From Candidatus Velthaea sp. (GTDB lineage: Bacteria > Vulcanimicrobiota > Vulcanimicrobiia > Vulcanimicrobiales > Vulcanimicrobiaceae): 64,000 bases of DNA. The stretch is from positions 74 to 64,073 of the forward strand of contig JBEKHC010000012.1 in NCBI GenBank assembly GCA_050012475.1. Reading direction: 5' to 3'. The notes below the pieces were generated by a model. It was given only the letters and a program-made list of their open reading frames with translations, had not been told where the DNA came from and searched no databases. Below, piece by piece: positions 1 through 64,000 of this stretch (its first letter is position 1; each line of letters begins with the position of its first letter). The translations under genes were made by a program, and so were the position numbers.

Positions 1-1004
1 TTGCGGGCAGCGGACTGGAATCCCCGGTCGTCATGGGCACGGTGCGCCCGATCATGCGCGGCATCGCGCAAGTCCACGCCAATCCCGCGCTGATGCTCGA
101 TGCCGCCGACCGCGCGCTGCAGTTGGAGTATGCCGACATCTTCGTCACCGCGTGGGTCGGCCTCGTCGACCCCGTCACGCGCACGCTCACGTATGCATCG
201 GCGGGCCACCCGCCGCCGCTGCTCGCCGACGCGGACGGCAGCGTGCGCGAACTGGGTGAAACGGCCCTGCCCCTGGGCTTACGTCAAGGCCACCAAGCGC
301 AGCCGTCGACGGTTGCGATGGGCGACGGATCGACACTGGTGCTCTACACGGACGGGCTTTCAGAGGCGACGCACGACGTGTTGGCCGGAACCGAACGCGT
401 CCGTGCGGCGACCCATGCGGTCGCGCTTGCGCCCGATGGGCACCCTGCCGCGACGATCGCGCGTTCGGTTCTGACCAACCGCGCGCTCGACGACGTCGCG
501 ATCCTCGTCATGCGCATGAATTTCGCCGAGATCGAGCAGCGCCTCGCGCGCTTTGGGTTCCGGATCGACGACGCCGAAGGCGCACATGCGGCGCGCGACG
601 CGTTCATCGCGACGCTTGCGCGCCAGGGGTTCTCGGCGATCGAGCAGTTCAACGCGGAACTCGTCTTCGGCGAACTCATCGCGAACGTCGTCCGGCACGC
701 CGCCGACAGCCCGGCCGTCGAGATCGCCGTTGATTGGAGCGGGCCGCAAATCGTGCTGCACGTGCTCGACCGCGGCCCCGGCTTTCGCCATCTGGGCCGC
801 CTGCCCGCGGATCCGTTTTCGGAATCCGGCCGCGGTTTGTTTTTGATCGCCGCGATGACGGATGATTTTACGGTGAGCGAACGGTCCGACGGCGGCAGTC
901 ACGCACGTGCCGTGTTCACCCGGCGCGCAGCGTATCCGATGAACCACGCGCCGGCGATGTTCGCGGATTTCGATATGAGCCTGCAACTCACGCAAGGCCG
1001 CTAA
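1..1004 (+). CDS. PP2C/SpoIIE-type phosphatase domain fused to a GHKL (RsbW-like anti-sigma kinase) domain; 5' end lies outside the window
   Basis: The frame of ORF 33..1004 stays open back to nt 3 (AGSGLESPVVMGTVRP), so the N-terminus is upstream. PP2C C-terminal motifs are present (YASAGHPPPLL, LVLYTDGLSEA, DDVAILVM). They are followed by GELIANVVRHA ... GRGLFLIAAMTDDF, typical of HATPase_c anti-sigma kinases. Confidence 0.75.
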   Translation, partial: AGSGLESPVVMGTVRPIMRGIAQVHANPALMLDAADRALQLEYADIFVTAWVGLVDPVTRTLTYASAGHPPPLLADADGSVRELGETALPLGLRQGHQAQPSTVAMGDGSTLVLYTDGLSEATHDVLAGTERVRAATHAVALAPDGHPAATIARSVLTNRALDDVAILVMRMNFAEIEQRLARFGFRIDDAEGAHAARDAFIATLARQGFSAIEQFNAELVFGELIANVVRHAADSPAVEIAVDWSGPQIVLHVLDRGPGFRHLGRLPADPFSESGRGLFLIAAMTDDFTVSERSDGGSHARAVFTRRAAYPMNHAPAMFADFDMSLQLTQGR

Positions 1005-1067
1005 CGACAATCGCCGGGACAGGCGCGGCCCATCGGCGAAAATCGCGACCCCTATCGTCCGGAGGTA

Positions 1068-1964
1068 ATGATGAACTGTCCGACGTGCCAAGCGCCGCTT
1101 GTCCCCGGCGCAAAGTTCTGTGCAAACTGCGGGGCGGCGGCGCCCGCCGCGACGACGGTCGGAACCTACACCGAACCGGTTCCGGAAGCCGGCAACCCCA
1201 AGACGCCGATCACCATCGGCGATATGACGATCAAGGTCGAGGGCGAACTCGTCCCGGTCGTCGACGTCGAACTCGGCAGCCGGCAGACGATTTATTTCGA
1301 GCATCACATCCTGCTCTGGAAGCAGCCCAACGTGACCTTGGGCTTCATGGGTTTGCAGAACGTTGCGAAGCGCTTTTTCGCCGGACTGCAAATCTTCATC
1401 AGCACCGCACAAGGCCCGGGAAACATCGCGATGTCGCGTGAGGCGCCCGGACAAATCGTCGCCTTGCGGCTGCAGCCCGGTCAAGCCATCGACGTGCGCG
1501 AGCATCAATTTTTGATGGCCACGAGCGCCGTCGATTACAACTTCTATTGGCAGACCGGATTAGCCAACGTGTTCTTCTCGCGCGCGGGTTTGTTCATCGA
1601 CCGCTTCACCGCCGGGCGCGAAGAGGGCGTGCTGCTGCTGCACGGCTATGGCAATGTCTTCGAGAAGACGCTCGGTCCGGGCGAGATGATCGACGTCGAA
1701 CCGGGCGCTTGGCTGTGGAAAGACGCCAACGTGCGCATGGACACCGTGACCGTGCTGCAATCCGGGGGCGGCGGCGGCTTGATGGGAGCATTGGGGGCCT
1801 TCGTCGGCGGCGCGTCGCTGGTGATGAACCGGCTGTACGGTCCGGGGCGCATCGGGCTCCAGTCGATGACGTATCACGAACCGGCCGTTGAGGGCGCGCA
1901 GCAGCAGGGCGGCCAGAGCAACATCGGGGGGATCATGGGCTCCCTGTTCGGCAATCGCCAGTAG
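1068..1964 (+). CDS. AIM24 (DUF124/TIGR00266) family protein with an N-terminal zinc ribbon
   Basis: CPTCQAPLVPGAKFCANCG is a CxxC-X-CxxC ribbon. The body then reads like AIM24 (IKVEGELVPVVDVELG..QTIYFEHHILLW, GEMIDVEPGAWLW, SLVMNRLYGPGRIGLQS). Confidence 0.7.
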   Translation: MMNCPTCQAPLVPGAKFCANCGAAAPAATTVGTYTEPVPEAGNPKTPITIGDMTIKVEGELVPVVDVELGSRQTIYFEHHILLWKQPNVTLGFMGLQNVAKRFFAGLQIFISTAQGPGNIAMSREAPGQIVALRLQPGQAIDVREHQFLMATSAVDYNFYWQTGLANVFFSRAGLFIDRFTAGREEGVLLLHGYGNVFEKTLGPGEMIDVEPGAWLWKDANVRMDTVTVLQSGGGGGLMGALGAFVGGASLVMNRLYGPGRIGLQSMTYHEPAVEGAQQQGGQSNIGGIMGSLFGNRQ

Positions 1965-2053
1965 GCCAACGGTCGGCCGCACGTTCGACGGGCGCCGCTG
2001 GGAACGGGACAAATGACGGCATGAACGGGCGTCATCCGGGGTAAGCACCGCAA

Positions 2054-2569
2054 ATGAAGCTGTTGGTCGCCCTCCTTGGTCTGTGCTTTGCCGGCGCGGT
2101 GCCGGCGCTCGCGGAAACGAGCGCAGCGCCGCAGCCGGTGACGATCCGGCTGAGCGGCGATGCCGTCGCCGCGACGCACTTGCCGTCGTACGATCCGCAG
2201 CAGCCGATCGCCGTCCGAGTCGAGACCGGGAACGAGCGGCCGGGCGATTTGAGCCTCGTAGCGTCGGGCCCGGCCGGACGCTCGCTGCGGGTTCCGCTGG
2301 TGACCGACGCGGGCGATTCGTACCGCGCGAGCATGACGCTCGCCGACGTCGGAACGTGGCGTCTGCAGCTGGCTGCAACCAGCGGTGCACTGCGCACCCT
2401 GACCGCGCCGATCCTGCTCGAGGTCGCGGCGCCCCCGCCATCGTACGCGGCAGCGATCGGCTGGGCGGTCGGCGTCGGCACGTTCGTGATCTTCGGCTGC
2501 GGCGGATTCGCCTTGCTTCGGCGGGCCTTCCCACCGGCTCCGCCGGCCGATCTCGAACTCGCCGCTTAG
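2054..2569 (+). CDS. hypothetical exported protein with a C-terminal membrane anchor
   Basis: Signal peptide MKLLVALLGLCFAGAVPALA, a beta-rich middle, and a C-terminal TM segment (AIGWAVGVGTFVIFGCGGFALL). No family recognised. Confidence 0.5.
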   Translation: MKLLVALLGLCFAGAVPALAETSAAPQPVTIRLSGDAVAATHLPSYDPQQPIAVRVETGNERPGDLSLVASGPAGRSLRVPLVTDAGDSYRASMTLADVGTWRLQLAATSGALRTLTAPILLEVAAPPPSYAAAIGWAVGVGTFVIFGCGGFALLRRAFPPAPPADLELAA

Positions 2570-2596
2570 CGGCGCAGCTGCCGAGCCGCAGCGCGG

Positions 2597-3016
2597 TTAG
2601 GACACGTAGCTGACGTTGACGCTGTAGCCGACGGCCTCGGCTTGACGCAAGACACCCAGGACGTTGTCGATCTCCGCGTCGATGGCGACGATTTCGCCAG
2701 CGCTGATCCCGACCGGCGCGGCATTGCACCACAAGACGCGGCGCGCGGTTTGGAACGCCGCCCGCAACCGCTGCGGCGAGGCCTCGAGCACGGGCCAGTC
2801 TTCGTACGACGCAGCCGGAATGATGCGCCAGCCGTCGCCCGACGTCATGCTCTCATCCATGAACGCATGCGGGATCGCCGCGAGCATATCGAGCTGCACC
2901 CGATCGTTGGCGCTCACCGCAATCTCGGAGTCGCCTAAGCGCAGGACGTAGCGATAGAACGACGGGTTGGCCACCGTACACATGCCGGCCGGGGACCCGA
3001 CGTTCACATGAATCAT
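2597..3016 (-). CDS. hypothetical protein downstream of thrB
   Basis: ORF 2597..3043. The internal ATG at 3016 (MIHVNVGSP) is the likelier start. Composition looks coding; no recognised domain. Confidence 0.45.
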   Translation of the reverse strand: MIHVNVGSPAGMCTVANPSFYRYVLRLGDSEIAVSANDRVQLDMLAAIPHAFMDESMTSGDGWRIIPAASYEDWPVLEASPQRLRAAFQTARRVLWCNAAPVGISAGEIVAIDAEIDNVLGVLRQAEAVGYSVNVSYVS

Positions 3017-3092
3017 AGGGCCACAGCGTTCGCCCGACCGCAAGCGGCCCCTTTAGGAAGAATTCGCGACAATACCGCTGTCGCCAAGCGGG

Positions 3093-4037
3093 TTAGCGCG
3101 TGAAAAGCCCTTCGGTTGCCGTCGGCCGGTGACCGGCGCCTTGCGAACACAATCCGCTTGCCGCGACCGCGAGATCGTAGCTGCGCGTTTCGATCCCCGA
3201 GCGGGCGAAGATCGCTTCGATCGCGGCGGCCGTCGACGGATCCGACCGCCGAACGAGCGCGATCACCGACGGCCCAGCGCCCGAGAGCGCGATACCGTAG
3301 ACGTCCGGACCTTCGAGCGCGATCATCTCGTTGAGACCAGGCACGAAACTGGCCCGATACGGTTGATGGATCCGATCGCGCATCGCCGCGCGCAGCAAGT
3401 CGCAACGCCCGCTGGCAAAGGCTGCGGCCAGCAGGGCGGCGCGTTGAATGTTGTACACCGTGTCGCGCCGGCTGTAGCTCGTGGGCAGAATTGCGCGCGC
3501 CTGCACCGTCGGCATTTCGATTTGCGGGACGACGACGATGGCCCGCATCTCAGGCAGCGGGGGAAAGCGGATATAGGTCGGCGTTTCGCCCGGCGCCTGC
3601 GCCGCCACGACGATCCCGCCCAGCAAGGCGGGAATCCCGTTGTCGGGATGGCCTTCGATCTCAGCGATCGTCTGCGCCAGTTCGCTCTCGCCGGCGACGC
3701 TGCCGCGCAGCTCCGCTCCGATGGCGACGCCCAACACGGCGGCCGCGGCACTCCCGCCCAAGCCTTTGCCCAGCGGGATATCGTTGGTCACCGCGATGTC
3801 GAGCGGCGGCAGCACCCGCGCCCCGGCGATCCGCGCGATTCCACGCGCGATTTCATCGCGCAAACCGTCGTGCGTCGGCGCATACTCGCCGTCGAACGTC
3901 CAACGCGGCGTCGCCCCATCCGGCAACACGCGCACGCGCGCCGATATGCGCAGTTCGAGCGCTAAACCGATCGAGTCGAATCCGGGACCGAGATTAGCGC
4001 TCGAAGCGGGAACGGAGAGCTGAAACGGTTCATGCAC
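3093..4037 (-). CDS. thrB: homoserine kinase
   Basis: GHMP kinase motifs are present: VPASSANLGPGFDSIGLAL and PLGKGLGGSAAAAV. The ORF-track N-terminus is Arg-rich and overlaps thrC. GTG at 4037 (VHEPFQL) overlaps the thrC stop by 8 nt. Confidence 0.85.
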   Translation of the reverse strand: MHEPFQLSVPASSANLGPGFDSIGLALELRISARVRVLPDGATPRWTFDGEYAPTHDGLRDEIARGIARIAGARVLPPLDIAVTNDIPLGKGLGGSAAAAVLGVAIGAELRGSVAGESELAQTIAEIEGHPDNGIPALLGGIVVAAQAPGETPTYIRFPPLPEMRAIVVVPQIEMPTVQARAILPTSYSRRDTVYNIQRAALLAAAFASGRCDLLRAAMRDRIHQPYRASFVPGLNEMIALEGPDVYGIALSGAGPSVIALVRRSDPSTAAAIEAIFARSGIETRSYDLAVAASGLCSQGAGHRPTATEGLFTR

Positions 4038-5316
4038 CGGCGCGCGCCGTCGCCAGTTCGTCGAGGCGCGCAAAGAGGTCCGCCTCACCGCGCGTGTGCA
4101 CGATCCGATTCGCGAACGGCGCGGGCTCGGCGGCGAACGGCGCGGATGCGGCATGGTAGGCGGCGGCGTACGCCGTGTCCTTGAGCATGTGACCGGTCAA
4201 GACCAGCACGACATCGTCGCTGGGCCCGACGATCCCGCTCGCAACGAGCGCCTTCACTCCTGCCAGCGAAGCCGCCGACGCCGGTTCGCAGCCGATGCCG
4301 TCGCGCCCGATCACAGCGCGCGCGTCGGCGATCGCCGCATCGTCGACCGCGATGACCGTGCCGCGCGATTCCCGCACTTCGCGCAGCGCCTTCTTCCACG
4401 ACGCCGGCGCGCCGATCTTGATCGCGGTCGCGGTCGTTTGCGCTTTGACCGGGATCATGTCACCGCCCGAGGCGAAGAGCCGCGCGAACGGCGCGGCGCC
4501 TGCCGCTTGGATGACCGCGATACGCGGCAGGCGGTCGATCAAGCCCAACGCCAACGCTTCACGAAAGCCTTTGCCGAACGCGCTGGTGTTGCCCAAGTTG
4601 CCGCCCGGCAAGACGAACCAATCCGGCACGCGCCAATCGCGCTGCTCGAGCATCACGAACGCTGCCGTCTTTTGGCCCTCGATGCGATACGGATTGACGC
4701 TGTTGACGATCGCGACCCGCCGCGGGTCGAGCTGACGAACCGTCGCGAGCGCAGCATCGAAGTCGCCTTCGATGCCCAACACCGTGGCGCCGTAGTCGAG
4801 CGTCTGCGCGACTTTGGATTCGCTGATCCCCGTCGACGGAACCAGGACCACCGCCCGCACTCCGGCACGCGCCGCGTAGGCCGCCATCGAGGCGGCGGTG
4901 TTCCCCGTGCTCGCGCAGATCGCAACCCGCGCCCCGCTCTGCGCGGCGTGGGTGAGCGCGACCGTCATGCCGGCATCTTTGAACGAGCCGGTCGGATTCA
5001 TGCCAAGGTGCAGGTAGCTCGCAGCATCGAGACCGGCGTAACGGGCGCCGCCGGCTGCGTCATACAGCGGGACGTCGTTCTCGCGCAACGTGACGATGCG
5101 ATCGGGATCGAGTGCGGGCAGCAGTTCGCGATACCGCCACACGCCGCTGCGATCGCGGTGTTCGTTGGAGGTCCGCCGGCTGCGGACGAGCGCCCGCAGT
5201 GCGGCACCGTCGATCGCCGCCGAATTCAACTCGAAGGCCAGCAAACCGCCGCAGTCGGCGCAAAACAACGCGTCGTCGAGAGCCGGACGGCTACAGTCGC
5301 TGCAGATCAGCTTCAC
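4030..5316 (-). CDS. thrC: threonine synthase with an N-terminal zinc ribbon
   Basis: PLP-lysine motif NPTGSFKDAGMTV and a typical ThrC body. The N-terminus reads VKLICSDCSRP..FCADCGG. GTG at 5316 fits just below the ilvD stop at 5327; the ORF-track extension to 5484 is Pro/Arg junk. Confidence 0.9.
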   Translation of the reverse strand: MKLICSDCSRPALDDALFCADCGGLLAFELNSAAIDGAALRALVRSRRTSNEHRDRSGVWRYRELLPALDPDRIVTLRENDVPLYDAAGGARYAGLDAASYLHLGMNPTGSFKDAGMTVALTHAAQSGARVAICASTGNTAASMAAYAARAGVRAVVLVPSTGISESKVAQTLDYGATVLGIEGDFDAALATVRQLDPRRVAIVNSVNPYRIEGQKTAAFVMLEQRDWRVPDWFVLPGGNLGNTSAFGKGFREALALGLIDRLPRIAVIQAAGAAPFARLFASGGDMIPVKAQTTATAIKIGAPASWKKALREVRESRGTVIAVDDAAIADARAVIGRDGIGCEPASAASLAGVKALVASGIVGPSDDVVLVLTGHMLKDTAYAAAYHAASAPFAAEPAPFANRIVHTRGEADLFARLDELATARAGA

Positions 5317-5326
5317 CGAACGTCCC

Positions 5327-7030
5327 TTAATCCGGCCGCGTGATCGCGCCTTCGGACGCGGAGCCAACCTGGGCGGCATATTTGGCGAACACGCCGGTCG
5401 TGTAGTTGGGTTTGGGTCTGGTCCATTGGGCCGCGCGCCCGGCGAGCTGTTCGGCGGTGAGGTCGACGTCGATCCGCCGTCCATCGATGTCGATCGTGAT
5501 CGTGTCGCCGTCGCGCAGCAGCGCGATCGGTCCGCCGACTGCTGCTTCGGGCGAGACGTGGCCGATCATCAAGCCGCGGGTCGCACCGCTGAAGCGGCCG
5601 TCGGTGATGAGGGCAACGCTTTCGCCCAGCCCCTGACCGACGATGGCGCCGGTCACGCCCAGCATCTCGCGCATGCCGGGACCACCCTTTGGTCCTTCAT
5701 AGCGGATGACGACGACGTCGCCGGCGACGATTTCGCGCGCGTCGATGGCGTGCATCGCGTCCTCTTCGCGGTTGAAGACCCGCGCCGGTCCGCGATGGAA
5801 GAGGCGCTCGTGGCCGGCCACCTTCACTACCGCACCCTCGGGCGCGACCCCGCCGCGCATGATGACCAGGCCCCCGCTCGGTTTGAACGGCCGGTCGGCC
5901 GTAGCGATCACAACCTGGCCGGGCGTCTCGACGGCCGTTGCCGACTCTTGGGCCAAGGTGCGACCGGTCGGGGTCGGCATATCGCCGTTCACGAGCTTGC
6001 CTTCGACCATCCGCTTGGCGATGAGCTGGATTCCGCCCGCATTGTCGACGTCGGTTGCAACGTACTTGCCGCCCGGCCGGAGATCCGCGATGATCGGCGT
6101 GCGGCGGGAAATCGCGTCGAAGTCGTCGATCGTGAGCGGCACGCCCGCTTCGCGCGCGACGGCCAGCAAGTGCAGCACCGAATTGGTCGAGCCGCCCGTC
6201 CCGGCGGCCGCCGCGATGCCGTTCTCGAACGCCGCGCGCGTCGCCAAGTCGCGCGGGCGGACGTTGCGCCGCAGCAGATCCATGACGATCTTGCCGGCGC
6301 GGTACGCCTCTTCCGCTTTACGCGCGTCGGCCGCCGGCGGGCTTGCGCTGCCGACCGGCGAGAGGCCCAAGAACTCGAACACCGTCGCCATCGTGTTCGC
6401 GGTGAAGTGCCCGCCGCAGGCGCCAACGCCCGGACAGGCATGGTCTTCGATCGCCTGCAGCTGCGCATCGCTGATCTTGCCGGCCGAATGAGCGCCGATG
6501 GCTTCATAGACGTCGCCGACGGTCAGATCGACGCCCTCGAAACGGCCCGGCGCGATCGTGCCGCCGTAGAGCATCACGGCCGGTGCGTTGAGCCGCATGA
6601 ACGCCATCGCCGTTCCCGGCCCGGTCTTGTCGCAGGCGAACAGCCCGACGAGGGCGTCGAACATGTAGCCTCGCCCGACCAGTTCGATCGAATCGGCGAT
6701 CACCTCGCGGCTGACCAGCGAGGCCTTCATGCCCTCGGTGCCCATGGTAATGCCGTCGCTGATGGCGATCGTGTTGAATTCCATCGGCGTCCCGCCGGCC
6801 TCGCGCACGCCGCGCTTGACGTGCTCGACGAGTTCGCGCAGGTTGTACCCGCACGGCATCGTCTCGATCCAGGTGCTGGCGATCCCAACGAGCGGTTTGG
6901 CAAGGTCGGCGTCGGTGAACCCGATCGCCTTGAACATCGCCCGCGCACCGGCCCGATCGCGGCCGTTGGTGATGGTCGCACTATTCCACTTTTCGTTTGT
7001 CGCTTTGGCCGAACCGTTCACGCCGTTCAC
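5327..7030 (-). CDS. ilvD: dihydroxy-acid dehydratase
   Basis: [49 protein letters not shown] and [12 protein letters not shown] are classic IlvD blocks. The start is probably GTG at 7030 or 7021; the extension to 7147 is junk. Confidence 0.9.
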
Positions 7031-7245
7031 TCGTCCGTCTCCACTCGTCTGCCGGGGTCGGTGCTTCACCGCCCTGCGTGTTGTTGCAGGTCCACGGCGG
7101 GCGCGACCTGCTGGGAAGCGCCTTCCCAAACCGGGCGGATCCCGCAAATCGCCCGGCCTTGAAATCCCGGACTACGCAACCACTCCGAAACTGTCGATAG
7201 TGAGAGTGAACCAAACATCACTTCTCCGTCGGAGGTCGCGCCGAG

Positions 7246-9303
7246 ATGCAGCTTCATGCTCGTCTCATGGGTCGGATCGCTTCCCTGGGCCTGGGCCTCG
7301 TTTTCGTCGCGCTCATCACGTGCACGTTCTGGGCGACGGCGCGCATCGGGCGCGCGACGGACCATGCCGCGGCGGCCGTCTCCCTGAGCGATCTCTACTC
7401 CGCGGCCAATCGCGACTTGGATGTCGAGGCCAGTCTCGAACGCCAGCATCTCAACGACGCCAAGGCCGGCGGCTGGCAAGAACTCGACGAGGCTGCGCAA
7501 GAGACGGATCACAATCTGCTCGCCATCTCGCGCACGGCAAATCCCGAAGACCGCGCCGTCGCCGAGCAGACGCTCGCGCTGCATGCCACGTATTTACAAA
7601 CGCTGCGTGAGTTCTATTCCTCGGTCGACTCGGGGTCGATGTCCTATGCGACCGTCCTCGAGCACGAGGCGGCCGATCCGCAATTCGCCGCTACGCAAGC
7701 CGCGATCGCATCGCGCGCGTCCGATCAGCACGACGTCGCGCTGACGGCGCTTGCCGAACTCGCCGCGACCCAAAGCGTCAACGTCCGAGCCATCATCATC
7801 GCGACCGTCCTGGGCTTCATCCTCTTAGGCTTTTGCGCCGTGATCCTCGCCGGCTATCAACGGAAAGTCGAAAGCGCGCGGCGGGCCGAACTCGCCGCCT
7901 TCGAGCAGGCCTCGCTGACCGATAATTTAACTGGCCTGGGCAACCACCGTGCGTTCCAGGAAGAACTCGACGCGCAAATCGCCCGCATCGAGCGCCGGGA
8001 AGGCGTGCTTTCGCTGGCCGTGGTCGACATCGACGAATTCAAGGGCATCAACGACCGCAACGGACACCTGCACGGCGACCGTGTCTTAGCCGCGATGGGC
8101 GCTTTGCTGGGCGAAGTCCGCAAGGGCGACCGAACCTTTCGCATCGGCGGCGACGAATTCGCGATCGTGCTCCCCGACGCCGAATCCGTCCCGGCGTCGA
8201 TCCTCATGGAACGCGTCCGGCAAGCCGCTCCCGCCCGGCTGTTCGGCTCGACCTTGAGCATCGGCATCGCGACGATGACGTCGAGCCAACGCTGCGACGC
8301 CGTCGCGCTGCGCGCGCAGGCCGACGCGGCCTTGTACGCCGGTAAGCAAAGCGGCCGCAACACGGTGATGACGTATGCCGAAGCCGAACGCGGCGAACTC
8401 GTGCTGTCGCCCGCGAAAGCCAAAGCGCTGCGCCGCCTCATCGACAACGGACACGTCAACGTCGTCTTTCAGCCGATCTGGGACGCAAAAGAAGGCCGGC
8501 CTTTCGGTTTCGAAGCGCTGGCGCGGCCGCCCGATGATTGCGGCCTGTCCGGCCCGCAGGAAGCCTTCGAGATTGCCGAACGCATCGGACGCGCTCCGGC
8601 GCTCGACGCCATTTGTCTGCGCGCGATCCTCGCGCGGGCCGGCGAACTTCCGCCCGACGCGCTGCTGTTCATCAACATCGTGCCCGAAACGCTCGACCGC
8701 GATCTGCTCAGCGGCAACACGCTGCTCGACGCCGTTCGCAGTGCGGGCATCGCCCCCGGGCGGGTGGTCATCGAACTCACCGAACGCGCGATGCCGCGCC
8801 TCGACATCATCGTGCGCGAAGCCAAACGCATTCAATCGCTGGGCTTCAAACTCGCGCTCGACGACACCGGCGCCGGCAATGCCGGCCTGGAGGTTCTACG
8901 TCAGCTGCCGGTCGATTTCGTCAAGATCGATCGCGCCGTCGTCATGCAGGCGATGACCGATCCGACCGCGCGCGCGATCGTCGCGAGCATCGTCGCCATC
9001 GCGCACGCCATGAGTGCATGCGTCATCGCCGAGGGCATCGAAACGGTCGACGCGCTCGATTTCGTGCGGCGCGACGTGATGCGCGGCTGGCATCCCGAAA
9101 GCGGCATCCGCGGCATTCAGGGCTATTTGCTGGGACGCCCGGCGGCCGAACCCTGGAACGATCCCAACGTCGAACACCACAGCGCGCTCATGCGCAGAAC
9201 GTACGACGTCGAGAAGCCGCACAAACCCGCCCGGCGGCGGGCAGCGCGGGCGACGTATCGCCGCCTGCCGCAGCTGGCAGAGCCGGACTGGCAAACGCTT
9301 TAG
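7246..9303 (+). CDS. membrane sensor with GGDEF and EAL domains (c-di-GMP turnover)
   Basis: N-terminal TM, a periplasmic-like region and a second TM. The GGDEF site reads FRIGGDEFAIVL. The EAL domain has FGFEALARP, ELTER, DDTGAG and EGIET. Confidence 0.85.
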   Translation: MQLHARLMGRIASLGLGLVFVALITCTFWATARIGRATDHAAAAVSLSDLYSAANRDLDVEASLERQHLNDAKAGGWQELDEAAQETDHNLLAISRTANPEDRAVAEQTLALHATYLQTLREFYSSVDSGSMSYATVLEHEAADPQFAATQAAIASRASDQHDVALTALAELAATQSVNVRAIIIATVLGFILLGFCAVILAGYQRKVESARRAELAAFEQASLTDNLTGLGNHRAFQEELDAQIARIERREGVLSLAVVDIDEFKGINDRNGHLHGDRVLAAMGALLGEVRKGDRTFRIGGDEFAIVLPDAESVPASILMERVRQAAPARLFGSTLSIGIATMTSSQRCDAVALRAQADAALYAGKQSGRNTVMTYAEAERGELVLSPAKAKALRRLIDNGHVNVVFQPIWDAKEGRPFGFEALARPPDDCGLSGPQEAFEIAERIGRAPALDAICLRAILARAGELPPDALLFINIVPETLDRDLLSGNTLLDAVRSAGIAPGRVVIELTERAMPRLDIIVREAKRIQSLGFKLALDDTGAGNAGLEVLRQLPVDFVKIDRAVVMQAMTDPTARAIVASIVAIAHAMSACVIAEGIETVDALDFVRRDVMRGWHPESGIRGIQGYLLGRPAAEPWNDPNVEHHSALMRRTYDVEKPHKPARRRAARATYRRLPQLAEPDWQTL

Positions 9304-9319
9304 GGATGCTCCGTTCAAA

Positions 9320-10474
9320 TCAGAACGACGGGCCGATGCGGTTGATGGCGAAATCGCGAAACTCGAACTGTTCGGCAACGGGCTGACGGCCGTTGGCGGC
9401 GGCGACGACCCAGTCGAAAATTTCGCTGCCGACGTCCTCGAGCGTCTTGGTTCCGTCGACGATCGCGCCCGCGTTGATGTCCATGTTTTCGCGCATCCGG
9501 TCGTACATCGCGGTGTTGGTGGCGATCTTTATCACCGGCGCGATCGGCGAACCGGTGGGCGTGCCGCGACCGGTGGTGAACACGGTGACCTGCGCGCCGC
9601 CGGCGGTCATCCCGGTGAGCTGTTCGATGTCTTGACCGGGCGTATCCATGACCACGAGGCCCTTTTCGCGCGGCCGTTCGGCGTATTCGAGCACCTCGCG
9701 CAGCACGCTCGAACCGCCTTTGTACGCAGCACCCAGCGACTTCTCTTCGATCGTCGTCAGCCCGCCGGCGATGTTGCCCTGCGTCGGGTTGCCGTAGCGC
9801 ATATCGACGTGCATCGCGCGCGCTCGCGCTTCGACCCGCTCGATGAGTTCGAAGAGTTTCGCCGCCACGGCGGGCGATGCGCGCTGGGCCAGCAGATGCT
9901 CGGCGCCGACGAGTTCGGGCAGCTCGGCGAGAATGACCGTGCCGCCCGCTTCGACGAGCCGGTCGGCGGCATAGCCGACCGCGGGATTCGCCGTGATGCC
10001 GCTGAACGCGTCGCTGCCGCCGCATTCGGTGCCCAGAATGAGTTCGTTCACGTCGGCTTGGGTGCGCTCGAGCGGCTGCGTTTCGCGCAGCAGCTGCTGC
10101 GCGATCTCGATGCCGCGCGCGATCGTGTTGGAAGTGCCGTCGGATTCTTGAATGCCGATCACTTCGACGCGCTGACCGCGCGCGGCGATCTCGGCGGCCA
10201 AGGCTTTGGATTCGTTGGTTTCACAGCCCAACCCGACGACGAGCACCGCGCCGACATTGGGATTGCAGGCGAAGCCTGCCATCGTGCGCTTCGTCTGCTC
10301 GAAATCGGCGCCGACTTGCGAGCAACCCGTCGGGTGGCCGATCGTGATGACGTCGGGAACGCGCCGGCCGATCCGGTCGACGACATGATTGGCGCACATC
10401 ACCGACGGCAGCACGAGCACGTGATTGCGCACGCCGACCGTTCCGTTGGGCCGCCGGTAACCGGAAAAAATCAT
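9320..10474 (-). CDS. UxaA-family sugar-acid dehydratase, large (C-terminal domain) subunit
   Basis: MIFSGYRRPNGTVGVRNHVLVLPSVMCANHV and the later GD_AH_C-like blocks match altronate/galactarate dehydratase. The ATG overlaps the stop of the SAF subunit (ATGA at 10471-10474). Confidence 0.8.
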   Translation of the reverse strand: MIFSGYRRPNGTVGVRNHVLVLPSVMCANHVVDRIGRRVPDVITIGHPTGCSQVGADFEQTKRTMAGFACNPNVGAVLVVGLGCETNESKALAAEIAARGQRVEVIGIQESDGTSNTIARGIEIAQQLLRETQPLERTQADVNELILGTECGGSDAFSGITANPAVGYAADRLVEAGGTVILAELPELVGAEHLLAQRASPAVAAKLFELIERVEARARAMHVDMRYGNPTQGNIAGGLTTIEEKSLGAAYKGGSSVLREVLEYAERPREKGLVVMDTPGQDIEQLTGMTAGGAQVTVFTTGRGTPTGSPIAPVIKIATNTAMYDRMRENMDINAGAIVDGTKTLEDVGSEIFDWVVAAANGRQPVAEQFEFRDFAINRIGPSF

Positions 10475-10767
10475 CGCGGCAGATCGCCCCGGCCGCGCGT
10501 GCCCTCGACGTTATGAACGTGGACGTGCTGGCCGGGCTCGATGGCGACGCCGGCGCGGCCGATCGTCTGTCCGTATTTGCGAATGAGCTCGCCCGATTCG
10601 ATCGCGCGCAACGCGATCTTGTGGCCGGCCGGGATTGCGATGCGCGCGGTAACGCGGCCGCCGCCGTCAAAGTCGAGTTCGGTGCCCGCCGCGACGTCGC
10701 GCAAGCAAACGGCGACGTGATCGTCGTCTTTCAAGCGGAGCGCCGCACCATCGCGCGAGAGTGCCAT
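10471..10767 (-). CDS. UxaA-family dehydratase, small SAF-domain (N-terminal) subunit
   Basis: The SAF domain pattern is present: DDHVAVCLRDVAAGTEL ... IPAGHKIALRAIESGELIRKYGQTIGRA ... GQHVHVHNV. Confidence 0.7.
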   Translation of the reverse strand: MALSRDGAALRLKDDDHVAVCLRDVAAGTELDFDGGGRVTARIAIPAGHKIALRAIESGELIRKYGQTIGRAGVAIEPGQHVHVHNVEGTRGRGDLPR

Positions 10768-10902
10768 CGGAGTATCACTTGCCGTTCGGCGGCGCGCAAG
10801 TCCTCTGCGCGCAAGCGCATGCCCGGTAAGGCTTCAAGCCGGCGCACCGGCGAGGGATTGCGCCGCCACCATACAAGTCGGGCACTCCTGGAGGCTTACC
10901 GG

Positions 10903-12165
10903 ATGGACGTCATCGAGGCGCGTATCGTCCGCGACACGCTGGTCGCGCCGGCGATCGCCGATCCGCAGCATGCGGCGCACGACGCGCTCGCGCACGCCCT
11001 GCGCGGCCGGATCGAGCGCGGCGCGCGCGTCGCGATCACCGCCGGCAGCCGCGGAATCGCCAACCTTCCCCAGCTCTTGCGCGGCCTGGCGCAGGCGGTT
11101 CGCGACGTCGGCGGCGAACCGTTTTTCGTCGCCGCGATGGGGTCGCATGGCGGCGGCACGGGCGCCGGTCAGCGCGCGATGCTCGCCGGTTTGGGCGTGA
11201 CCCAGGCGTCCGTCGGCGCGCCGATCGAAAGCGAGATGGAGGTCGTCGAAGTCGGCACGACGCCCAGCGGCGTCACAGTCTTTTGCGATGCGCACGCGGC
11301 GCGCGCCGACGCGATCGTCGTCGCAGGCCGGGTGAAACCGCACACCGATTTCTCCGGCCGCATCGAAAGCGGCATGCTCAAAATGACGGCGATCGGATTG
11401 GGCAAGGCGGTCGGCGCCGCCGCGTATCATGCCGCGTTCGCGCAAGTCGGCTACGAAACGATCATTCGCGAAGTGGCGGCGGTGATGTTCGCCCACACGC
11501 CGATCGTCGCGGGTGTCGGCATCGTCGAAGACCATCGCGGCAACACGCACGCCGTCGAAGCGTTTGGCGTCGAGGCGATCGTCGAGAACGAGGAGCGGCT
11601 GCTCGTTCGCGCGCGCGAACTCCTGGCCGTCCTGCCGTTCGACGAGCTGGATTTGCTCGTCGTCGACGAGATGGGCAAGAATCTCTCGGGCGCCGGCATG
11701 GACACCAACGTGACCGCCCGCGCCGTCGACGGCCGGACGCAGAAATCACCCAAGCCGGTGGTCCGGCAGCTGTTCGTGCGCGATCTCACCGAGCACTCGC
11801 ACGGCAACGCCAACGGCGTTGGTTTGGCCGATTTCTGTTTGCGCCGGCTGGCCGACAAAATCGATTGGCAAGCCACGTATCTCAACGCGCTCACGGCGGC
11901 CCAACCCGCGAGTGCACGGCTGCCCGTCGTGTGCGCGAACGATCGCGAGGCCGTCCGTCACGCGCTCGTCGCAGCGGGCGTCGAACGCTACGCTGACGCG
12001 CGCGTCGCGCGCATCAGAAACACGCTGCACATCGACTCGCTGGTCGCTTCGCAAGCCGCACTCGCGACGCTCGACGCCCGCGGCCGCTACACCGTCGGCG
12101 ACGCGACGGATGCGCTCGTGCTCGACGGCAACGATTCTTTTGCACCTTTTCCAACGGAGAGGTAA
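10903..12165 (+). CDS. lactate racemase N-domain (DUF2088/LarA-like) protein
   Basis: The real start is ATG 10903 (MDVIEARIV) with GGAGG 9 nt upstream; the ORF-track start at 10513 overlaps the uxaA subunits. RVAITAGSRGIANLPQLL....FFVAAMGSHGGGTGAGQRAML resembles the DUF2088 layout. The family call is from memory only. Confidence 0.5.
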   Translation: MDVIEARIVRDTLVAPAIADPQHAAHDALAHALRGRIERGARVAITAGSRGIANLPQLLRGLAQAVRDVGGEPFFVAAMGSHGGGTGAGQRAMLAGLGVTQASVGAPIESEMEVVEVGTTPSGVTVFCDAHAARADAIVVAGRVKPHTDFSGRIESGMLKMTAIGLGKAVGAAAYHAAFAQVGYETIIREVAAVMFAHTPIVAGVGIVEDHRGNTHAVEAFGVEAIVENEERLLVRARELLAVLPFDELDLLVVDEMGKNLSGAGMDTNVTARAVDGRTQKSPKPVVRQLFVRDLTEHSHGNANGVGLADFCLRRLADKIDWQATYLNALTAAQPASARLPVVCANDREAVRHALVAAGVERYADARVARIRNTLHIDSLVASQAALATLDARGRYTVGDATDALVLDGNDSFAPFPTER

Positions 12166-12171
12166 GCGCGC

Positions 12172-13086
12172 ATGCAGGTTTTGGTAACGGGCGGGTATGG
12201 TTTCATCGGCGCTTGGACGGTTCGCAAGCTGCTCGAAGCCGGGCATGACGTCCGGATCTTCGAAAACCACGACGACCGGCGCTTTTACGACCAGATCCTG
12301 GGCGCCGCCGCGAGCGATCCGCGCATCACCCACCAGCAAGGCGACATCGTGGCCTACGACGACGTCGGGCGCGCGGTCGCGGGCTGCACGGCGATCGTTC
12401 ATTTGGCGGGCATTCTCGTGCCGTACTGCCGCGCGAACCCGATTCTCGGGGCACAGATCAACGTTTTGGGAACGCTCAATGTTTTCGAGCACGCCAAGGC
12501 CGCCGGAATCACGGGCATCTCGTACGCGTCGAGCGTCGCCGTGTTCGGCCCGGACAACGGGATCACGCCCAACCCGACGACCCAGTACGGCGCCTACAAA
12601 CTGTGCAACGAAGGCAATGCGCGCGCGTATTGGATCGACCACAAGATCCCCAGCGTCGGCTTACGGCCGTTCACGGTCTACGGACCGGGACGCGAAACGG
12701 GAATTACCGCCGGCCCGACCATCGCCATGCGCCATGCCGTAGAAGGCAGCGCGTACACGATCCCGTTTACCGGTTCGACGGGCATGGACTACGTCGAAGA
12801 CACCGCGACGATCTTCGCCCGCGCCGCGACCCAGCCGCCGCCGGGCGCCCACGTCTTCAGCCTGCAAGGGGTGATCGCGTCGACCGACGACATCATCGCG
12901 GCGATTCGCGAACTGGTTCCCAACGCTCGCATCGACGCGACCGGCACGCCGCTGCCGTTCGCACCGGAACTCGACGAGGGCGCGCTGCGCACCGTCTTTC
13001 CCGCCTTGCCGAAAACGTCGCTGCGCGAAGGCACTGCCAAGACGGTCGAATTCTACCGTACGCACGCGGCGCTCGCACGCGTGTGA
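12172..13086 (+). CDS. NAD-dependent epimerase/dehydratase (extended SDR)
   Basis: Rossmann motif VLVTGGYGFIGAW, catalytic YGAYKLCNE (YxxxK), and typical extended-SDR length. Confidence 0.8.
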   Translation: MQVLVTGGYGFIGAWTVRKLLEAGHDVRIFENHDDRRFYDQILGAAASDPRITHQQGDIVAYDDVGRAVAGCTAIVHLAGILVPYCRANPILGAQINVLGTLNVFEHAKAAGITGISYASSVAVFGPDNGITPNPTTQYGAYKLCNEGNARAYWIDHKIPSVGLRPFTVYGPGRETGITAGPTIAMRHAVEGSAYTIPFTGSTGMDYVEDTATIFARAATQPPPGAHVFSLQGVIASTDDIIAAIRELVPNARIDATGTPLPFAPELDEGALRTVFPALPKTSLREGTAKTVEFYRTHAALARV

Positions 13087-13128
13087 TGCCGTGACGGTCG
13101 ACGTGCGCGGCATGTCGAAGAACGCGCG

Positions 13129-14481
13129 GTGATCGAGCAGGCGCGAGTTGGATTTTCGGGCGACGACGTTCCGCCCGAGTCGGTGTTCGACCAATGCGTG
13201 CGCTGCGGTTTGTGTTTGCCGACCTGTCCGACGTACCTTGAAACGCTCGTCGAGACGTCCAGTCCGCGCGGCCGGATCGCGCTGATCAAAGCGGTCGCCG
13301 ACGGGCGCTTGGACTTGACCGACCCTGGTTTCATGCATCAGATGTCGGAGTGCCTGGACTGCCGCGCGTGCGAGGCCGCGTGCCCATCGGGCGTGGCGTA
13401 CGGCCGGCTCATCGAGCCGGCGCGCACGCAGATCGTGCGCGCGACGGCGGCGACGCGAACGGCGTCGGCGCGGTTCGGACGCAGCGTCGTGCTCGGCGCG
13501 CTCTTCTCGAACCTCGGGCTCATGCGTTGGGTCGCTTCGCTCCTGCGCGTCTACCAACGCTCCGGAATGCGCAAGCTGGCGCGCGATAGCGGGCTGCTGC
13601 GCCTGTTCAAACTCGATGAACTCGAAGCGCTCGCGCCGCCGATTTCCGAACACTTTTTCGTGCCGCAGGGTCAGCGCTGGGAAGCGATCGGACCCAAGAA
13701 GGCGACCGCGTTCATGCACGCCGGCTGCGTCATGCAGGTTGCGTTTGCGCAGGTGAACGAGGCCACGGTGCGCGTCTTGCAGCGGGCGGGATGCGACGTG
13801 GTCGCGCCCGGCGCGCAGGGCTGCTGCGGAGCGATCACGGTTCACGCCGGCGAGCTGGCGCGCGGACGCGAACTCGCCAAGATCAACATCGCGGCCTTCG
13901 AGACCAGCGGCGCCGACGTCTACGTCGTCAATGCCGCCGGCTGCGGATCGACGCTCAAAGAGTACGCAGAGCTCTTGGCCGGCGATCCCGCTTGGGCCGA
14001 GCGGGCCCGGGCGTTCAGCGAGCGAGTGCGCGACATCGCGGAATTCCTCGACGCGATCGGCATCGCGCCCGAACTCGGCCCGCTGCCAGCCATCGCCACG
14101 TATCAGGAGCCGTGCCATCTGGTGCACGCCCAACGCATCTCGGCTGCGCCGCGGCGACTCTTGGCCAAGATCCCGGGCCTCGAACTGCGCGAAATGGACG
14201 AGAGTTCGCTCTGCTGCGGCAGCGCTGGGATTTACAACCTGACCCAACCCGACATGGCTACCCGCTTACAAGCGCGCAAGATCGCGCGCATCGCCGAGGT
14301 CGCGCCGCACCTGGTCGTCACGGCGAATCCGGGCTGCGCACTGCAGCTCGAAAACGGCCTGCGTAAGGAGGGGCGGGAGATCGCGGTCCGGCACCTCGTC
14401 GAAGTGCTCGACGCCTCGTATGAGAGCTATAAGTCGCCGACGCGCACGCCGTCGTTGACGGCGTCGTCGAGCGTCGGATAA
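13129..14481 (+). CDS. (Fe-S)-binding protein, GlcF / heterodisulfide-reductase-like (two 4Fe-4S motifs plus CCG domains)
   Basis: CVRCGLCLPTCP and CLDCRACEAACP are ferredoxin motifs. Two Cys-rich CCG-type regions follow (GCVMQ..., CCGA; PCHLVH..., CCGSAG). The 3' end overlaps the convergent STAS gene by 55 nt. Confidence 0.75.
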   Translation: MIEQARVGFSGDDVPPESVFDQCVRCGLCLPTCPTYLETLVETSSPRGRIALIKAVADGRLDLTDPGFMHQMSECLDCRACEAACPSGVAYGRLIEPARTQIVRATAATRTASARFGRSVVLGALFSNLGLMRWVASLLRVYQRSGMRKLARDSGLLRLFKLDELEALAPPISEHFFVPQGQRWEAIGPKKATAFMHAGCVMQVAFAQVNEATVRVLQRAGCDVVAPGAQGCCGAITVHAGELARGRELAKINIAAFETSGADVYVVNAAGCGSTLKEYAELLAGDPAWAERARAFSERVRDIAEFLDAIGIAPELGPLPAIATYQEPCHLVHAQRISAAPRRLLAKIPGLELREMDESSLCCGSAGIYNLTQPDMATRLQARKIARIAEVAPHLVVTANPGCALQLENGLRKEGREIAVRHLVEVLDASYESYKSPTRTPSLTASSSVG

Positions 14482-14798
14482 ACCGCCAACACCTTGAGTA
14501 GGCCGGTGATCCGCAGCAAGCGCAGGATTTGACCTTCCTTGACGACGAGCCGAACGTCGCCGCCGAATTCTTTGGCCCGCCGCTGGCCCCCGATGAGCGC
14601 GCCCAGGCCGGTCGAATCCAGAAAATCCACCTTGGTGAGATCGACGACGAGCTTGTGGTCGCCCCGCTCCGAGGCCTCGATGAGCGATGCGCGGACGGTA
14701 GGCGACGTCGCGATGTCGAGGCTTCCGGTCAACTCGAAGACACTCATCCCGCCGTAGACATGGACGTGTATCGAAAGGTCTTCGTGGTGCAGATTCAT
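14427..14798 (-). CDS. STAS-domain anti-sigma-factor antagonist (RsbV/SpoIIAA-like)
   Basis: VFELTGSLDIATSPTVRASL ... LVVDLTKVDFLDSTGLGALIG ... LLRITGLLKVL. ATG at 14798 lies just below the stop of the upstream gene at 14806. Confidence 0.8.
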   Translation of the reverse strand: MNLHHEDLSIHVHVYGGMSVFELTGSLDIATSPTVRASLIEASERGDHKLVVDLTKVDFLDSTGLGALIGGQRRAKEFGGDVRLVVKEGQILRLLRITGLLKVLAVYPTLDDAVNDGVRVGDL

Positions 14799-14805
14799 TG
14801 AGGGT

Positions 14806-15165
14806 TCATCCTTCATACTCACGCCATGCGGCGACCGCGCCGCGCTCATCAAACGCTACGATAGCGCAACCGGCGCGTTCGCGCCAAACCGCTCCCGCGC
14901 CTTCGACCGCGAAGCGGTAGACGACACAGGCCCGGTTTCCTTCGAGGATGAGATCGTCGACGTCGAAACGCCAACGCGGGCCGTCGCGAAAGAACCGCGT
15001 GAAGTGCGCGACGAGCGCGTCGCGGCCGGCCAGCGGTTCGCGCCCGACCTCACCATAGGTGCCGTCGGAAGCAAAGTGCGCCGCAGCCCGCAGGGCGTCG
15101 CCGGTGCGCCAGGCGGCGATGAGCGACTCGAGCGTTGCGCGATGATCGCTCTGCGGATGCGCCAT
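14806..15165 (-). CDS. SnoaL/NTF2-like fold protein
   Basis: LESLIAAWRTGDALRAAAHFASDGTY...GRDALVAHFTRFF...CVVYRF fits the SnoaL pattern. The ORF-track N-terminus (to 15297) is just the translated tRNA gene. ATG at 15165 (MAHPQSD) is used instead. Confidence 0.6.
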   Translation of the reverse strand: MAHPQSDHRATLESLIAAWRTGDALRAAAHFASDGTYGEVGREPLAGRDALVAHFTRFFRDGPRWRFDVDDLILEGNRACVVYRFAVEGAGAVWRERAGCAIVAFDERGAVAAWREYEG

Positions 15166-15223
15166 GGCCGTCCGTTTCGCGATCGCCGCGCGCAAGCCGC
15201 CCCGGCGGGGGGCGGCGACGATG

Positions 15224-15296
15224 CTGGGGCGGCTGGACTCGAACCAACGCATGCCAGAGTCAAAGTCTGGTGCCTTACCAACTTGGCTACGCCCCA
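15224..15296 (-). tRNA. tRNA-Gln (anticodon UUG)
   Basis: Hand-folded cloverleaf. Acceptor UGGGGCG/CGCCCCA with U1-A72 and G73. D arm GCC/GGC. Anticodon stem CCAGA/UCUGG with loop CUUUGAC. T arm GUUGG-UUCGAGU-CCAGC. CCA is not encoded. Confidence 0.9.
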
Positions 15297-15374
15297 CCGG
15301 TCATCGCTTGTTGGACCAGCGGACAACGATTCGCGTCCGCAGTACGCGTTCCTCGACCCTTGCGCGGCGGCTGC

Positions 15375-15785
15375 TTACGGGCGCTCCGCATCCGTGCGAA
15401 ACCAGCGATCGACGACCGGCGTCACGACGGGGATCGAGAACAGTTCGCCGCGTGCAGCATGTATCGCGCAGCGAGCGGCGACGGCCAGCATGGCGATGAA
15501 GAAGGCGGCGTCGGCGACGATTCCCGCGGCGTAGACAGCGATCGTCGCTTCGCTGGAGATATCCGGAACGGCGAGCACGGTCAGCAGGGGCAATCCGAGC
15601 AGGACGAACAGTGCAAGCGAGCCCAGCACGCCCAGCGCGAGCGCCTGCCGCGCATGCACCCGGACCCACGCGCTCGACCCGTCGCCGTCGCTCACGAAGC
15701 TGGCAAGGGCAAGCGGCCAGATGAGGTAGGCGTTCGCCGCTCGCCGATGCTCGTCTTCCGAATCGATCGAATCCACTTCGACCAA
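15375..15785 (-). CDS. small polytopic membrane protein (DUF4870-like)
   Basis: AANAYLIWPLALASFV...VRVHARQALALGVLGSLALFVLLGLPLL plus a third TM segment. TTG start at 15785. Confidence 0.5.
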   Translation of the reverse strand: MVEVDSIDSEDEHRRAANAYLIWPLALASFVSDGDGSSAWVRVHARQALALGVLGSLALFVLLGLPLLTVLAVPDISSEATIAVYAAGIVADAAFFIAMLAVAARCAIHAARGELFSIPVVTPVVDRWFRTDAERP

Positions 15786-15942
15786 TCTATCGGCCGATTT
15801 CCGCCAGATTCGACCTCACACCGCCGCAGCCATACCCGCCACCGGTCGCCCAAGGCTTGACTCGTAGGCACAGCATAGCGTACCCAGCCGCGGCTTGCGC
15901 GAAGCGCAAACGCCACGGGCTCGGCGCAGCCGAGCCCTGCCC

Positions 15943-16611
15943 TTATGAGCCGAAAACGCGCTTCGCGCCGAGGTAACGTGGCGCCCAGTACCTGTTGTGC
16001 AGGCTGGAGATCGCGACGCCGTGGCTCGAGGAGCTATGGATGAAGCGGTTGTTGCCCAGGTAGATGCCGACGTGCGAAACGCCGGGGGCATAGGTGTGAA
16101 AGAACACCAAATCGCCCGGCTTCATCCCGGCGGCGATGCGATGACCGGCATCGTACTGTGCGTCGGCCGTCCGCGGCAGGTGGATCCCGAGCAAGGCGTA
16201 GACGTGCTGCACGTAGCCCGAGCAGTCGAAGCCGCCCGGCCGCGTGCCACCGAAAACGAAGGGTGTTCCAATGAAGCGCAGCGCACTGCGGGTCAAGCTG
16301 GCCGCGATCGCCGAGCTGCGATTGACGATGCCCCCCGCAAAGCGCCGCAAGCGGCTGACCCGCGTCGCCGGCTCTGCGCTGCTGGGCTGCGCGGCAGGCG
16401 CGGCATTCCACATGACCAGATCTGCGCCGGCCGTCGGCTGTGCCGCGTCGACCGATTCAGGGTTGGCTGTTTGCGCGACCGCCGGAGACGCTGCTGCGGC
16501 GCTCGACACGGTGGTCGTGGCCGCGGGGAGGGTTTGGTCGGCGGCCGCAATACCGAAACCGCTCGCCGACAAAACAGAAACGAAGATCCCGGTGAGGATG
16601 AGACGACGCAC
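15943..16611 (-). CDS. NlpC/P60 (C40) peptidoglycan endopeptidase, secreted
   Basis: Signal peptide, an Ala/Pro linker, then GTPFVFGGTRPGGFDCSGYVQHVY ... GDLVFFHTY..VSHVGIYLGNNRFIHS (Cys-His catalytic pair). GTG start at 16611 with AAGGAG upstream. Confidence 0.85.
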   Translation of the reverse strand: MRRLILTGIFVSVLSASGFGIAAADQTLPAATTTVSSAAAASPAVAQTANPESVDAAQPTAGADLVMWNAAPAAQPSSAEPATRVSRLRRFAGGIVNRSSAIAASLTRSALRFIGTPFVFGGTRPGGFDCSGYVQHVYALLGIHLPRTADAQYDAGHRIAAGMKPGDLVFFHTYAPGVSHVGIYLGNNRFIHSSSSHGVAISSLHNRYWAPRYLGAKRVFGS

Positions 16612-16630
16612 GGACTGCTCCTTCTTCCCA

Positions 16631-16773
16631 ACACCTACGGGGTTAGTTGACGGATTAGGACGGAAAGAATCGCCCTCGGGCCGACCGGCCCGTTCACCCC
16701 ATGTCGGTGCGCGTTGCGAAACGCTCCCGACAACCGGAATCCCCCGCTCCGGCTCTCTACCGGACTCGGTGAC
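16631..16773 (-). promoter_or_regulatory. cyclic-di-AMP riboswitch (ydaO/yuaA class) in the NlpC/P60 leader
   Basis: The minus-strand leader reads CACCGAGUCCGGUAGAGAGCCGGAGCGGGGGAUUCC...CAUGGGGUGAACGG...GGGCGAUUCUUUCCGUCCUAAUCCGUCAACUAACCCCGUAGGUG. This matches my recollection of the conserved ydaO blocks (GAGCGGGGGA, GGGGUGAA, CCGUCAgCUAACCuCGUAaGcG) and the P1 closure CACC/GGUG. The SD and GTG follow within 20 nt. Confidence 0.7.
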
Positions 16774-16926
16774 ACTAGCAGATACGACGAAATACCCACG
16801 ACTGGGTACGCTTCAGTCGCTGAGGTGAGCTTGCACTCACCACAGCTTACTATATCGGTTGGGCTCTCATTTCCTTTTAGCCATGTGCTGCGCGACGCAA
16901 TCGTGCCGTCCTTCGCTATTACGACA

Positions 16927-18288
16927 TCATGACGGCAACGCGTGGGCGTCGGCGCGAATGATGTCGGCGATCTCCTGCGCTAGCGTTGCGATTGCAAGCG
17001 CATCGGCACCTTCGATCATCACGCGAATGAGCGGTTCGGTTCCCGACGCGCGGACCAGGATGCGTCCCGTATCGCCCAGCTGCGCCTGTGCGCAGGAGAT
17101 CGCCGTGCGAACGCGTTCGCTGGACGCAAAGCGATCTTTGCGTTCGACGCGCACGTTGACGAGAATTTGCGGATACACCGTCAGGTCGGCGGCCAGCGCG
17201 TGCAGCGTCGTGCGGCTGCGGGCGACGATCGAGAACAGCATGACAGCCGTCATCGGCCCGTCGCCCGTCGTGTTGTGCACCAAGTCGATGATATGGCCGG
17301 ACTGCTCGCCGCCGAAACGGAATCCGCTCGCCCGCAGCACTTCGAGCACGTAGCGGTCGCCCACCGGGGCGCGCGCCAGCGCGATGCCTTCGCGCGCCAG
17401 GGCACGCTCGAGTCCGACGTTGCTCATGACCGTGCCCACGACGGTATCGCCGGTCAAGGCGCCGCGCGACTTGAGGTCGCGCGCGATGATGAGCATCGTA
17501 TGGTCGCCGCTGAGGACTGCGCCGGTTTCGTCGACGAACAGCGCGCGGTCGGCGTCACCGTCGAACGCGACGCCCACGACCGGTCCGGGGCGCTTGAGCG
17601 CTTCGGCCTTGACCGTGTGCGCAAGCATCTCGAGATGCGTCGCGCCGCAGCGCACGTTGATCCGAGCGCCGTCATCTTCGGCATTGATCGCGACGACGTG
17701 CGCGCCGAGTTTGGCGAACGCTCGCGGGCCGACCGCGAACGCCGCGCCGAACGCCGCGTCGACGACGATCGTCAGCCCGTGCAGATCCGCGCCCGCATCG
17801 ACGAGCGTCGCAAAATACGTGTCGACCAGGTCGCTGCGAACGGCCGCGCGCCCGATGCGCTCGTGGGTCGGACGCGGCAGCTTCGGATCGTCCAGCCGGG
17901 CTTCGATCTCGTCTTCGACGGCGTCGGAAAGTTTGAACCCGTCGGCTCCGAAAAATTTGATGCCGTTGTCTTCGACGGGATTGTGCGAAGCGGAGATCAT
18001 GACGCCCGCGGCCGCGCCTAGCGACATCGTGATCGTCGCGATGCCCGGCGTCGGGATGACGCCGACGCCCACCACGTGCCGGCCCGTCGACGTGATCCCG
18101 GCAACGATCGCTGCTTCGAGCATGGGGCCCGAGAGCCGCGTGTCGCGTCCGACGACGATCGGGCGTTCGGCGGCGCAGTCGCGCGCGATCACCGCCGCGC
18201 CCGCGCGTCCGATCTTGAACGCGAGTTCCGGCGTGAGATCGGCGTTCGCGACCCCGCGCACGCCGTCAGTTCCGAAATACCGGCCCAC
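16927..18288 (-). CDS. glmM: phosphoglucosamine mutase
   Basis: MGRYFGTDGVRGVAN, the active-site block MISASHNP, and FDGDADR. GTG start with GGAGGG upstream. Confidence 0.9.
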   Translation of the reverse strand: MGRYFGTDGVRGVANADLTPELAFKIGRAGAAVIARDCAAERPIVVGRDTRLSGPMLEAAIVAGITSTGRHVVGVGVIPTPGIATITMSLGAAAGVMISASHNPVEDNGIKFFGADGFKLSDAVEDEIEARLDDPKLPRPTHERIGRAAVRSDLVDTYFATLVDAGADLHGLTIVVDAAFGAAFAVGPRAFAKLGAHVVAINAEDDGARINVRCGATHLEMLAHTVKAEALKRPGPVVGVAFDGDADRALFVDETGAVLSGDHTMLIIARDLKSRGALTGDTVVGTVMSNVGLERALAREGIALARAPVGDRYVLEVLRASGFRFGGEQSGHIIDLVHNTTGDGPMTAVMLFSIVARSRTTLHALAADLTVYPQILVNVRVERKDRFASSERVRTAISCAQAQLGDTGRILVRASGTEPLIRVMIEGADALAIATLAQEIADIIRADAHALPS

Positions 18289-18311
18289 TAAGCACCCTCC
18301 GGTCGATTCAC

Positions 18312-18986
18312 CTAATTGGCTCCTGTCGCCGATGAACGGCTGAAGCGTGCGCGCACGCGGACGAGATTGGGCGAGACCGCAACGGCCCCCACTTCATCGC
18401 CCGCGCCGGTGACGGCGAGCGGACGAATCATCGCGTCGATGGCCGTGCCTTTTGCCGGCAGGGTGATCTCGACGCGCACTGCTTGAACGCGAGCGAGATC
18501 GGCGGCAATGCCCCGCACCGTCACCTGCGCGGGGTCGAGGCCGGCCGAATCGACGACGGTGTTCTTGAAGTCGCCGTTATAGGCAATCGAGATCGGAACG
18601 GTGCGTTCTTCGAGCCGATCGATGCTCAACGTGACCGACGCCGGCGTCAGCGATCGAATCTGCACATTCGGTGCGATGATTTGAACGGGGACGTTGAATA
18701 CACCGGGATCCGCGTTTGCGGCCAAATTGAGCACCGCCTCGACTTGATCCGGCTTGACCGGCGTGGTGTTGCGCGTGGCATCGATCGTCACCACGGCAAA
18801 CTTTTCGGTGTAGCGCGCCACATACCCCGCGCGCAGGCCGGTGACGACGATCGGCACGCTGAGCTGCTGATCGAAGCGTGCGGTAATGCTTGGATTGGCC
18901 GAAAAATGAAAATACGCCCAGGCCGCAACCGCGAGCGCAAAAGCAAATGCCTTAAGTGGGAAGTTTCGGCGAACGATCGACAGCAC
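18312..18986 (-). CDS. cdaR: YbbR-domain protein, CdaA regulator
   Basis: N-terminal TM (LKAFAFALAVAAWAYF) followed by repeated YbbR-like beta modules. It sits between cdaA and glmM as in the canonical operon. The GTG start overlaps the cdaA 3' end by 35 nt. Confidence 0.7.
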   Translation of the reverse strand: MLSIVRRNFPLKAFAFALAVAAWAYFHFSANPSITARFDQQLSVPIVVTGLRAGYVARYTEKFAVVTIDATRNTTPVKPDQVEAVLNLAANADPGVFNVPVQIIAPNVQIRSLTPASVTLSIDRLEERTVPISIAYNGDFKNTVVDSAGLDPAQVTVRGIAADLARVQAVRVEITLPAKGTAIDAMIRPLAVTGAGDEVGAVAVSPNLVRVRARFSRSSATGAN

Positions 18987-19824
18987 GCGGGATCCGGCTC
19001 AGCAGATTGGCCAGCATGGGGTTCACAACCTGGCGCATGCGGCGCGGCGGGCGCACGATGGCGGTCAACACTTTGTTGAGCCGTTCTTCGCCGTCGATCT
19101 GAACCGAGAGCCGCCCCGCGCGGGCCACCGAAACCGCGCCGGTCTCTTCCGAAACGACGACCACGACGGCATCGGTCTGTTCGCTCAAACCGATCGCCGC
19201 GCGATGGCGCGTCCCCACGTGGCGCTCTGCCGAGACGGCGTTTTCCGACAACGGGAGAAAGCATGCCGCGCCTTCGATCGTCGTGTCGCGCACGATGACC
19301 GCACCGTCGTGCAGCGGCGAACTCGTATTGAAAATCGCGAGCAGCAGCTCCACCGACAGCCGCGCATCGAGCGCCGTTCCGCTCTCGACATACTCGCGCA
19401 GTCCGGTCTGCTGCTCGACGACGATGAGGGCGCCCATGCGGCGGCGTGCCAGGGCGAAGGCGGATTGGGCGACGATCGCGGTTTGCTTGGCCGCGATTTC
19501 GTCGTCGGTCTCGCCCGCCGGCCGGGCGAAGAGCCGTCCGCGCCCGAGCTGTTCGAGGCCGCGCCGCAGTTCGGGTTGGAACACGATGGGCAGCGTGACG
19601 GCCGTGCCGAGCAGCAGGTACTGCATGACCGTCGCCAACACGAGCAGATGAAACAGGTTGGAAAGCGCTAAGATGATGACGAGTACGAAGAGGCCAAGCG
19701 TAATCTGCACGGCGCGGGTGCCGCGGATGAGGAGCAGCAAGTAATACGCCAGGATGGACGTCGCGATGATATCGGCGGCGTCGCTGATTCCGAACGAGAT
19801 CGACGTCAGACTTGCGGGGATCAC
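18952..19824 (-). CDS. cdaA: diadenylate cyclase (c-di-AMP synthase), membrane-anchored
   Basis: Three N-terminal TMs precede the DAC domain: SPLHDGAVIVRD, GTRHRAAIGLSEQTDAVVVVVSEETGAVSVA. The ORF-track extension to 20034 is Arg-rich junk. GTG at 19824 overlaps the stop of the upstream small ORF (GTGA). Confidence 0.85.
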   Translation of the reverse strand: MIPASLTSISFGISDAADIIATSILAYYLLLLIRGTRAVQITLGLFVLVIILALSNLFHLLVLATVMQYLLLGTAVTLPIVFQPELRRGLEQLGRGRLFARPAGETDDEIAAKQTAIVAQSAFALARRRMGALIVVEQQTGLREYVESGTALDARLSVELLLAIFNTSSPLHDGAVIVRDTTIEGAACFLPLSENAVSAERHVGTRHRAAIGLSEQTDAVVVVVSEETGAVSVARAGRLSVQIDGEERLNKVLTAIVRPPRRMRQVVNPMLANLLSRIPRAVDRSPKLPT

Positions 19825-20132
19825 GGCAAGTACGACTCGATGATCCGCGATCGATCGAGGGCCGGCTCCTCGAGCCCGCGAGCCGCGGCGCCGGCCGCGG
19901 CGTCGGGATCCCCGAACGCCGGGGCAAGCGCCGGAACGAACGCCGTCTCGATTGCGATGAGGTCGTCGATGAGTTCGGCGGGCGTCCGCTCCGCGTCGAA
20001 CCGCAGGCCGATCGTCGCACCCTCGGCGGTGCACTCCAGTATCCCCGCCGGCGCGCCCGGTCCGGCAAGTGCCTCCAATACGTTCGCGCGGACGAACGGA
20101 TCGGGAACGATGACGGTGCGCGCAAGTATCAC
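19821..20132 (-). CDS. hypothetical small acidic protein (103 aa) whose stop overlaps the cdaA start
   Basis: It is not a separate ORF in the track; it is the 3' tail of the 510-aa ORF 19821..21353. From GTG 20132 the hand translation reads VILARTVIVPDPFVRANVLEALAGPGAPAGILECTAEGATIGLRFDAERTPAELIDDLIAIETAFVPALAPAFGDPDAAAGAAARGLEEPALDRSRIIESYLP*. Third positions are mostly G/C and the Arg-rich junk signature is absent. The stop TGA overlaps the cdaA GTG. Confidence 0.5.
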   Translation of the reverse strand: MILARTVIVPDPFVRANVLEALAGPGAPAGILECTAEGATIGLRFDAERTPAELIDDLIAIETAFVPALAPAFGDPDAAAGAAARGLEEPALDRSRIIESYLP

Positions 20133-20156
20133 GGTTTCCGTTGGCTTCGCAAGCCG

Positions 20157-21047
20157 TTGAGTGAAGTCCGCCGGGCGCGCGTCATCGCCGTCGGGCGGAA
20201 CGCGGCGTGGATCGTCTTCGGCGGTGAGCCGGAGCCGCGGCTGGCCAATTTCCGCAAACGCGCGCGCCATCCGATGCTCGTTCCGGGCGATATCGTCGAA
20301 GCTGTGGCCGAACCCGGAGCCGAGCACATCGTCGTCGACGGCGTCGTTCCGCGAACGTTCGCGCTCGAACGGCGCACCGCGGCGGGCCGGCTCAAGACCA
20401 TGGCGGCGAACATCGATACGCTCGCGATCGTCGCGGCACTGACCGATCCGCCGATCCGGCTCGCGCTGATCGACCGGCTCGTCGCGTTCGCCGTGTTGCA
20501 CGACCTCGAGCCGGTGCTGCTGCTCACCAAACCCGATCTCGCAGGCGAAGCAGCAGCCGAAGCAGTGACACGCACGTACCATCGTATCGGCGTGCCGCTG
20601 CTGGTTCTTCAGCCCAAAACCGGCCGGGGCATCCCTGAATTGCGGGCACTCATTGCGTCTCGCGCGGCCATGCTGATCGGCCAGTCGGGCGTCGGGAAGA
20701 GCTCGATCTTCCGCGCGCTGGGCGGCATCGGGTCCGTGGGCGACCTCAGCCGATTCGGCCGCGGCCGGCAGACGACGACCTCGGCCCGGCTCTTTACCAT
20801 GGGTGAGGGCTTCCTCATCGACAGCCCCGGCATCGGCGAATTCACCCTCGACTCGATGACCGCCGGGGAGCTCGCGGCCCTCTTCGTCGAACTGCGCGAG
20901 CCGGCCCAGGCCTGCCGCTTCAGCGACTGCCGCCACCTTCGTGAGCCCGGCTGCGCGGTCCGCGCCGCGGTCGAGGCAGGCACGATCGCGCTCAGCCGCT
21001 ACGAAAGCTACCGGGCGATCCTGACCGGCGAGGAGCCGGCCGGCTGA
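20157..21047 (+). CDS. rsgA: ribosome small-subunit-dependent GTPase A
   Basis: Circularly permuted GTPase motifs are present: LLLTKPDL, GQSGVGKSSIFRAL, GRGRQTTT, IDSPGIGEF. The C-terminal zinc knuckle reads CRFSDCRHLREPGCAV. The start is uncertain: in-frame TTG 20157 keeps the OB fold, and ATG 20274 is the alternative. Confidence 0.8.
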   Translation: MSEVRRARVIAVGRNAAWIVFGGEPEPRLANFRKRARHPMLVPGDIVEAVAEPGAEHIVVDGVVPRTFALERRTAAGRLKTMAANIDTLAIVAALTDPPIRLALIDRLVAFAVLHDLEPVLLLTKPDLAGEAAAEAVTRTYHRIGVPLLVLQPKTGRGIPELRALIASRAAMLIGQSGVGKSSIFRALGGIGSVGDLSRFGRGRQTTTSARLFTMGEGFLIDSPGIGEFTLDSMTAGELAALFVELREPAQACRFSDCRHLREPGCAVRAAVEAGTIALSRYESYRAILTGEEPAG

Positions 21048-21176
21048 GCTGCGGCCCGGCCCGCGAACGGATCGAGAACGCCGAAGTGGCGCAACGCCGC
21101 AATCTATGCTATCTTGGGCTTTGTGCCCCGGGCCATGAGCCCGGGCGTTGACTCGCAACTTCGACGGAGCCCGCTC

Positions 21177-21482
21177 TTGCCCAACATCAAAGCCGCTGTC
21201 AAATGGACGCTTCAGACCGAAAAGCGCACCCAGCGGAACCTCGACGTCAAGACCCGCCTCAAGACGCTGTTCAAGAAGGCGAAGGCCGGCACGCTGGACG
21301 CCCCGTCGGTTGAAGCGCAATTCGATAAAGCCGCGCAAAAGGGCATCATCCATCCCAACAAGGCCGCGCGCAAGAAATCGCGGCTGGTGAAGGCCGTTCG
21401 CGTCGCCGCCGCGGCATCCGCGGCCGCCGCCAGCGCACCGCCGAAGCCGGCCCGCACGAAAGCCGCCTCGAAGAAGAAATAG
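21177..21482 (+). CDS. rpsT: 30S ribosomal protein S20
   Basis: LPNIKAAVKWTLQTEKRTQRNLDVKTRLKTLFKK ... GIIHPNKAARKKSRL. TTG start at 21177 with GGAG 8 nt upstream. It carries an Ala/Lys-rich C-terminal tail. Confidence 0.85.
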   Translation: MPNIKAAVKWTLQTEKRTQRNLDVKTRLKTLFKKAKAGTLDAPSVEAQFDKAAQKGIIHPNKAARKKSRLVKAVRVAAAASAAAASAPPKPARTKAASKKK

Positions 21483-21485
21483 CCG

Positions 21486-23882
21486 TCACGGATCGACGTT
21501 GATCGCGATGCGCGTCGCGCGTTCGTTACGCGCGGCGCTCACGATCCGTTCGCGTACGGCTGCGCGCGTCGTCGCGATATCGCGAGTCTTGAGCGCGAAG
21601 CGATAGCGCCATTCTTCGTTCAGTCGCGCGATCGCATAGGGCGCCGGACCTAAGACCTCCCAGCGCTCGTCGTCGCGCATCAACGCGGCATAGCGCTCGG
21701 CGGCCGCTTCCACCGCCGCGCGATCGCGGCCGATGATGCCGAGGTAAATGAGCCGCGTGAACGGCGGCCAGCGCAAGACGCGCCGGTCGGCCAGCTCACC
21801 GGCGGCGAAACCATCGTAGTCGTGGGCCGCCGCGAACGCAATCGCCGGATGTTCCGGCGAGTAGGTTTGAATGAACGCCTCGCCGGGCTGCGCCCGGCCG
21901 CTTCTTCCACACACTTGGGTGAGCAGCGCGAACGTGCGTTCCGCGGCGCGAAAATCGGCCACGTGCAAATCGAGATCGGCGGCGATCGCGCCGGCGAGCG
22001 TGACTTGCGGGAAATCCAGCCCTTTGGCGACCATCTGCGTGCCGACGAGAATGTCGCCATCGTCGACGAACCGCTCGAGCAATCGCGCGTGATCGCCGAC
22101 CCGCGTCGTGGTATCCGAATCCATGCGCACGATCCGCGCGCTCGGAAACAGTTCGAGCAGCTCGTGCGCCACGCGCTGGGTGCCAACACCCAAGGCCCGG
22201 ATCGGTCCGGTACCACAGCTCGGACAGGTTTGGGGAAGCGCTTTCTGCGCGTCGCAATAGTGGCAGCGCAGCAGCTCTTCGCTGCGATGAACCGTCAGCG
22301 ACACCGAACAGCGCGCGCACTGCGGGACGTGTCCACATGCGCGGCAGAGCAGAAAAGGCGCCGTGCCGCGCCGGTTCACGAACAAAACGGCTTTTTCGCC
22401 CCGCTGCAGCCGCGCATCGATTGCCGAGAGCAGCGGCGTGCTGAAGATTCGCCGGTTTCCGGCAGCGAACTGCGCGCTCATGTCGACGACGTGCGTTCGC
22501 GGCAGCGCTTGCGCCGTTGCGCGTTCGCGCAAGGTCAGCAAGGGGTAGCGTCCGGCACGAGCGCGCGCGTAGTCCTCGATCGCGGGCGTCGCGCTGCCCA
22601 GGACGAGCACGCCGCCGGCCCGCCGCATGCGCTCGCGTGCGACCTCGACGGCACTATACCGCGGCACCGAATCCTGCTTGTACGACGCTTCGTGTTCTTC
22701 GTCGACGACGACGAGCCGCACGTCGCCCAACGGCGCGAAGATCGCGCTGCGCGCGCCCACGACCACGGCGATTTCCCCGCGCGCTGCGGCTTGCCATGCG
22801 TCGAAGCGCTCGCGGTCCGAAAGTGCGGAGTGCAGCACGGCGACCCGGTCACCGAAAGCATCTTCGAAGCGCCGCGCCGTTTGCGGCGTCAGCGAAATCT
22901 CCGGAACGAGCACGATCGCGCGCTCCCCGGCCGCGATGACTTTGGCGATCGTGGCAAGATAGACGAGTGTTTTGCCGCTGCCCGTGATGCCGTGCAGCAG
23001 AACCTGCGCGTACGCGCGGGCTTCGACGAGCGCATCGATGCGTTCGATCGCCGTCCGCTGCTCGGCGGTGAACGCGAAATCCGGCAGATTCGAGCGGCCG
23101 TTGCGCACGACGTCGATCGGGCGCTGCGTTTCGACGAGCGCTCCGAGCGCGATCGCGCGCCGGATGACGGCGTCGGAGTACCCGGCCAGCACCGCTTCGC
23201 TGCGTTTGAGCTCACGGCATTCGCGCACGAACGCGACGAGAGCCGCGGCTTTCTTGCCGGCGACGGGGACGTCTCCCGGCTGCAGAAAACGCACCAGCGC
23301 GTCGTTCACCCGCGCCCCCGTGATGCTTCGCGTGCGGGTGAGCGCACCCGCCGCAACCAGCGCGCGCAAGTAACCGAGAATCGCCCGGCGGTCGCCGGCC
23401 CGGCGCACCTCGGGAGCGCGGAGAAACGTCTCGAGCGTGAAGCCGTCGGGGCAATCGTTCCAGATGAAATCGAGCAGCCGCGCCGGCACGCGGTCGTGCT
23501 GCGCGCTGCTTGCGGGACGAACCGCAAGGATGTAGCGTTCGACCGCGCGCGGCAACGCGGCGGTCAACACGACGGCGCTCAAAGCTTCGCCCAGCGTGCA
23601 GAGATAGGCGTCGGCGATCCATGCGGCGAGGCCGAAGCCGGTTCGGTCGAACGCGCGCGGGACATCGGCTTTGCCGGCAATCGCGCGCAAGTTCGGCGGC
23701 GGCTCGGCTTCGTCGCGCGGACCGGAAACGACGAAACCCCAAACCACGCGCGGACCGAGCGGGACGCGCACGACATCGCCTAGCGCAAGATCGCAGCCGG
23801 CGGGCACGCCATAGGTGAGCGGACGATCGAAGCGGGCGGTTTTGAGCTGCGCGAGAACGTCGACGACGCGAGTCAGCGAAAT
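21486..23882 (-). CDS. priA: primosomal protein N' (replication restart helicase)
   Basis: N-terminal 3'-DNA-binding block VVDVLAQLKTARFDRPLTYGVP...GDVVRVPLGPRVVWGFV. Walker A reads LLHGITGSGKT and the DExH box reads VVDEEHE. The Cys-rich zinc region is CRACGHVPQCARCSVSLTVH...CHYC...CPSCG. The start is unresolved (see findings); everything above about 23882 in the 1106-aa ORF is Arg-rich overlap with the next gene. Confidence 0.85.
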   Translation of the reverse strand: MSLTRVVDVLAQLKTARFDRPLTYGVPAGCDLALGDVVRVPLGPRVVWGFVVSGPRDEAEPPPNLRAIAGKADVPRAFDRTGFGLAAWIADAYLCTLGEALSAVVLTAALPRAVERYILAVRPASSAQHDRVPARLLDFIWNDCPDGFTLETFLRAPEVRRAGDRRAILGYLRALVAAGALTRTRSITGARVNDALVRFLQPGDVPVAGKKAAALVAFVRECRELKRSEAVLAGYSDAVIRRAIALGALVETQRPIDVVRNGRSNLPDFAFTAEQRTAIERIDALVEARAYAQVLLHGITGSGKTLVYLATIAKVIAAGERAIVLVPEISLTPQTARRFEDAFGDRVAVLHSALSDRERFDAWQAAARGEIAVVVGARSAIFAPLGDVRLVVVDEEHEASYKQDSVPRYSAVEVARERMRRAGGVLVLGSATPAIEDYARARAGRYPLLTLRERATAQALPRTHVVDMSAQFAAGNRRIFSTPLLSAIDARLQRGEKAVLFVNRRGTAPFLLCRACGHVPQCARCSVSLTVHRSEELLRCHYCDAQKALPQTCPSCGTGPIRALGVGTQRVAHELLELFPSARIVRMDSDTTTRVGDHARLLERFVDDGDILVGTQMVAKGLDFPQVTLAGAIAADLDLHVADFRAAERTFALLTQVCGRSGRAQPGEAFIQTYSPEHPAIAFAAAHDYDGFAAGELADRRVLRWPPFTRLIYLGIIGRDRAAVEAAAERYAALMRDDERWEVLGPAPYAIARLNEEWRYRFALKTRDIATTRAAVRERIVSAARNERATRIAINVDP

Positions 23883-24826
23883 TCGGCCGTCCCCGGCGTC
23901 GTCGTCAAGCGCGCGATCGAGCGCCGCAGCATCGCGCGCGGTATCGCCAATCCCGCTTCGACGTCGCCGATCGCGTGAGGCAACGCAAAGCGCGCATCCG
24001 CCGGAATCCGCTCGAGCACCGCATTCGCATCGATGCGCTCGTCGTGCAGCGCAAACCCCAACAGCGCGAGCACGGCAAGCACTCGCAGATGATCGCGTTC
24101 GCTGAAGTCCGCGACTTTGCGTGCGCTCAGGCAAGCCGCTCGAATGCCCAGCACCAGTGCGGTTTGCGGCGCGACGGTGCGCGTCGCGGCGATCGCCCGC
24201 GCAAACGGCAGCCCCAGATCGAGAATCTGCCGATCGTCGCCCGCGTGCATCCGGTCGACGCGCAGCGCGTCGTCGATGACCGACTCCCAGGGCCACTTGC
24301 GCAGCGGATGCGGCGAGAGCGTTTCCAAACCGTCGAAGAACTCGTCGCCTTCGATCAGCGCATCGCGCACGAGCGTTCCCAGGCCGTCCTTGGCCGAGCG
24401 CGGGATTGCGGCGTAGTCGACGATCAGCCCGAGCGGCGGCACCGCGACCGCGCTGGCGCCGCGCCGCGCGACCGGATCGACGCCGCGATCGATCGCGGCG
24501 CCGAGCGTGCGCGCAATGAGCAGCGTCCGCGCGCCGCCTTCGTACAACGCGGCGGCGAGCCGAATCGCGTCGAGCAGCGCCCCCGTTCCGCAGGCCACGA
24601 CGACGGTCCGGCTGGTCGCGGCGCGGCGTTTGAGCGCGGCGTGCAGCGTGTCGACGATGGCCAGCGTCGTGCCGCGGACATCGACGACCGCGACGCCTGC
24701 ACCGCCCGGCTGACGGGCAATGCGGCGGGCCAGCGGCAGTGCTTGGGTGTCGCAGAAGGTGACGAAGCGGCCGTCGCCGGCGGCTTCGCGCGCGGCCTTG
24801 GCGCAAGCGAGAGCGAGCAGATTCAT
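23873..24826 (-). CDS. divergent 3-dehydroquinate-synthase-like (DHQS/sugar-phosphate-cyclase fold) protein
   Basis: ATG at 24826 (MNLLALACAK). VVVACGTGALLDAIRLAAALYEGGARTLLIARTLGAAIDRGV resembles the GGG-loop/PTT region of the DHQS fold, but with substitutions. The family call is tentative. Confidence 0.4.
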   Translation of the reverse strand: MNLLALACAKAAREAAGDGRFVTFCDTQALPLARRIARQPGGAGVAVVDVRGTTLAIVDTLHAALKRRAATSRTVVVACGTGALLDAIRLAAALYEGGARTLLIARTLGAAIDRGVDPVARRGASAVAVPPLGLIVDYAAIPRSAKDGLGTLVRDALIEGDEFFDGLETLSPHPLRKWPWESVIDDALRVDRMHAGDDRQILDLGLPFARAIAATRTVAPQTALVLGIRAACLSARKVADFSERDHLRVLAVLALLGFALHDERIDANAVLERIPADARFALPHAIGDVEAGLAIPRAMLRRSIARLTTTPGTAEFR

Positions 24827-24920
24827 CCTGCCGGGGCCGGCGATACGATTTCGATCATGCGCGTCCGTCCTTCGCTTCGCGAACCCGGCAACACTGGATT
24901 TTGCGGCGGCGCGGCGCCGA

Positions 24921-25385
24921 TCAGGGCTGAGGCTGCGCGCCTCCGTTCGGACCGGGGACGAACGCCTCGAGCTCGGGCAGCAGTTCGACACTCTCTTGTT
25001 CGTTCGGATCGGTTCGCGCAATCACCGCAACGCACGTCTCATCGGTGCTCGCGTTGTACGGCAAGTGCGGCACGTTGGCCGGGATATAAAAGAAATCGCC
25101 CGGCCCGACCACCGAGTGATGCTCGAGCTTGGGACCGTGCCAAACGCCGGACGTCCCGCTGATTCCGTAGATCGCGCTCTCGTGCGCCACGTGCCGATGC
25201 GCCCTGGCCCGGCTGCCGGGCGGAATGCGGACGAGCTGCATGTGAATTCCGCGCGCGCCGACCGTTTCAGCCGACACGCCGGCTGCATACACCAGTCCCT
25301 GCTTGCCCACGAACTGCTCGCCCGCACGAACGAGGCGGCAGCTTTGCGGCTCGGACTCGTCGTGCGAATGATCGATGCCGTCCAT
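24921..25385 (-). CDS. cupin-domain protein
   Basis: The cupin motifs read IPPGSRARAHRHVAHESAIYGISG ... GPGDFFYIPANVPH. Confidence 0.65.
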   Translation of the reverse strand: MDGIDHSHDESEPQSCRLVRAGEQFVGKQGLVYAAGVSAETVGARGIHMQLVRIPPGSRARAHRHVAHESAIYGISGTSGVWHGPKLEHHSVVGPGDFFYIPANVPHLPYNASTDETCVAVIARTDPNEQESVELLPELEAFVPGPNGGAQPQP

Positions 25386-25424
25386 TGGTGGTCGTCTCCC
25401 TTCGCGATTGCCCTCCGACGATGG

Positions 25425-26861
25425 TCACCAGTTCGAGCGCACCGGAATCGTGAAGACGAACGTGCGCTTGAGGCCGGTGTCCTCGGTCAAGCGAACGCTG
25501 CACGTTCCGGCGGCCTGCGCGCGCAGATCGAACTCGACGTAAGGTCCGACGCCTTGGAAATCCGCGAGCAACGGGGTTGCGCCGGCCGGCGGCGCGGGAT
25601 CGGTATAGCCGGGCGGAACATCGGAGTCATTGTCGGAGCCGACGTCGATGGTGCAGGGCGGCCACGTGCCGTCGATCTGCAGCGTGACGCCGCCGAAGGT
25701 ATTCGCGGCATTGTAGGTTGCGTCGTCCCGAAACAAGAGTTGAACCTGGTTGCCCGGCGGAACGCTCGGTGCACTCGGTGCTTTTGGATTTCCGGCAACG
25801 CCGTTGCAGTCCGTGTTCGGTTTGGCGGGAACGCAGACCGCGATGTCGGTGATGTTGCTGACGATCGCTTTCGTGTACGTCGGGATGGTGAAGGCCGGTG
25901 CGCTGCACGTTTGTCCGCTGCCGGCCGGCGTGCAGGGCACGTAAATCGGCGGACCGTCCAGTCCCACGAACGACGAGTCGGGCTGCGCGTTCGGGCCGAG
26001 GATGAAGTTCACGACGTCGCCGGCGTTCGTTCCAAACGTCGTGCTCGAGCCCGTCTGTCCGGGCGCGAGCACGCAGTAGAACGACGGCGTTCCCAAGAGG
26101 TGGATTCCCGCCAAGCCCGGTCCGGCATTCGGGAGAAAGCAGGCGCTTTGAAACACGGTTCCGCCCGCAACGTTCGGCGGATCGAGCGCAAGTGAATTGG
26201 GGACCGCTGCGTTCGAGGTGAGTACGCTGGCGGTGCCGGCAATCGCCGGGAGCTGCGTGAATGAGGTCGAGGTTTCCGGCAGGACGGAGATCGTCAATGC
26301 CGTTTTCGCCGGAAACGTCAATTGCGTGACGGTCGGGGTGAACGTGATGGTATGGCCCGCTCCCGTGGCATCGCCGAGCTTGGTCGACACGAGCGTTTGC
26401 GGAACCGGATTCGATTGATAGGCGCTTGCGCCGAACAGCAGTCCATCGACCGAACACGAAACCTTCACACTGAAGCGGTCGATCGCGACCGTTACCGGAT
26501 GCGCAGCGGGGTTGAACAGAACGATCGGCGGGATTGGCGGACAAGTACCGTTCCCCATCGTGTTCCCCGCGGCGGCCGCTCGCGCCGACGCGATCCCGAT
26601 GGTCGCGGGTGAATCCAATGTGTGCAGCGTGACGGAACCGGTAAGCTGCGCGGCAAGCGAAACGGTCGTCGTTACCGGACTCGCGCCGATACGTACGTCA
26701 ACCGATTGCGCGGCTGCCGGCGCATTCGTTGCCTGAATGCTGTCCGCTTGAGCGGCGACGCCGGCGGGCGCCGGAGACGAACCTCCGCCGCCGCTGCATG
26801 CACCAAGCCCGGCGGCGGCAACGGCCGCACTAGCCGTAAGAAACAACGTGCGTAAAAACAT
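25425..26861 (-). CDS. Cys-rich Thr/Pro/Ala-rich lipoprotein, function unknown
   Basis: ATG 26861 with GAGGAG upstream. The lipobox reads AAAGLGAC followed by SGGGGS. The body is beta-rich and low-complexity with more than 10 Cys. No recognised domain. Confidence 0.55.
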   Translation of the reverse strand: MFLRTLFLTASAAVAAAGLGACSGGGGSSPAPAGVAAQADSIQATNAPAAAQSVDVRIGASPVTTTVSLAAQLTGSVTLHTLDSPATIGIASARAAAAGNTMGNGTCPPIPPIVLFNPAAHPVTVAIDRFSVKVSCSVDGLLFGASAYQSNPVPQTLVSTKLGDATGAGHTITFTPTVTQLTFPAKTALTISVLPETSTSFTQLPAIAGTASVLTSNAAVPNSLALDPPNVAGGTVFQSACFLPNAGPGLAGIHLLGTPSFYCVLAPGQTGSSTTFGTNAGDVVNFILGPNAQPDSSFVGLDGPPIYVPCTPAGSGQTCSAPAFTIPTYTKAIVSNITDIAVCVPAKPNTDCNGVAGNPKAPSAPSVPPGNQVQLLFRDDATYNAANTFGGVTLQIDGTWPPCTIDVGSDNDSDVPPGYTDPAPPAGATPLLADFQGVGPYVEFDLRAQAAGTCSVRLTEDTGLKRTFVFTIPVRSNW

Positions 26862-26980
26862 TGCGCAGCTCCTCAACGGTGGTCTAGGCAAGTACCAGGG
26901 AACCGCGCACTCCGCCTGCACGGCGCGCAAGCCGTCCCTGCAAGCGGAGTGACTCGAGCAACGCGCGAACATCGGCGCTG

Positions 26981-29737
26981 ATGGAGCCTGCCACCGTCGG
27001 TCCGGCGCAGTCCGTCACCACGCTCTTCATCAGCCGAGCCGGCGCCGATGCCGACATCGCTGCGGCAGCCGCACGTGCGCTGCAATCCGCCGGCTACGGC
27101 GTGATTCTGCAGCAGTGGGATTTCGCCAATCGAAATTTCATCGAGCGCATGCATGAAACGCTCAGCAGCGGCGCGCGCGTCATCGCCCTGCTATCGCCCG
27201 CCTACCTGCGCAGCGATCATTGTCAGGCCGAGTGGATGAATGCGATTGCCGACGACCCGCTCAACCGTAAACGGCGGTTGGTCGTCCTGCGCATCGCCGA
27301 CTGCGAACCGCCGGGGCTGCTCGCCGGGATCGCCTATTGGGATCTCGTACCGGTTCGCGACGACGCGACGCTGTTCGCCCAGGTCGTCTGCGCGGCGGTG
27401 AGCGACGACGGAAGTGATGCGGTCGCGTCCGCCGCCGGCTATCGGTGCGAACCGCGCGCCGCGCCGGCTCCGCGTCCGCCGGTTCAAACCAATTTGCCCG
27501 CCGAACTCAAGAGTTTCGTCGGCCGCGAAACGGAAGTCGCCGAGATCGCCCGGCTGCTCGAAAATGCCCGCCTCGTCACGCTCGTCGGCGTGGGCGGCGT
27601 GGGCAAGACCAGCTGTTCGCTCAAAGCCGGAGCTTCGCTGGCCGCTAGCCGGCCGGACGGGGTCTGGTTCGTCGACCTCGCGCCGATCACCGACGCGACC
27701 CTCGTCGACGCCGAAGTTGCGGCGGTGTTTTCGCTCGTCGAAGCGTCGAATCGCTCGATCCTCGACCGGCTCGTCAAGCATCTGCGACCCAAACACACGT
27801 TGATCTTGCTCGACAATTGCGAGCACGTGCTCGCTGCGTGCTGCCGGCTGGCCGAGGCGGTGTTGCGCGCGTGTCCCGAGGTATCGCTGCTCGCAACGAG
27901 CCGCGAAGCGCTCAAAGTCGACGGCGAACGCGTGTACGCGATGCCGACGCTGGCCGTACCCGAGCGCAATGTGCGCCTCACCGTCGACGCGGCATCGAAA
28001 TACAGCGCGATCGCACTGTTCGTTGCGCGCGCCAGCGGGGCCGATTCCCGTTTCGCCTTGACGGCCGAAAACGTAGCCAGCGTCGCGGAGATCTGCCGCC
28101 GGCTCGACGGCATTCCGCTGGCGCTCGAACTAGCCGCGGCGCGCGTTCGCGTGCTGGCGCCGCGTCAACTCGAGCAGAAGCTCGACGAACGTTTCCGCAT
28201 TCTCACCGGCGGAGCGCGGACCGCGCTGCCGCGTCAGCAAACGATGCGCGCGCTCATCGACTGGAGTTACGATCTGCTCGACGCGCGCGAGCGATCGCTC
28301 TTGAGCAAGCTCTCGATTTTCGCCGGAAGTTTTTCGCTCGAGCCGGTCATCGCCGTTTGCAGCGATGCTGACTACGCCGATTTCGAAGTGCTCGACGGCC
28401 TGACGTCGCTGGTCGACAAATCGCTGGTGGTTGCCGAATCCTCGGACCTCGAAACGCGCTATCACCTGCTCGAGTCAATGCGGCAATATGCGCGCGAGCG
28501 GCTCGACGAGTTCGGGTCACGCGCTCCAACGGAGCGCCGGCACGCGCTCGCGTACACGGAGTTAGCCGAACAGCTCGAGAACGACTATGGGAGCACGCTG
28601 TATCGAACGTGGGTCGCCGGCGCCGAGCGGGAGATCGAGAACATTCGCGCCGCGCTGACGTGGTCGTTCGGGCCGCAGGGCGATGCCGCAGTCGGGCTGC
28701 GGCTCGCCGCAACGCTGCGCCGCATCTTCAACACTTCGCTGCCGGCCGAAGGCCGGCGTTGGATTCAAACGGCACTCGGACGGGTGGACGCCGGCTCAGC
28801 GCGCAACGTCGTGGCCCGGCTGGAGTTGGCCGATGCGCATCTGGCCTCGCGGCTCAACCAGCTGGATGCCGCGCTCGCGGCGGCGCGCCGCGCGCTGACC
28901 TCTTTCGAGGCCGACGGCGATCCGCGCGGCATCGCGAACGCGAAGCGCTGGGCGGGCCGTTCGCTGATCTATTTGGGTCAAGTGAGCGAAGGTGAAGAGC
29001 TGTTGCGCAGCGCGCTCGAGACCTACGAAACGCTCGGCTTCCGGAAAGTCGGCGGCGTCTTGCTCGATCTCGGCTCGGCGCGCTCCGCTTGCAGCGACAT
29101 CGCCGGTGCGCGCGGTTTTTTTGCGCGGGCACTCAACCGCTTCGAGGAAGATCAGGACGAAGGCAACGTCGCGATTGCGGCGGGAACCCTGGCCGAAGCC
29201 GAATTTCATGGCGGCGATGCGCAGGCGGCCGTCGCGCATGCGCAAGATGCGCTTTCCACTGCGCAACACCTTGCGCGCGACATCCTTGCCTGGCTTCAAA
29301 ACAACCTCGCGGCATACGCGATCGCGCTCGATCGATTCGACGAAGCGGGCCGGTACTCGGAACAAGTGCTGCAAAGCAGGCTCGAGATTCAATCGGAATT
29401 TTTGTTCGTCGTCGCATTGCAGCATGCGGCCGCGGTGCTCGCACTCGCACCCCCTGTGGATGCGCCGGGTACCTGCGCCGCGACGTGCCAACTGGGGGCG
29501 CGTTTGATCGGCTACGTCGACGAACGGATGCGCGCGATGGGCGCAAAGCGAGAGTTCACCGAGCAGTCGGATTACGATCGGGCGATGGCGCTCCTGACCG
29601 AGACGTTGGGTACTGCGGCGCTCGGCACGCTCGTGCTCGATGGAGCGAAGCTTTCCGAAGAGCAGGCGGTTGGATTGGCCTTGGCGGCGTCTGTGCGCCG
29701 GCCAAATCACGCTGCGATCGGCCGCGTTTCGACCTGA
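26981..29737 (+). CDS. TIR domain - NB-ARC/COG3903-type STAND ATPase - TPR-like repeat protein
   Basis: The N-terminal TIR_2-like block reads TLFISRAGADAD...VIALLSPAYLRSDHCQAEW. It is followed by FVGRETEV, Walker A LVGVGGVGKTS, Walker B TLILLDNCEH and the GLPL-type motif LDGIPLALELAAAR. About 400 aa of helical TPR-like repeats close the protein. Confidence 0.75.
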   Translation: MEPATVGPAQSVTTLFISRAGADADIAAAAARALQSAGYGVILQQWDFANRNFIERMHETLSSGARVIALLSPAYLRSDHCQAEWMNAIADDPLNRKRRLVVLRIADCEPPGLLAGIAYWDLVPVRDDATLFAQVVCAAVSDDGSDAVASAAGYRCEPRAAPAPRPPVQTNLPAELKSFVGRETEVAEIARLLENARLVTLVGVGGVGKTSCSLKAGASLAASRPDGVWFVDLAPITDATLVDAEVAAVFSLVEASNRSILDRLVKHLRPKHTLILLDNCEHVLAACCRLAEAVLRACPEVSLLATSREALKVDGERVYAMPTLAVPERNVRLTVDAASKYSAIALFVARASGADSRFALTAENVASVAEICRRLDGIPLALELAAARVRVLAPRQLEQKLDERFRILTGGARTALPRQQTMRALIDWSYDLLDARERSLLSKLSIFAGSFSLEPVIAVCSDADYADFEVLDGLTSLVDKSLVVAESSDLETRYHLLESMRQYARERLDEFGSRAPTERRHALAYTELAEQLENDYGSTLYRTWVAGAEREIENIRAALTWSFGPQGDAAVGLRLAATLRRIFNTSLPAEGRRWIQTALGRVDAGSARNVVARLELADAHLASRLNQLDAALAAARRALTSFEADGDPRGIANAKRWAGRSLIYLGQVSEGEELLRSALETYETLGFRKVGGVLLDLGSARSACSDIAGARGFFARALNRFEEDQDEGNVAIAAGTLAEAEFHGGDAQAAVAHAQDALSTAQHLARDILAWLQNNLAAYAIALDRFDEAGRYSEQVLQSRLEIQSEFLFVVALQHAAAVLALAPPVDAPGTCAATCQLGARLIGYVDERMRAMGAKREFTEQSDYDRAMALLTETLGTAALGTLVLDGAKLSEEQAVGLALAASVRRPNHAAIGRVST

Positions 29738-29777
29738 ACCGAAAACGTTTGGGCGAGGAGCGGCGAAGGGTGCGCGT

Positions 29778-31259
29778 ATGTATCTGGGCTTAGACATCGG
29801 CACCACGGCGACCAAAGCCGTGCTGACCGACGAACAGCATACCATCGTTGCGTCGGCAACCGCGACGTACGCGCTCCATCAGCCCGGATCCGGGATCAGC
29901 GAGATCGATCCGGCGTTATGGATCGACGCGATCCGTTCGGTCGTCCACCGGCTTCACACGACTGCACCGAGCCGGCTTGCGGTGGTGCGCGCGATCGGTT
30001 TGTCCGGTCAGATGCACAGTCTGGTGACACTCGATGCAGACGGAAAAGCGATCCGTCCGGCGATCCTCTGGAATGACGAACGCGGCGACCGGGAAGCGCG
30101 CACGTTGAGTCAAACGATGCCCGGCATCGGCGAACTCACCGGCGTGCTGCCGATGGCGAGCTTCACCGCAGCAAAACTGCTCTGGCTGAAGAATACGTGT
30201 CCCGACGACTTCGCGCGCACCGCGCACGTGGTGTGGGTTAAGGATTACATTCGCTTTTGGCTCACCGGTGAGTTCGCGACCGACATGTCTGACGCCGCCG
30301 GAGCGCAGCTGCTCGACGAAAAGAATCGTTGCTGGGCTCAACCCGTCGTCGACACGATCGGCCTCGATGAGCGAACGCTGCCCCGGCTCGTCGAAGGAAC
30401 GCAGCCAACGGGAAAACTGCTCGACCGGGTGGCCGCGGAGTTGGGTCTTCCGCCGGGCACGCCGATCGCGGCCGGCGGCGGCGATGCAGCGACGGGAGCG
30501 CTCGGTTTGGGATGCGTCGACGCCGGCAACTCATTCATCTCGCTGGGCACCGGGGCGGTGTTCGTCGAGATTCAGGACACCTACGTGCCGCGGCCGGAAA
30601 CGTTGCTCCATACGTTTGCCCACTGCATTCCCAAACGCTGGTATCAGATGGCGGCGATGCTCAACGGCGCGAGTTGCCTGGCCTGGGTCGCGCGGCTTTG
30701 CCGCGAGCCCGACCTCGACACGCTCTTGAAGCGGGTCGAGAGCCGCGGCGATCAACCCGGACGCCTCCTGTTCGCACCGTACCTGCGGGGAGAACGCACG
30801 CCGCATAACGACGTTCATGCGCGCGGTGCTTTCGTCGGACTCGATGCCGCGTGCGACGACACCGATCTGACCAAGGCGGTTCTCGAAGGCGTCGCGTTTT
30901 CGCTGCGGCAAGGACAAGATCTGCTCGTTGGCGACGCAAAGCCGTCCAACCCGATCGGCATGATCGGCGGCGGAGCGCGCAGCGTTTACTGGAGCAAGCT
31001 GATTGCAACGGTGCTCGATCGGCCCCTGACGATCTTTCGCAGCGCGGATATGGCCGCGGCCGTCGGAGCCGCAATGCTCGCCAGAATCTCGATCGGCGGC
31101 GCCGATCCGTATGCTGCCCATTCTTGGCCGGTTGCGCGCGTCGTCGAACCCGATCCGCAGCACGTGGCCGCGTATGCCGAACGCTACGCCGCCTTTCTCC
31201 CGCTGTACGCGGCGCTGGCGCCGTTCGCATACCCCCGCCGCTTATCCGAGCATTCCTGA
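29778..31259 (+). CDS. xylB: xylulokinase (FGGY carbohydrate kinase)
   Basis: MYLGLDIGTTATKAVL, GLSGQMHS, ILWNDERG, and the C-terminal FGGY block GGGARS. ATG at 29778, not the ORF-track start at 29640. Confidence 0.8.
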   Translation: MYLGLDIGTTATKAVLTDEQHTIVASATATYALHQPGSGISEIDPALWIDAIRSVVHRLHTTAPSRLAVVRAIGLSGQMHSLVTLDADGKAIRPAILWNDERGDREARTLSQTMPGIGELTGVLPMASFTAAKLLWLKNTCPDDFARTAHVVWVKDYIRFWLTGEFATDMSDAAGAQLLDEKNRCWAQPVVDTIGLDERTLPRLVEGTQPTGKLLDRVAAELGLPPGTPIAAGGGDAATGALGLGCVDAGNSFISLGTGAVFVEIQDTYVPRPETLLHTFAHCIPKRWYQMAAMLNGASCLAWVARLCREPDLDTLLKRVESRGDQPGRLLFAPYLRGERTPHNDVHARGAFVGLDAACDDTDLTKAVLEGVAFSLRQGQDLLVGDAKPSNPIGMIGGGARSVYWSKLIATVLDRPLTIFRSADMAAAVGAAMLARISIGGADPYAAHSWPVARVVEPDPQHVAAYAERYAAFLPLYAALAPFAYPRRLSEHS

Positions 31260-31412
31260 CGGTCGTCCAATCCGTCAAGCCGAGCAAGTCCTTGCGCCAT
31301 TGCGAGCGCGGCTCGCGTTGCGGGCGCCGCAGCCGATAACTGGTGTGGAAGACGAGCCCCGCGTGGCCGTACTTCTTTGCAAGTCACCGCAACGGAAAAG
31401 GAAAGAAGTTTC

Positions 31413-31652
31413 ATGTACGCATGCAACGGGACGATGCTGCTCAATACGTGCGATTATACGCTCGCAGAAATTGCAGCCGGAGCAAAAACAATCGAAGCGG
31501 GCGGAAACAAGTTCGATTTCAACGCCAGCGTGATCGGCGACGGCACGACGCGCGTGCGCATCACCGGCACCACATCCTCGCGCAAACCTCTCAATACCGC
31601 GGTCCATGCCGCGTTTCCCAAGGCCAAGAGCGTTCAGGTCAACTTGAACTGA
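31413..31652 (+). CDS. hypothetical small protein (79 aa), lower-GC codons
   Basis: ATG 31413 is preceded by GGAAAAGGAAAGAAG. The product is MYACNGTMLLNTCDYTLAEIAAGAKTIEAGGNKFDFNASVIGDGTTRVRITGTTSSRKPLNTAVHAAFPKAKSVQVNLN. No family recognised. Confidence 0.4.
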   Translation: MYACNGTMLLNTCDYTLAEIAAGAKTIEAGGNKFDFNASVIGDGTTRVRITGTTSSRKPLNTAVHAAFPKAKSVQVNLN

Positions 31653-31760
31653 ACGCGGCCTTTCCGCTGCCCTCGAGGCCGCCGCGTCGGCCGCCTCACG
31701 CGCGCCTCCGCGACGCTCGCCGGCGGCGGCGATCGGCCGTCGAGCCCGAATCGTAACACC

Positions 31761-31784
31761 CGGCGTGCCGGCTACGGCACGCCG
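31761..31784 (+). terminator. perfect 10-bp GC hairpin downstream of the small ORF (no U-tract)
   Basis: CGGCGTGCCG-GCTA-CGGCACGCCG. It is followed by CGCGGCGTTTCGGG, so it is not a canonical intrinsic terminator. Confidence 0.3.
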
Positions 31785-31819
31785 CGCGGCGTTTCGGGAA
31801 TTTCCGCTTGACGTTCCGA

Positions 31820-31847
31820 TATCAGCGATCGACTATCAGCGATCGAC
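31820..31847. repeat. exact 14-bp tandem direct repeat (TATCAGCGATCGAC x2)
   Basis: Read directly from the sequence. Each unit contains the palindrome CGATCG. It lies just after a TTGACG hexamer (31808-31813), about 200 nt upstream of the PstS/OmpA-like gene. Confidence 0.6.
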
Positions 31848-32052
31848 GCGAGCCTGACGATCGCGCTGACGGTAGAAAAAAATGCGTCGCTTCGGGCGCA
31901 GCGCAAAAATATTGGCAGCCGCAGCGTCTTGCGCGGCGCCGGGCTCGGGCGTCGATCGGCAAGAAAGCGAAGGATCGCGTCGACCCGGGGGAGACATTGA
32001 AAGCAGCACGATCATGCGCGTGATCGGTTCTGCCTGCTGGAGCAATGTTCAA

Positions 32053-33669
32053 ATGCCTACTCCCCCCGCTGGGAAATGTGTCAATTTCGGCCAGTGCCCC
32101 ACCGCCAACAAGCGGCAGTCGATTCCCATCGCTGCAGGCGACCCGAATCCACTCTGTCCCGACTGTAAAGAACCGCTACTGATCAGCGAACCTATCGTCG
32201 ATCGGCGCCGGCCGGCGTTCATCGCGCTGGGGGTCATCGCGCTCCTCGTGCTGCTGGGGCTCGGTTTCGCGATACGGCACCTTTTGGGCAGCGGATCCGC
32301 GCCGAGCGTCGCCGTCGCACCGAGCGCTCCCGCGGCGGCCGCATCGGCGCAAGCCGCCGCCACTGCGCCTGCGGCGGCATCGGCCTCCCCGCCGCTCGCG
32401 AGCGGTGCCGCGCTCACCCTGTGCGGCTCGAATACGATCGGCTCGCAGCTCGGCCCGCAACTCGTCCGCAGCTTCGTGTCACGTGACCTCGGCGGCAACA
32501 ACGTACGGGTCGACCCCGGACCCGGGCCAAACGAGTCGATCGTACGGGGCGATGTCGCGGGGCGACCAGATTTCCACGTCGATATCGCAGCGAACGGTTC
32601 CGCGACCGCGTTCACCGGACTCGCTTCGGGCGCGTGTCAGATCGGTATGGCGTCGCGCCGCGCGAAGCCGGAGGAAGTGCGCTCCCTGCGCGGCCGCGGC
32701 GACTTGACCAGTCCCGCCGCGGAACACGTGCTGGGGCTCGACGGCATCGCCGTTATCGTCAACCCGACCAATCGCGTCAACGGCCTGGGGGTCTTCCAGT
32801 TGCACGGCCTCTTCAGCGGGGCACTCACGAATTGGGCCCAGGTCGGCGGCCCTGCCGGACCCGTCCACATTGACGCCCGCGACGACCGGTCGGGAACCTA
32901 CGACACGTTCTCCGCCCTTGTCTTGAAGGATGCGCACCTCGCGCCGTCGGCGCGGCGTTTCGCCGACAGTGCGAAACTCTCGGACGCCGTCGCGAGCGAC
33001 CCGAACGCGATCGGCTTTATCGGCCTCCCCTATGTCCGGCATGCCAAGGCGCTCAGCGTCGCCTCCGGCACGGCGGGAGCGATTGCGCCCAATGCCTCGA
33101 CGGTCGGGCGCGAAACGTATCCGCTGACGCGCCGGCTCTACCTTTACACCCTGGCCGGGCCGAAAAATCCGCTCGTCGACCGCTTCATCGCCTTTGCCCA
33201 GTCCGATGCCGGGCAGCGCGTCGTCGGCGACGTCGGCTTCGTCGGCACCCTCGCGGCGCCGCCGCTAGGAAGCCACGCCGTCCCCGTGCCCGCCGACGCG
33301 CCGCCGCAGTATGCCAACCTCCTGCGCACGGCGGACCAAGTCGACTTCGACGTCTACTTCATGCTCGACAGCGGTCTGCTGGACAATAAGGCGCGCGCCG
33401 ACATCGGCCGGCTCGTTTCGCTGATGAACACCGACCGCTATCACGGCCGCAAGCTCGCCGTCGCCGGCTTCGCCGACAACACCGGCGATCCGGATTACAG
33501 CCGGGGGCTCTCGCTCAAGCGCGCGCAGGCCGTCGCAGCCGAACTCGCGTCACGCGGTCTGGGCGTCGGGGAGACCTTTGGGTTCGGACAAGCCGATCCG
33601 ATCGGCGACAACGCAACCCACGAAGGCCGCGTGAAAAACCGCCGCGTCGAAATCTTCATCATCCGTTAG
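32053..33669 (+). CDS. zinc ribbon - TM - PstS-like phosphate-binding domain - OmpA-like C-terminal domain fusion
   Basis: ATG 32053 with GGAG 10 nt upstream. The ribbon reads CVNFGQCP...CPDCKEP and the TM reads FIALGVIALLVLLGLGFAI. The PBP block is LTLCGSNTIGSQL...DGIAVIVNP...WAQVGG...RDDRSGTYDTF. The OmpA_C block is AGFADNTGDPDYSRGLSLKRAQAVAAEL....NRRVEIFI. Confidence 0.7.
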   Translation: MPTPPAGKCVNFGQCPTANKRQSIPIAAGDPNPLCPDCKEPLLISEPIVDRRRPAFIALGVIALLVLLGLGFAIRHLLGSGSAPSVAVAPSAPAAAASAQAAATAPAAASASPPLASGAALTLCGSNTIGSQLGPQLVRSFVSRDLGGNNVRVDPGPGPNESIVRGDVAGRPDFHVDIAANGSATAFTGLASGACQIGMASRRAKPEEVRSLRGRGDLTSPAAEHVLGLDGIAVIVNPTNRVNGLGVFQLHGLFSGALTNWAQVGGPAGPVHIDARDDRSGTYDTFSALVLKDAHLAPSARRFADSAKLSDAVASDPNAIGFIGLPYVRHAKALSVASGTAGAIAPNASTVGRETYPLTRRLYLYTLAGPKNPLVDRFIAFAQSDAGQRVVGDVGFVGTLAAPPLGSHAVPVPADAPPQYANLLRTADQVDFDVYFMLDSGLLDNKARADIGRLVSLMNTDRYHGRKLAVAGFADNTGDPDYSRGLSLKRAQAVAAELASRGLGVGETFGFGQADPIGDNATHEGRVKNRRVEIFIIR

Positions 33670-33697
33670 CCGGACGCGGCGATCCGGACCGCGGCGC

Positions 33698-35071
33698 TTA
33701 GCCGAGCACCGCGATTCCGGTTTTCGCCCGCACCGCGGAGAGGAAGGCGGCGTAGCTCCAGGTGAGATCGGACACGCTCTTTTCGTAACCGCTCGTTCCG
33801 TCGAACTGTTCGCTCAACTCGAGATGATCGCTATGGAAGATGATCGCATTGAGGATGGCGTCGCCGGCACTCTGCAAGGACGTTACCGCTTGACTCCACG
33901 CCGTGCTCGCGCTGATTCCGACTTGAGCGAAAAACGGCGCGGACAGCGCGTCGAAGGGCACGGCCTCGTTCGCGCTCACCGTGTTGGCAAGCGTGTAGTA
34001 CAGTTGGGCAAAGTTCGCGCTGCACAGCGCCCAGGGATGTCCGCCTTTGACGGGGGCCTGCGTATCGCCGTCGTACACGTCGCCGGGGTAACGCCCAAAG
34101 AGCGGCCCCAAGCCGCGCGCCTGGTCCGCACCGTTGATTGGATAAAATGAAGCAGACGTGCTGTCCGCCCACTGACTGCGAAGCAGCGCAGCAGTGGCGA
34201 GCAATTTCGTGTCGGTGCACGGAATCGCGCCGTAAATGCACGCCATCACGATATCGATATTGGGGTCGTACGGAAAGTCTTGCCCCGACGTAATCTGCGG
34301 TAACAGGGAAACGTAGTATCCGCCGGTCGCATTCCAGTGACTCGCAAGCGCGTTCTGGAGCCAGGTGACGGCTGCCGCGACGCCTGCGGGTACCGCAATG
34401 CTGAACGCGTTGGCGGTGATCGCTTGAAAACATTGGAGCTGAACGGAGCGGGCAAAGAACGAGTTCCCCTTCTGTTCTTCCCATAGGTTGAAGGTCGGAT
34501 TTTGATAGACGCCGAGCAGATAATTGAGGTTCTTGCCGATAACCGTTTGCGCCGTCGCCTGCGTGGGCGCGTCGAGTTGTGGATAGGCTCGGAGGATCGC
34601 TAAGGTTTGCAGCGCCGGCCCGTCGCTTTGTTCGGTCCAATTCGGTCGCGGTTGACCTTCGATGGTGTACGATGCGAACCCGATGGGTTGGCCGCTGGTT
34701 TGATCGTTGTTCTGCGCGATGTTTGCGAAGTTCACGTAGTCGATGAGCGGCTGACTGCCTTCTCCGGGCCGGGTCGGCAAGTTCGCGGCAGCAATCTCGA
34801 TCGCCGTAACCGCTGCGTCGCGCGTCCAATTGTAGACGTAGTCTTGATCGACGATTCCTAGATCAGCCGCGTATGACGGCGACGCGATGATGCAGCCCGG
34901 CGTCGAAAACAACTGACCGGGCGCCAACGGATCGGTGAAGACGAAACCGTCGCTGGCCATGTTGCGCATCATGAGCGAGAACAGGTCCTGGGCAATCGTC
35001 GGCAGGTCGGATTGCGCGGCCGATGTTTGCACGCTGTTGTAGGTAATGTTCGCAGTCGCCGTTTGTGTCAT
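33698..35071 (-). CDS. glycoside hydrolase family 15 (glucoamylase-like)
   Basis: DYVYNWTRDAAVTAIE, NLWEEQKGNSFFARSVQ and the (alpha/alpha)6 body fit GH15. ATG 35071 with GAGGAA upstream. Confidence 0.75.
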   Translation of the reverse strand: MTQTATANITYNSVQTSAAQSDLPTIAQDLFSLMMRNMASDGFVFTDPLAPGQLFSTPGCIIASPSYAADLGIVDQDYVYNWTRDAAVTAIEIAAANLPTRPGEGSQPLIDYVNFANIAQNNDQTSGQPIGFASYTIEGQPRPNWTEQSDGPALQTLAILRAYPQLDAPTQATAQTVIGKNLNYLLGVYQNPTFNLWEEQKGNSFFARSVQLQCFQAITANAFSIAVPAGVAAAVTWLQNALASHWNATGGYYVSLLPQITSGQDFPYDPNIDIVMACIYGAIPCTDTKLLATAALLRSQWADSTSASFYPINGADQARGLGPLFGRYPGDVYDGDTQAPVKGGHPWALCSANFAQLYYTLANTVSANEAVPFDALSAPFFAQVGISASTAWSQAVTSLQSAGDAILNAIIFHSDHLELSEQFDGTSGYEKSVSDLTWSYAAFLSAVRAKTGIAVLG

Positions 35072-35339
35072 CGGTGTTCCTCGAAGCTGTGTGTCCGGGA
35101 TCGAGTTTCTCGCGCCGGCTCGCACGAGCCGGTCGATACGAACGCGTCGTCGTGCGCCAATGGTAGGGTTTGGTTCGCCCGGGGAGATGCCCCGAACGTC
35201 CCGCGTCCGAGTGATAATCGAAATGATCTCGGCGTCCGCCGGGTTACTCGGCAGTCATCCAGGAGAGCCTGTTTCAGCGCTGCTGTCGGCGCGCCTGGAG
35301 CCGCACGAAACAGGGTGAGCCGCCCGTCGTATATAGCAC

Positions 35340-36020
35340 ATGAACTCGACCGAACCGGCTCCGCCGACTGCCGGCGCACCCGAACAGCCGCGGATCAGCC
35401 GTTTCTCGGGGTTGTACCGGATGCTGGCGCTCGATGTCGTCCTCCCGCTCATCGTCGTGCAGGCGTCGTTGCGAGCCGGCCTCTCGCCGGTGCTCGCGCT
35501 TTCACTTGCAGCGCTGTTTCCGCTCGCCGACGCCATCCTCGGAATCATCGCGGCACGCAGCGTGAACGTCATCGCCGGCGTCTCGCTGTTAGCGATCCTC
35601 ATCGGGATCGGATTGGCGTTTATGACCGGGAATGCGCTCTTCGCGATCCTCAAAGATTCGGTGTTCACTCTCGTCTTCGGCCTGCTGTTCTTGGGTTCGC
35701 TCGGCGCTTCACGACCGCTCGTCTTTCGACTGAACCATCAAATGCTCGAGCCCCCGGGCGCCGCGGCGCTCGACCGCGCCTGGGACGAGCGCGCCGCGGT
35801 GCGGCACACCTTCCGCTTGATGACATGGGTCTGGGGTCTCGGACTCTTGAGCGAAGCGTTGCTGCGCGTGATCGCGGGTTTTGCTTTGCCCGTGGCGCGC
35901 GCGGCCGCCGTGTCGCCGTGGATTTCGTTCGTTTTCGTCGGCGGCTTGATCGCCTGGACCGTTTTGTACGTGCGGTCTCGCCGCAAAGCCGCAGAACGTT
36001 CGGGGATCGTCCTCGATTGA
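35340..36020 (+). CDS. polytopic inner-membrane protein, family uncertain
   Basis: Five to six hydrophobic segments (LALDVVLPLIVVQASL, VLALSLAALFPLADAILGII, and others). No catalytic motif seen. Confidence 0.5.
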   Translation: MNSTEPAPPTAGAPEQPRISRFSGLYRMLALDVVLPLIVVQASLRAGLSPVLALSLAALFPLADAILGIIAARSVNVIAGVSLLAILIGIGLAFMTGNALFAILKDSVFTLVFGLLFLGSLGASRPLVFRLNHQMLEPPGAAALDRAWDERAAVRHTFRLMTWVWGLGLLSEALLRVIAGFALPVARAAAVSPWISFVFVGGLIAWTVLYVRSRRKAAERSGIVLD

Positions 36021-36066
36021 CGCCGAGCGTGCACGAGCGCGCGGCGCCGGCCGCGACCGCGACGCA

Positions 36067-36534
36067 TCAGGCCGGGTCGCTGCGCCGTTTGCGAAATGCT
36101 GCGACCTTCGCGCGATTCCCGCACGTCGCCATTGAGCACCACTGACGGTCCGGACCGTTCGCCGCATTGAGCATGAGGGCACCGCACTGCGGGTGTTTGC
36201 AAATGCGCAGCCGGTCGCGGTTGGGGCCGCCGAAAAGCGCGATCGCGTCTTCAGCCACCCGCGCCAGAGCAGCCCGAACCGACGCGCTCGAAACATGCCG
36301 GATTTGCAGTGTCTGCGGATCGAGCTGTTGGGTAGCGCAGCGGCTTTCTGCCGCAGCGTTCACCAGCCCGACGTCGGCGACGGAAGGTTTTCGGCCTGCG
36401 AGCAGCGCGTTGCCGATGTCGTAAATCGCCTCGCGCAATTCCACCGCGCTGCGGTATTCGGCTGACGTCGCTTCCGTCCGTTCGCCCAGCGCGGCAGCGG
36501 CGATCCATCGGTCGAGGTCGGCCGGGGCAGGCAT
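36067..36534 (-). CDS. CGNR zinc-finger (ABATE-family) protein, possibly N-terminally truncated
   Basis: The C-terminus reads RLRICKHPQCGALMLNAANGPDRQWCSMATCGNRAKVAAFRKRR, which is the CGNR motif. The first ATG gives only 155 aa. The frame stays open upstream with no start codon and runs into a 33-bp tandem repeat. Confidence 0.7.
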   Translation of the reverse strand: MPAPADLDRWIAAAALGERTEATSAEYRSAVELREAIYDIGNALLAGRKPSVADVGLVNAAAESRCATQQLDPQTLQIRHVSSASVRAALARVAEDAIALFGGPNRDRLRICKHPQCGALMLNAANGPDRQWCSMATCGNRAKVAAFRKRRSDPA

Positions 36535-36580
36535 CCGCTCAATGACAGGGCCTAAGCGGTAACCGAGGGTTGCCGTGTGC

Positions 36581-36646
36581 TGCTCAGATTGCGTGATACT
36601 GAGCGAGCGCGTCTGCTCAGATTGCGTGCTACGGAGCGAGCGCGTC
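36581..36646. repeat. 33-bp tandem duplication (2 units, 31/33 identical)
   Basis: TGCTCAGATTGCGTGATACTGAGCGAGCGCGTC / TGCTCAGATTGCGTGCTACGGAGCGAGCGCGTC, read directly from the sequence. Confidence 0.85.
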
Positions 36647-36677
36647 TGCCTTCACATTACGTGACACGGTGTTCGAA

Positions 36678-36703
36678 TTATTCAATCGGTTTATTCAATC
36701 GGT
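36678..36703. repeat. 13-bp exact tandem duplication (TTATTCAATCGGT x2)
   Basis: Read directly from the sequence. Confidence 0.85.
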
Positions 36704-37236
36704 GCTCGACATCGAAGGTCCGCGTGCAAGGTCCGCCATACCGGAGGCAGGCTCACAGCACGAACGCGTCGCGCTCGTCTTGCGTCGAGCATCGTGCCGG
36801 CATAGAACTCGTCGAAGCTCAACGTGAGGTTCTCACCCGGGATTTCGATGCGCTCGTACTCAGCTGGCACGCGCACGAAGCGTCCATCGTTCTGGGGGAT
36901 ATGGCTTCACGCGGCCTGCTTGCGCGAGTCGATCACGATGTACCGTTCAAGGCGCACGAGCCGGGAGACCTCGACTCAAGGCGCACGAGCCGGAAGAGAC
37001 CTCGACCCTATTGAGACAATCTCGAATGTTACGGATAGGGCTTGCCTCTCGGCCTTTTTAAGCGACCCTTGTGCAAGCTCTCTTTAAAGAAGGCCTTCGC
37101 TAAACGTATATTCAAGCGCAGGACCGAGCCCGCCCTTACCTTCCCGTTCGCCAGTGTCCCGAATCAGAAGTTCGAACACTAGTTTGGGAGATTGTTTCAC
37201 GGTGTCGGTAGGGCGATCCCACTTATGTAGTGACAT
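36691..37236 (-). pseudogene. decayed Uma2 (DUF820)-like endonuclease remnant
   Basis: Minus-strand fragments lie in three frames, interrupted by stops. The fragments are MSLHKWDRPTDTVKQSPKLVFELLIRDTGEREGKGG..(TAA), ..AERQALSVTFEIVSIGSRS.., ..RLVRLERYIVIDSRKQAA(TGA) and ..NDGRFVRVPAEYERIEIPGENLTLSFDEFYAG. Their order resembles the Uma2 layout (xELIxG, VEVxSPS, EYWIVD, PGxxLxLxxLF). The similarity is judged by eye only. Confidence 0.3.
36947..37006. repeat. 29/31-bp tandem duplication inside the Uma2-like remnant
   Basis: TCAAGGCGCACGAGCCGGGAGACCTCGAC / TCAAGGCGCACGAGCCGGAAGAGACCTCGAC. Confidence 0.85.
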
Positions 37237-37413
37237 GGGAGTTCACCGGTTCTTGTGTTATACGGCGGCGGGGCCAGGGCAAACGACTTTCGCTAATCCA
37301 GACGACCAATCGAATAGGTACGGCCACCAGCCCCATAGGTTCAAGTCTTCCACGAAGGTCGGCTCCGTATAACCCTCGGGCGCGAGTGCGACCTTCCGAT
37401 TCGGAGGAGCTGT

Positions 37414-38607
37414 GTGATTCGATCGACCGCCATTCTTGCCGTCGTGCTTAGCACGTTCGCAACGTCTCCCGCGCTGGCCCAGAGTAGCCGTGCGGCACTC
37501 AAGCCGGTGCTGCAGGGCATCGTCGACCGTTATCTCGAGACGCGTTCAAAGGCCGAGCACATCTCCGCCGTGTCGGTGAGCGTGAGTTTTCCCGGAGAAC
37601 CGCAGAATCTCAACGTCGTCGCGGGGCGAACCGCGTTGGGTCCCCGATCCGCGTCGATCACTCCGACGAACCTGTTTCAGATCGGGAGCATTACGAAGTC
37701 GTTTACGGCAGCCGCGATCCTCCAACTCGAGGCTGAAGGGAAGCTCTCGATCGACCAGACCGTCGGCCGTTGGCTCCCGCAATATCCGGCGTGGCGCGGC
37801 GTGACGATTCGACGTCTGCTCGACATGACAAGCGGCATTCTTGGTTACGACAACGTCCCCGCGATGGGCAAGGCGTTAGCGCAGCATGGCCTTCAACGCC
37901 GCTTCAGCGACAGTGTGCTCGTGGGCTTCGTCGACCCAGCATATCCCGCTGCACCAGCACCGACGCACGGCTGGAACTACTCGAACACCAACTATATTCT
38001 TGCCGGGATGATCATCGAACGCGCGAGCGGGAATAGTTACGGATCGGAGATCGCGCGGCGGTTCTTAGGTCCCAAATATGATCTGAAAACGACGTACTAC
38101 AGTCCGAATGTCTACCCGGCTTCGGTCCTGCAGCGACAAGTGTCGGGCTATTTCTGGAACACCGATCCCGGGAACGAGCCGCTGCGGCCCCTGCTTGGCG
38201 TCGACTTGCGCGATATGGACATGTCGTGGGCTGGGGCCGCCGGAGCCGTCGTCTCGCGACCGGAAGACGTCACCCATTGGGCGCGCGCGCTCTACCGGGG
38301 CGACATGCTTGCGCCCAAGCAACGGCGCGAACTCGAAACGCTCGTCTCCGATCGAACGGGCAAGCCCCTCACCACGACATCTGTTCGACACCCCGTCGCT
38401 TTCGGTTTAGGGGTGGGACAACTGACGAAGCCGGGGTTCGGAACGTTTTGGTACTACCAGGGTGAGACGCTGGGTTACCGCATGCTGTATATCTATTCCG
38501 AAAAGCGGGATCTCGCGATCGCGGTCGGCCTCAACAGCCAGCCGTCCGATGCACAAAACAAGAACGGCGAGCTCATTGAGCAACTCTACAAGGCCATCGT
38601 GAAATGA
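37414..38607 (+). CDS. secreted serine hydrolase, beta-lactamase/DD-peptidase (class C-like) family
   Basis: Signal peptide MIRSTAILAVVLSTFATSPALA. The SxxK motif reads FQIGSITKSF and the YxN motif reads YSNTNY. GTG start with GGAGGAG upstream. Confidence 0.8.
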   Translation: MIRSTAILAVVLSTFATSPALAQSSRAALKPVLQGIVDRYLETRSKAEHISAVSVSVSFPGEPQNLNVVAGRTALGPRSASITPTNLFQIGSITKSFTAAAILQLEAEGKLSIDQTVGRWLPQYPAWRGVTIRRLLDMTSGILGYDNVPAMGKALAQHGLQRRFSDSVLVGFVDPAYPAAPAPTHGWNYSNTNYILAGMIIERASGNSYGSEIARRFLGPKYDLKTTYYSPNVYPASVLQRQVSGYFWNTDPGNEPLRPLLGVDLRDMDMSWAGAAGAVVSRPEDVTHWARALYRGDMLAPKQRRELETLVSDRTGKPLTTTSVRHPVAFGLGVGQLTKPGFGTFWYYQGETLGYRMLYIYSEKRDLAIAVGLNSQPSDAQNKNGELIEQLYKAIVK

Positions 38608-38794
38608 CCTCGACCGGCTTTCGCCCTCGCAGCCGGCGAATCGCTGCAGCTACTAGCGGATTCCGCGCGACTGTTTCGGTGCGTGCACCTCGCATGCCGA
38701 TTGCCGTTGGCAAATCGGCCTCCGATCGGACCTTTGACCGGTACGGCAACGGGCCGCATGACAACCGTTTGTTTTCGTTAGCGGGAGTGTTCAA

Positions 38795-39772
38795 ATGTTC
38801 CGAGCCCGATCGACGCTCGTGATCTCGGCAATTGCGCTGACCCTCGCGACCTCAGCATTTTCGAGATTCGCGGCTTTCGCCGGTCCTTCCGGCAATGCCA
38901 CGGACTTCGCCAAGCAGATCGACATCGGCGGCGGCCGCAAACTCTATTTGGTCTGCCGCGGTACTGTGCGCGTCGAGCAACCCACGGTCATTCTGGTATC
39001 GGGCTATCACGACTCATCCGACCCTTGGATCCAGCCAGAGGATTTGTCGTTACTGCCGCAGTCCGTCGGCCCGTCTACGCTCGTGGGCCTGGCCCGCACG
39101 AATCACGTATGCGCCTACGATCGCCCGGGAACGCTGCGCTACATTACCGGTCTTCCGCTGACGGCTCGCAGCAGCCCCGTCACCCAGCCTCGCACCGTGA
39201 AAGAAATCGCCCTCGAGCTGCACACCTTACTGGCCGTGGCAAAAGTTCCGGGACCCTATATTCTCGTGGGGCACTCTCTCGGTGGCTTGATCGTCCTTTT
39301 CTATGCGCGCACGTATCCCAATGAAGTCCGCGGGATCGTCTTCGTGGACGCTTTCAGTCCGACCGTCCGGACGAGGCTAGGCTCCCTCTGGCCGCTCTAT
39401 CGCAAAGTTCTCAATCCCCCACCGGCTGACGAACCTATCGCTTCGCTCAAAGAGGCAGCTTCCGAAACCGTTGACCTCGATAAGAGCATCGACGAAGTTC
39501 AAGCTGCGCCGCCGCTGCGCAAAATGCCGCTGGGCGTCCTCACAAAGACCGAGCCGTTTCGCATTCGGCCGGGGTCGCTACCGCCAGGCATCACGCTGTC
39601 CGAGATCGACAATGGGTACAACGGTGCACAAAATTACCTGGTCGAGCTCGCTCCGACCACACCACAGATCTTCGCGACCGGGAGCGAGCATTACATCCAG
39701 CTCTCGCAACCGGACCTGGTCATCAACGCTACGCAGCTCGTCATCAGGCGGGCAACCGCACAGACCAGATAG
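38795..39772 (+). CDS. secreted alpha/beta hydrolase
   Basis: A signal peptide is present, with the nucleophile elbow LVGHSLGG and the typical abhydrolase order. Confidence 0.7.
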   Translation: MFRARSTLVISAIALTLATSAFSRFAAFAGPSGNATDFAKQIDIGGGRKLYLVCRGTVRVEQPTVILVSGYHDSSDPWIQPEDLSLLPQSVGPSTLVGLARTNHVCAYDRPGTLRYITGLPLTARSSPVTQPRTVKEIALELHTLLAVAKVPGPYILVGHSLGGLIVLFYARTYPNEVRGIVFVDAFSPTVRTRLGSLWPLYRKVLNPPPADEPIASLKEAASETVDLDKSIDEVQAAPPLRKMPLGVLTKTEPFRIRPGSLPPGITLSEIDNGYNGAQNYLVELAPTTPQIFATGSEHYIQLSQPDLVINATQLVIRRATAQTR

Positions 39773-39955
39773 CAACACGGGCGGGTTTTGGCAAGAAATC
39801 GAGCACGCCCGGTGATGATGTTCGAGAAGGTGTCTAGCTAGGCTCCATAAGTCGTCCGGGGCCGTCGATTCGATCCCTCGGAGACGCGCCAACACGCGTC
39901 GTCCATCCCGGCCATTACGAAGGTTGCCAAGCACAGGGTCAGCCGGAAATCGCGC

Positions 39956-40285
39956 TTATCGTCTTGCCACAGCCATCTGCCATGCGAACAACCACGGAAA
40001 GAACAGCGCACCGTACAGAGCGCCGCCCACGCGCGAAGGTTGGCGACGAGATAGGCCCGTTGCCGGCCTGGAAGCGAAGCTCGCGTCGTACGCTGCCCTG
40101 CTCGCGGTAGCACTGAGAACGCGGTACGCTTCGTTCAAGATCGCAGTCAGATGTGTTGCGTTCGGCGCGCTATTGATATCCGGATGATACCGCAGGAGCG
40201 ATGAGCGGTACGCCGAGTTGATCTCGGACTGCGTGGCGGACGATTCAACACCAAGGAGATCATAGTAGGAAAAAGCACCTGACAT
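39956..40285 (-). CDS. orphan J-domain protein with a hydrophobic C-terminal tail
   Basis: FSYYDLLGVESSATQSEINSAYRSSLLRYHPDIN (HPD motif) ... AILNEAYRVLS, with the tail GALYGALFFPWLFAWQMAV. ATG 40285 is preceded by GAAGGTGG. Confidence 0.75.
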   Translation of the reverse strand: MSGAFSYYDLLGVESSATQSEINSAYRSSLLRYHPDINSAPNATHLTAILNEAYRVLSATASRAAYDASFASRPATGLSRRQPSRVGGALYGALFFPWLFAWQMAVARR

Positions 40286-40559
40286 AGAACCCACCTTCAC
40301 AAGCGTTCGGATCCCAAGTAAGTAAAATACCTCTCGGTGCGGCCTTTTTAGCGTGTCGACGGCTGCAGTCGATGCCCGACATATGAAGGTACGCGGGCTG
40401 AGGATGAGGACACGGATACGTCAGAGCCGATCGGGGTCGATCGTTTGAGCTACTCGCTCACCATTCGGGAATGTATACGCAGAACAACGACACCGTCACC
40501 GTGGCCGCGAGCTTAAATACGGCCTGTGAATCTTTTGTGAACGATCACGCCATGCGACT

Positions 40560-41053
40560 TCACACGGCGAGAAAGGCCGCTCGGCGTGTCGTCCGGCGCA
40601 CCCATGGCAATCGGCTCGCCGCGCGTGCCGCTGGATCCCCCGCGTGGAGCAGACGCAATTCTTTCGCGCGGTTACGCTCAGTGATGTCTGTAATGGCGGC
40701 GAGCGCGAAGAGGTCGGCGTCGGTCTTTGATTGGATTGAGTCCGATCTCGATAGCGACTTCGCCACCGTCCTTGCGCCGGCCGTACAAGTCGCATCCAGC
40801 GACCATCGAAGGCGCGATTGGACCCCGAGAGCAGCGTCGGCCCGATCGCCTGCGTGAGTTGGCGGTGCTGCCCGGTCTCGAAGATCGCGACGGTTGCCAT
40901 CAGGACGGTCGCGCGCCTAAAGATTGGAAACGGTTCCCGACACGGTTTCGCACCGCATTGGTTCAACGTTACGCGCGCGAGCGCTTCGATCAATGCATGC
41001 TGCTCTGCCGAAAGAGCGGGCGAGCGGTTGCACGTCCACCGCATTGGCCTCAA
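40560..41053 (-). pseudogene. frameshifted, 3'-truncated remnant of a PAS-domain sensor protein
   Basis: The hand translation needs at least 2 frameshifts. The pieces are ..[10 protein letters not shown] (frame B), then [24 protein letters not shown] (second frame), then [28 protein letters not shown] (third frame). DITER-x-RA-xE is the classic PAS-to-output linker. No output or kinase domain follows. Confidence 0.5.
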
Positions 41054-41205
41054 TCCTTGCTGCGACGATACTCCGTATAGTCGATCTCCAAGGCGGCGGT
41101 CTCAAACGGCTGGACGACCAGTTCCGCAGGCGCCGGGGCGGGCCGAACTGTCTCATAACGCTGTCTGAGTAAGGTGACCCTACTGAGACACGTTCCTCTA
41201 CATGC

Positions 41206-41793
41206 CTACACTCCAGTCGCCACACCCAAGATCCGGAAGATGATCAGTCCCGTGGGATCACCGCTTACGGTGATCGTCGCGCTCGCGTGCAGATGCGCGT
41301 ACGCCCCCGTTTTGCCGACGAAGAGCATGCCGCCGGAGGAGTCGTCGTATCGCGGCGGGATCGAATGGGCCGCGGCGGGGATGCACAGCGGACGCTGTTC
41401 GACGTACGAATACATGCCTTGCGCCGTTCTCGCGCCGCCCTCGACGAACAACGGGAAGCAGACGCCTCCCGGCGACGTTTCGGGTTTGGTGAAGTCGACC
41501 GTAAAGGTCCCGGCGACGGCGGCGCTACCGGCGAACAGCGAGCTCGTTGTCACGGTCCCGGTGTACGCTCCGGTGCAGACCCCTTTGCCCGACTTCAAGC
41601 ATCCGCTGGGCTTGTCGGAGTTGGGAGTGGTTCGGACCCAACCAATTTCGTCGAGTTTGACCAGTCGTGGTGAGTCGGCAGCGCGGCTGCCGGCGGACGT
41701 GGACCACAACAGCGTGAGTACGAGTGCGACCATAGAAGCAAGCAAAGCGGCCCGTTGAAGCGCGGGCCTTGTGCGAGTAACGCTAAGCAACAT
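41206..41793 (-). CDS. hypothetical secreted protein
   Basis: ATG 41793 with GGAGG 9 nt upstream. The signal/anchor reads AALLASMVALVLTLLWSTSAGS. The body is beta-rich. No family recognised. Confidence 0.5.
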   Translation of the reverse strand: MLLSVTRTRPALQRAALLASMVALVLTLLWSTSAGSRAADSPRLVKLDEIGWVRTTPNSDKPSGCLKSGKGVCTGAYTGTVTTSSLFAGSAAVAGTFTVDFTKPETSPGGVCFPLFVEGGARTAQGMYSYVEQRPLCIPAAAHSIPPRYDDSSGGMLFVGKTGAYAHLHASATITVSGDPTGLIIFRILGVATGV

Positions 41794-41997
41794 GTCGATG
41801 CCTCCGATAATGTGCGCTACGCGAGCGGAATACGGATCGCGCCCTCGCACTATGCGCTGTGGAAAACGCCGCTGGGAGTAGGGAAAACCCTACGTTTGGC
41901 GGCGATTCGTCGGGCGCGCCGGCAGCGCGCCGCGGGCATCGTTCGATTTGAGCACAAGTGGCATTTCAGCTGACCAGATGCGCCAGCCGGGCATCAC

Positions 41998-42876
41998 CTA
42001 GCCGGTCTTCGCTGTTTGTGCCTCGCGCACGATTTGCTCGTACACGCGTGCAGCTCCATCGTAGATGCGCTCGCCGGCTTCGTCCGGCGCCGTGTACGCC
42101 GCGATCTCGCGCATCTCCGCGATCCAGCGGTAGGCCTTGGGATACATGCTTGGCACGGCGCCGGCGAGAAAATGCCACAGATCCGGGCGCGTCTCGGCGA
42201 GCACGGCATCGAGTTCGGCACCCAACCCGTGCTTGCGCGCGTGCAGCTGCATGAGCGCGCACAGCGCCGTGAGCCCCTTGGTGACGCCGGCGTACGACAT
42301 CTTGAGCGCCGACGCGCTGCCGACCGCCGGGCCGAGCACCCGAACATCGAGACCGGCAGCGCGCAGCGCAACGGCCGGCGCCGTGCGCTCTCCGCTGACG
42401 AAGACGATCGGGCCCGCTTCGCCCGGACGCGGGGGTCCGCCGATGATACCCGCGTCCAGAAAGAAAGCGCCGGCGGAACGAATCGTCGTTTCGATCTCGC
42501 GCACCGAATCGGGAGCGACTGCGTTGCAATCGACATACGTAAGCGGCTTGGGCGTGACACGCAGTGCCGCGGCGATGCGCTCTGCGGCTTGCCGCGCTTG
42601 GCCCGGCGGTACGATGGAAAGCACGATATCGGCGTGGGCCACGGCCTCGCCCGCCGTCTCAACTATTGGAATCGTCCGCGCCGCGGCGCGGCGGCGGCTT
42701 GCGTCGCTGCGACCCTCGAGCGATACGACCACGCTGCGGCCTCCATCGCGCAGCCGGGCCGCAACGGCAATCCCCATCTCGCCGGCCCCGATGACCGTTA
42801 TCGCCGGCAGTTCTTCGGCCGGTGATTGCCCGACCGCGCAGGCCGGTAACGCGTCGAACGCAGAAGTGCGGCTCAA
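41998..42876 (-). CDS. NAD(P)-dependent oxidoreductase (6PGDH-like NAD-binding domain plus DUF1932-like C-terminus)
   Basis: The Rossmann motif reads ITVIGAGEMGIAVAARL. The C-terminal helical domain reads LKMSYAGVTKGLTALC. The start is uncertain: TTG 42876 is proposed, because the ORF-track start at 43128 overlaps the TMEM175 gene. Confidence 0.65.
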   Translation of the reverse strand: MSRTSAFDALPACAVGQSPAEELPAITVIGAGEMGIAVAARLRDGGRSVVVSLEGRSDASRRRAAARTIPIVETAGEAVAHADIVLSIVPPGQARQAAERIAAALRVTPKPLTYVDCNAVAPDSVREIETTIRSAGAFFLDAGIIGGPPRPGEAGPIVFVSGERTAPAVALRAAGLDVRVLGPAVGSASALKMSYAGVTKGLTALCALMQLHARKHGLGAELDAVLAETRPDLWHFLAGAVPSMYPKAYRWIAEMREIAAYTAPDEAGERIYDGAARVYEQIVREAQTAKTG

Positions 42877-42888
42877 AGGAGCGGGTGC

Positions 42889-43491
42889 ATGCAGACCGGT
42901 CGACTCGAAGCATTTAGTGACGGGGTCATCGCGGTTATCATCACGATCATGGTGCTGGATCTCAAAGTCCCGCACGGCAGCGACCTGCGCGCTCTGGGGG
43001 CTGACGTGCCGACCTTCGTGACGTACGTCCTCAGCTTCGTCAACACCGGAATCTATTGGAACAATCATCATCATATGCTGCATGCGACCAAGCGGGTCAA
43101 CGGGCGTATCATGTGGGCAAACTTGCATCTTCTGTTCTGGCTTTCGCTCATTCCCTTCACCACGGGTTGGGCAGGTGAAACCCGCTTCGCACCGCTCCCG
43201 ACTGCAGCATATGGTTCCGTGCTGCTGCTTGCAGCCATCGCATATACGCTCCTACAGACCGCGATCGTTGCCTACAATGGTCAAGATTCCGAGCTAGCGC
43301 AAGCGGTCGGAAGTGACTGGAAAGGCAAGGTCTCGCTCGGAAGTTATGCGCTTTCGATTCCGTTCGCGTTCATCGCTCCGCTGTTTTCGGCCGCGATTTT
43401 TGTCGCGGTCGCGGCGCTGTGGTTCGTGCCCGACCGCCGAATCGAACGTATGACCGAAGCCCGCGCCAGCCGCGAAGCGGCAGAGCCCTAG
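42889..43491 (+). CDS. TMEM175-family (DUF1211) potassium channel
   Basis: The hallmark RLEAFSDGVIAVIITIMVLDL is present, with six TM segments and AAGGAG upstream of the ATG. Confidence 0.8.
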   Translation: MQTGRLEAFSDGVIAVIITIMVLDLKVPHGSDLRALGADVPTFVTYVLSFVNTGIYWNNHHHMLHATKRVNGRIMWANLHLLFWLSLIPFTTGWAGETRFAPLPTAAYGSVLLLAAIAYTLLQTAIVAYNGQDSELAQAVGSDWKGKVSLGSYALSIPFAFIAPLFSAAIFVAVAALWFVPDRRIERMTEARASREAAEP

Positions 43492-43497
43492 CCGCGG

Positions 43498-43941
43498 TTA
43501 CCGGCAATTCAAGAAGACGCGCCAGGCCCGGCCTGCGGCGGTCTTTGCGCCCGCCAGGGCGTGCGGATGCCGGGAAAGATACGCCTTGCCGGCGGCGGCA
43601 GAAACGCTCAAATTGTTCGCACCTGCGGCGACGCACGCGCGGGCTGAAGCATCGTGAATCGAACTGATGAGCGGCGACGTCGTCCGCAGCTCGCGCAGCG
43701 CCTTGCCGAAGTCGCCGGTTTGGATCGCGGAATAGGCCCTTGGCCAGCTCGACTGCACGCGCTCGACAGCGCGCTGATCGGCCGGCAGGAGCGTGCAATC
43801 ACACGCGACGGCGGCCGCGGGGACGCACGTTGCGATTGCCAAGATGAGACCGCTTATATAGCGCGATAGCCCGCGTGTTTTCCGCCCGCCGCGATGTTTT
43901 TGGCCCGAATTCCCGGCGGAACGCATTGGCGGTGTTTCCAT
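43498..43941 (-). CDS. hypothetical exported/anchored protein
   Basis: A basic N-terminus is followed by the hydrophobic stretch YISGLILAIATCVPAAAVA. No family recognised. Confidence 0.4.
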   Translation of the reverse strand: METPPMRSAGNSGQKHRGGRKTRGLSRYISGLILAIATCVPAAAVACDCTLLPADQRAVERVQSSWPRAYSAIQTGDFGKALRELRTTSPLISSIHDASARACVAAGANNLSVSAAAGKAYLSRHPHALAGAKTAAGRAWRVFLNCR

Positions 43942-44065
43942 TTTGTATCGATTTGAACTAATTTCTGTAAAACATGCGGCCGATCACTAAAATCGTAGCC
44001 GCAGCGCGCGCAAGAGCCTTCCTCTGGGAGGCTCGAGCACATCGCGCGGCATCGACACGTACTCG

Positions 44066-45412
44066 ATGTCATTTCCCAAGAAAGTCACAATGCGTCACTT
44101 ATTTCTCCCGAGCGCGATAACGTTAGCTCTCGCACTGAGCGCCTGCGGCGGGTCGAACAGCGGCACCGCCCTTCCGCAACAATCGACGTTGACGACGTCG
44201 GCACAGCGGACGTTGCGCGCACCACTCGGATCGAAGAGCATTCTGCCCGAGACGAGTGCTACCACCACGCAAGCGGGACTGTGCACGAAACCGGCAGATG
44301 CAGCGCATGCCGGCTGTTTCGCGACGATCCGCACCGACTCGGTGATCAGTTCGATCTTCCCGGACTCCGTCTGGGGTTTGACTCCCAGAGATTTGAGTTC
44401 ACTCTACGCGTATCCGGCTCCGGGATGGCAAGGAACGGCAGGCGCCGGCCAGACCATCGCGGTCGTCGTTGCTGGTGACTACGAACTGGCCGAATCCGAT
44501 TTGGGCGTCTATCGCTCGCACTTCAGCCTGCCGCCCTGTACGACGGCCAACGGCTGCTTCAAGAAAGTCGGCGCCGCCGCGACCGGGCAGACCGCCCAAA
44601 CCGGCAGTTCGGCGTCGGTGTCGGCGCATCCAACGACTGCGACGGCGATCGGCTGGGCCGGCGAAACCGACACGGACACGCAAATGGTTTCGGCCGTCTG
44701 TCCGAATTGCAAAATTATCGTCGCCGAAGCGGCATCGGACAGCATGACCGACCTCGGCATGGCCGTGGAGGCCGCGATCGCCGCGAACGCTTCGATCATC
44801 AACGTGAGCTTCGGCGCCACCGAGAGCAGCAGCGACGTTGCGTGGTCTTCGCAGTACAACGGCATGAAACACGTGAAATTAGTTGCCGCCGCAGGCGACT
44901 GGGGCTACGGCGTGTACTACCCGGCGTCGGATCCCAGCGCGATTGCGGTCGGCGGCACCTCGCTCTCCGCGAGCGGCTCGACGATTTCCGAAACCGCGTG
45001 GGCCGGGACCGGCAGCGGCTGCAGCGCATACTTCAGCAACCCCGGATGGCAGCATCCGCCGTCGGTCACCGGCACCTGCACGCGGCGCAACGTCGTCGAC
45101 GTCTCGGCCGTGGCCGATCCGCTGACCGGCGTGGCCATCTACGACAGCTCGCTCTTCGGTATCGTCGGCGGCTGGTCGATCTTCGGCGGCACGAGCGTCT
45201 CGGCGCCGATCATCGCCGGGATGAATGCACTCGCGGCCAATACCGCGCGCGGCCAAGGCGCACAACTCCTGTACAGCGCTGCTTCGTCTGCCTTCCTCCC
45301 GGTGACGAGCGGTTCGAACGGAACCTGCAGCCCGCAGTATCTGTGCACGGCGCTCACGGGCTACAACGGCCCGACGGGACTCGGTATTCCTCAAGGGCTC
45401 GGCGGCTTCTAG
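44066..45412 (+). CDS. S53 (sedolisin-like) / S8 superfamily serine peptidase, lipoprotein
   Basis: The lipobox reads LALALSAC. IAVVVAGDY...DLGVYRSHFSLPPC, GWAGETDTDTQM (Glu/Asp block) and the C-terminal GGTSVSAPIIAGMNAL (catalytic Ser) are present. No long pro-domain is seen. Confidence 0.6.
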   Translation: MSFPKKVTMRHLFLPSAITLALALSACGGSNSGTALPQQSTLTTSAQRTLRAPLGSKSILPETSATTTQAGLCTKPADAAHAGCFATIRTDSVISSIFPDSVWGLTPRDLSSLYAYPAPGWQGTAGAGQTIAVVVAGDYELAESDLGVYRSHFSLPPCTTANGCFKKVGAAATGQTAQTGSSASVSAHPTTATAIGWAGETDTDTQMVSAVCPNCKIIVAEAASDSMTDLGMAVEAAIAANASIINVSFGATESSSDVAWSSQYNGMKHVKLVAAAGDWGYGVYYPASDPSAIAVGGTSLSASGSTISETAWAGTGSGCSAYFSNPGWQHPPSVTGTCTRRNVVDVSAVADPLTGVAIYDSSLFGIVGGWSIFGGTSVSAPIIAGMNALAANTARGQGAQLLYSAASSAFLPVTSGSNGTCSPQYLCTALTGYNGPTGLGIPQGLGGF

Positions 45413-45418
45413 GCCGCC

Positions 45419-48013
45419 GTGGTCCCGCATATGGATAGCCGACGAGCGAGGATTCAAGCGGCAATCGGCCGCGCCTCACACCTGCCGGTGACACTTCTGG
45501 TGGCGCCGGCAGGAACGGGAAAGAGCACAGCACTCGGACATTTCCTCGAATCGATCGATGAATCGGTTGACGGCGCGGCGCTGCGATTCGACGTGCGGGC
45601 CGCGCACACGACCCTGACCCGATTCGTTCGCGGGGTCGCCGCGACGCTCCAGCCCAAACTTCCCAAAGTCTCCCAGTCGCTGTCGATCGCTCATGAGCGC
45701 GCGACACAATCGGCGCGACCCGCCGACGTTCTGGCAATCTGGCTCGCCGAGCACCTTCGCGACACCCGGCGGACCATCGTCATCGACAACTACCATCATT
45801 GCGAGAACGATCCCACGATCGCCGCGTTCGTCGCGGGCGTCGTGGAACGGACCCGGCCCACGACCCGCTGGATCATCGCAACCCGCTCGGCCGCCCAGCT
45901 CCCGTTCGCGACCTGGCTCGCGCGCGGCGACACGACGATGCCGATCGGCGAGGCCCAGTTACGACTCACGGCTGCGGAAGCGGCATTCTATACCGAACGA
46001 ATCGCACCACGGCTCGACGCTCACGCCGCACGACAACTGCTTGAAGCGACGAGCGCTTCGATCGGCCAGATGCTCTTCGCGCTTCAGACTACCGCGGCGG
46101 ACGCCGCGATCGCCAAACGCGTGCTCGACGCAGGCGGGAACGCGTTCGAACGCTGTGTCGACGAGACGCTCGCGCTGCTCACACCCGTCGAACGACGGCT
46201 CGTCATCGAGAGCAGCCGGTTCCCCGATCTCGACGAAACGCTGCTGTCAGCTGCCGGACACCTCGACGCGCATCGCCAAATCGCTTCATTGCAAGCTCTT
46301 ATCCCGCAAGCATTCGAGGGCCATGGGCCGCAGCTTCGCTACAAGACGCTCTTCGCCGACGTGCTGTGGGACCGCCTCGTGGCGCAAGGTGTCGACGCGG
46401 TCCACGACGCGCACGCCCGAACCGGACACGCGCTCGCGACCTGCGACCGCATCGTCGAAGCGCTTGCGTACTACATTCACGGACGTCAATTCAGCGCAAT
46501 TGCGCAACTCATCGAATCACGCGGCCTGGCCTTCGTCGAAGCGGGCTGCGGGGACACGATCCAAGAAGCGATCGAAACGCTCGATCCCATCGCGCGCACC
46601 TCGAGTCCGGTCATTCTCGCGATTCGAGCGACGTTCGAGTCGCGGCTGGGCCGGTTCGATACCGCGGAGTCGTTGTTTCAACTAGCGCTCGACCGTGCCA
46701 CCGACGCCGGCGTCCGCAATCACATCGCTTACCAATACGGAACGCACTTGCTGCGGTTTCAGCGCCCCGAAGCGATCGAATTGCTCGAAACACTCGCCGA
46801 AGACGGCCGGGCATCAGGCGATCTGCGCTGCTACGCGCGCTCGGCGCTCGGACCCGCCTACGTCTTCGCGCGTCGGTATGACGAAGCGTTAGCCAGCATC
46901 GATGCTGCGCTAGAGCTCGCCCAGACATCGTTCAGCACACACCTGCGGGCGAGAGCCTTCCATCAAGCCGCCTACGTCGCACTGTTTCGGGGCGACGGCG
47001 CACGGGCGAAAACGTTGGCAACGCTCTCACTGGAACTGGCGGAACGGGACGGCTTCTTCGACATCTCCGCCGGTGCGTTGACCGTGCTCTATAACGTGGC
47101 CTCAGACCTCGAGGACGATCCGCTCGAAAGCCTGCGTCTGCTCGATGCGGTCGCGGAATGTGCCGCCAAGTCGGGCAGTCTCACCAACCATCTCTTGGCG
47201 CTGGTCGCCAAACTCGAGATCGAAGTCGAACGCGGCGACGAAGACGCGATCGGCGAACTCGACGAGAAACTCCGCACGATCGACGTGCAAAGCTGCGGGC
47301 GCGCGATGTATGAGGCGCTCGTCGCTTCGCAGGCCTTGCGCGCCGGCTGGGACGGCGATTTCGCGGGCGCGTATCATTTGCTGTTGTCGAGCGCCGAATT
47401 GCAGTGGAGCGCCGACCGGAAAGCGCTGCGCTGGGCCGAGATTTCCGTCTATGCGGCCGCTGCCGGGTTGGCCGTCGAAGCGACGATGGCCGTGCGCTCG
47501 TCGGTCGAGTTGCTCGACTCGCTCGCGGGCGGACATCGGATCGCGCGCGCTCGCCTCTTTCTCGCACTGACGATGATCCTCTTAGGGCGGATCGAATCGG
47601 CTGCTGAACTCTTCGAACTCATCGATGCCGATCCGCATGCTTCGTCACCGCGGCTGCAGGCGCTGCGCCGAGCGCTGCAGGCGCTCTCCGAGCGGTATCG
47701 CGGAATTCGAAACCAAGGCGCCTTGATCGGCCTGTTTCAAACGCTCGCCGAGCAGCAGTTCGGCGGCGTGGCGCGCATGATCATGACTTTCCCGCTGGCC
47801 GACAATGCCACGCTGCGCCTGGGCAGCCTCAATTGGGGCGAACGCTCGATCCTGGCCAAGCTGACGCGGGGCGACCTGCTCGTCAGCGCGCGCCAAGTCG
47901 AAACGATCGTCGCGAAACTCGGTTGCCACGACATCGCGACGGCCATGCGGGCCGTCACGCGCAACGCTCACTCGCCCGAACTGGGCGCCCACGTCATCCT
48001 CCAGGAGGCCTGA
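45419..48013 (+). CDS. MalT/LuxR-like STAND ATPase regulator
   Basis: Walker A reads LLVAPAGTGKST and Walker B reads TIVIDNYHH. A long helical repeat region follows. The short, degenerate C-terminal LuxR-type HTH reads ERSILAKLTRGDLLVSARQVETIVAKLG. GTG 45419 or ATG 45431 lies 7-19 nt after the peptidase stop. Confidence 0.7.
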   Translation: MVPHMDSRRARIQAAIGRASHLPVTLLVAPAGTGKSTALGHFLESIDESVDGAALRFDVRAAHTTLTRFVRGVAATLQPKLPKVSQSLSIAHERATQSARPADVLAIWLAEHLRDTRRTIVIDNYHHCENDPTIAAFVAGVVERTRPTTRWIIATRSAAQLPFATWLARGDTTMPIGEAQLRLTAAEAAFYTERIAPRLDAHAARQLLEATSASIGQMLFALQTTAADAAIAKRVLDAGGNAFERCVDETLALLTPVERRLVIESSRFPDLDETLLSAAGHLDAHRQIASLQALIPQAFEGHGPQLRYKTLFADVLWDRLVAQGVDAVHDAHARTGHALATCDRIVEALAYYIHGRQFSAIAQLIESRGLAFVEAGCGDTIQEAIETLDPIARTSSPVILAIRATFESRLGRFDTAESLFQLALDRATDAGVRNHIAYQYGTHLLRFQRPEAIELLETLAEDGRASGDLRCYARSALGPAYVFARRYDEALASIDAALELAQTSFSTHLRARAFHQAAYVALFRGDGARAKTLATLSLELAERDGFFDISAGALTVLYNVASDLEDDPLESLRLLDAVAECAAKSGSLTNHLLALVAKLEIEVERGDEDAIGELDEKLRTIDVQSCGRAMYEALVASQALRAGWDGDFAGAYHLLLSSAELQWSADRKALRWAEISVYAAAAGLAVEATMAVRSSVELLDSLAGGHRIARARLFLALTMILLGRIESAAELFELIDADPHASSPRLQALRRALQALSERYRGIRNQGALIGLFQTLAEQQFGGVARMIMTFPLADNATLRLGSLNWGERSILAKLTRGDLLVSARQVETIVAKLGCHDIATAMRAVTRNAHSPELGAHVILQEA

Positions 48014-48021
48014 GTCGTTCG

Positions 48022-48969
48022 ATGCTTACCCTCAACGATCCGCAAAAATATCTCGATCGCTGCCGTGACGAAATCGTTTGGCGCATCATCAGCGACGGGG
48101 TTCTCGAAGGGCAGCGGACGCTCGCGGTCGGTGTCGTCGCCGAAGAATTCTTCGATCGTTTGATGATCGCGCTCGAGCGCAGCTCGTATCTCGACATCGT
48201 CACCTGGGTGGACCGGATTTGTGAATCGTATCGCGGCTTTCCCCAAATTGGTTCGATGCTCGCCAGCGCGTGCCGGTCGGTCATCGCGCAACTGGGCGAC
48301 GCGGAAGTGGGGGCTGACGAACTCGTGCGCGGCCTCGGCGCACTCGAACACTCGATCTGCGCGGTCGCCTTCAAGCCGCGTCCGCTGCGCGTCAAGTCGG
48401 AGGCTCCGCTGGATGAAGTCGACGTCCTGATCCGGGGACTGATCGATCGCCTCGAGGCAGCCGATCCGCTGTCCGCCGAACATTCGCTCGCGGTGTCCGC
48501 TTGGTGCCGGCGCATCGGGCGGCGGCTCTCGCTTTCGGAGACCGAAGTCACCTACATCGCACGCTGCGGCCTCATGCACGACGTCGGCAAAGTCAAAGTC
48601 GCCGGTGAGATTCTCACGGCGCCGCGCGCCTTGACCGACAGCGAATGGGTGGTGATGCGCTCGCATTCGCTCGCCAGCGAAGAGATCGTGGGCGCGCACA
48701 AAGCGTTGCGGAGCTTCGCGCCCGCCGTGCGGTCGCATCACGAGCGCCTCGATGGCCGGGGATATCCCGACGGCCTCGTCGGTTCACAAATTACGCTCGC
48801 GACGCGAATCGTCACGGTCGCCGACGCCTTCAACGCGATGATCGGACGCCGCGCCTATCGGCTGCCGATCTCGCCCGAAAACGCGCTGGACCGTTTGCAC
48901 GAAAACCGCGGCGGTCAATTCGATCCGATCGTCGTCGAAGCGATGGCCAGCGTCGTCGGACACAATTGA
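48022..48969 (+). CDS. HD-GYP domain protein (c-di-GMP phosphodiesterase class)
   Basis: GLMHDVGKVKV and HHERLDGRGYPDGL are present. ATG 48022 has AGGAGG inside the last codons of the upstream gene. The ORF-track start at 47833 is overlap junk. Confidence 0.8.
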   Translation: MLTLNDPQKYLDRCRDEIVWRIISDGVLEGQRTLAVGVVAEEFFDRLMIALERSSYLDIVTWVDRICESYRGFPQIGSMLASACRSVIAQLGDAEVGADELVRGLGALEHSICAVAFKPRPLRVKSEAPLDEVDVLIRGLIDRLEAADPLSAEHSLAVSAWCRRIGRRLSLSETEVTYIARCGLMHDVGKVKVAGEILTAPRALTDSEWVVMRSHSLASEEIVGAHKALRSFAPAVRSHHERLDGRGYPDGLVGSQITLATRIVTVADAFNAMIGRRAYRLPISPENALDRLHENRGGQFDPIVVEAMASVVGHN

Positions 48970-48979
48970 CAGCAGCGTG

Positions 48980-48996
48980 GTTCAGCTGCGCTGAAC
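48980..48996. terminator. 7-bp perfect hairpin between convergent genes
   Basis: GTTCAGC-TGC-GCTGAAC. No flanking U/A tract, so termination function is unproven. Confidence 0.25.
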
Positions 48997-49000
48997 GCGC

Positions 49001-49088
49001 GGCGTTCGGCGCTTCGGGCCAAGCCGCGGCGGCGTTTGGCGCTTCGGGCTATGGTGCGTCGCGTTTCGGCTGCGCCGGAAAGTTCGGT
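49001..49088. repeat. about 30-bp periodic degenerate direct repeat (3 units)
   Basis: GGCGTTCGGCGCTTCGGGC (49001) and GGCGTTTGGCGCTTCGGGC (49031) differ at 1 nt. A weaker third copy, GCGTTTCGGCTGCGCC, starts at 49061. Confidence 0.6.
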
Positions 49089-50662
49089 TAGACCTCTTGC
49101 GCGTGGGAGAAGATCGCGGTGAGTTCGGCCGGGTCCGTGTACACGCCGCCCAGCGCCGCCAGCCGATCCATCACCGTCGTCATGCCGAGCCGGACGATCC
49201 ATTCGGCAGCGGCCTCGATGCTTGCCGGATTGCCGCCCAGATGACGGATCAGCGCGCGGCCCGCAGCGGCATCGCCGCCGCCGTGAAAGGCCAGTAAGGC
49301 TAACGCCGCTTCGTCGTCGAGCGGAGGAACGACGATCGTTCGTTCAGCAGCGATGCGCAGCGGCGCATCCGCGGCTGCGACGATCGAAACACTCGACGTC
49401 CGCTCGCAAAGGTGGCTGCACAGAGCGCGGATCTCGGTTCGCGCGTGCTGCACATCGTCGAGAATGACGATCGCTTGGCGATCCGCAAGAAAATCCGTCA
49501 CCGCGTCGAGCGCGCCTCCCGGGTCGATCGAGAGGTCGCACGCGGACGCTAAGGCGATCGCGGGGTCGATATCGGCGCGCAGCAGTTCGGATTCGACAAA
49601 CACAACGGGGCGGTGAAGCCGGTTTGCAGCTTGTTCGGCGACCAGCATGAGCAGCCGGCTCTTGCCGACTCCCGGCGCGCCTACGATCGTCAGCATGCGC
49701 GTGTGGTGCAGGGCCGACATGATCCGCGCAAGATCGTCGTCTCGGCCGAAGCTGGGAGCGTCAGCCGACGCGAAGGTGTTGCCCCGTCCGGTCAGCTTGG
49801 CGACGACCGGGGCCTTTGAGACAAAGGTTCCCGCGCAGATGCGATTTCGCCCGAAGCGCTTTGCTTGGTACAGCGCACGATCGGCCTCTTCCACGAGTTC
49901 GGTCATCGTGCGTTGACCGGTTGGATTCGCTGATGCGAGTCCCGCACTGAGCGAAACACGCCCGAGCGTCGTGCCGGCATGTTCGATATGCAGCGTCGCG
50001 AGCCGATCGAAGACATGCTGCACTTCCTCGACGGCGAGCTCCAGCGACGTTTCTGCAAAAACGAGCGCGAACTCTTCGCCGCCGTAGCGAGCCGCAAAGC
50101 CGTCGTCTCCGTCGCGCCGCTTGACCAGCAGCGAGGCAACCTGCTGGAGACAACCGTCACCGGCGATATGTCCGTATCGATCGTTGTACGGTTTGAAATA
50201 GTCGACGTCGACGAGCGCCATGACGAGCGAACTCCCGCGCGTTGAAGCGCGATCCCACGCTTCGGGCAGATGTTCGTCGAAAGCCCGCCGGTTCGGGATG
50301 CGGCAAAGCGAGTCGACGTTCGCCGTTTCCCCGTCGCGCCCGCGCCGCTCCGGGCGCTGACGGTAACCGATCGCCGCCGCAAGCGGCGCTGCTAGGAGTT
50401 GCAGGCTTTCTTCGGTCTCCCTTGCAAGCGCTGCTGTACCCGCATGCACCCGCATTATGCCGATAACCTTGCCGTCCAGGCGAAGCGGAAACTCGGTGCC
50501 CGGCTTGCTGCTTGCGCCGGCGCAGGCTAACAGAATCTCGATTCGGGCCGGGTAAACGGCGGCGCTGAGCGCCGCTTCGACGTTTGCGATCAGCGACGGA
50601 AGCGAACTCGGCGTTTCCACAGCAGCGGCGATCGCTCGCAGCGCCGTTGGCAATAGCAGCAT
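49088..50662 (-). CDS. GAF-like - GGDEF (GGEEF) - C-terminal STAND-type P-loop NTPase fusion
   Basis: ATG 50662 (MLLLPTALRA). The GGDEF domain reads NRRAFDEHL..ALVDVDYFKPYNDRYGHIAGD...ARYGGEEFALVF...ALYQAKRFGRN. It is followed by FGRDDDLARI, Walker A LTIVGAPGVGKSRL, Walker B AIVILDDVQH and the GLPL-like motif LGGNPASIEAAAEW. No repeat sensor domain follows. Confidence 0.75.
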   Translation of the reverse strand: MLLLPTALRAIAAAVETPSSLPSLIANVEAALSAAVYPARIEILLACAGASSKPGTEFPLRLDGKVIGIMRVHAGTAALARETEESLQLLAAPLAAAIGYRQRPERRGRDGETANVDSLCRIPNRRAFDEHLPEAWDRASTRGSSLVMALVDVDYFKPYNDRYGHIAGDGCLQQVASLLVKRRDGDDGFAARYGGEEFALVFAETSLELAVEEVQHVFDRLATLHIEHAGTTLGRVSLSAGLASANPTGQRTMTELVEEADRALYQAKRFGRNRICAGTFVSKAPVVAKLTGRGNTFASADAPSFGRDDDLARIMSALHHTRMLTIVGAPGVGKSRLLMLVAEQAANRLHRPVVFVESELLRADIDPAIALASACDLSIDPGGALDAVTDFLADRQAIVILDDVQHARTEIRALCSHLCERTSSVSIVAAADAPLRIAAERTIVVPPLDDEAALALLAFHGGGDAAAGRALIRHLGGNPASIEAAAEWIVRLGMTTVMDRLAALGGVYTDPAELTAIFSHAQEV

Positions 50663-50783
50663 CCGTTCGTAATTTCGGCAATTCTGCACGGAAAACGATG
50701 CTGCTGCCCGGCGCGAGCGTTTTTCGCAGCCCAATTGGGTCGCGCGCAGGCGCGCGCGAGGCCATCTTTACCGAGAAAAAATG

Positions 50784-51110
50784 CTACCCGGCGGTCTTAC
50801 GCGGATGTTTGCGCGGACGGCGCACGGGCGTGGCCGACGGGCCCGTCGCGCCGGAACCGTTAGCCGATTCCCGCGCCGGTGCCGGCACCTGCGCTTGATG
50901 CGTTATCGTCCCGATCTGCGAGCCCAGGACGTGCCGTACCGTCACGTCGTGAATCGAAGCGAGGAAATCGTCGTCAACGAGAAACACGTCGAAAATTCCC
51001 GGCACGCGTTCCTTGAGTTTCACGATTTCCGCCGGCGGTTGAGGTTCGAGTTCCGGTGCGATGACTTCGATCGCCCGATAGAGGCGGTTCGCGGCATCCT
51101 GGAGGTTCAT
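50784..51110 (-). CDS. hypothetical small protein upstream of the GGDEF-NTPase gene
   Basis: ATG 51110 with AAGGAG upstream. The product begins MNLQDAANRLYRAIEVIAPELEPQPPAEIVKLKERVPGIFDVFLVDDDFLASIHDV... and has a basic, disordered tail. Confidence 0.45.
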   Translation of the reverse strand: MNLQDAANRLYRAIEVIAPELEPQPPAEIVKLKERVPGIFDVFLVDDDFLASIHDVTVRHVLGSQIGTITHQAQVPAPARESANGSGATGPSATPVRRPRKHPRKTAG

Positions 51111-51362
51111 GAGCCACTCCTTTCCTCGGCGGCCAGACGCCCCGGTTGGGTCGACGCCGCAGTCGCGCGCGGAAGTTCACGATAATCCGCGGTGCTCGCT
51201 CGGACGGCGAGCCGCAAGCTTGGGGACATCGATCATATCATGCCGGTCGTTATCCCGAAACGGACGAGCAGCACTATTCTTTCGAGCGGTCTCGCTCCAT
51301 TTGGAGCGCCGCCCAAAGAACACGGCGGGTGACGGTATCTTCGCTGAAAAACGGAAGCGAAC

Positions 51363-53549
51363 TTGATGCGGAAACGACCTGACATTCTGCCGCCGGGGGC
51401 GCAACCGTTTTCGGAACGTGACGGTGCAAAGATCGAAGCAGCCCTGCGCGCCCGGGCGAGCGGCGATCTTCCCCGAACGCGGCATCGTGACGGCACCGTC
51501 CCACGTTTTGTCAATCGGCTCATCCTCGAGACCAGCCCGTACTTGCTCCAGCACGCGCACAATCCCGTGAACTGGTATCCGTGGGGCGATGACGCGTTTG
51601 CGGAGGCACAGCGCGGCGGGAGGCCCGTCTTTCTCTCGATCGGCTACTCGACGTGCCACTGGTGTCACGTGATGGAAGAGGAATCATTCGAGGATCTCGA
51701 GATCGCACGCTTTCTAAACGAACGGTACGTCGCAATCAAAGTCGATCGCGAAGAACGCCCCGACGTCGACGCCGTCTACATGACCGCCGTTCAGACGCTG
51801 GGTCGCGGCGGCGGTTGGCCGATGAGCGTGTGGCTGGACGCCGATCGGCGCCCGTTTTACGCCGGCACCTATTTTCCGGCGCGCGACGGCGACCGCGGCG
51901 GAACGAGCGGGTTCCTCTCGCTTCTGCGCGGGTTGGCTGACGTCTACCGCGCCGAGCCGCACCGGGTCGCCGAAGCGGCGCAATCGATCACCGCCGCGAT
52001 CCAAGCGGCGATGGCCGGCAGCTCAACCGGCGGGACCGTTCCGGGAGTCGGCATCCTCGCGGCCGCGATGGACTTCTGCCGCCAGGTGTACGATCCGGAA
52101 TACGGCGGCATGCGCCGAGCACCGAAGTTTCCAGCGAGTTTTCCGGTGCGTCTGCTGTTGCGGCAGTATCGGCGAACCGGCGACGCCGCATTGCTCGCGA
52201 TGGCGGAGCATACGCTGGAAATGATCGCTGCGGGGGGCATGCACGATCAGCTCGCGGGCGGTTTTCATCGGTATTCGACCGATGAGCGATGGCTGGTTCC
52301 CCACTTCGAGAAGATGTTGTATGACAATGCGTTGCTCGCGCTCGCGTACGCGGAGGCGTGGCAGGTGACCAAGCGCCGCGACTTCGCGCGTATACTCCGG
52401 ACGACGCTCGACTACGTGCTGCGCGAGATGAGCTCGCCGGACGGCGCATTTTTTTCGGCGACCGACGCGGATTCCGAGGGCGAGGAAGGGACATTTTTCG
52501 TTTGGCCCGAGGACGAGATTCGGACGTTGCTCGGTGCGGCCGCGGAACGTTTCATCCGCTTCTACGGGGTGACGCCGCGGGGCAATTTTGAAGGCCGGAA
52601 CGTGCTCTTCGTCCCGCACCGCGACGAAAACGAGTGGGAGGCGCTCGGCGAGGCGCGCGAGATTCTCCGGGCAGCGCGCGAGGCGCGCCCGCATCCGCTG
52701 CGTGACGAGAAGATTCTTGCGTCGTGGAACGGGCTGATGATCTCAGCGCTTGCCGTCGGCGGGCGAATCGCGGCGAATCCACGTTACGTCACCGCCGCGG
52801 CGCGGGCCGCGACGTTCGTTCTCGACAACCTGTGCCGGGACGGCCGCTTGCAGCGCAGTTGGCGGGACGGCCGGACCTCCGGGCTCGGCTTCCTCGAAGA
52901 CGATGCGTTCTTCACCGCCGGGCTGCTCGATTTGTACGAGGCGACGTTCGATCAACGCTGGCTCGCCCAAGCGTTGACGCTGGCCGAAAGCACGCAACGT
53001 CACTTTGCCGATGACGACGACGGCGGCTGGTTCCGTACCGCCCGCGATCACGAAAAGCTCGTCGCGCGCGAGAAACCCAAAAATGACGGTGCCGAGCCCA
53101 GCGGGGCGTCCGTGGCGCTGCTCAATGTCCTGCGGCTGCATGCGTTCACCGGCCAAGACCGTTGGCGGCAAATCGCGCAACACGCGCTGCGCGCGTACGC
53201 ACCGGCGCTCAACGAGCAGCCCGCGGCATTGCACGAGATGTTGCTCGCGCTCGATTTCTTCACCGACGAACCACTCGAAGTCGTTCTCGTCTGGCCGTCC
53301 GCGCAGCATGGTCCGGCCGCCTTCACCGATGCGCTGCGACAGATATTCCTGCCCAATTGCGCGCTGCTCGGTGCCCGCGAAGGCGAGCAGCTTCACGCTT
53401 TGGCGCGCCTCGCCCCGATCGTCGCCGGCAAAGCCGCGGTCGCGCAATGTCCCACCGCTTTCGTGTGCACGCTGGGAACCTGCTTTCTTCCGACGACGGA
53501 ACCGGCTGTCATGGAAGACCAGCTGATGCGACTTCGAGCACCACGCTAA
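51363..53549 (+). CDS. thioredoxin-domain (DUF255) / six-hairpin glycosidase-like protein, YyaL family
   Basis: [25 protein letters not shown]...[21 protein letters not shown]. The protein has the long (alpha/alpha)6 body typical of the family. Confidence 0.85.
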
Positions 53550-53659
53550 AGGCGGTGCCGAGCAGCTTCGAAATGATTGGATTGCTCGGTCAGCGGGAAC
53601 GAACTCCGCTCCGGGTGGCTTTCTCACCCGGATTCCGTGTGAGAAATCGAGACTGACCC

Positions 53660-54475
53660 ATGAAGATTCGTGTCGGCTACGAGCTGATCTACGATTGTCC
53701 GCAGCCGACTCCGATGATCCTCACGTTGAGCATTCACTACACGCGCGCTTCGGATATCGTCATCCCCGATTTCCTGACGACGAACCCCTCCGTTCCGATC
53801 TCGGCGTATCGGGACGGCTTCGGGAACTGGTGCAATCGCATCGTCGCCCCGGCGGGGCGGATTCGGCTGGCCAGCACCGCCGTCGTTCGAGATTCCGGCG
53901 AGCCGGACCCCGTCGTCGAATTCGCGCAGCAGCATGCCGTCCAAGACTTGCCGGAAGAAACGCTGGTCTTTCTGTTGGGCAGCCGCTATTGCGAAACGGA
54001 TCTCTTGTCGGAAGTTGCCTGGAGTCTGTTCGCGGGGACCGCGCCGGGTTGGGCACGCGTTCAGGCGATCTGCGATTTCGTGCACCAGCATATCACCTTC
54101 GGCTACGAGCATGCGCGCCCGACGAAAACGGCCTGGGACGCATTCAACGAGCGTCGCGGCGTCTGCCGTGATTTTGCCCACCTTGGCATTGCGCTGTGCC
54201 GCTGCATGAATATTCCAGCGCGCTATTGCACCGGATATTTAAGCGATATCGGCGTCCCGCCGCCGTACAGTCCGATGGATTTTTCGGGTTGGTTCGAGGC
54301 CTATCTGGGGGGGCGGTGGCACACGTTCGACCCGCGCAATAACGTGCCGCGGAAAGGGCGCGTGTTGATGGCCCGCGGTCGCGATGCGACCGATGTGGCG
54401 CTCAGCAACACGTTCGGTCAAAGCACGCTCACGGGTTTCACGGTTTACACCGACGAGGTTACCGACGGCAGTTGA
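53660..54475 (+). CDS. transglutaminase-like family protein
   Basis: An N-terminal Bact_transglu_N-like beta region (MKIRVGYELIYDCPQPTPMIL) is followed by the core GVCRDFAHLGIALCRCMNIPARYCTGY. Confidence 0.8.
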   Translation: MKIRVGYELIYDCPQPTPMILTLSIHYTRASDIVIPDFLTTNPSVPISAYRDGFGNWCNRIVAPAGRIRLASTAVVRDSGEPDPVVEFAQQHAVQDLPEETLVFLLGSRYCETDLLSEVAWSLFAGTAPGWARVQAICDFVHQHITFGYEHARPTKTAWDAFNERRGVCRDFAHLGIALCRCMNIPARYCTGYLSDIGVPPPYSPMDFSGWFEAYLGGRWHTFDPRNNVPRKGRVLMARGRDATDVALSNTFGQSTLTGFTVYTDEVTDGS

Positions 54476-54542
54476 CGCCGCCCGCCTCTGCGCTTCAACC
54501 CACGTTCATACGAGCTTCACGAAACACTCTTATCTTAACGGT

Positions 54543-55454
54543 ATGGCACAGGCGTTTTCTCGCATTTTACTTGCGTTTGACGACTCCGCCGGTTCCCGCA
54601 CCGCCCTCGAATATGCTTGCGCCCTCGCGCAGGCAGGTGCGACTCTAACCGTTGCGCACGCGGTCAAACAAAACAACTTCGTTACCTCGGCGGTGGCGGC
54701 GGGATTTTTCCCGCCGGTCGATCCAACGTCGATGATTGCCGCGGCCGACGAGCAAGACGATTCCGTCTTGGGCGCCGCTATCGCAGCCTGCGCGGCGCAC
54801 GGCATTCTCGCCGAAAAAGTCTTCGTGCACGATTTGCCCGCGGGCATCATGGCGGTCGCTCGACGAACGAACGCCGACGTGATCGTGGTCGGGACCCACG
54901 GCCGTACGGGAGTCGCGCGGACGTTGCTCGGCAGCGTTGCCGAAAGCATTTTGCGCGCGAGCGACGTTCCCGTTCTGGTGGTCAGCCAGCACGTTGCGCC
55001 GCCGCAGCGCGATGCGATCTTGCAGCGCGCGCTTGTCGCCATCGACGATTCGGATCCGTCGGAAGCCGCACTCGCACTCGCGGCACACTTGTCGAAATGT
55101 CACGGCACGCGCCTGACGTTGTGCAGCGTCATGGCTGCACCCGCGTCAGGAGCCAAGAGCGTCGAGACGGTCTCGAGCAATTCGGCGTTTGGCGCAGCCC
55201 GATCGTTTCTCTTGGAAGACGCTGAGGTGACCGAAGAAATCGCTTCGTTCGTCGATACCGAAATGATCGTCAAAGGCGACCCGCCGGACGCCATCGAGAA
55301 AATAGCGCAGCAGCGCGCCTGCGACGTCATCATCGTCGGCACCCACGGCCGCCACGGGGTCCGCCGCGCATTGGAAGGCAGCGTTGCCGAAAACCTTGCC
55401 CGGACGAGTACCGTGCCGGTGCTCGTGGCGACGGTCCGACACGCCGCCAGATAG
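54543..55454 (+). CDS. tandem universal stress protein (two UspA domains)
   Basis: ILLAFDDSAGSRTALEYA...VIVVGTHGRTGVARTLLGSVAESILR is repeated as ALVAIDDSDPS...IIVGTHGRHGVRRALEGSVAENLAR. ATG at 54543. Confidence 0.8.
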   Translation: MAQAFSRILLAFDDSAGSRTALEYACALAQAGATLTVAHAVKQNNFVTSAVAAGFFPPVDPTSMIAAADEQDDSVLGAAIAACAAHGILAEKVFVHDLPAGIMAVARRTNADVIVVGTHGRTGVARTLLGSVAESILRASDVPVLVVSQHVAPPQRDAILQRALVAIDDSDPSEAALALAAHLSKCHGTRLTLCSVMAAPASGAKSVETVSSNSAFGAARSFLLEDAEVTEEIASFVDTEMIVKGDPPDAIEKIAQQRACDVIIVGTHGRHGVRRALEGSVAENLARTSTVPVLVATVRHAAR

Positions 55455-55466
55455 CTTGCCGGGTTT

Positions 55467-55934
55467 CTAGCGAATCGGCCGGACCTGCGCTCGGGTCACG
55501 ATCCACCCCGCACGCGCAAAGTGCAGCCGCAGCGGGATGGTCTCTCCCGGGCGAAGGTCGTGTCGCAATTCGAGCATCAGGTGATAGCCGCCCGGGGCAA
55601 GCATCGTCGTCCCGTGCGCTGGAATGGGAATCGACGATACGGCTTTCATCGAGACCAGGTCGCCGTTCATCGGCACGTTAGCCGGCGGCGGCGACATTCC
55701 GGGCACGGCGATCGTGAAGGTCTGGTGCAGCCCGGCATGGCTCGCCAGCGGCGAAGCGGCGCCGATCAGACGGTCGGGAAGCGCCGCGTCGTTGCGCAGG
55801 ATCGCATAGACGACGGCGATTTCGGTGGCCGGCCGGGACCACGCGTCGCTGACCGTGATTGCCGGCGAGCGAGCGTCGCCAACGCCCGGCACCAGCAACG
55901 CGAGCAAAAGTCCCAATGCGACGCGGCGCTTCAT
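55467..55934 (-). CDS. copper chaperone PCu(A)C (DUF461)
   Basis: A signal peptide is present, then ITVSDAWSRP...AVVYAILRN, and the Met/His copper motif region H..MSPPP..M...M....GGYHLML. Confidence 0.75.
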   Translation of the reverse strand: MKRRVALGLLLALLVPGVGDARSPAITVSDAWSRPATEIAVVYAILRNDAALPDRLIGAASPLASHAGLHQTFTIAVPGMSPPPANVPMNGDLVSMKAVSSIPIPAHGTTMLAPGGYHLMLELRHDLRPGETIPLRLHFARAGWIVTRAQVRPIR

Positions 55935-55955
55935 CGGAATCTTTTCAAGCGCGAG

Positions 55956-56684
55956 CTAGGCGCCTTCGGTGGCTTTCTCATCCGCCACCGGCGAGAGATT
56001 TGCCAGGAGCATGGCTTGAAACGCGACGACGTGTTCTGAAGAATGGGCCACGGCGCGCGCGACGTCGCCCGAGCGAATCGAGTCGAGCAGATCGCGGTGC
56101 CGCGTCGGAACCTCGGCGATATCGTTATAGTAGTGGCTGAGTTTTCCGAACAGCTGCAGCATCGGGGTCTTCAAGCTCTCCCAGATGCGCAAGATTCGCC
56201 GCTGGCCGCACAACTCGAAGATGAGTCCATGAAACTGCAGATCGAGCAGGATGGCCAAATTCCAATCCTTGGCCCGGGCCGCGAGATCGAGCCGGTCGAC
56301 GACCTCCTGCAATTGCGCGAAATGCCCGGGTTCGTTGCGGTCGATCAAAAACTTCACGGCGACCGGTTCGAGCGCTTCGCGAATCGAAAGAATTTCAACC
56401 GCGTCGGCGGTCGTGAGCGAAGCAACGTGCGTGCCGCGCCGGGGCGCGGTGATGACCAAACCCTCGTGTTCGAGCAGCCGCAGCGCATCCCGGATCGGAC
56501 CGCGGCTCGTCCCCATCTCCGCCGCGAGATCGCGTTCGACGATCCGTTGCCCGTCGTGCAGCTCACCGGAAAAAATTCGCGCGCGGATGCGCGCCGCGAC
56601 TTCGTCGAGCAGCCCACGATAGGCTGCGAGCGGGATTACCTCCGCGACCTCGCTATTTTGGGGACCCTTAGCCATGCCGTCCAT
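55956..56684 (-). CDS. GntR-family transcriptional regulator (FadR/FCD subfamily)
   Basis: The wHTH reads RIVERDLAAEMGTSRGPIRDALRLLEHEGLVI, and the C-terminal all-helical FCD domain contains HxxL motifs. Confidence 0.8.
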   Translation of the reverse strand: MDGMAKGPQNSEVAEVIPLAAYRGLLDEVAARIRARIFSGELHDGQRIVERDLAAEMGTSRGPIRDALRLLEHEGLVITAPRRGTHVASLTTADAVEILSIREALEPVAVKFLIDRNEPGHFAQLQEVVDRLDLAARAKDWNLAILLDLQFHGLIFELCGQRRILRIWESLKTPMLQLFGKLSHYYNDIAEVPTRHRDLLDSIRSGDVARAVAHSSEHVVAFQAMLLANLSPVADEKATEGA

Positions 56685-56704
56685 TTTCGCGCGGACCGAA
56701 AAAA

Positions 56705-56730
56705 AACCATCGCGGGTCGATGGTTAACCA
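56705..56730. promoter_or_regulatory. candidate GntR operator: overlapping palindromes AACCATCG-N5-CGATGGTT and TGGTTAACCA
   Basis: Read directly from the sequence in the divergent 228-bp intergenic region. TGGTTAACCA fits the GT-Nx-AC form of GntR/FadR-type sites. Confidence 0.35.
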
Positions 56731-56759
56731 TTGACCAACTGCCCGAAGGATGGTAAAGT
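56731..56759 (+). promoter_or_regulatory. candidate sigma-70-like promoter for the sugar operon (TTGACC-17 nt-TAAAGT)
   Basis: Hexamers and 17-nt spacing were read directly. The -35 element abuts the palindrome. No experimental support. Confidence 0.3.
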
Positions 56760-56911
56760 CTCGGAAATCCGTTGAGAGGATTGTTGACTGTGGAAGATAT
56801 TTCTCTTGTTTGGGCAGTTGCTGTACTGCCGGCCGGCCTTGAGATGGCCCGCTTGGCAACGGGAGAGTACCGCGAGGTCCGCGGCCTGCGGGCCGGATGT
56901 GAGGTGACCCG

Positions 56912-58270
56912 ATGAATCTTGCGAGCGGCCTCGCGCGCCGGCGCGACAACCCGGTTCGTATCGCGCTGATCGGCGCCGGAAAGTTCGGAACGATGATCCT
57001 GTCCCAGCTCCGGCATGAGCAGGGCGTCAAGCTGTGCGTGATCGCCGACCTCGACACGGGCCGCGCGCGCGAAGCCGTCGCGCGAACGGGCTGGGCTGCC
57101 GAACGCTTTGAAACGGCGGCGACCGCCGACGCCGCCAACGATCTCGCGCGCGCCGACAAGATCGCGCTCGTCGAGTCCGGCGAGACCGCAGCGGCGTGCG
57201 ACGTGGACATCGTCATCGAAGCGACCGGATTCGCGGACGCCGCGGTCCGCCACATTTGGACCGCGATCGAACACGGCCATCACGTCATCAACGTGACCGT
57301 TGAAGTCGACGTCGTTGTCGGACCGCTGCTCTACGCCCACGCACGCAAGCACGGCGTCATCTACAGCCTTGCCTACGGCGATCAACCCGCGATCATCTGT
57401 GAACTCGTCGATTGGGCGCGCACCAACGGCTTTCGCGTCGTCGCGGCGGGCAAGGGCACCAAACACTTACCCGAATACAAACGCAGCACGCCGGAAACCG
57501 CGTTGGCCTTCCACGAGTTCACGCCCGAGCAAATCGCCAAGGGCGGCTTCAACCCCAAGATGTTCAACTCGTTTCTCGACGGGACGAAGCAGTCCATCGA
57601 GATGGTCGCGGTCGCGAATGCGACGGGTCTGGGGGTTCCCGCCGACGGTTTGAGCTACGCGCCCGCCTCGGTCTACGAACTCGCAACCGTGCTGCGGCCG
57701 CGCTCGATGGGCGGGGTGCTCGATCGGGCCGGCGTCGTCGACTGCGTGACCTCACATTATGCTGAAGGCCGTGAAGTCCCCAACAATATCCGTTACGGCA
57801 TGTTCGTGGTCTTTACGTCCGACGAACCCTACACCATCCGCTGCTTTAGCGAGTACGGCTTAGCCGTCGACCCGACCGGGCAGATCGCCTCGATGTGGCG
57901 CCCGTTCCATCTCATCGGCCTCGAGATCGGCACCTCGATCGCGAGCATCGCCGTCCGCGGCGAGGCCACCGGCGCGCCCGAAGCCGGCTTCATCGGCGAC
58001 GTCGGCTGCGCCACGCGAAAAGCGATGCGCGCCGGCGAGCTCATCGACGGCGAGGGCGGCTATGCCGTCTACGGCACGACCGCAGCCGCCGAACGCTCGA
58101 TCCGCGAACGGCTCGTGCCGATGGGGCTTTCGCAGGGCTGCACCCTCGTGCGTGACGTGCCCGCCGATCATTGGATTACCGAGGCCGACGTCAAATTCGA
58201 CGAGTCGTCGTTCCTTTGGAAGAAGCGCCGCGAGCAAATCCGCAGCCTCACGCCCTCCGTCAACGCATAG
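56912..58270 (+). CDS. NAD(P)-binding oxidoreductase with a C-terminal SAF domain (homoserine-dehydrogenase-like, COG4091 type)
   Basis: Rossmann motif RIALIGAGKFGTMI. The SAF-like C-terminus reads AMRAGELIDGEGGYAVYG. Confidence 0.55.
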   Translation: MNLASGLARRRDNPVRIALIGAGKFGTMILSQLRHEQGVKLCVIADLDTGRAREAVARTGWAAERFETAATADAANDLARADKIALVESGETAAACDVDIVIEATGFADAAVRHIWTAIEHGHHVINVTVEVDVVVGPLLYAHARKHGVIYSLAYGDQPAIICELVDWARTNGFRVVAAGKGTKHLPEYKRSTPETALAFHEFTPEQIAKGGFNPKMFNSFLDGTKQSIEMVAVANATGLGVPADGLSYAPASVYELATVLRPRSMGGVLDRAGVVDCVTSHYAEGREVPNNIRYGMFVVFTSDEPYTIRCFSEYGLAVDPTGQIASMWRPFHLIGLEIGTSIASIAVRGEATGAPEAGFIGDVGCATRKAMRAGELIDGEGGYAVYGTTAAAERSIRERLVPMGLSQGCTLVRDVPADHWITEADVKFDESSFLWKKRREQIRSLTPSVNA

Positions 58271-58345
58271 CTCAACCAACCCAACGCATTGCGCGCAGCG
58301 CAATCATTTTCACACCGAGATTGCCGGCGACGGCAAGGAGATCGT

Positions 58346-59353
58346 ATGCGAATGAAATCGTTGAACGGGATTCCGGTTCTCGCGTTTGCCCTCGTTCTAT
58401 GCGGCGGCAGCATCGTGTCCTTCGGCGCGACGTCGAGCCGGGCCGCCGATGCGGGCTTGTCCTACAGCAATATCGATACCGAATTAGGCAAGCTCCCGAC
58501 GCCCAAGAAACACTATCGCTTTGCCTACGTCAGCAAGACGCTCATCAATGAGTTTTGGCAAGCCGTCAAAGTCGGCGCCGATGCGGCCGCGGCCAAGGAC
58601 GGCGTGACGATCGATACCCAAGCGGCCAAAGACGAATCGTCGCTCACCGAACAGCTCAACATCGCGCAGACGATGCTCAGCGGGGGCTACGACGCGCTGC
58701 TGATCTCGCCGCAATCCGACTCCAATCTCGGTCCGGCAATCGAACAGGCGAAGGCCAAGGGTTTGCCGGTCATCGATATCGACGACGCGCGTGCTCCGGG
58801 CGTGAGCACCTATATCGGAACCGATCAAGTATCCATCGGCATGAAAGCCGCCCAATATATCGCCCAAAAATTGCCGCAGGGCGGCGAGGTCGCGGAGATC
58901 GAAGGCCAGGCTGGTTCGCCCAACGCCCGCGCGCGCATCAAAGGCTTCAAGCAAGGCGTCGATGCGAGCGGAAAGCTCAAACTCGTTGCCAGCCAGCCCG
59001 GCAATTGGGACCGCTTGACGGCGCTCGACGCGGCCGCGACGATCATGCGCGCGCACCCCGACGTCAAAGCGTTCTATGCCAACAACGATACCATGGCCTT
59101 GGGCGTGGTCGAAGCGGTGCGCAACGCCGGAATGACCGGCAAGGTCATCGTCGTCGGCACCGATGGTATCGGTGCGGCCAAAAAATCGATTGCCGACGGT
59201 CAGCTCGATGCGACGGTCGCAGAGTTTCCGCTGCAGGAGGGTGCGCTGGGCGTCGAGATGGCGATCCGCCAACTCGAAGGCCAGAAACTGCCGGCTTGGA
59301 TCATTTCGCAGCAAGATGTCATAACGAAAGACAACGTCAGCAAATTCCAATGA
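58346..59353 (+). CDS. sugar ABC transporter substrate-binding protein (CUT2/RbsB-like)
   Basis: ATG 58346 with AAGGAG upstream and a signal peptide. Periplasmic-binding fold I blocks are present (FAYVSKTLINEFWQ, DALLISPQ, VIDIDD, AFYANNDTMALG). Confidence 0.8.
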   Translation: MRMKSLNGIPVLAFALVLCGGSIVSFGATSSRAADAGLSYSNIDTELGKLPTPKKHYRFAYVSKTLINEFWQAVKVGADAAAAKDGVTIDTQAAKDESSLTEQLNIAQTMLSGGYDALLISPQSDSNLGPAIEQAKAKGLPVIDIDDARAPGVSTYIGTDQVSIGMKAAQYIAQKLPQGGEVAEIEGQAGSPNARARIKGFKQGVDASGKLKLVASQPGNWDRLTALDAAATIMRAHPDVKAFYANNDTMALGVVEAVRNAGMTGKVIVVGTDGIGAAKKSIADGQLDATVAEFPLQEGALGVEMAIRQLEGQKLPAWIISQQDVITKDNVSKFQ

Positions 59354-60861
59354 TGGAACGGCAAACTTCCGGCCCCGTACCGGCGCTCGCACTCGAAGGC
59401 TTGTCGAAGTCGTATCCGGGCGTGGCCGCGCTGCAAGACGTGTCCTTCTCCGTCGCCGGCGGCGAGATTCACGCGCTGCTGGGCGAAAACGGGGCCGGCA
59501 AGTCCACGTTGCTCAAGATCGTCTCCGGCGCGGTCCGGCCGGATGCCGGCCGGATCGTGCTGGAGGGGACGCCGCTCGAACTGCGCTCGCCGCTCGAAGC
59601 GCGCAACGCCGGAATCGCGCTCATCCATCAAGAGCTGGCACTGGTTCCGCACATGAGCGCGGCAGCGAACATGTACTTGGGACGCGAAGTCAAGCGCAGC
59701 AACTTGACGCTGGACCGCGCAGCGATGGTAACGCGGGCGCAGGAACTCGTTCGCCGGCTGGGCGTCGACATCGACGTGCGGCGCCCGGTGCGCACGCTGT
59801 CGATGGCCCAGCGGCAATGCATCGAGATCGCGCGCGCGCTGTTGTATCGGGCGCGGGTGCTGGCTCTCGACGAGCCGACCTCCAGTCTCACCAACCGCGA
59901 GTGCGACGCGCTCTTCGTTCTTTTGGAATCGCTGCGCGCCGAAGGCGTCGCGATCATCTACGTTTCACATCGGCTCGAAGAAGTCGGCCGCATTGCCGAC
60001 CGTGCTACGGTGATGCGGGACGGACGCGTGATCGGCACCGTCCAAGTCGCGCAGACGCCGCCGGCCCAACTCGTGACGATGATGGTCGGCCGCGACCTCT
60101 CGGAGATGCAGCAATCGCCGTATCGTCCGCCGGGACCCATCGCGCTCAAAGTCGACCATCTGACATCGGCTGCGCGACTGGTCGACATCTCGTTTGAAGC
60201 GTATCGCGGTCAGGTGCTCGGAATCGCCGGCCTCGTCGGTTCGGGGCGCACCGAACTCCTGCGCGCAATTTTCGGTGCCGACCCGATCGACGCCGGCACC
60301 ATCGCCGTCGACGGCAAGCCGCTTCCGCGACGCAGCGTGCGCGCGGCGATCGGCCGGAAAATCGGCTTGGTACCCGAGGACCGCAAGGGTGAAGCGCTGT
60401 TCGCCCGGATGTCGATCCGCTCGAACATGACGCTCGTCAGTCTCGCCCGTTTCGCGCGCGCCGGCATCATCCGGCATCGGCCGCGCAACGTCGAGGCCGA
60501 CGAACTCATCGCCGATCTCGATCTGCGCCCGCGCGACAGCACGCGGGCCGTCGGTCAGCTCTCGGGCGGCAACCAGCAAAAGGCCATCGTCGGTCGCTGG
60601 CTCAGCGCGAAAAGCGACATCTTGCTCATCGATGAGCCGACGCGCGGCGTAGACGTCGGTGCCAAAGCGGAAATCTATCGCCTCATCGGCACGCTCACCA
60701 GCCGCGGCGCGGCAATCATCATGGTGTCGTCGGATCTGCCCGAGGTTTTGCAGGTCAGCGACCGCATTGCGATCATGCGCGAAGGCCGGATCGTCAAGGA
60801 ACTGGACCGGCAATCCGCTACCGAGGAAACGATCATGCATTACGCAACGGGCGGAGTTTGA
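59350..60861 (+). CDS. sugar ABC transporter ATP-binding protein (duplicated ATPase, RbsA-like)
   Basis: Walker A reads GENGAGKST, the signature region MAQRQCIEIARAL, Walker B VLALDEPTS, and the second-half signature LSGGNQQK with LLIDEPTRGVDVGA. The ATG overlaps the SBP stop (ATGA). Confidence 0.85.
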   Translation: MMERQTSGPVPALALEGLSKSYPGVAALQDVSFSVAGGEIHALLGENGAGKSTLLKIVSGAVRPDAGRIVLEGTPLELRSPLEARNAGIALIHQELALVPHMSAAANMYLGREVKRSNLTLDRAAMVTRAQELVRRLGVDIDVRRPVRTLSMAQRQCIEIARALLYRARVLALDEPTSSLTNRECDALFVLLESLRAEGVAIIYVSHRLEEVGRIADRATVMRDGRVIGTVQVAQTPPAQLVTMMVGRDLSEMQQSPYRPPGPIALKVDHLTSAARLVDISFEAYRGQVLGIAGLVGSGRTELLRAIFGADPIDAGTIAVDGKPLPRRSVRAAIGRKIGLVPEDRKGEALFARMSIRSNMTLVSLARFARAGIIRHRPRNVEADELIADLDLRPRDSTRAVGQLSGGNQQKAIVGRWLSAKSDILLIDEPTRGVDVGAKAEIYRLIGTLTSRGAAIIMVSSDLPEVLQVSDRIAIMREGRIVKELDRQSATEETIMHYATGGV

Positions 60862-61862
60862 GCATGCAAAACCTGCAGACCAAAGAGATCGAGGTCGTCA
60901 CGGCAGCCGGCACGGCAGCGGCATTGCGGCGCACGCAATCGATCGAACGCGTGCGCCGGCTGGGCATCGTGTTCGGCTTCTTCGTCGTCTACGGCGTGTT
61001 CGCGCTGCTCAACCATCAGTTCATGAGCGTGGCGAACCTGACCGCGGTCGCGCTGCAGTCGTCGATCAACGCGATCATCGCGATCGGCATGACGCTCGTC
61101 ATCATCAGCGCCGGCATCGATCTTTCGGTGGGCTCGATCGCGGGTTTGGCCAGCGTAGTCGCGGCAACGGTGATGGTGACGCAGGGCGTCGGCGCGGGGA
61201 TCGCCGTCGGGCTTGCCGTCGGCCTCGCCGCGGGTGCGATCAACGGTGTGCTCATCGCGCGCCTAGGTCTGGCGCCGTTCATCGTGACGCTCGGAACGCT
61301 GGCGCTCTTTCGCGGCGCGGCGCTGGTATTCACCAACGGCCAGCCGATCTACGGCATCCCCGAACCTTTCCGCGCGATCTTCGCCGGCTCGATCGGGCCG
61401 ATTCCGACGCCGGTCATCATCGCCATCGTGTGCGCGCTCATCGTTGATTTCACCTTACGGCAAACGACCTTCGGCGAGCACATCTTGGCCATCGGCGGCA
61501 ACGAAGAAGCGGCGCGGCTGTGCGGCGTTGCCGTGGGCCGGGTCAAAGCGCTCATCTACGTGATCGCCGGCGGGCTGGCGGCGCTGGGCGGCTTCGTGCT
61601 CGTCGCTCGCATCGGGGCCGCGGAGCCCATCGGCGGCACCGGCTACGAACTCGACGCCATCGCGGCCACGGTCATCGGCGGAACGAGCTTGTTCGGCGGG
61701 GTGGGAACGATCGGCGGAACGCTCATCGGCGCCTTGATCTTGGGCGGCCTGCGCAACGGTTTGACGCTCATGAACGTGCAGTCGTTTTGGCAGCAAGTAG
61801 CAAGCGGGCTGGTCATCATCTTGGCGGTGTTGATCGACAAACTGGTCCGCCGCGCAGCATAG
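60858..61862 (+). CDS. sugar ABC transporter permease (RbsC-like)
   Basis: About 9-10 TM segments, with the typical GIDLSVGS and GGTSLFGG blocks. Start is TTG 60858 or ATG 60864. Confidence 0.85.
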   Translation: MSMQNLQTKEIEVVTAAGTAAALRRTQSIERVRRLGIVFGFFVVYGVFALLNHQFMSVANLTAVALQSSINAIIAIGMTLVIISAGIDLSVGSIAGLASVVAATVMVTQGVGAGIAVGLAVGLAAGAINGVLIARLGLAPFIVTLGTLALFRGAALVFTNGQPIYGIPEPFRAIFAGSIGPIPTPVIIAIVCALIVDFTLRQTTFGEHILAIGGNEEAARLCGVAVGRVKALIYVIAGGLAALGGFVLVARIGAAEPIGGTGYELDAIAATVIGGTSLFGGVGTIGGTLIGALILGGLRNGLTLMNVQSFWQQVASGLVIILAVLIDKLVRRAA

Positions 61863-61873
61863 AGCACCGAGGG

Positions 61874-62641
61874 ATGATGGACGGACAGCTTGCGGGCAAA
61901 CACGCGCTCATCACCGGCGGCGGCCGCGGAATCGGGCGGGGTATCGCGCTCGCCATGGCCGAAGCCGGCGCGAAGGTCAGCATCGCCGACCGCGACGCCG
62001 ACGTTGCCGAACAGACCGCGCGCGACCTGCCGGCCGGCACCGCCGTCGCCGTGGCGATGGACGTCGCGGATCGCGCGAGCGTCGAAGCCGGGTTCGATCG
62101 CGCCGAGGCGGCGTTTGGACTCGTCGATATCACGGTCGCGAACGCCGGGATCCTGAAATTCGCACCGTTTCTCGAACTAACGACGGCCGATTGGCAACAA
62201 CACCTCGACGTCGATTTCACCGGCGTCTTCCATGCGGCCCAGGCGACGGCGCAGCGATTGGTGCAGCGTGGGCGCACGGGCAGCGTGATCGTCGTTACCT
62301 CGGTCTCCGCCGAAGTTCCCTCCCGCACCCAAGGTCACTATTGCGCGGCGAAAGCCGGCGCGCTCATGCTCGTACGCGCCATGGCTTGGGAGCTTGCAGA
62401 CCGCGGTATCCGCGTCAACTCGATCGGTCCCGGCTGGATCGACACGCGGCTGGGCGCCGGGTATCTTGACGTTCCCGAACGCCGCGCTGAAGTCATCGCA
62501 ACGATTCCGATCGGGCGCGTCGGGCTGCCGCGCGACGTCGGCGCAGCAGCCGTCTTTCTGGCCGCCGACAACGCATCGTACGTCACGGGCGCGCACCTGC
62601 GCGTCGACGGCGGGCTGGCGATCGGCTCCGACAAGACGTAG
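61874..62641 (+). CDS. SDR-family oxidoreductase
   Basis: ALITGGGRGIGRGIA, NAG, the catalytic YCAAKAG, and the C-terminal YVTGAHLRVDGG. Confidence 0.85.
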   Translation: MMDGQLAGKHALITGGGRGIGRGIALAMAEAGAKVSIADRDADVAEQTARDLPAGTAVAVAMDVADRASVEAGFDRAEAAFGLVDITVANAGILKFAPFLELTTADWQQHLDVDFTGVFHAAQATAQRLVQRGRTGSVIVVTSVSAEVPSRTQGHYCAAKAGALMLVRAMAWELADRGIRVNSIGPGWIDTRLGAGYLDVPERRAEVIATIPIGRVGLPRDVGAAAVFLAADNASYVTGAHLRVDGGLAIGSDKT

Positions 62642-62650
62642 CGGACGCGC

Positions 62651-63187
62651 TTACTTGATGAGCGCGACCGTTTCGCGAAAGCGTGGGTGCTCGGCCGTTT
62701 CTAGCCACTCGAAGAGGACCATCTCCGTGGTTACGATCTCGACGCCGTGACGTTCCATCCGGCGCAGTGCCGTCGCCTTGCTTTCCGAACGCCGGGAACC
62801 GACCGCGTCGCTGACGACAAAGACGCGCCGCCCGCGCTCGATGAGACCCAGCGCGGTCTGCAAGACGCACACGTGAGCCTCGCAGCCGGCCACCACCGCG
62901 ACATGGCCGGCAGCGAGGTGCTCGAGAAAGCCCGCCGTGCGGACCGAATCGAAGGTCATTTTGTGAAACACGGCCACGGGATCCGCGGGCAGTTCGGTGA
63001 CGGTTGCGCCGAGCCGCTTTGCGTTCTGTTCCGTGAACACCACCGGCACGGCCAGCAGCTGCGCCGCGGCGATCAGCCGCCGCGTGTTTTCGACGACCAC
63101 TGCATGCTCGTCGATGACCGGCACGAGTTTGGCTTGAACGTCGATCACCACGAGCGTTGAGGTTTGTGCGCCAAGCATCAGCATCAT
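62651..63187 (-). CDS. isochorismatase-family cysteine hydrolase
   Basis: LVVIDVQ, VVFTEQ, and VAGCEAHVCVLQTALGL (catalytic Cys). Confidence 0.8.
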   Translation of the reverse strand: MMLMLGAQTSTLVVIDVQAKLVPVIDEHAVVVENTRRLIAAAQLLAVPVVFTEQNAKRLGATVTELPADPVAVFHKMTFDSVRTAGFLEHLAAGHVAVVAGCEAHVCVLQTALGLIERGRRVFVVSDAVGSRRSESKATALRRMERHGVEIVTTEMVLFEWLETAEHPRFRETVALIK

Positions 63188-63465
63188 GTTGTTCTCCCCT
63201 CGAGTTGGACGATCCGATCGCGGACATACGCTTCCATGAGCGCTTGGGCACTCGCGCCGAACATGCGAATCCGGCCGGTATGCAATAATAACAACAAACC
63301 CGCGGCATGCGCGAAGGTGGCCACGACGACTAAATCGGCTCCGGTCTTGGATGCGCCAAGCGTCGCGGCGGCGTGCGCGATCGGCAACAGAGCTGCCTCG
63401 AGCGCCGCATTCAATTCCTCGTCACGTTCGCGGCCCGGCCCACGCGGAGAATTGTGCCGGGTCAT
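63184..63465 (-). CDS. hypothetical small protein (TetR C-terminal-like?), stop overlaps the isochorismatase start
   Basis: An all-helical 93-aa product. The stop overlaps the downstream ATG (ATGA at 63184-63187). There is no HTH and no room for one upstream. Confidence 0.35.
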   Translation of the reverse strand: MTRHNSPRGPGRERDEELNAALEAALLPIAHAAATLGASKTGADLVVVATFAHAAGLLLLLHTGRIRMFGASAQALMEAYVRDRIVQLEGRTT

Positions 63466-63564
63466 TCTGCGGAGCGGACGGCTCTCGCAGCGGGCGCAAG
63501 CCTGCTGCGAAACCAGCCGCCAAGAAGCAGGAAGATTTAACCGTACAAATCATAACGGTCGCCC

Positions 63565-64000
63565 ATGCTGATGACGGGCAGCGACTACCGAGATTCACTG
63601 CGCGCCTATCGGCCGCGGGTTTTCGTCAACGGGAGCGCCGTCGAGAGCGTTGCCGACGAACCGTTGCTGGCGCCGGGGACCGCCGCCGTGGGCGTAACGT
63701 ACGATCTCGCGCATCGGCCCGAGCACGCCGACGTCATGACGGCCACCGAGCCGGTATCGGGCAAGACCCTCAACCGCATGCTGCACATCGACACGACGTC
63801 GACCGACCTGCTGCGCAAGCTCGAGGCCGTCCGGCTCGTGTGCCGGGTAGCGGGCTGCGCGCAGCGGTATCTCACGCACGACGGGCTCAACGGGATATTC
63901 TCGGCGACCAAACGCACCGACGATGCGCACGGCACCGACTATCACCAGCGCTTTCGGAACTACCTAAATGACGTTCAAACGCGGGATCTCACGCTGGGTG
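63565..64000 (+). CDS. 4-hydroxybutyryl-CoA dehydratase / HpaB-family protein, 3' end outside the window
   Basis: Not in the ORF track (no stop before the window end). The hand translation is MLMTGSDYRDSLRAYRPRVFVNGSAVESVADEPLLAPGTAAVGVTYDLAHRPEHADVMTATEPVSGKTLNRMLHIDTTSTDLLRKLEAVRLV.... As I recall it, this parallels the AbfD N-terminus (MLMT..QY..SLR....V...G..............P........TYELA......ADLMT...). Confidence 0.7.
   Translation, partial: MLMTGSDYRDSLRAYRPRVFVNGSAVESVADEPLLAPGTAAVGVTYDLAHRPEHADVMTATEPVSGKTLNRMLHIDTTSTDLLRKLEAVRLVCRVAGCAQRYLTHDGLNGIFSATKRTDDAHGTDYHQRFRNYLNDVQTRDLTLG

Follow-up and report, generated by a model that had tools for sequence, protein, structure and literature searches.

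Genes and features of the locus

Annotation of the window, i.e., the whole 64-kb stretch of DNA that was analyzed, revealed an intact open reading frame of 918 codons whose product combines a TIR domain, an AfsR-like STAND NTPase and TPR-like repeats. Its position had been given exactly in a preceding sequence-only reading, which had also correctly named its flanks within housekeeping DNA: on one side a lipoprotein gene in divergent orientation and on the other xylB, here assigned to the FGGY-family kinases. The features of the locus are listed below.

25425..26861, minus strand: lipoprotein gene, the conserved partner (478 aa; start at M38 of the longest ORF)
26796-26798, minus strand: codon of Cys22 in the lipobox LGAC of the lipoprotein gene
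26862..26980, no strand: divergent intergenic region of 119 nt, common to the TIR-STAND-TPR and lipoprotein genes
26981..29737, plus strand: TIR - AfsR-like STAND NTPase - TPR gene (ATG start, 918 aa)
27026..27355, plus strand: TIR domain (residues 16-125; Pfam TIR_2, PF13676)
27194-27235, plus strand: SPAYLRSDHCQAEW motif (residues 72-85)
27230-27232, plus strand: codon of the catalytic-position Glu84, within the SPAYLRSDHCQAEW motif
27443..27499, plus strand: Pro/Ala-rich linker (residues 155-173)
27509..28540, plus strand: STAND NTPase (NOD) and winged helix (AfsR NOD alignment, nSTAND1)
27587-27613, plus strand: Walker A, GVGGVGKTS (residues 203-211)
27800-27826, plus strand: Walker B, LILLDNCEH (residues 274-282)
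28103-28138, plus strand: GLPL-like motif LDGIPLALELAA (residues 375-386)
28598..29734, plus strand: C-terminal TPR-like helical repeats, the presumed sensor (TPR_12 and profile matches)
29775-31259: FGGY-family (xylB-like) kinase gene, 3' neighbor of the TIR-STAND-TPR gene

Only 37 nt separate the stop codon of the TIR-STAND-TPR gene from the kinase gene, this gap holds no predicted terminator, and the lipoprotein gene turned out to be a conserved partner, so that its description as monocistronic was not supported. Scanning of positions 25300-29900 detected no sigma-70-like promoter and terminator-like sites only at chance level, every one of them within the TIR-STAND-TPR gene, and a search against Rfam gave no match at the locus. 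Alignment of nine intergenic regions revealed short blocks kept among close relatives (AGCTCCTCAA, CGCCTGCA, and GAGCGGAC), the first of which is the ribosome binding site of the lipoprotein gene on the minus strand, and no clear operator or RNA element. In regard to the surroundings, we identified genes with housekeeping functions, namely for PriA, a DHQ-synthase-like protein, a cupin, the FGGY kinase, CdaA, a GlmM-like protein, and RsgA, while neither an anomaly in GC content or composition nor mobile-element genes were found near the locus. The window also harbors GGDEF-STAND, HD-GYP-like, and GGDEF-EAL genes beside cdaA as well as a c-di-AMP riboswitch.

Domain architecture of the TIR-STAND-TPR protein

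Based on Pfam, the N-terminal head was assigned to TIR_2 (82 bits, cutoff 28; E = 5.4e-23). Residues 1-154 were modeled with AlphaFold2 at a pLDDT of 84, and comparison of the modeled TIR domain with the solved TIR domains of MyD88, TLR, AbTir, SARM1, and SPARTA using Foldseek resulted in TM-scores of 0.55-0.63. E84, which takes the catalytic position in the helix behind beta-C (WxxxE or 'WC..EL'), was invariant in an alignment of 26 sequences of the subfamily, and in a profile-to-PDB alignment with Cat1 it coincided with E74, S78 with S68, and S18 with S7, the Ser residues matching S7 and S68 also being kept in the subfamily alignment. In Cat1, experiments have shown E74, S68, and S7 to belong to the NADase active site, and the E74A variant is inactive (PMC12162218). 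Other TIR subtypes located on the same NTPase (P0012, P0086) likewise possess a Glu at the catalytic position. Thus, the earlier proposal of a TIR_2 head with a catalytic Glu was confirmed, the head keeping the predicted NADase active-site residue.

The STAND NTPase was complete, as had been supposed, since Walker A, Walker B, and GLPL-like motifs were all found and represent invariant columns of the NTPase family alignment. Its designation as NB-ARC had to be corrected: the NB-ARC model (PF00931) yielded 17.4 bits, below the Pfam cutoff of 23.5, and covered residues 188-279 only, while nSTAND1 was the sole NTPase model passed (28.6 bits against a cutoff of 27.1). Searching the PDB with the family profile identified AfsR, the SARP-NOD-TPR regulator of Streptomyces (PDB 8K60, 8JKE), as nearest solved relative of the NTPase-TPR part (E = 4e-15), beside a faint match to the NB-ARC domain of Roq1 (E = 0.002); for P0001, an HTH_77 annotation was available precomputed. 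The C-terminal TPR repeats were verified as well, with 31.9 bits for TPR_12 at residues 730-799 and alignment of the profile to the TPR region of AfsR and to the TPRs of LGN/Pins. AfsR and the solved TIR domains were reached only with the family profile, as a phmmer search of the full protein against the PDB returned nothing but CheY noise (E > 0.1), and NCBIfam gave matches below the cutoffs only (HaaT, FxSxx_TPR, FxsC_Nterm). Altogether, the gene product is an intact NLR-like signaling ATPase from the Eremiobacterota (Vulcanimicrobiota), made up of TIR, AfsR-type STAND NTPase, and TPR.

The NTPase-TPR part, as in class III cyclase-ATPase-TPR proteins, is common to nearly all of at least 7,988 homologs, of which those with a name originate almost all from Eremiobacterota. 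Class III cyclases are the commonest heads in this family, besides SARP, XRE-HTH, GAF, TIR, and TIR plus cyclase, so that the previous assumption of LuxR/SARP as usual head does not apply to this lineage. The TIR subfamily of the window protein normally heads a different chassis, NB-ARC-DUF7779-TPR, which supports the suggested head swap. Comparing the window protein with P0002, P0003, and P0004, we located the linker at the position where about 190 aa form a class III cyclase domain in P0003, P0004, L015, and L017; a remnant of such a domain was not found in the 64-kb window by tblastn. Relatives displaying 68-70% identity have kept TIR plus cyclase heads and some of them also a gene for a SLOG-SLATT-like membrane protein. 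On the tree, both the heads and the presence of this effector gene are patchy, implying repeated losses, and in one locus (L016) the STAND gene is split into pieces of 623 aa and 270 aa.

The lipoprotein partner and the membrane protein gene of relatives

The deduced lipoprotein revealed an all-beta multi-sandwich as predicted fold (AlphaFold2, pLDDT 78.5). Alignments identified 10 invariant Cys residues, all of which are present in the intact window copy. The family is very small, with only 12 clusters among 5.8 billion proteins and 3 loci only in a contig search, and the lipoprotein had no match in Pfam. Alpha-2-macroglobulin, complement, and ZU5 were considered as leads and discarded, as Foldseek against the PDB reached TM-scores of only 0.13-0.24, reflecting a generic multi-beta-sandwich.

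In 13 of the 13 loci examined, the lipoprotein gene adjoins a STAND-TPR gene of the same clade, and the window gene can therefore not be regarded as solitary. This pairing is independent of the head, which may be TIR, TIR plus cyclase, cyclase, or GAF, and the two genes are arranged divergently, convergently, or co-directionally. Ranked by identity to the window copies, the loci came out in nearly the same order whether the lipoprotein or the STAND protein was compared. Mere vertical synteny as cause of the pairing was rejected, since the flanks differ in every locus and gene order as well as orientation change. The window gene and the gene for the disulfide-rich beta-sandwich lipoprotein thus together make up a conserved module of two genes. 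The two-gene state was also detected in L001, L014, and L016 and in cyclase- and GAF-headed loci, which suggests that the lipoprotein-STAND pair is a functional unit; the cyclase-only and GAF-headed pairs possess the lipoprotein and neither a TIR domain nor a SLOG-SLATT-like gene. Because the lipoprotein accompanies the ATPase-TPR part whatever the head, a role tied to sensing or regulation is more likely than one tied to the TIR output.

Some relatives carry a three-gene module consisting of STAND, lipoprotein, and SLOG-SLATT-like membrane protein genes. The membrane protein gene adjoins TIR-bearing members in L002, L003 (the same region as L007), L006, L008, and L017; four of these five relatives fall within the 13 lipoprotein loci, and the gene is placed in four different orders among the five. 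The idea of a single-protein system was therefore abandoned, given the invariable lipoprotein neighbor and the membrane protein added in these five relatives. Among the lipoprotein-bearing loci, the SLOG-SLATT-like gene was present in 4 of 9 with and 0 of 4 without a TIR head, a difference without statistical significance (Fisher p = 0.23) in a small clade with several short contigs. Of the 18 long loci with a gene of the wider SLOG-SLATT-like family, 11 have a gene for a TIR-domain protein next to it, and of all 48 metagenomic loci at least 15 do; the partners are TIR-TPR, TIR-Sel1, TIR-DUF4189, TIR-FHA, and C-terminal-TIR proteins. In one member, SLATT_1 and DUF4231 both scored above their Pfam cutoffs, while for the two closest proteins the SLOG and SLATT assignments are under the Pfam thresholds. 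Apart from that, L001 harbors a separate gene for a TIR_2-DUF8082 protein beside the lipoprotein-STAND pair. In the 64-kb window, neither a SLOG-SLATT-like gene or other recognized effector gene nor a second TIR gene was found.

Relation to known systems and putative function

Comparison with PADLOC-DB v2 resulted in no family for the window protein at E <= 1 and none for the lipoprotein, no meaningful match for the closest SLOG-SLATT-like proteins or the other STAND genes of the window, and weak TIR-level matches only for other TIR heads on the same NTPase. In the small sample of loci, the neighbors were housekeeping genes at the window locus, L002, L009, and L011, and a defense or mobile context was seen in L003, where genes for rve and IS110 transposases, PemK/MazE, WYL, and Uma2 were identified. 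Homologs are thus not fixed in a conserved non-defense context; the location of the module changes between genomes and its heads shuffle rapidly. A putative role of the TIR-STAND-TPR protein in conflict or anti-phage defense is plausible.

Bacterial TIR-STAND-TPR proteins have been recognized from sequence for two decades and a single-gene TIR-NLR is proven to act against phages, so that the architecture alone is no news. This TIR-NLR, which protects against phages and is encoded by E. coli P4 satellites (Rousset et al. 2022, PMC9122126), and the Avs proteins are likewise single chains composed of effector head, STAND NTPase, and repeat sensor, with oligomerization as accepted model of activation. 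They differ from the window protein in that no sequence kinship was detectable (no match in PADLOC including its Avs models), in the lipoprotein neighbor, and in the separate membrane effector added in relatives. The order of parts, with N-terminal TIR, STAND, and C-terminal TPR, is also that of the TIR-NB-ARC (AP-ATPase)-TPR proteins, among them those of the TIR/AP-ATPase genes associated with FxSxx peptide systems (Kaur, Burroughs, Iyer and Aravind 2020, PMC7159879). The window TIR stems from the same TIR subfamily, and weak matches to FxSxx_TPR and FxsC_Nterm were obtained, but the NTPase is AfsR-like (nSTAND1, HTH_77), has no DUF7779, and stays below the NB-ARC cutoff, and overall identity to the window protein amounts to only 19-43%. 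The available text of the literature on these proteins held no mention of a lipoprotein partner. In comparison to AfsR, the TIR head in place of a DNA-binding SARP or a cyclase makes direct transcriptional activation impossible as output.

In Thoeris, a TIR-made nucleotide acts on a SLOG or SLATT effector. Type I consists of the TIR protein ThsB and the SIR2-SLOG protein ThsA, whose SLOG domain binds TIR-made 3'cADPR, type III of TIRs and a SLOG effector, and type VII of a TIR protein and the SLATT effector ThsH, which responds to canonical cADPR made by the TIR (Yirmiya et al. 2025, bioRxiv 10.64898/2025.12.03.692087); Avs-borne and standalone TIRs were removed in that survey, the latest systematic one. 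Relatives of the window gene likewise pair a TIR protein with a neighboring SLOG-SLATT-like membrane protein, from a family recurrently located beside TIR genes. Here, however, the TIR domain is fused to a STAND-TPR sensor, sometimes also to a class III cyclase, and the lipoprotein is a constant third component. Since the effector gene found in the five relatives is absent from the window, the window locus is not a Thoeris system.

Binding of a ligand by the TPR region would most likely release autoinhibition, and the NTPase domain would oligomerize in a nucleotide-dependent manner. TIR domains gathered in this way would form composite active sites and cleave NAD+; multimerization of TIR domains is described to create NADase sites between stacked TIR domains (PMC12162218). 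The SLOG-SLATT-like gene in five relatives points to a signal-emitting ancestral role over that of a self-contained NADase: with all three genes present, NAD+ cleavage would yield a nucleotide, probably of the cyclic ADP-ribose type, that activates the SLOG-SLATT-like protein and so leads to a membrane breach, following Thoeris logic except that TIR and STAND sensor are parts of one protein. As this gene is absent from the window, the window protein may lower NAD+ directly or signal to a receiver encoded elsewhere. Conflict or anti-phage defense would be the most likely biological role. Taken together, an intact NLR-like ATPase within a lipoprotein module, ligand-triggered NAD+ cleavage, and a likely function in conflict or anti-phage defense form a reading that we regard as about evenly poised.

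A possible, though not probable, alternative is physiological signal transduction, with the protein being one of many paralogous AfsR-like STAND-TPR ATPases of Eremiobacterota and not immune. Heads such as class III cyclase, GGDEF, GAF, SARP, HTH, and TIR would turn an intracellular cue into a messenger or transcription, and the TIR domain would produce an ADP-ribose-derived messenger or assemble, in a pathway with the envelope lipoprotein responding, e.g., to envelope or nutrient status. The huge lineage-specific expansion of the family, dominated by cyclase heads and with SARP, HTH, and GAF variants, resembles ordinary signaling no less than immunity, and it would also fit that the nearest solved relative is a transcription regulator, that the lipoprotein accompanies forms without TIR or SLOG-SLATT-like gene, that the same window holds the GGDEF, EAL, HD-GYP-like, and CdaA genes and the riboswitch, and that the context is housekeeping with no PADLOC match. 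It is opposed by the TIR domain, which has kept the Glu and Ser residues of NADase catalysis, by a module that moves between genomic sites and swaps heads fast, with one copy in an island rich in transposase and toxin-antitoxin genes, and by the literature searched, in which, as far as available, catalytic TIR-STAND proteins of bacteria had no described role outside immunity.

Much less probable is that the window copy represents a remnant, decaying or functionally stranded, of the TIR(+cyclase)-STAND/lipoprotein/SLOG-SLATT module, from which the cyclase domain and the effector gene have been lost together with any productive output. Though the missing effector gene, the heads and effector genes kept by relatives at 68-70% identity, the losses on the tree, and the broken STAND gene of L016 would be in line with this, the window gene is intact with all catalytic and NTPase motifs conserved, its partner has all its invariant Cys residues, the recurring two-gene state suggests a functional pair, and a receiver gene could be located outside the window. 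The least probable explanation, a TIR domain serving solely for homotypic assembly or as scaffold as in TLR/MyD88 and recruiting another TIR protein, could draw on the non-enzymatic animal TIRs TLR1 and MyD88 as top sequence and structure matches and on the separate TIR protein of L001, but is countered by the conserved Glu in the subfamily and in both other subtypes, by the conserved Ser equivalents, and by the lack of a second TIR protein in the window; as TLR1 carries the Glu, too, similarity to it is no argument against catalysis.

Beyond the NAD+-cleaving defense protein favored here, the window may represent the reduced form of an undescribed conflict system of Eremiobacterota, which we consider doubtful. 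The sensor of such a system would be an AfsR-type STAND-TPR protein bearing one or two generators of nucleotide signals (TIR and/or class III cyclase), the receiver of the signal would be a SLOG-SLATT-like membrane pore, and an obligatory, disulfide-rich surface lipoprotein would complete it. If true, self-contained sensing as in Avs would be combined with second-messenger signaling as in Thoeris, and the lipoprotein would be a novel type of component. This lipoprotein could be a host target that the system guards; alternatively, the cytoplasmic TPR sensor could recognize its precursor as ligand, whereby envelope status or phage adsorption and entry would be coupled to an intracellular NLR-like switch.

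New in this analysis are a very rare lipoprotein family as constant partner of one STAND-TPR clade with any head and, in relatives, a single locus encoding an NLR-like sensor fused to TIR, often with cyclase, together with a SLOG-SLATT-like protein. The window copy is the least informative member, as it has no effector gene. The module originates from a poorly studied uncultured phylum, and a search for literature on adenylate cyclases of Eremiobacterota found none. As its members have TIR, TIR plus cyclase, cyclase-only, or GAF heads, the effector gene being present or absent with each, the clade is a natural comparison series that could be used for testing the exchange of output domains on one sensor. 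If the module is functional, STAND-fused TIRs may be Thoeris-like signal generators and not only NAD+-depleting effectors.

Domains and active site of the TIR-STAND-TPR protein

The protein under study in the window combines an N-terminal TIR domain, a STAND NTPase, and TPRs, as had been proposed in the sequence-only reading, and is encoded by the following gene:

26981..29737, + strand, TIR-STAND-TPR gene (ORF of 918 aa)

Pfam analysis confirmed this layout, with TIR_2 on residues 16–125 (E = 5.4e-23; 82 bits, cutoff 28) and TPR_12 on residues 730–799. The P-loop STAND NTPase begins near residue 177, and all NTPase motifs that had been noticed beforehand were found, being invariant or near-invariant in a 25-member family alignment:

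Residues 203–211, Walker A, GVGGVGKTS
Residues 274–282, Walker B, LILLDNCEH
Residues 375–386, GLPL-like motif, LDGIPLALELAA

The initial label NB-ARC was not supported by Pfam for this NTPase, since the respective model stayed below its cutoff (17.4 vs. 23.5 bits); the only NTPase model passed was nSTAND1 (28.6 vs. 27.1 bits). Using a profile of the ATPase-TPR family, the Streptomyces SARP-NOD-TPR regulator AfsR was identified as the closest solved relative (E = 4e-15 across NOD and TPR), accompanied by a faint match to the NB-ARC of the plant TIR-NLR Roq1.

Within the TIR subfamily, E84 is invariant in a 26-member alignment, likewise A69, S72, Y75, S78, A83, and D92. A subfamily profile compared with all PDB sequences placed E84 opposite the "WC..EL" Glu of TLR1 and Cat1, and counting along this alignment equated E84, S78, and S18 of the window protein with E74, S68, and S7 of Cat1, respectively. 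The NADase site of Cat1 is described as being lined by S7, H8, N9, N10, D33, S68, and E74, with E74A being inactive (PMC12162218). An AlphaFold2 model of residues 1–154 (pLDDT 84) resembled the TIR domains of MyD88, TLR, AbTir, SARM1, SPARTA, and TIR-STING with TM scores of 0.55–0.63, and a Glu at the position of E84 was also kept in other TIR subtypes on the same NTPase (homologous proteins P0012 and P0086). The earlier assignment of a catalytic TIR had been tied to a TIR match and to the presence of this Glu; as the TIR_2 match and the invariant E84 aligned to Cat1 E74 were both found, the catalytic type of the domain holds at the sequence level.

Head domains and the lipoprotein partner

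A full-length search revealed at least 7,988 homologues, and among those scored, all that are named by source belong to Eremiobacterota/Vulcanimicrobiota (Baltobacteraceae, Velthaea, Elarobacter, and others). Their main architecture of about 930 aa comprises a class III adenylate/guanylate cyclase, ATPase, HTH_77, and TPR, and rarer heads on the same NTPase-TPR part are SARP, XRE-HTH, GAF, TIR, or TIR and cyclase together. Apart from an identical entry, the closest relative (P0002) is 73% identical and has a TIR-only head. Two further homologues (P0003 and P0004; 68–69% identity) harbor nearly the same TIR and, precisely at the position of the window protein's Pro/Ala linker, an inserted cyclase of about 190 aa.

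When the TIR domain by itself was searched exhaustively, 4,966 cluster representatives were found. Among the 150 top matches, 63 were long proteins of 590–1,540 aa, the TIR being almost always N-terminal. Scanning of 52 of these 63 proteins, which were 19–43% identical overall to the window protein, detected TPR_12 in 42, AAA_16 in 39, DUF7779 in 38, and NB-ARC in 29 of them. Since this TIR subfamily mostly heads NB-ARC/DUF7779/TPR proteins and the NTPase family is mostly cyclase-headed, the proposed head swap is supported in a specific form, namely that the TIR is of the kind typically found in classical bacterial TIR-NB-ARC-TPR proteins but is seated on an AfsR-like, cyclase-associated NTPase expanded in Eremiobacterota. 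The expectation that such NTPases usually carry LuxR/SARP heads holds only in part, since cyclases predominate in this lineage.

Divergent from and upstream of the TIR-STAND gene lies a second gene, encoding a Cys-rich lipoprotein:

25425..26861, - strand, lipoprotein gene

Its start is probably M38 of the longest ORF, giving 478 aa with the lipobox LGAC. A Pfam scan of the protein resulted in no match, and its family consists of only 12 clusters in 5.8 billion proteins. Besides the near-invariant lipobox Cys, the family shares ten invariant Cys. An all-beta fold was predicted (pLDDT 78.5), for which a structure search gave generic, low-TM matches only. In every locus examined (13/13), this gene adjoins a STAND-TPR gene of the clade, regardless of the head domain of the STAND protein (loci from other genomes or metagenomes are designated L001, L002, etc.).

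Orientation of the lipoprotein gene and head of the adjoining STAND protein
Divergent: window, L001, L002, L006, L009, L013, L014, L015, L016
Convergent: L003 (same region as L007), L008
Co-directional: L011, L012
TIR head: window, L001, L003, L006, L016
TIR + cyclase head: L002, L008, L014, L015
Cyclase-only head: L009, L013
GAF head: L011, L012

Residual synteny was rejected as the cause of this pairing, as the flanking genes outside the pair are different in each locus. Identity to the window copies declines across the loci in almost the same order for both proteins; the pair is a co-inherited or co-moving module. As the lipoprotein tracks the ATPase-TPR part and not the TIR, our guess is that it acts on the input or regulatory side. 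Altogether, the sequence-only reading was right about the head swap and the catalytic-type TIR with its invariant E84, but the description as solitary had to be given up because of the constantly adjacent lipoprotein gene. That the gene is monocistronic is likewise not supported; the FGGY-kinase gene at 29775 follows its stop codon after only 37 nt, a gap in which no terminator was predicted.

The SLOG-SLATT-like gene in relatives

In L002, L003, L006, and L008, the module additionally contains, in three gene orders, a gene for a SLOG-SLATT-like membrane protein of 539–609 aa, a candidate effector. In L017, it is located directly upstream of a TIR-cyclase-STAND gene (co-directional, 9 nt gap). 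The N-terminus (...GV(T/S)GHR...GADQLAAE...) matched the YspA/cpYpsA SLOG family and DprA below threshold; the C-terminal half revealed two hydrophobic helix pairs and a weak SLATT_1 match, and comparison with PADLOC gave weak matches to ShosA and PsyrA. A distant member (L044:9767-11599) scored above the Pfam cutoffs for DUF4231 and SLATT_1.

As a reverse test, a metagenome scan using this family as the query resulted in 48 loci. Among the 18 longer ones, 11 had a TIR-domain gene immediately beside the SLOG-SLATT-like gene; over all 48, at least 15 did. The partners were TIR-TPR, TIR-Sel1, TIR-DUF4189, TIR-FHA, and C-terminal-TIR proteins, and this adjacency corresponds to the genomic signature of Thoeris-type signalling. 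In type I Thoeris, the SLOG domain of ThsA binds TIR-made 3'cADPR, and in type VII, TIR-made canonical cADPR triggers the SLATT effector ThsH, as reported by Yirmiya et al. (2025, bioRxiv 10.64898/2025.12.03.692087), who state that TIRs of Avs proteins and standalone proteins were removed from their survey. Within the lipoprotein-bearing clade, the gene was present in four of nine TIR-headed and none of four TIR-less loci, an association that is suggestive but not significant (p = 0.23, several contigs being short).

Several further arrangements were observed. Adjoining the lipoprotein gene at the closest relative's locus (L001:2119-2877, + strand), a separate 252-aa TIR_2 + DUF8082 protein with weak PADLOC matches to Argonaute-associated TIR and SAVED-TIR models is encoded where other relatives have the SLOG-SLATT-like gene, which suggests partner replacement within the module. 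In metagenomic loci L043, L044, L046, and L051 (e.g., L044:7974-12997), two tandem paralogous SLOG-SLATT-like genes are followed by a TIR_2-DUF4189 gene; the arrangement resembles a Thoeris-type system in which the effector has been duplicated and was not recognised by the 2023 PADLOC models save for one weak "4TM effector" match. In L019:3771-7363 and L023:1820-5457, the SLOG-SLATT-like gene diverges from that of a C-terminal-TIR protein (an uncharacterised region of about 410–440 aa, then TIR_2), which a gene for a FecR-domain + TPR protein adjoins, another recurring TIR-plus-repeat-sensor configuration around this family.

Genomic surroundings and possible function

In the window, the lipoprotein-STAND pair is surrounded by housekeeping genes, with PriA, a DHQ-synthase-like gene, and a cupin upstream and an FGGY kinase, a PBP-OmpA protein, and a GH15 glucoamylase downstream. 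Further left are IlvD/Edd, altronate dehydratase, a GlmM-like mutase, CdaA, RsgA, and an NlpC/P60 gene preceded by a c-di-AMP riboswitch. Neither a GC anomaly nor an integrase or transposase was found at or near the TIR-STAND locus in the window. In contrast, the TIR-STAND/lipoprotein/SLOG-SLATT-like module of L003 (L003:3389-8997) is located in an island on a 2.5-Mb Eremiobacterota contig, surrounded by rve and IS110 transposases, the toxin-antitoxin pair PemK/MazE, a WYL regulator, a Uma2 endonuclease, and an ADP-ribosylglycohydrolase adjoining a dual-specificity phosphatase; the glycohydrolase could be relevant to ADP-ribose signalling.

Other features of the window were as follows:

16617-16781, - strand, c-di-AMP riboswitch (ydaO/yuaA type, 69.6 bits) upstream of the NlpC/P60 cell-wall hydrolase gene; cdaA (c-di-AMP synthase; DAC + CdaA_N domains) and the GlmM-like phosphoglucosamine mutase gene are nearby
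15943-16611 and 18952-20034, - strand, other features of the c-di-AMP group
33000-44000, GC drop from about 0.66 to 0.59–0.62; codes for GH15 glucoamylase, a beta-lactamase-family protein, and an alpha/beta hydrolase, with no mobile-element genes among the ORFs scanned
44066-48969, + strand, second NLR-like module
44066-45412, + strand, Peptidase_S8 (subtilase) gene, first of this module
45419-48013, + strand, STAND NTPase (AAA_22/NPHP3_N) + TPR gene, 864 aa, starting 6 nt past the former
47833-48969, + strand, HD-GYP-like HD_5 protein (longest ORF), overlapping the 3' end of the latter
49088-50734, - strand, 548-aa fusion of a GGDEF diguanylate cyclase (residues 138–298) and a STAND-type NTPase (321–452; AAA_16/AAA_22/nSTAND1) that has no TPR region

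The Peptidase_S8 and 864-aa STAND-TPR genes had no match in PADLOC and could form a protease-STAND conflict or signalling system. The GGDEF-STAND protein, whose NTPase shares 27.5% identity with the NTPase of the TIR-STAND protein, is a further example from this genome of a STAND ATPase joined to a nucleotide-signal generator.

A neighbour-joining tree of the NTPase regions grouped the window copy with L001, L016, L014, L002, L013, L006, and L015. In this clade, TIR-only, TIR + cyclase, and cyclase-only heads are interleaved and the effector gene has a scattered distribution; domains and genes have therefore been lost, or gained, more than once. In the window, the module is reduced, without the cyclase and, across the full 64 kb, without any SLOG-SLATT-like homologue. 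In L016, the TIR-STAND-TPR gene (L016:183-2932, - strand) was called as two ORFs of 623 and 270 aa, which suggests a frameshift, pseudogene, or assembly error in this clade member.

Regarding function, Kaur et al. (2020, PMC7159879) described TIR/AP-ATPase genes and proposed cNMP cyclase, GGDEF, and TIR as signal generators and SLATT as a responsive pore, and a single-gene TIR-NLR is reported to be protective in E. coli by experiment (PMC9122126). A conflict or defence function via TIR catalysis has about an even chance of being correct, and a defence role for the window protein is plausible. Physiological second-messenger signalling, which would fit the housekeeping surroundings and the cyclase-headed relatives, is less likely. 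That the window copy is a stranded remnant of the larger module appears improbable; both its genes are intact and keep every conserved residue. A non-enzymatic scaffold is likewise improbable for a TIR with this conserved Glu.

With TIR catalysis as the assumed activity, ligand binding at the TPR region may permit nucleotide-dependent oligomerisation, by analogy with AfsR, Avs, and NLR proteins. This would assemble the TIR active sites for NAD+ cleavage, as in stacked-TIR enzymes, whose active sites are reported to form between stacked TIR domains (PMC12162218). In three-gene relatives, the TIR product would most plausibly activate the SLOG-SLATT-like membrane protein, and in the window, the output may be direct NAD+ depletion or a signal to a receiver encoded elsewhere.

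The TIR-STAND-TPR architecture is already well known. The window protein showed no detectable membership in PADLOC families, and as Thoeris is defined by an adjacent effector, which it lacks, it differs from these systems as well. New are the AfsR-like NTPase carrying a TIR head and the lipoprotein as a constant partner. A further novelty, seen in relatives, is an NLR-like sensor fused with putative Thoeris-like signalling, some of these proteins bearing both a TIR and a cyclase head. Of greater interest than the single-gene reading originally proposed are the relatives and the partnership with the lipoprotein.

Follow-up and report, generated by a model that had tools for sequence, protein, structure and literature searches.

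MalT, the activator of the E. coli maltose regulon, is the prototype bacterial STAND protein, and the mal regulon includes a ligand-producing hydrolase. In the Rap-Phr/RRNPP scheme of Firmicutes, a peptidase of the subtilase clan acts outside the cell, a helical-repeat (TPR-like) protein is the cytoplasmic receptor and the output is a hydrolase. LapD/LapG provides a precedent for c-di-GMP control over a periplasmic protease; in that pair the receptor, LapD, is a degenerate GGDEF-EAL protein that spans the membrane, and the protease, LapG, is a cysteine peptidase. HD-GYP proteins linked to sensors include RpfG (REC-HD-GYP), PmGH, PA4781 and DvhD (PAS-HD-GYP), and palm-fold nucleotide cyclases fused to P-loop STAND-type ATPases are found in the mycobacterial proteins Rv0386, Rv1358 and Rv2488c, in which a class III adenylyl cyclase is followed by ATPase, TPR and LuxR parts (bioRxiv 10.1101/2024.03.06.583649).

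Here we describe a locus of four genes, at 44066-50662 of the 64,000-nt window (the whole stretch of DNA that was analysed), that encodes an S53 lipoprotein peptidase, a STAND NTPase, an HD-GYP protein and a convergent GGDEF-P-loop protein. The STAND protein shares with MalT a homologous NBD-HD-WHD NOD, a helical-repeat sensor and Walker A/B, but it is only ~26% identical to true MalT/LuxR proteins, has no detectable LuxR/GerE domain and appears to have as its effector an HD-GYP, in trans or fused. The cyclase resembles the mycobacterial proteins in its fusion of a palm-fold nucleotide cyclase to a P-loop STAND-type ATPase; however, it is a GGDEF enzyme, its NTPase is cut after HD1, with loss of the WHD, TPR and HTH, and it is locked in a four-gene module. 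The metal and GYP residues and the presence of an N-terminal regulatory region are common to the HD-GYP of the module and the sensor-linked enzymes, whereas its input, instead of REC, PAS or GAF, is a helical orphan that is confined to the module, and its partner (or fusion) is an 800-aa STAND NTPase. The logic is comparable to that of Rap-Phr/RRNPP by analogy only: the candidate receptor is an ATP-dependent STAND, the output would be a second-messenger phosphodiesterase, the peptidase is co-encoded, and no pro-peptide gene is conserved in or beside the module. As in LapD-LapG, c-di-GMP enzymes are encoded with an exported protease, but here the protease is a sedolisin and the module has no transmembrane protein. 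No description of the module was found in the literature searched.

Genes of the locus and their domains

All five open reading frames of the first-pass annotation are present, with unchanged coordinates. The features of the module are as follows.

44066..45412, + strand: exported sedolisin-type (S53) serine-carboxyl peptidase, lipoprotein (Pfam, PDB profile, lipobox)
45419..48013, + strand: MalT-clade STAND NTPase, NBD-HD-WHD then helical-repeat sensor (Pfam, MalT NOD profile)
48022..48969, + strand: predicted HD-GYP cyclic-dinucleotide phosphodiesterase (HD_5, invariant motifs, AF2/Foldseek)
48970..49087, no strand: convergent intergenic spacer, GC-rich hairpin and two copies of a 30-nt degenerate direct repeat
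49088..50662, - strand: diguanylate cyclase, mini-GAF-like, GGDEF and truncated STAND NTPase (Pfam, TIGR00254, AF2)

The tight operon spacing reported earlier was re-found. The peptidase gene, the first of the operon, is followed by the STAND gene after 6 nt (GTG start) or 18 nt (alternative ATG start at 45431) and the HD-GYP gene begins 8 nt after the end of the STAND gene, its SD AGGAGG (48003-48008) lying within the STAND gene; the 8-nt gap and the internal SD suggest that translation of the HD-GYP is coupled to that of the STAND. Between the two arms, the degenerate repeat and the hairpin noted previously are both present, the former as tandem 30-nt copies (48999-49028 and 49029-49058; 83% identical) and the latter, GC-rich, at 48988-49012. 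The spacer probably acts as a bidirectional transcription stop; a consensus scan called no T-tract terminator in 48970-49087. The 108-aa gene at 50784-51110, previously grouped with the other four, is placed outside the module because domain searches gave no family match and it is conserved only in one 99%-identical relative. The same window also carries a TIR-STAND-TPR gene, 15 kb away from the module.

HMM annotation confirmed the GGDEF, HD-GYP and NTPase assignments. The STAND protein (864 aa) matches AAA_22, AAA_16, NPHP3_N and TPR_12 in Pfam, its profile matches the MalT NOD (8BOB, E 2e-21), and the Walker A GxGKS/T and Walker B Asp are conserved; the NCBIfam MalT model scores 77 bits, far under its cut-off of 537. 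It had been called MalT/LuxR-like, of which the MalT-like half stands and the LuxR-like half falls away. Pfam gave no LuxR/GerE HTH match at E<0.01 in the window protein, no GerE match was obtained in ~50 family members, and alignment of the tail with a LuxR HTH profile (hhalign) reached a probability of 6% over only 15 columns. An HTH would need ~12 residues more than the tail offers; type B STANDs have no such tail at all, and of all regions it shows the lowest conservation (0.39). Conservation peaks in the sensor (0.59-0.65 versus 0.48 for HD-WHD). Because no LuxR HTH is detectable, the STAND, being without a recognizable DNA-binding domain, is by its sequence not a MalT-type transcription factor.

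The HD-GYP assignment is upheld by an HD_5 match (E 7e-30) and by intact motifs, HD, HHE and DGxGYP being invariant across 68 HD-GYP sequences. In Foldseek searches with the AF2 model (pLDDT 92), the fold matches c-di-GMP-bound HD-GYPs, and the c-di-GMP HD-GYPs DvhD, PmGH and PA4781 match the catalytic half only (TM 0.75-0.80 on target). By sequence, its best match in the PDB is V-cGAP3, which acts as a phosphodiesterase on 3'3'-cGAMP (E 9e-45), so the substrate could be c-di-GMP or 3'3'-cGAMP. The N-terminal domain (residues 1-~125; 48022-~48400) is an all-helical orphan and a likely docking domain for the STAND; a search of 1.84 billion representatives returned just 7 matches to it, every one an HD-GYP of 315-330 aa.

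The cyclase comprises a mini-GAF-like domain (residues 1-~102), a GGDEF domain (~111-280) and an NTPase of NBD and HD1 (~308-524). The GGDEF domain is confirmed as annotated (Pfam, E 9e-40; TIGR00254, E 1.5e-41). Asn160, Asp169 and GGEEF are invariant; Asn/Asp with GGEEF is the canonical c-di-GMP signature (PMC6456294), by which the window cyclase is of the canonical c-di-GMP-making type. The proposed GAF domain shrinks to a mini-GAF-like fold of ~100 aa, supported only by the AF2 model (pLDDT 86) and by the GAF_2 match of one homologue. Likewise, the protein had been taken for a second STAND ATPase: it does contain a P-loop NTPase (AAA_16/AAA_22) with Walker A GAPGVGKS, Walker B Asp402 and a GGNP 'GxP' motif, Walker A and B being conserved, but it is a truncated NBD-HD1 that stops after HD1, without WHD or sensor. 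In hhalign comparisons this NTPase matches full-length GGDEF-STAND-TPR proteins of the same phylum at E 4e-27 and the module's MalT-like NOD at E 7e-7. By profile similarity it belongs to an AfsR/NB-ARC-like STAND clade, different from that of the MalT-like protein, and co-assembly of the two is therefore doubtful.

The peptidase was correctly read as an S53-like lipoprotein. Besides a Peptidase_S8-clan match (Pfam, E 4e-10), its PDB profile match is kumamolisin 1GT9 (S53; E 4e-24), with which the catalytic residues Glu200/Asp204, oxyanion Asp278 and Ser377 align; they are invariant. A lipobox LSAC occupies residues 24-27 (LALSAC followed by GG), the pro-region is short (~70 aa) with a conserved RxLRxPLGxxSI motif, and the signal peptide is the sole hydrophobic segment. 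Each of the 7 orthologues has a signal peptide or lipobox, and 7 Cys are invariant among them. The STAND, HD-GYP and cyclase have no TM segment; no membrane-spanning relay between the exported peptidase and these cytoplasmic proteins is encoded in the module, and no transporter, TM relay or pro-peptide gene conserved with it was found.

Conservation, rearrangement and gene fusion

The analysis was computational throughout and drew on MAG sequences. Seven independent lineages, with cyclases 39-99% identical, were examined (window/L001, L002, L003, L004, L005, L008 and L014), and in every one of them the genes for peptidase, STAND, HD-GYP and GGDEF-NTPase lie side by side. The four-gene locus takes three topologies, convergent, divergent and co-directional operon, and its flanks are unrelated. 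STAND, HD-GYP and peptidase also recur as a more widespread trio, in permuted order, at 26 further genome loci (L015-L040) and at L042-L046, one of which (L043) is a variant with a GGDEF-EAL partner. Type B loci have no dedicated cyclase within 8 kb, so the cyclase is accessory and not core, while the peptidase is an obligate member, fourth or third, whose role is the least certain of all. Tandem duplicates of the module are present at L005 and L042, where each STAND/HD-GYP pair retains its own peptidase paralogue. These loci were collected by incomplete pattern-based scans and their counts are not phylum-wide prevalences. The relatives found are all in Eremiobacterota-type MAGs, from an uncultured soil phylum, and none was found on viral contigs. 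Housekeeping genes flank the loci, and a residual synteny is seen (rsgA/cdaA/glmM, transglutaminase).

A single ORF of ~1100 aa encodes STAND and then HD-GYP in at least three species (L016, 1121 aa; L020, 1109 aa; L035), and where the two genes are separate they overlap by 4 nt or lie 1-10 nt apart. As read from these gene structures, the fusions show functional coupling, and we infer that the two proteins are also physically coupled. The orphan N-domain is missing from the L020 and L035 fusions, as expected of an adaptor needed only in trans. The expectation of co-occurrence raised in the first-pass annotation thus holds in every related locus examined, and neither this test nor the HMM searches refuted a conserved module.

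A proposed mechanism and its alternatives

What might the module do? On balance we think it probable that it serves c-di-GMP signalling and not defence, is specific to the Eremiobacterota lineage, and sets a STAND with an HD-GYP effector against a cyclase; the switchable c-di-GMP circuit suggested earlier is thereby favoured and is strengthened by the fusions. In this model the HD-GYP would replace the DNA-binding output as effector of a MalT-clade STAND, as a separate, translationally coupled protein in the window and as part of one polypeptide in other species. The helical-repeat sensor would bind a conserved cytoplasmic ligand, and ligand and ATP would cause the STAND to open and oligomerise, switching HD-GYP activity, in one direction or the other, and altering c-di-GMP breakdown. 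The STAND could itself be a c-di-GMP receptor. In the window subtype, the dedicated canonical diguanylate cyclase, always adjoining, would contribute its own sensor-less NBD-HD1 and mini-GAF. Synthesis of c-di-GMP requires pairing of GGDEF domains, and for this reason nucleotide-dependent self-association of its P-loop module is the likely on-switch of the cyclase. Together with a STAND-gated HD-GYP, the locus would then encode two opposing enzymes, one making and one breaking down c-di-GMP, and both controlled through oligomerisation of a P-loop device. The exported peptidase may generate the STAND ligand: most plausibly, it would make a peptide or breakdown product outside the cytoplasm that is imported and sensed by the STAND, by analogy with the periplasmic hydrolase feeding inducer to MalT and the subtilases maturing Phr peptides for TPR receptors.

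The peptidase might instead be a regulated output, as in the Lap system, cutting a surface adhesin or matrix protein or scavenging protein, with low c-di-GMP (phosphodiesterase on) coupled to proteolytic release or feeding and the STAND sensing an unrelated intracellular metabolite. The layout predicts co-transcription of peptidase and phosphodiesterase in both gene orders, motility or c-di-GMP receptor genes sometimes flank the module (MCP-PilZ and flagellin at L002, flagellin at L044) and an alpha-2-macroglobulin protease inhibitor adjoins L043. However, these motility flanks are not conserved, no membrane-spanning receptor is encoded to relay cytoplasmic c-di-GMP to the periplasm, and a generic output would not need the separate paralogue kept by each duplicated pair; we regard this account as unlikely. 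Less probable again is a classical MalT-like activator whose tail binds DNA and activates an operon with peptidase and HD-GYP as regulon members. Its NOD is clearly MalT-like, JGI labels family members MalT, and a short motif kept in the type A tail, 'KLGC.D..A..RA', recalls the final helix of LuxR, yet the failed HTH searches and the short, variable tail speak against it, and type B STANDs, which lack this tail, end in, or fuse to, HD-GYP.

Defence systems commonly use STAND NTPases and nucleotide signals, and a defence-like module had been raised as an alternative. In such an anti-phage or conflict system, analogous to CBASS, Pycsar, type III CRISPR and Avs, the STAND would detect infection, the GGDEF protein would make a nucleotide signal, and HD-GYP and/or protease would serve as effector or reset. 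Paralogues do occur in tandem and several per genome, and the TIR-STAND-TPR gene is in the same window. We nevertheless consider defence very unlikely, because PADLOC returned no defence match beyond generic HD/palm similarity, no relative was found on viral contigs, the sensor is the most conserved domain and not a diversifying one, and the flanks are housekeeping genes. Moreover, the module occurs in a single phylum, where its copies diverge as orthologues would and keep a residual synteny, its cyclase is a canonical housekeeping-type DGC, and the sole candidate 'toxic' effector is exported and hence unable to kill the infected cell. A last alternative is that common descent alone keeps the genes together. 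Flanks are shared between some loci (L004/L005; many type B), so synteny accounts for part of the conservation. The genes stay linked, though, through three orientation changes, order permutation, block duplications and complete flank turnover, and STAND and HD-GYP are fused in several species; these fusions and rearrangements effectively refute a lack of joint function.

The conserved linkage and the confirmed domains bear out the proposal that an apparently undescribed module ties both synthesis and breakdown of c-di-GMP to STAND-type NTPases. With the c-di-GMP circuit as the favoured reading, the module points to an undescribed gating of c-di-GMP by a STAND switch.

Gene layout and surroundings

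The module lies in a stretch of ~65% G+C, where a trio of peptidase, STAND and HD-GYP genes converges on a GGDEF-NTPase gene. These and the other features discussed here are as follows:

44066-45412, + strand: peptidase
45419-48013, + strand: STAND NTPase
48022-48969, + strand: HD-GYP phosphodiesterase
49088-50662, - strand: GGDEF-NTPase, hereafter the cyclase
50784-51110, - strand: small protein of 108 aa
26981-29737, + strand: TIR-STAND of 918 aa with an N-terminal TIR_2 domain (E 5e-23), an nSTAND1/AAA_16 NTPase and TPR_12 repeats
16617-16781, - strand: c-di-AMP riboswitch RF00379 (69.6 bits; gathering score 38)

The first-pass annotation had described five open reading frames at 44066-51110, and all five were found as placed. 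Its tight operon was likewise recovered, with measured gaps of 6 or 18 nt between the peptidase and STAND genes and of 8 nt between the STAND and HD-GYP genes, and with the HD-GYP Shine-Dalgarno sequence (AGGAGG, 48003-48008) inside the STAND gene. Public gene calls of the STAND start at an ATG and give 860 aa, against 864 aa here. The convergent spacer holds the hairpin and the degenerate 2 x 30-nt repeat that had been noticed; no T-tract terminator was called in it. A sigma-70 promoter scan found no promoter, a result that is uninformative for this phylum. Pfam searches bore out the GGDEF, HD_5 and AAA_16/AAA_22 assignments. The small-protein gene had also been counted as a member, a view that its distribution contradicts: it is kept only in L001, a locus 99% identical, and is absent from the other module loci. 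The 108-aa product has no match in Pfam, NCBIfam or PADLOC, and the gene is a lineage-specific orphan outside the module.

Ordinary genes surround the module, encoding a TMEM175 channel, a dehydrogenase, a DsbH-like thioredoxin, a transglutaminase-like protein, Usp, GntR and ABC transporters. Three proteins of a Candidatus Velthaea sp. MAG (P0001, P0121, P0182) are 99-100% identical to those of the window, and the names on all relatives are Eremiobacterota or Vulcanimicrobiota. A c-di-GMP riboswitch is absent from the window; the sole related match, the c-di-AMP riboswitch, lies elsewhere in it, upstream of an ORF at 15943-16611 (-) and with glmM (16927-18288) and RsgA (19812-21047) as neighbours. 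A separate 685-aa GGDEF-EAL protein is encoded at 7246-9303 (+), so other c-di-GMP enzymes occur nearby in the genome. The NLR-like TIR-STAND, ~15 kb upstream, is plausibly a true defence gene unrelated to the module; just upstream of it, at 23873-26972 (-), lie ORFs of 382 and 515 aa with coding-like GC3 and no Pfam match.

Predicted activities of the four proteins

The NOD of the STAND protein matches MalT in a profile comparison (8BOB, E 2e-21, residues 5-386) and conserves the Walker A (GxGKS/T) and Walker B (hhhhD) motifs; its Pfam matches are AAA_22, AAA_16, NPHP3_N and TPR_12. The last of these (30.7 bits, cut-off 30.1) marks a helical-repeat sensor, conserved over residues 391-790. Among 39 STANDs of the window's kind (type A), mean pairwise identity is 0.59 in the NBD, 0.48 in HD-WHD, 0.65 and 0.59 in the two sensor halves and 0.39 in the tail, which places the sensor under the tightest constraint. 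The 'LuxR-like' label given to the protein at first did not survive: no GerE/LuxR HTH (PF00196) was found in the window STAND or in ~50 relatives, and hhalign comparison of the 39 type A tails with true MalT/LuxR C-termini aligned 15 columns (E 0.006, probability 6%). Against the NCBIfam MalT equivalog the protein scores 77, with a cut-off of 537. A role as a MalT/LuxR-family transcription activator is unlikely, as the C-terminal HTH that it requires was not found. The type A tail, ~70 aa long, retains only the motif 'KLGC.D..A..RA', and it is missing in the STANDs of the permuted trios described below (type B).

The HD-GYP protein is the best conserved of the module (60-81% identity versus 39-67% for the cyclase). 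It scores 104.5 bits against PF13487 (HD_5; cut-off 27.2), its HD, HHE and DGxGYP motifs are intact, and H186, D187, H215, H239, H240, E241, D244, G245, G247, Y248 and P249 are invariant in 68 sequences. In the AF2 model (pLDDT 92) a disordered linker joins an all-helical N-domain (residues 7-116) to the HD-GYP domain. Foldseek gave matches to 9RBZ, 4MCW and 4R8Z (E 1e-9 to 1e-8), in which the alignment to the c-di-GMP enzymes DvhD, PmGH and PA4781 is confined to the catalytic half; the nearest relative in sequence with a solved structure is the cGAMP-specific V-cGAP3 (9e-45), whereas the best structural matches are c-di-GMP enzymes. The substrate may thus be c-di-GMP or 3'3'-cGAMP; the cyclase encoded alongside has the signature of a canonical diguanylate cyclase. 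A search of 1.84 billion representative proteins with the N-domain gave 7 matches, each an HD-GYP of 315-330 aa, and the fold of this domain gave no Foldseek alignment to the PDB, so that it stays an orphan. In three loci (L016, 1121 aa, from an Illumina assembly; L020, 1109 aa; and L035) STAND and HD-GYP form one uninterrupted ORF, with the C-terminal HD_5 confirmed by Pfam in L016 and L020, and partial fusions occur in L037 and L030. L020 and L035 lack the orphan N-terminal domain of the HD-GYP, their STAND running straight into the catalytic domain. Taken with the tight coupling of the two genes, the N-domain specific to the module and the lack of an HTH, these fusions make HD-GYP the probable output of the STAND.

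The cyclase combines a GGDEF domain (PF00990, 136.6 bits, cut-off 23.8; TIGR00254, 141.9, cut-off 37.4; E 9e-40) with a following AAA_16/AAA_22 match. GGEEF (194-198), Asn160 and Asp169 are invariant in 26 sequences. The Asp/GGEEF combination is that of diguanylate cyclases, Hypr cGAMP synthases having Ser at the Asp position (PMC6456294), and by this active-site signature the protein is predicted to be a canonical diguanylate cyclase. Reading of the alignment revealed no RxxD I-site at the canonical position. The AF2 model (pLDDT 86) places a mini-GAF-like α/β N-domain ahead of the GGDEF domain; a five-stranded P-loop domain comes next, with a helical bundle that stops after a GGNP ('GxP') motif. 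Foldseek of the model was saturated by GGDEF structures and returned nothing on the NTPase part, for which a PDB sequence search also gave no significant match. The NTPase aligns (E 4e-27) with the NBD-HD1 region found in full-length GGDEF-STAND-TPR proteins of this phylum, which are not linked to the trio (L041), and only weakly with the module's MalT-like NOD (E 7e-7, 19% identity); it is thus a sensor-less fragment of a different STAND clade. The proposal that the cyclase is tied to a second STAND stands in that a STAND-type P-loop NTPase is fused to it, and fails in that this is a truncated module, not a full STAND. The L041 contig (1-4956) carries P0030 (892 aa, GGDEF-STAND-TPR), then a cNMP-binding/Peptidase_M50 protein and a Frankia_peptide-like small gene, and is another cyclase-STAND-protease neighbourhood within the phylum.

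The Pfam match of the peptidase is Peptidase_S8, and a profile of seven orthologues matches kumamolisin (E 4e-24). E200, D204, D278 and S377 are invariant and align to the kumamolisin E/D/D/S. As judged from sequence, the enzyme is a sedolisin (S53), with a Ser-Glu-Asp triad, an oxyanion Asp and a subtilisin-like fold. Every orthologue has a lipobox or signal peptide and seven invariant cysteines. A long pro-kumamolisin activation domain is lacking: Pfam gives no match of any kind N-terminal of residue 174, and only ~70 residues separate lipobox and catalytic domain. This linker is variable except for an invariant RxLRxPLGxxSI at residues ~48-59 (within 44066-44360; also in alignment A1), which may serve as a mini-propeptide or for autoinhibition, or be released as a peptide.

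Linkage of the module across loci

All results come from sequence analysis of MAGs, and as the genome scans were pattern-based the counts are lower bounds. The GGDEF-NTPase architecture has ~26 cluster-level relatives of 39-99% identity. The conservation of the neighbourhood was checked, and the four module genes are adjacent in each of the 6 relative neighbourhoods inspected; a genome scan added a seventh lineage with the four-gene set, L014, on a contig whose MAG is labelled Rhodospirillales and may be mis-binned.

Module arrangement in the six relative loci inspected (locus; identity of the diguanylate cyclase, DGC; gene arrangement)
L001; 99%; convergent
L002; 67%; convergent
L003; 50%; four genes co-directional, HD-GYP and cyclase genes overlapping
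L004; 47%; convergent
L005; 46%; convergent, with a tandem duplicate of the peptidase-STAND-HD-GYP trio
L008; 39%; trio and cyclase divergent

The flanks vary by locus, with rpsT/priA/aro genes, ABC transporters, a TonB receptor, or flagellin and MCP-PilZ. Contigs of equal size recurring across three protein searches (for example 14852, 26018, 36673, 45886, 70012 and 75102 bp) suggest the same co-location in further clusters.

A genome scan with the STAND alignment recovered at least 29 loci, which were sorted with HMMs built from the module alignments: at least 3 of the 29 loci listed are of type A, and at least 26 are of type B, in which a STAND of ~31-34% identity is followed by HD-GYP and then the peptidase, a permuted order, with no GGDEF-NTPase within 8 kb. 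One 339-kb contig holds copies of both types, L042 has two tandem type B trios with a further S8 peptidase and an EAL gene, L043 is a single operon of peptidase, STAND, HD-GYP and GGDEF/EAL, and in L044-46 the trio sits between a PucR-like regulator and Nramp/MgtE. Immediately upstream of the L043 operon (1296-5735) lies a gene for a bacterial alpha-2-macroglobulin, a protease inhibitor of 1479 aa. All-against-all clustering of type B flanks yielded shared synteny and no extra conserved module gene. An enrichment of GGDEF/EAL genes near type B trios was considered and rejected: they are present only at L015 and L030, besides L042 and L043, which is about background, and for this reason the cyclase is not claimed as a core component. 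A metagenome scan with the NTPase-only alignment (A7) used patterns that were too generic, returning unrelated STANDs of 25-34% identity and only three family members, all on short contigs. From these scans the module appears abundant and multi-copy in Eremiobacterota.

A HAMP-MCP-PilZ chemoreceptor gene (17018-19441) and a flagellin gene (8978-9778) flank the module in L002, and flagellin lies near the type B trio of L044. Such motility genes are not conserved as flanks; they hint at motility as a downstream process.

A candidate mechanism and its alternatives

How might these proteins work together? In MalT and other STANDs, ligand and ATP open and oligomerise the NOD. By analogy, ligand and ATP would open and oligomerise the NOD of the module's STAND, and the phosphodiesterase would then be switched allosterically or by induced proximity. 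Since GGDEF domains work as dimers, self-association through a P-loop module could plausibly activate the cyclase. Wherever a dedicated nucleotide enzyme stands beside the trio, it is of the GGDEF kind (GGDEF-NTPase in type A, GGDEF-EAL in L043), which fits c-di-GMP as the messenger.

The role of the peptidase is the more difficult question. It is present at all module loci examined and is duplicated along with its STAND/HD-GYP pair. Our best guess, a tentative one, is that it generates the ligand; the main alternative is that it is a co-expressed output. In the Lap system, a transmembrane c-di-GMP receptor, LapD, relays to a periplasmic protease, whereas no TM segments were found in the STAND, the HD-GYP protein or the cyclase, which are intracellular. 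RRNPP signalling, for its part, has a small gene for an exported pro-peptide beside the receptor, and the module has none: the gaps between HD-GYP and peptidase genes, mostly 60-150 nt, contain no conserved pro-peptide ORF, and the module conserves no gene for a relay, a transporter or a pro-peptide. With the peptidase as ligand generator, the module would be a new kind of second-messenger sensor, one coupled to proteolysis. The sedolisin, anchored at the surface, would cleave proteins of the environment or of the cell itself, or else its own conserved pro-region, and a peptide so produced would be taken up into the cell and bind to the helical-repeat sensor of the STAND. ATP-driven assembly of the STAND would switch HD-GYP, opposed by the P-loop-gated cyclase, and the c-di-GMP level would thereby be set, each paralogous trio being tuned to the product of its own peptidase. 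We put this complete chain forward as a proposal that is, on balance, rather unlikely to hold in full.

The first-pass annotation had also entertained a defence-like module. A PADLOC-DB search (CBASS, Pycsar, type III CRISPR, Avs and others) matched no system-specific model and gave only sub-threshold generic similarities to HD (Cas3) and palm (Cas10, E 9e-4) domains. No relatives were found in the viral_contigs scan, the module is restricted to one phylum, and its flanks are housekeeping genes. Residual synteny is apparent: the module lies beside rsgA-cdaA-glmM in L008, the same genes are 23 kb from it in the window, and a transglutaminase gene is near it in the window, L004 and L005. The sensor shows conservation rather than diversification, and the sole degradative 'effector', the peptidase, is exported. 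An anti-phage function is, on these grounds, very improbable.

No description of such a module was found in the full-text literature searched. The nearest precedents are mycobacterial adenylyl cyclase-ATPase-TPR-LuxR proteins, MalT and sensor-linked HD-GYPs. The parts are known and the wiring is new, in that a STAND is paired with HD-GYP as its effector, the cyclase carries a truncated STAND module and a sedolisin is an obligate partner. Enzymes of c-di-GMP turnover are usually gated by small fused sensors (REC, PAS, GAF), and STAND NTPases are usually coupled to DNA-binding, death or immune effectors. Each of the four proteins is either soluble or secreted and none is of unusual size, so that heterologous expression offers a direct test of the model.

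Eremiobacterota is a widespread uncultured phylum of soil and peat and, to our knowledge, almost nothing of its signalling biology has been described. If our reading is correct, the STAND/HD-GYP pair and the truncated-STAND-gated cyclase would add oligomerisation-switch control to second-messenger turnover, and would show a route by which a MalT-like regulator exchanges its output domain. The obligate presence of an exported sedolisin hints that proteolysis outside the cell is linked to c-di-GMP inside it, and the sensor, if it operates as proposed, would be the counterpart, in a diderm and based on a STAND, of RRNPP peptide sensing.

Follow-up and report, generated by a model that had tools for sequence, protein, structure and literature searches.

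STAND/NLR-type ATPases are believed to switch on their output domains by bringing them together in a nucleotide-driven manner, and classical STAND oligomerisation works by a rearrangement of the WHD and HD2. A GGDEF cyclase has activity only when it dimerises in the right orientation. Proteins that join a nucleotide cyclase to a STAND module are reportedly found in Mycobacterium tuberculosis, where the Rv0386, Rv1358 and Rv2488c type is said to have the order cyclase-NB-ARC-TPR-LuxR, with a class III adenylyl cyclase as its head. Truncated NLRs that have no repeat sensor also exist in plants, as TN and CN proteins.

Here, we analysed a 64,000-nucleotide stretch of DNA (the window) from a Candidatus Velthaea species of the Eremiobacterota (Vulcanimicrobiota), bacteria known mostly through metagenome-assembled genomes. 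One of its genes encodes a 524-aa protein, referred to below as the DGC, in which a GGDEF domain is followed by the nucleotide-binding domain (NBD) and HD1 of a STAND NTPase. Like the class III cyclase-STAND proteins, the DGC has a dimerisation-requiring nucleotide cyclase N-terminal to a COG3903/NB-ARC-type NOD, but its head is a GGDEF palm-domain cyclase with c-di-GMP as the predicted product, instead of a cAMP cyclase in fold and product, and it lacks the WHD, TPR and usual HTH of those full-length proteins. With WspR, PleD and DgcB it shares the GGDEF fold, an N-terminal sensor with a stalk helix leading into the GGDEF domain, and all A-site residues. It differs from these cyclases in having no canonical RxxD I-site and an extra C-terminal P-loop module, and its N-terminal sensor is a putative GAF remnant of about 100 aa, in contrast to the receiver domain of canonical cyclases. 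Apaf-1, CED-4 and the plant NLRs have the NBD and HD1 fold, the GxP motif and the Walker motifs in common with the DGC, whereas the DGC lacks WHD/ARC2, HD2 and anything equivalent to the MHD motif, and carries Asp in place of the sensor-1 Arg. By analogy, it also resembles the truncated plant NLRs, in which an effector head sits on an NB module without a sensor of its own. A search of literature titles and abstracts found no paper dealing with a fusion of GGDEF to a STAND, NB-ARC or AAA_16 module. We regard the gene as an uncharacterised version of familiar signalling parts rather than as a system of a new kind.

Results

The DGC gene is conserved at uniform length

The gene occupies positions 49088..50662 on the minus strand, with an ATG start at 50662 and the stop codon at 49088-49090; a longer reading from a TTG at 50734 is possible. 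Pfam matches to GGDEF, AAA_16 and AAA_22, together with an alignment of 20 orthologs, divide the product into a mini-GAF module, a GGDEF domain and an NBD-HD1 module, and all motifs quoted in an earlier note on this DNA (ARYGGEEF, FGRDDD, GAPGVGKS, IVILDD and LGGNPASIEAAAEW) were found. A 99%-identical protein (P0001) is encoded on a 270-kb ENA/NCBI contig. Length is uniform over the 20 orthologs (39-74% identity), every one of which ends 35-45 residues past the GxP motif, ruling out an assembly artefact as the cause of the truncation. This is a real, conserved gene of an Eremiobacterota bacterium. A scan of positions 48800-51400 for promoters and terminators gave none above shuffle expectation, and the only Rfam matches at gathering threshold in the window lie at 15-17 kb, far from the DGC gene, with no riboswitch or RNA element nearby. 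Since the full-length AF2 model reaches a pTM of only 0.47, the arrangement of the domains relative to one another is undefined.

The GGDEF domain retains its active site and has lost the canonical I-site

The GGDEF domain (residues 114-274; 49841..50323, minus strand) matches PF00990 over all of its 161 profile positions (136.7 bits against a cut-off of 23.8, E 7.8e-40) and NCBIfam TIGR00254 with 142 bits (cut-off 37.4, E 1.4e-41). Foldseek placed its model closest to WspR, DgcB and GcbC, at 35-42% identity and a target-normalised TM of 0.80-0.87; the matches to the active cyclases WspR and DgcB include coiled-coil-GGDEF constructs. The intact GGEEF active site described previously was borne out: the RYGGEEF motif at 192-198 is invariant in the 20 orthologs, as are D152, D154, K157, N160, D169, K268 and R272, and among these we take the metal-binding and GTP-contacting residues to match the PleD N335 and D344 equivalents.

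We defined the canonical I-site by the pattern R..D.{5}GG[DE]EF, that is, an RxxD five residues upstream of GG[D/E]EF. By this pattern it is absent from 23 of 23 members of the short family to which the DGC belongs and present in four of five long relatives (see below); the window DGC has an RDGD displaced by two residues from the canonical position. Judged from the alignment, the domain keeps every catalytic and guanine-specifying residue, but the canonical RxxD site for product inhibition is gone. In Hypr (cGAMP-producing) GGDEF domains, Ser or Thr replaces Asp at the specificity position equivalent to PleD D344. A Hypr-type cGAMP product was rejected here on the invariance of D169, in the motif GHIAGD, across the 20 orthologs. 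The gene is predicted to encode a cytoplasmic diguanylate cyclase whose most likely product is c-di-GMP.

The C-terminal half is the NBD-HD1 core of a STAND NTPase

The cyclase is joined by a linker (residues 277-304; 49751..49834, minus strand; 45% mean identity), predicted to be flexible with pLDDT <50 at residues 287-300, to an NBD (residues 305-445; 49328..49750, minus strand) and then to HD1 or ARC1 with a short variable tail (residues 446-524; 49091..49327, minus strand). Pfam AAA_16 covers residues 305-424 with 37.6 bits (cut-off 32.6), and AAA_22 also passes on this module (33.9 bits, cut-off 27). The nSTAND1/3/6 and NB-ARC profiles stay below threshold for the window DGC, in which NB-ARC is matched only up to position 131 of 248; another family member, P0126, passes the NB-ARC cut-off (26.2 bits against 23.5) over profile positions 13-208 of 248. 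The NBD contains an FGR motif, a Walker A motif GAPGVGKS(R), a Walker B motif IVILDD, a sensor-1 position and an invariant ER pair at 440-441, and HD1 carries the GxP motif as LGGNP, which aligns with DGIPLAIELAA of the long relatives.

The AF2 model of the module has a pLDDT of 91.4, with an HD1 region composed of helices only. Its top Foldseek match was Apaf-1 (1z6t, E 6.6e-7), with 9ria, 7xc2 and 2a5y also recovered; matches included NRC3 (query-normalised TM 0.70), Sr35 and CED-4, at 13-17% sequence identity. Searching PDB sequences with the C-terminal profile gave weak matches, to a designed P-loop protein (2e-5) and to ADR2 and MLA13 (0.004-0.035). An exhaustive profile search found 49,046 representatives in the library with E<=1e-10, and their matches span profile positions ~3-210. 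In a word-indexed search, the C-terminal 230 aa by themselves gave six matches, mostly fragments, and a contig scan with a single peptide pattern gave two species representatives, a number unusable as a count of taxonomic spread. These Pfam and Foldseek results uphold the earlier assignment of the C-terminal half to a P-loop NTPase of STAND (NB-ARC/COG3903-like) type, and the likeness noted to the NTPase of the TIR protein at 26981-29737 was confirmed by 28% identity over 160 aa (E 3e-5).

Residues expected to bind nucleotide are strictly kept. In the NBD, G306, R307, G328, G331, G333, K334, S335, R336, D402, E440 and R441 are invariant in the 20 orthologs, as are G477 and P479 of the GxP motif; Walker A and GxP, together with the leading Asp of Walker B, are unchanged throughout. 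Residues linked to hydrolysis drift in the short family: the sensor-1 Arg (motif TTR/TSR) is retained in 8/20 members and lost in 12/20, the window protein having AAAD, and the second Walker B acid drifts as well. HD1 of the short family also has a deletion of about 10 residues. The NBD has a mean identity of 60% and HD1 of 55%, against 62% in the GGDEF domain, and an alignment of 16 C-terminal sequences has 26 invariant columns; by these measures the NBD-HD1 module is about as conserved as the cyclase domain.

The DGC ends about 40 residues past the GxP motif, at the point where the WHD starts in its long relatives and in the TIR-STAND protein of the window. Pfam detected no repeat family (TPR, WD40 or LRR) in the DGC, and there is no sequence left for one. 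The earlier description of an NTPase without a repeat sensor was therefore correct but understated, as the winged-helix domain (ARC2/WHD) is absent too. The C-terminal module is the NBD and HD1 of an NB-ARC/COG3903-type STAND NTPase from which WHD and TPR sensor have been deleted. Of the STAND scaffold proposed for this protein, NBD and HD1 are kept; since the WHD and the sensor-1 arginine are missing, the window NTPase module is not a complete STAND switch.

At the other end of the protein, residues 1-102 (50357..50662, minus strand) form, in the AF2 model, a small aa-bbb-a module of about 100 aa that ends in a long stalk helix (residues 81-102). The N-terminus had been called GAF-like, for which the sequence support is weak: faint GAF and GAF_2 matches span residues 58-98, with the Pfam GAF match at 16.4 bits (cut-off 22.4, E 0.013) and confined to the last 40 profile positions (94-133). 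The long relatives carry a true GAF at the equivalent position (GAF_3 in P0031, E 1.8e-9). We interpret the module as a putative GAF-like sensor remnant; it is the least conserved folded part of the DGC, at 41% mean identity.

The short family probably derives from long GGDEF-STAND proteins

The DGC NBD is 34% identical (E 6e-13) to the NOD of P0029, a long GGDEF-NB-ARC-TPR protein. Together with P0030, P0031 and P0034, this protein represents a group with the order (GAF)-GGDEF-NB-ARC-HTH_77/WHD-TPR, annotated in databases as 'diguanylate cyclase' and uncharacterised. The long forms and the short DGC share GGDEF subtype, NOD clade and phylum, as well as the motif order hhGR, Walker A, Walker B, GE..PL, GxP. 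The WHD (…LDWSY…RYxLLE), the TPR sensor and an ATSR sensor-1 motif, all missing from the DGC, are present in the long forms, as is the RxxD I-site in four of five. Sequence comparison marks the DGC as probably a shortened branch of a large Eremiobacterota family, itself uncharacterised, whose members are built as (GAF)-GGDEF-NOD-WHD-TPR.

A GGDEF head on a STAND scaffold is not rare in Eremiobacterota: among the best 120 matches to P0029, 88 have the GGDEF-STAND-TPR architecture and 19 carry class III cyclase heads. Matches from outside Eremiobacterota with >40% query coverage (P0033 from Gordonia, P0027 and P0040) proved to be tandem-GGDEF proteins, not STAND fusions. Besides GGDEF, the same NOD scaffold bears class III cyclase, TIR, BTAD and HTH heads; of 56 close NOD relatives annotated with Pfam, 44 had NB-ARC, 15 a class III cyclase, 11 BTAD and three TIR. 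The GGDEF domain therefore does occupy the output-domain position of this NTPase clade, as had been supposed.

The DGC gene lies beside an operon with an HD-GYP gene

Three genes on the plus strand converge on the DGC gene. The first (44066..45412) encodes a 448-aa S8/S53-like peptidase with a lipoprotein-type signal (…LSACGG; Peptidase_S8, E 3.9e-10), the second (45419..48013) an 864-aa MalT-like STAND NTPase whose NOD and TPR-like region give AAA_22, TPR_12 and NPHP3_N matches over Pfam cut-offs, and the third (48022..48969) a 315-aa candidate c-di-GMP phosphodiesterase of HD-GYP type (HD_5, 104.5 bits against a cut-off of 27.2, E 6.7e-30). The earlier note had overlooked the HD-GYP gene and the S8-like gene. 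The HDxGK and HHExLDGxGYP motifs are intact in the window HD-GYP protein and in 9/9 orthologs checked. Wherever a locus has enough sequence, the HD-GYP gene comes after the MalT-like gene, and wherever it reaches upstream of the MalT-like gene, the S8-like gene stands in front of the latter. MalT-like stop and HD-GYP start are separated by 8 nt in the window, and in loci L004 and L010 the two genes overlap by 4 nt.

The 864-aa protein resembles MalT, the activator of the E. coli maltose regulon, in its AAA_22 NOD and TPR-like arm, but differs from it in having no LuxR HTH by Pfam and an HD-GYP gene immediately after it. It was rejected as a MalT equivalog, as it scores far under the NCBIfam cut-off (NF003420, 77.3 bits against 537, aligned over residues 8-526) and Pfam detected no GerE/LuxR HTH in it or in five orthologs. 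Orthologs of the 864-aa protein are 51-72% identical, with Walker A, Walker B and an ATRS motif intact and 71% mean column identity; WHD_MalT is matched in those of L006 and L007 and faintly in that of L010.

The DGC gene adjoins the S8-like/MalT-like/HD-GYP operon in 10 distinct loci, in three arrangements, bearing out the suggestion that the MalT-like protein is a conserved neighbour. The 108-aa neighbour, also put forward as a partner, was rejected as one, having no homolog in any of 24 other loci and no Pfam, NCBIfam or PADLOC family. Linkage is absent for one DGC ortholog (L011) and for three operon copies (L015, L017 and L018), showing that the DGC and the operon genes can work apart, at least in cis. 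At the one long-form locus examined, that of P0030, there is no HD-GYP or MalT-like neighbour, unlike at the DGC locus. The surroundings consist of housekeeping or metabolic genes (TonB receptor, ABC-F, ribosomal protein S20, PriA) that are syntenic from one genome to another. A PADLOC-DB search with all cluster proteins gave no significant defence-system match, the HD domain producing generic Cas3-HD matches only.

Discussion

We propose, tentatively and with just under an even chance of being right, that the NBD-HD1 remnant serves as a nucleotide-binding domain for self-association or docking within a module that both makes and breaks c-di-GMP. For NBD-HD1, ATP or a different NTP would be chiefly a structural ligand, and in its nucleotide-bound state the module would drive or stabilise self-association that positions at least two GGDEF domains productively. 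A DGC without a WHD would have no ADP-locked closed state, and control would therefore come from the mini-GAF and stalk, from nucleotide availability and from expression with the neighbouring operon. The I-site is gone, and the adjacent HD-GYP protein would provide the opposing activity; the DGC and the S8-like, MalT-like and HD-GYP proteins would form one make-and-break module, in which the MalT-like protein senses the signal and regulates. Several points count against this proposal. Classical STAND oligomerisation needs the WHD/HD2 rearrangement, of which the DGC must be incapable, and the sensor-1 Arg kept in 8/20 members suggests that hydrolysis may still matter in part of the short family. 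The DGC ortholog L011 and the operon copies L015, L017 and L018 are unlinked. In addition, the adjacency of DGC and operon could be due to transcriptional co-regulation only.

NBD-HD1 could instead dock onto, or co-assemble with, the MalT-like STAND protein and possibly the HD-GYP protein, an arrangement we consider rather unlikely. The MalT-like protein would sense a ligand in trans and, on binding it, flip the complex between making and breaking down c-di-GMP, by analogy with truncated TN proteins of plants or with pairs of sensor and helper NLRs. Such a partnership would account for linkage being kept in 10 distinct loci despite three gene arrangements and for the close spacing or overlap of the MalT-like and HD-GYP genes; it also agrees with the DGC having no WHD or sensor and with the well-conserved MalT-like protein having no N-terminal effector domain of its own. 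The unlinked loci L011, L015, L017 and L018 argue against it, as do the NODs themselves: that of the DGC falls in the COG3903/NB-ARC clade, not the MalT clade, and BLAST detected no similarity between the two (best E 12). Close homology hence lends no support to a mixed ring, which becomes less likely.

Equally, there is only a small probability that the degenerate P-loop is a ligand-binding regulator rather than an assembly driver, reporting ATP/ADP or GTP, or binding c-di-GMP in place of the I-site. The pattern of I-site loss (23/23 short-family members, with the site kept in 4/5 long relatives) would fit such a replacement, and the combination of invariant binding residues with variable hydrolysis residues would suit a ligand sensor. 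There is an analogous precedent in FleQ, where c-di-GMP binds the AAA+ domain. However, we know of no c-di-GMP-binding motif in NB-ARC-type domains, the sequence does not separate allosteric regulation from assembly, and regulation by ligand leaves the invariant ER at 440-441 and the conservation of HD1 unexplained. We judge it more improbable still that NBD-HD1 is a trans-acting adaptor that, with the MalT-like STAND protein and the co-transcribed HD-GYP protein, forms a ligand-gated 'c-di-GMP signalosome' toggling between synthesis and degradation, in which the P-loop site might be a feedback site replacing RxxD. If true, this would be the logic of sensor/helper NLR pairs applied to second-messenger metabolism.

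Functionless decay of the C-terminal module, which would leave an ordinary GAF-GGDEF cyclase behind from a truncated GGDEF-STAND-TPR gene, is very unlikely. The loss of WHD and TPR, of the sensor-1 Arg in 12/20 members and of about 10 HD1 residues is what decay would produce, but the NBD is conserved like the GGDEF domain (60% against 62%) down to orthologs of 39% identity, the 16-sequence alignment retains 26 invariant columns, length is uniform in 20 orthologs and the C-terminal fold is confidently predicted (pLDDT 91). Least plausible is an NLR-like anti-phage sensor whose GGDEF head would make an alarm nucleotide, by analogy with TIR-STAND/Avs proteins, for despite the TIR heads on the same NOD scaffold in Eremiobacterota and the TIR-STAND protein 20 kb away in the window, PADLOC matches of the DGC are sub-marginal (Cas10 palm E 8e-4, mad8 E 3e-3), the DGC has no repeat sensor with which a phage protein could be recognised, it is surrounded by syntenic genes of housekeeping or metabolism, and D169 specifies the canonical GTP substrate.

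If the C-terminal module were inert or purely structural, the gene would be one more sensor-cyclase among many. A natural GGDEF-STAND fusion, on the other hand, would make the proximity idea testable with an easily measured product. Eremiobacterota have full versions, with sensor, WHD and TPR, and minimal versions with NBD-HD1 only, in one lineage, and comparing the two could reveal which STAND parts are sufficient for effector activation. In addition, the pairing of the DGC with a MalT-like STAND protein and an HD-GYP protein suggests an undescribed wiring of c-di-GMP synthesis and breakdown to one sensor.

The minimal GGDEF protein and its cyclase domain

The gene for DGC-NTPase occupies exactly positions 49088..50662 on the minus strand, where the earlier note had placed it, and encodes 524 aa counted from the ATG; all of the motifs quoted for the protein are present. 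Window G+C is ~65%. The closest named relatives come from Vulcanimicrobiaceae/Eremiobacterota MAGs, and a 99% identical protein (P0001) is carried on a 270-kb public contig. An alternative TTG start lies at 50734, and the in-frame stretch 5' of the ATG (50663-50734, minus strand; …SFSVQNCRNYERM) is similar to the N-terminal extensions called for the database proteins P0003 (…QFSWRNCRNLKEM) and P0004 (…QFSRRYCRTYNDM), so the stretch would reflect either a true start upstream, at the TTG, or a conserved leader sequence.

Pfam places the GGDEF domain at residues 114-274 (E 7.8e-40), in agreement with NCBIfam. In an alignment of 20 full-length orthologs sharing 39-74% identity (A1), D152, D154, K157, N160, D169, RYGGEEF 192-198, K268 and R272 are invariant. 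By equivalence with PleD positions, they include every residue needed for catalysis and GTP recognition, which bears out the proposed intact GGEEF active site. The Asp at the specificity position (D169) argues for c-di-GMP as the probable product, rather than a Hypr-type one. The full-length AF2 model best matches the active cyclases WspR, DgcB and GcbC (35-42% identity, target-normalised TM 0.80-0.87), including constructs with a coiled-coil stalk, and in every feature that can be checked in silico the protein belongs to the GGDEF family. The canonical RxxD I-site, five residues upstream of GGEEF, was found in none of the 23 short-family members examined and is present in four of five long relatives. 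The N-terminus, earlier called GAF-like, looks like a reduced GAF: the predicted fold of residues 1-102 is aa-bbb-a with a long helix at its end, and the long relatives have a bona fide GAF at this position (in P0031, GAF_3, E 1.8e-9). The Pfam GAF match in DGC-NTPase itself is faint and partial (residues 59-98).

A truncated STAND module at the C-terminus

The C-terminal half had been proposed to be a P-loop NTPase, and it matches Pfam AAA_16 (residues 305-424; 37.6 bits, cut-off 32.6) and AAA_22 (33.9 bits, cut-off 27), with sub-threshold matches to nSTAND1/3/6 and NB-ARC. Structural comparison upheld the proposal. The AF2 model of the module was confident (pLDDT 91.4, pTM 0.86), and its top PDB match was ADP-bound Apaf-1 (1z6t, E 6.6e-7), with plant NLR resistosomes (NRC3, query-normalised TM 0.70; Sr35; ZAR1), CED-4 and Cdc6/ORC-type AAA+ proteins among the further best matches; the module is therefore a STAND-type NBD plus helical domain. 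The suggested likeness to the NTPase of the TIR protein at 26981-29737 (plus strand) also held, with 28% identity over 160 aa (E 3e-5); this 918-aa TIR-NOD-WHD-TPR protein, whose NOD belongs to the same COG3903/NB-ARC-type clade, keeps its WHD, ATSR sensor-1 motif and TPR region. A profile built on residues 296-524 of 16 orthologs (A2) was searched exhaustively against 1.84 billion representatives. At E<=1e-3 it matched 80,480 proteins, of which 49,046 also passed E<=1e-10, over profile positions ~3-210; only ~12 representatives, all from the protein's own family, fell below 1e-48.

When the short family was aligned with the long relatives and the TIR-STAND protein, it followed the motif course of the long proteins (hhGR, Walker A, Walker B, sensor-1 strand, GE..PL, GxP helix), carried a deletion of ~10 residues in HD1 and ended right where they start the WHD (…LDWSY…RYxLLE). 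The TPR sensor is thus absent as described before, but that description was incomplete, since the WHD is absent too. Within the family the nucleotide-binding residues G328, G331, G333, K334, S335, R336, D402, G477 and P479 are invariant, as are R307 and E440-R441. The residue that follows the Walker B Asp is itself Asp in just 11 of 20 members, and sensor-1 is Arg in only eight of 20 and Asp in the window protein, a residue pattern that fits nucleotide binding more closely than it does regulated hydrolysis. Identity to the window protein averages 62% for GGDEF, 60% for the NBD, 55% for HD1 and 41% for the N-terminus, and the C-terminal module is under constraint. Because WHD, repeat sensor and sensor-1 Arg were all absent when looked for in the window protein, DGC-NTPase is not a complete STAND NTPase and is properly described as the bearer of a STAND-derived NBD-HD1 module.

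Relatives of the short form

By Pfam, the 56 nearest relatives of the module carry NB-ARC (44), class III cyclase (15), BTAD (11), Trans_reg_C (7), GerE (6), TIR_2 (3) and GGDEF (3) domains; two of the GGDEF members are confirmed short-family proteins and the third is P0125, the first scanned. One other module relative bears a protein kinase head. The nearest relatives outside the family are Eremiobacterota proteins of 735-1100 aa with the order (GAF)-GGDEF-NB-ARC-HTH_77/WHD-TPR. Among the best 120 clusters from a search with the long relative P0029, 88 have GGDEF on a STAND scaffold and 19 a class III cyclase, the remainder carrying TIR, BTAD, XRE-HTH or no recognised head (some being partial sequences); nearly all named matches come from Eremiobacterota, the exceptions being a single Sulfotelmatobacter MAG and a single Verrucomicrobiae MAG. 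STAND scaffolds with a GGDEF head are therefore common in Eremiobacterota. The earlier note had allowed that the architecture might be a common, characterised family: the long form is indeed abundant, but a literature search found no publication with a title or abstract on a GGDEF-STAND fusion. The short form, with ~26 clusters at 90% identity and ~12 representatives at 50%, is a truncated offshoot of the long GGDEF-STAND-TPR proteins. Long-coverage matches outside the phylum, considered as STAND fusions, were rejected as tandem-GGDEF proteins. In locus L012 (2676-4956), a gene for a cNMP_binding + Peptidase_M50 protein overlaps the end of the gene for the long relative P0030 by 4 nt, and a small Frankia_peptide-like ORF also follows, a context unlike that of the short family.

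Conserved linkage to a three-gene operon

Three plus-strand genes run in the same direction upstream of the convergent end. They encode a peptidase of S8/S53-like type that bears a lipoprotein signal (44066-45412; Pfam E 3.9e-10), an 864-aa MalT-like STAND protein (45419-48013; AAA_22, TPR_12 and NPHP3_N matches) and a 315-aa HD-GYP protein (48022-48969; HD_5 E 6.7e-30, motif HHERLDGRGYP). In the peptidase a lipobox (LSACGG) is accompanied by an E-x-x-x-D motif (GETDTD) and by GGTSVSAP, and to the eye the protein looks closer to sedolisin (S53) than to classical subtilisin; some of its orthologs have no Pfam match at all. The MalT-like protein scores 77 bits against NCBIfam MalT, far under the equivalog cut-off, and neither it nor five orthologs gave a Pfam match to the GerE HTH. 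Its C-terminus (47850-48013; columns ~810-860 of alignment A4) resembles a shortened LuxR-type HTH (L..ER..L......V.KLGC…RA).

Gene calls, together with tblastn searches of 25 fetched loci with the window proteins, showed the trio order intact in every locus with enough sequence. The DGC-NTPase gene adjoins the trio at 10 distinct loci, where three arrangements occur: convergent, after HD-GYP (window/L001, L002, L004/L016, L010, L014, L024); co-directional, downstream (L003); and divergent, upstream of S8 (L006/L019, L020, L022). L016 (7668-19096), which covers the region of L004, carries the entire trio twice, in tandem, beside a single DGC-NTPase gene. No DGC-NTPase gene was found within 3-6 kb of the operon copies in L015, L017 and L018, and L011 has the gene without the operon. 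L011, L015 and L017 all come from metagenome Ga0116227; the L011 gene sits between TonB-dependent receptor and ABC-F genes, a site where other genomes also have the trio, and the L015 and L017 copies lie on other contigs of the sample, which suggests that the operon has moved rather than been lost. A linkage that survives rearrangement argues for functional coupling of DGC-NTPase and trio. The 108-aa ORF that had been put forward as a partner has no homolog in any other locus.

In L002 a flagellin gene and a HAMP-MCPsignal-PilZ chemoreceptor gene (6978-7778 and 15018-17441) border the four-gene cluster, a hint from this one locus only that its output may be motility or chemotaxis. The window also holds a second cyclic-dinucleotide element unrelated to the GGDEF gene, a c-di-AMP riboswitch (16617-16781, minus strand; full-length match to Rfam RF00379, 69.6 bits, gathering score 38), and a tRNA gene (15224-15296, minus strand; RF00005, 65.9 bits).

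A possible role for the NBD-HD1 remnant

GGDEF domains are active only as dimers, as established for PleD and WspR, and nucleotide-bound NB-ARC modules self-associate via NBD-HD1 surfaces. In DGC-NTPase, a DGC that looks intact and lacks the usual product-inhibition site is joined to a conserved NBD-HD1 module by a flexible linker of ~30 residues (pLDDT <50 at 287-300). The module should still be able to bind nucleotide, and DGC-NTPase is genetically tied to an HD-GYP protein and a full-length STAND sensor. The most economical reading, which we infer and hold as quite possible though short of probable, is that the remnant would mediate nucleotide-dependent self-association or docking and so give GGDEF geometry a second anchor beside the N-terminal stalk. 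Because the WHD is absent, an ADP-locked closed state would not form; regulation would be left to the mini-GAF, nucleotide levels and the neighbouring operon, whose HD-GYP would supply the opposing activity.

The MalT-like protein, also proposed earlier as a partner, keeps its linkage in the 10 loci, but its NOD has no detectable similarity to that of DGC-NTPase, and a physical hetero-complex of the two seems unlikely. It is similarly doubtful that the P-loop domain is purely ligand-sensing or acts in c-di-GMP feedback. That the module is a functionless remnant is contradicted by its conservation and is very improbable. A defence system, lacking PADLOC support and lying in a housekeeping-type syntenic context, is the least credible.

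Taken together, DGC-NTPase joins two known designs, the cyclase-on-STAND design that it has in common with the class III cyclase-NB-ARC-TPR proteins of mycobacteria and that of ordinary sensor-stalk-GGDEF cyclases. Its parts are already familiar, and databases contain the long architecture in abundance. Undescribed are the minimal form and the conserved way in which it is paired with a MalT-like STAND and an HD-GYP protein; together they make proximity-induced effector activation open to a tractable test.
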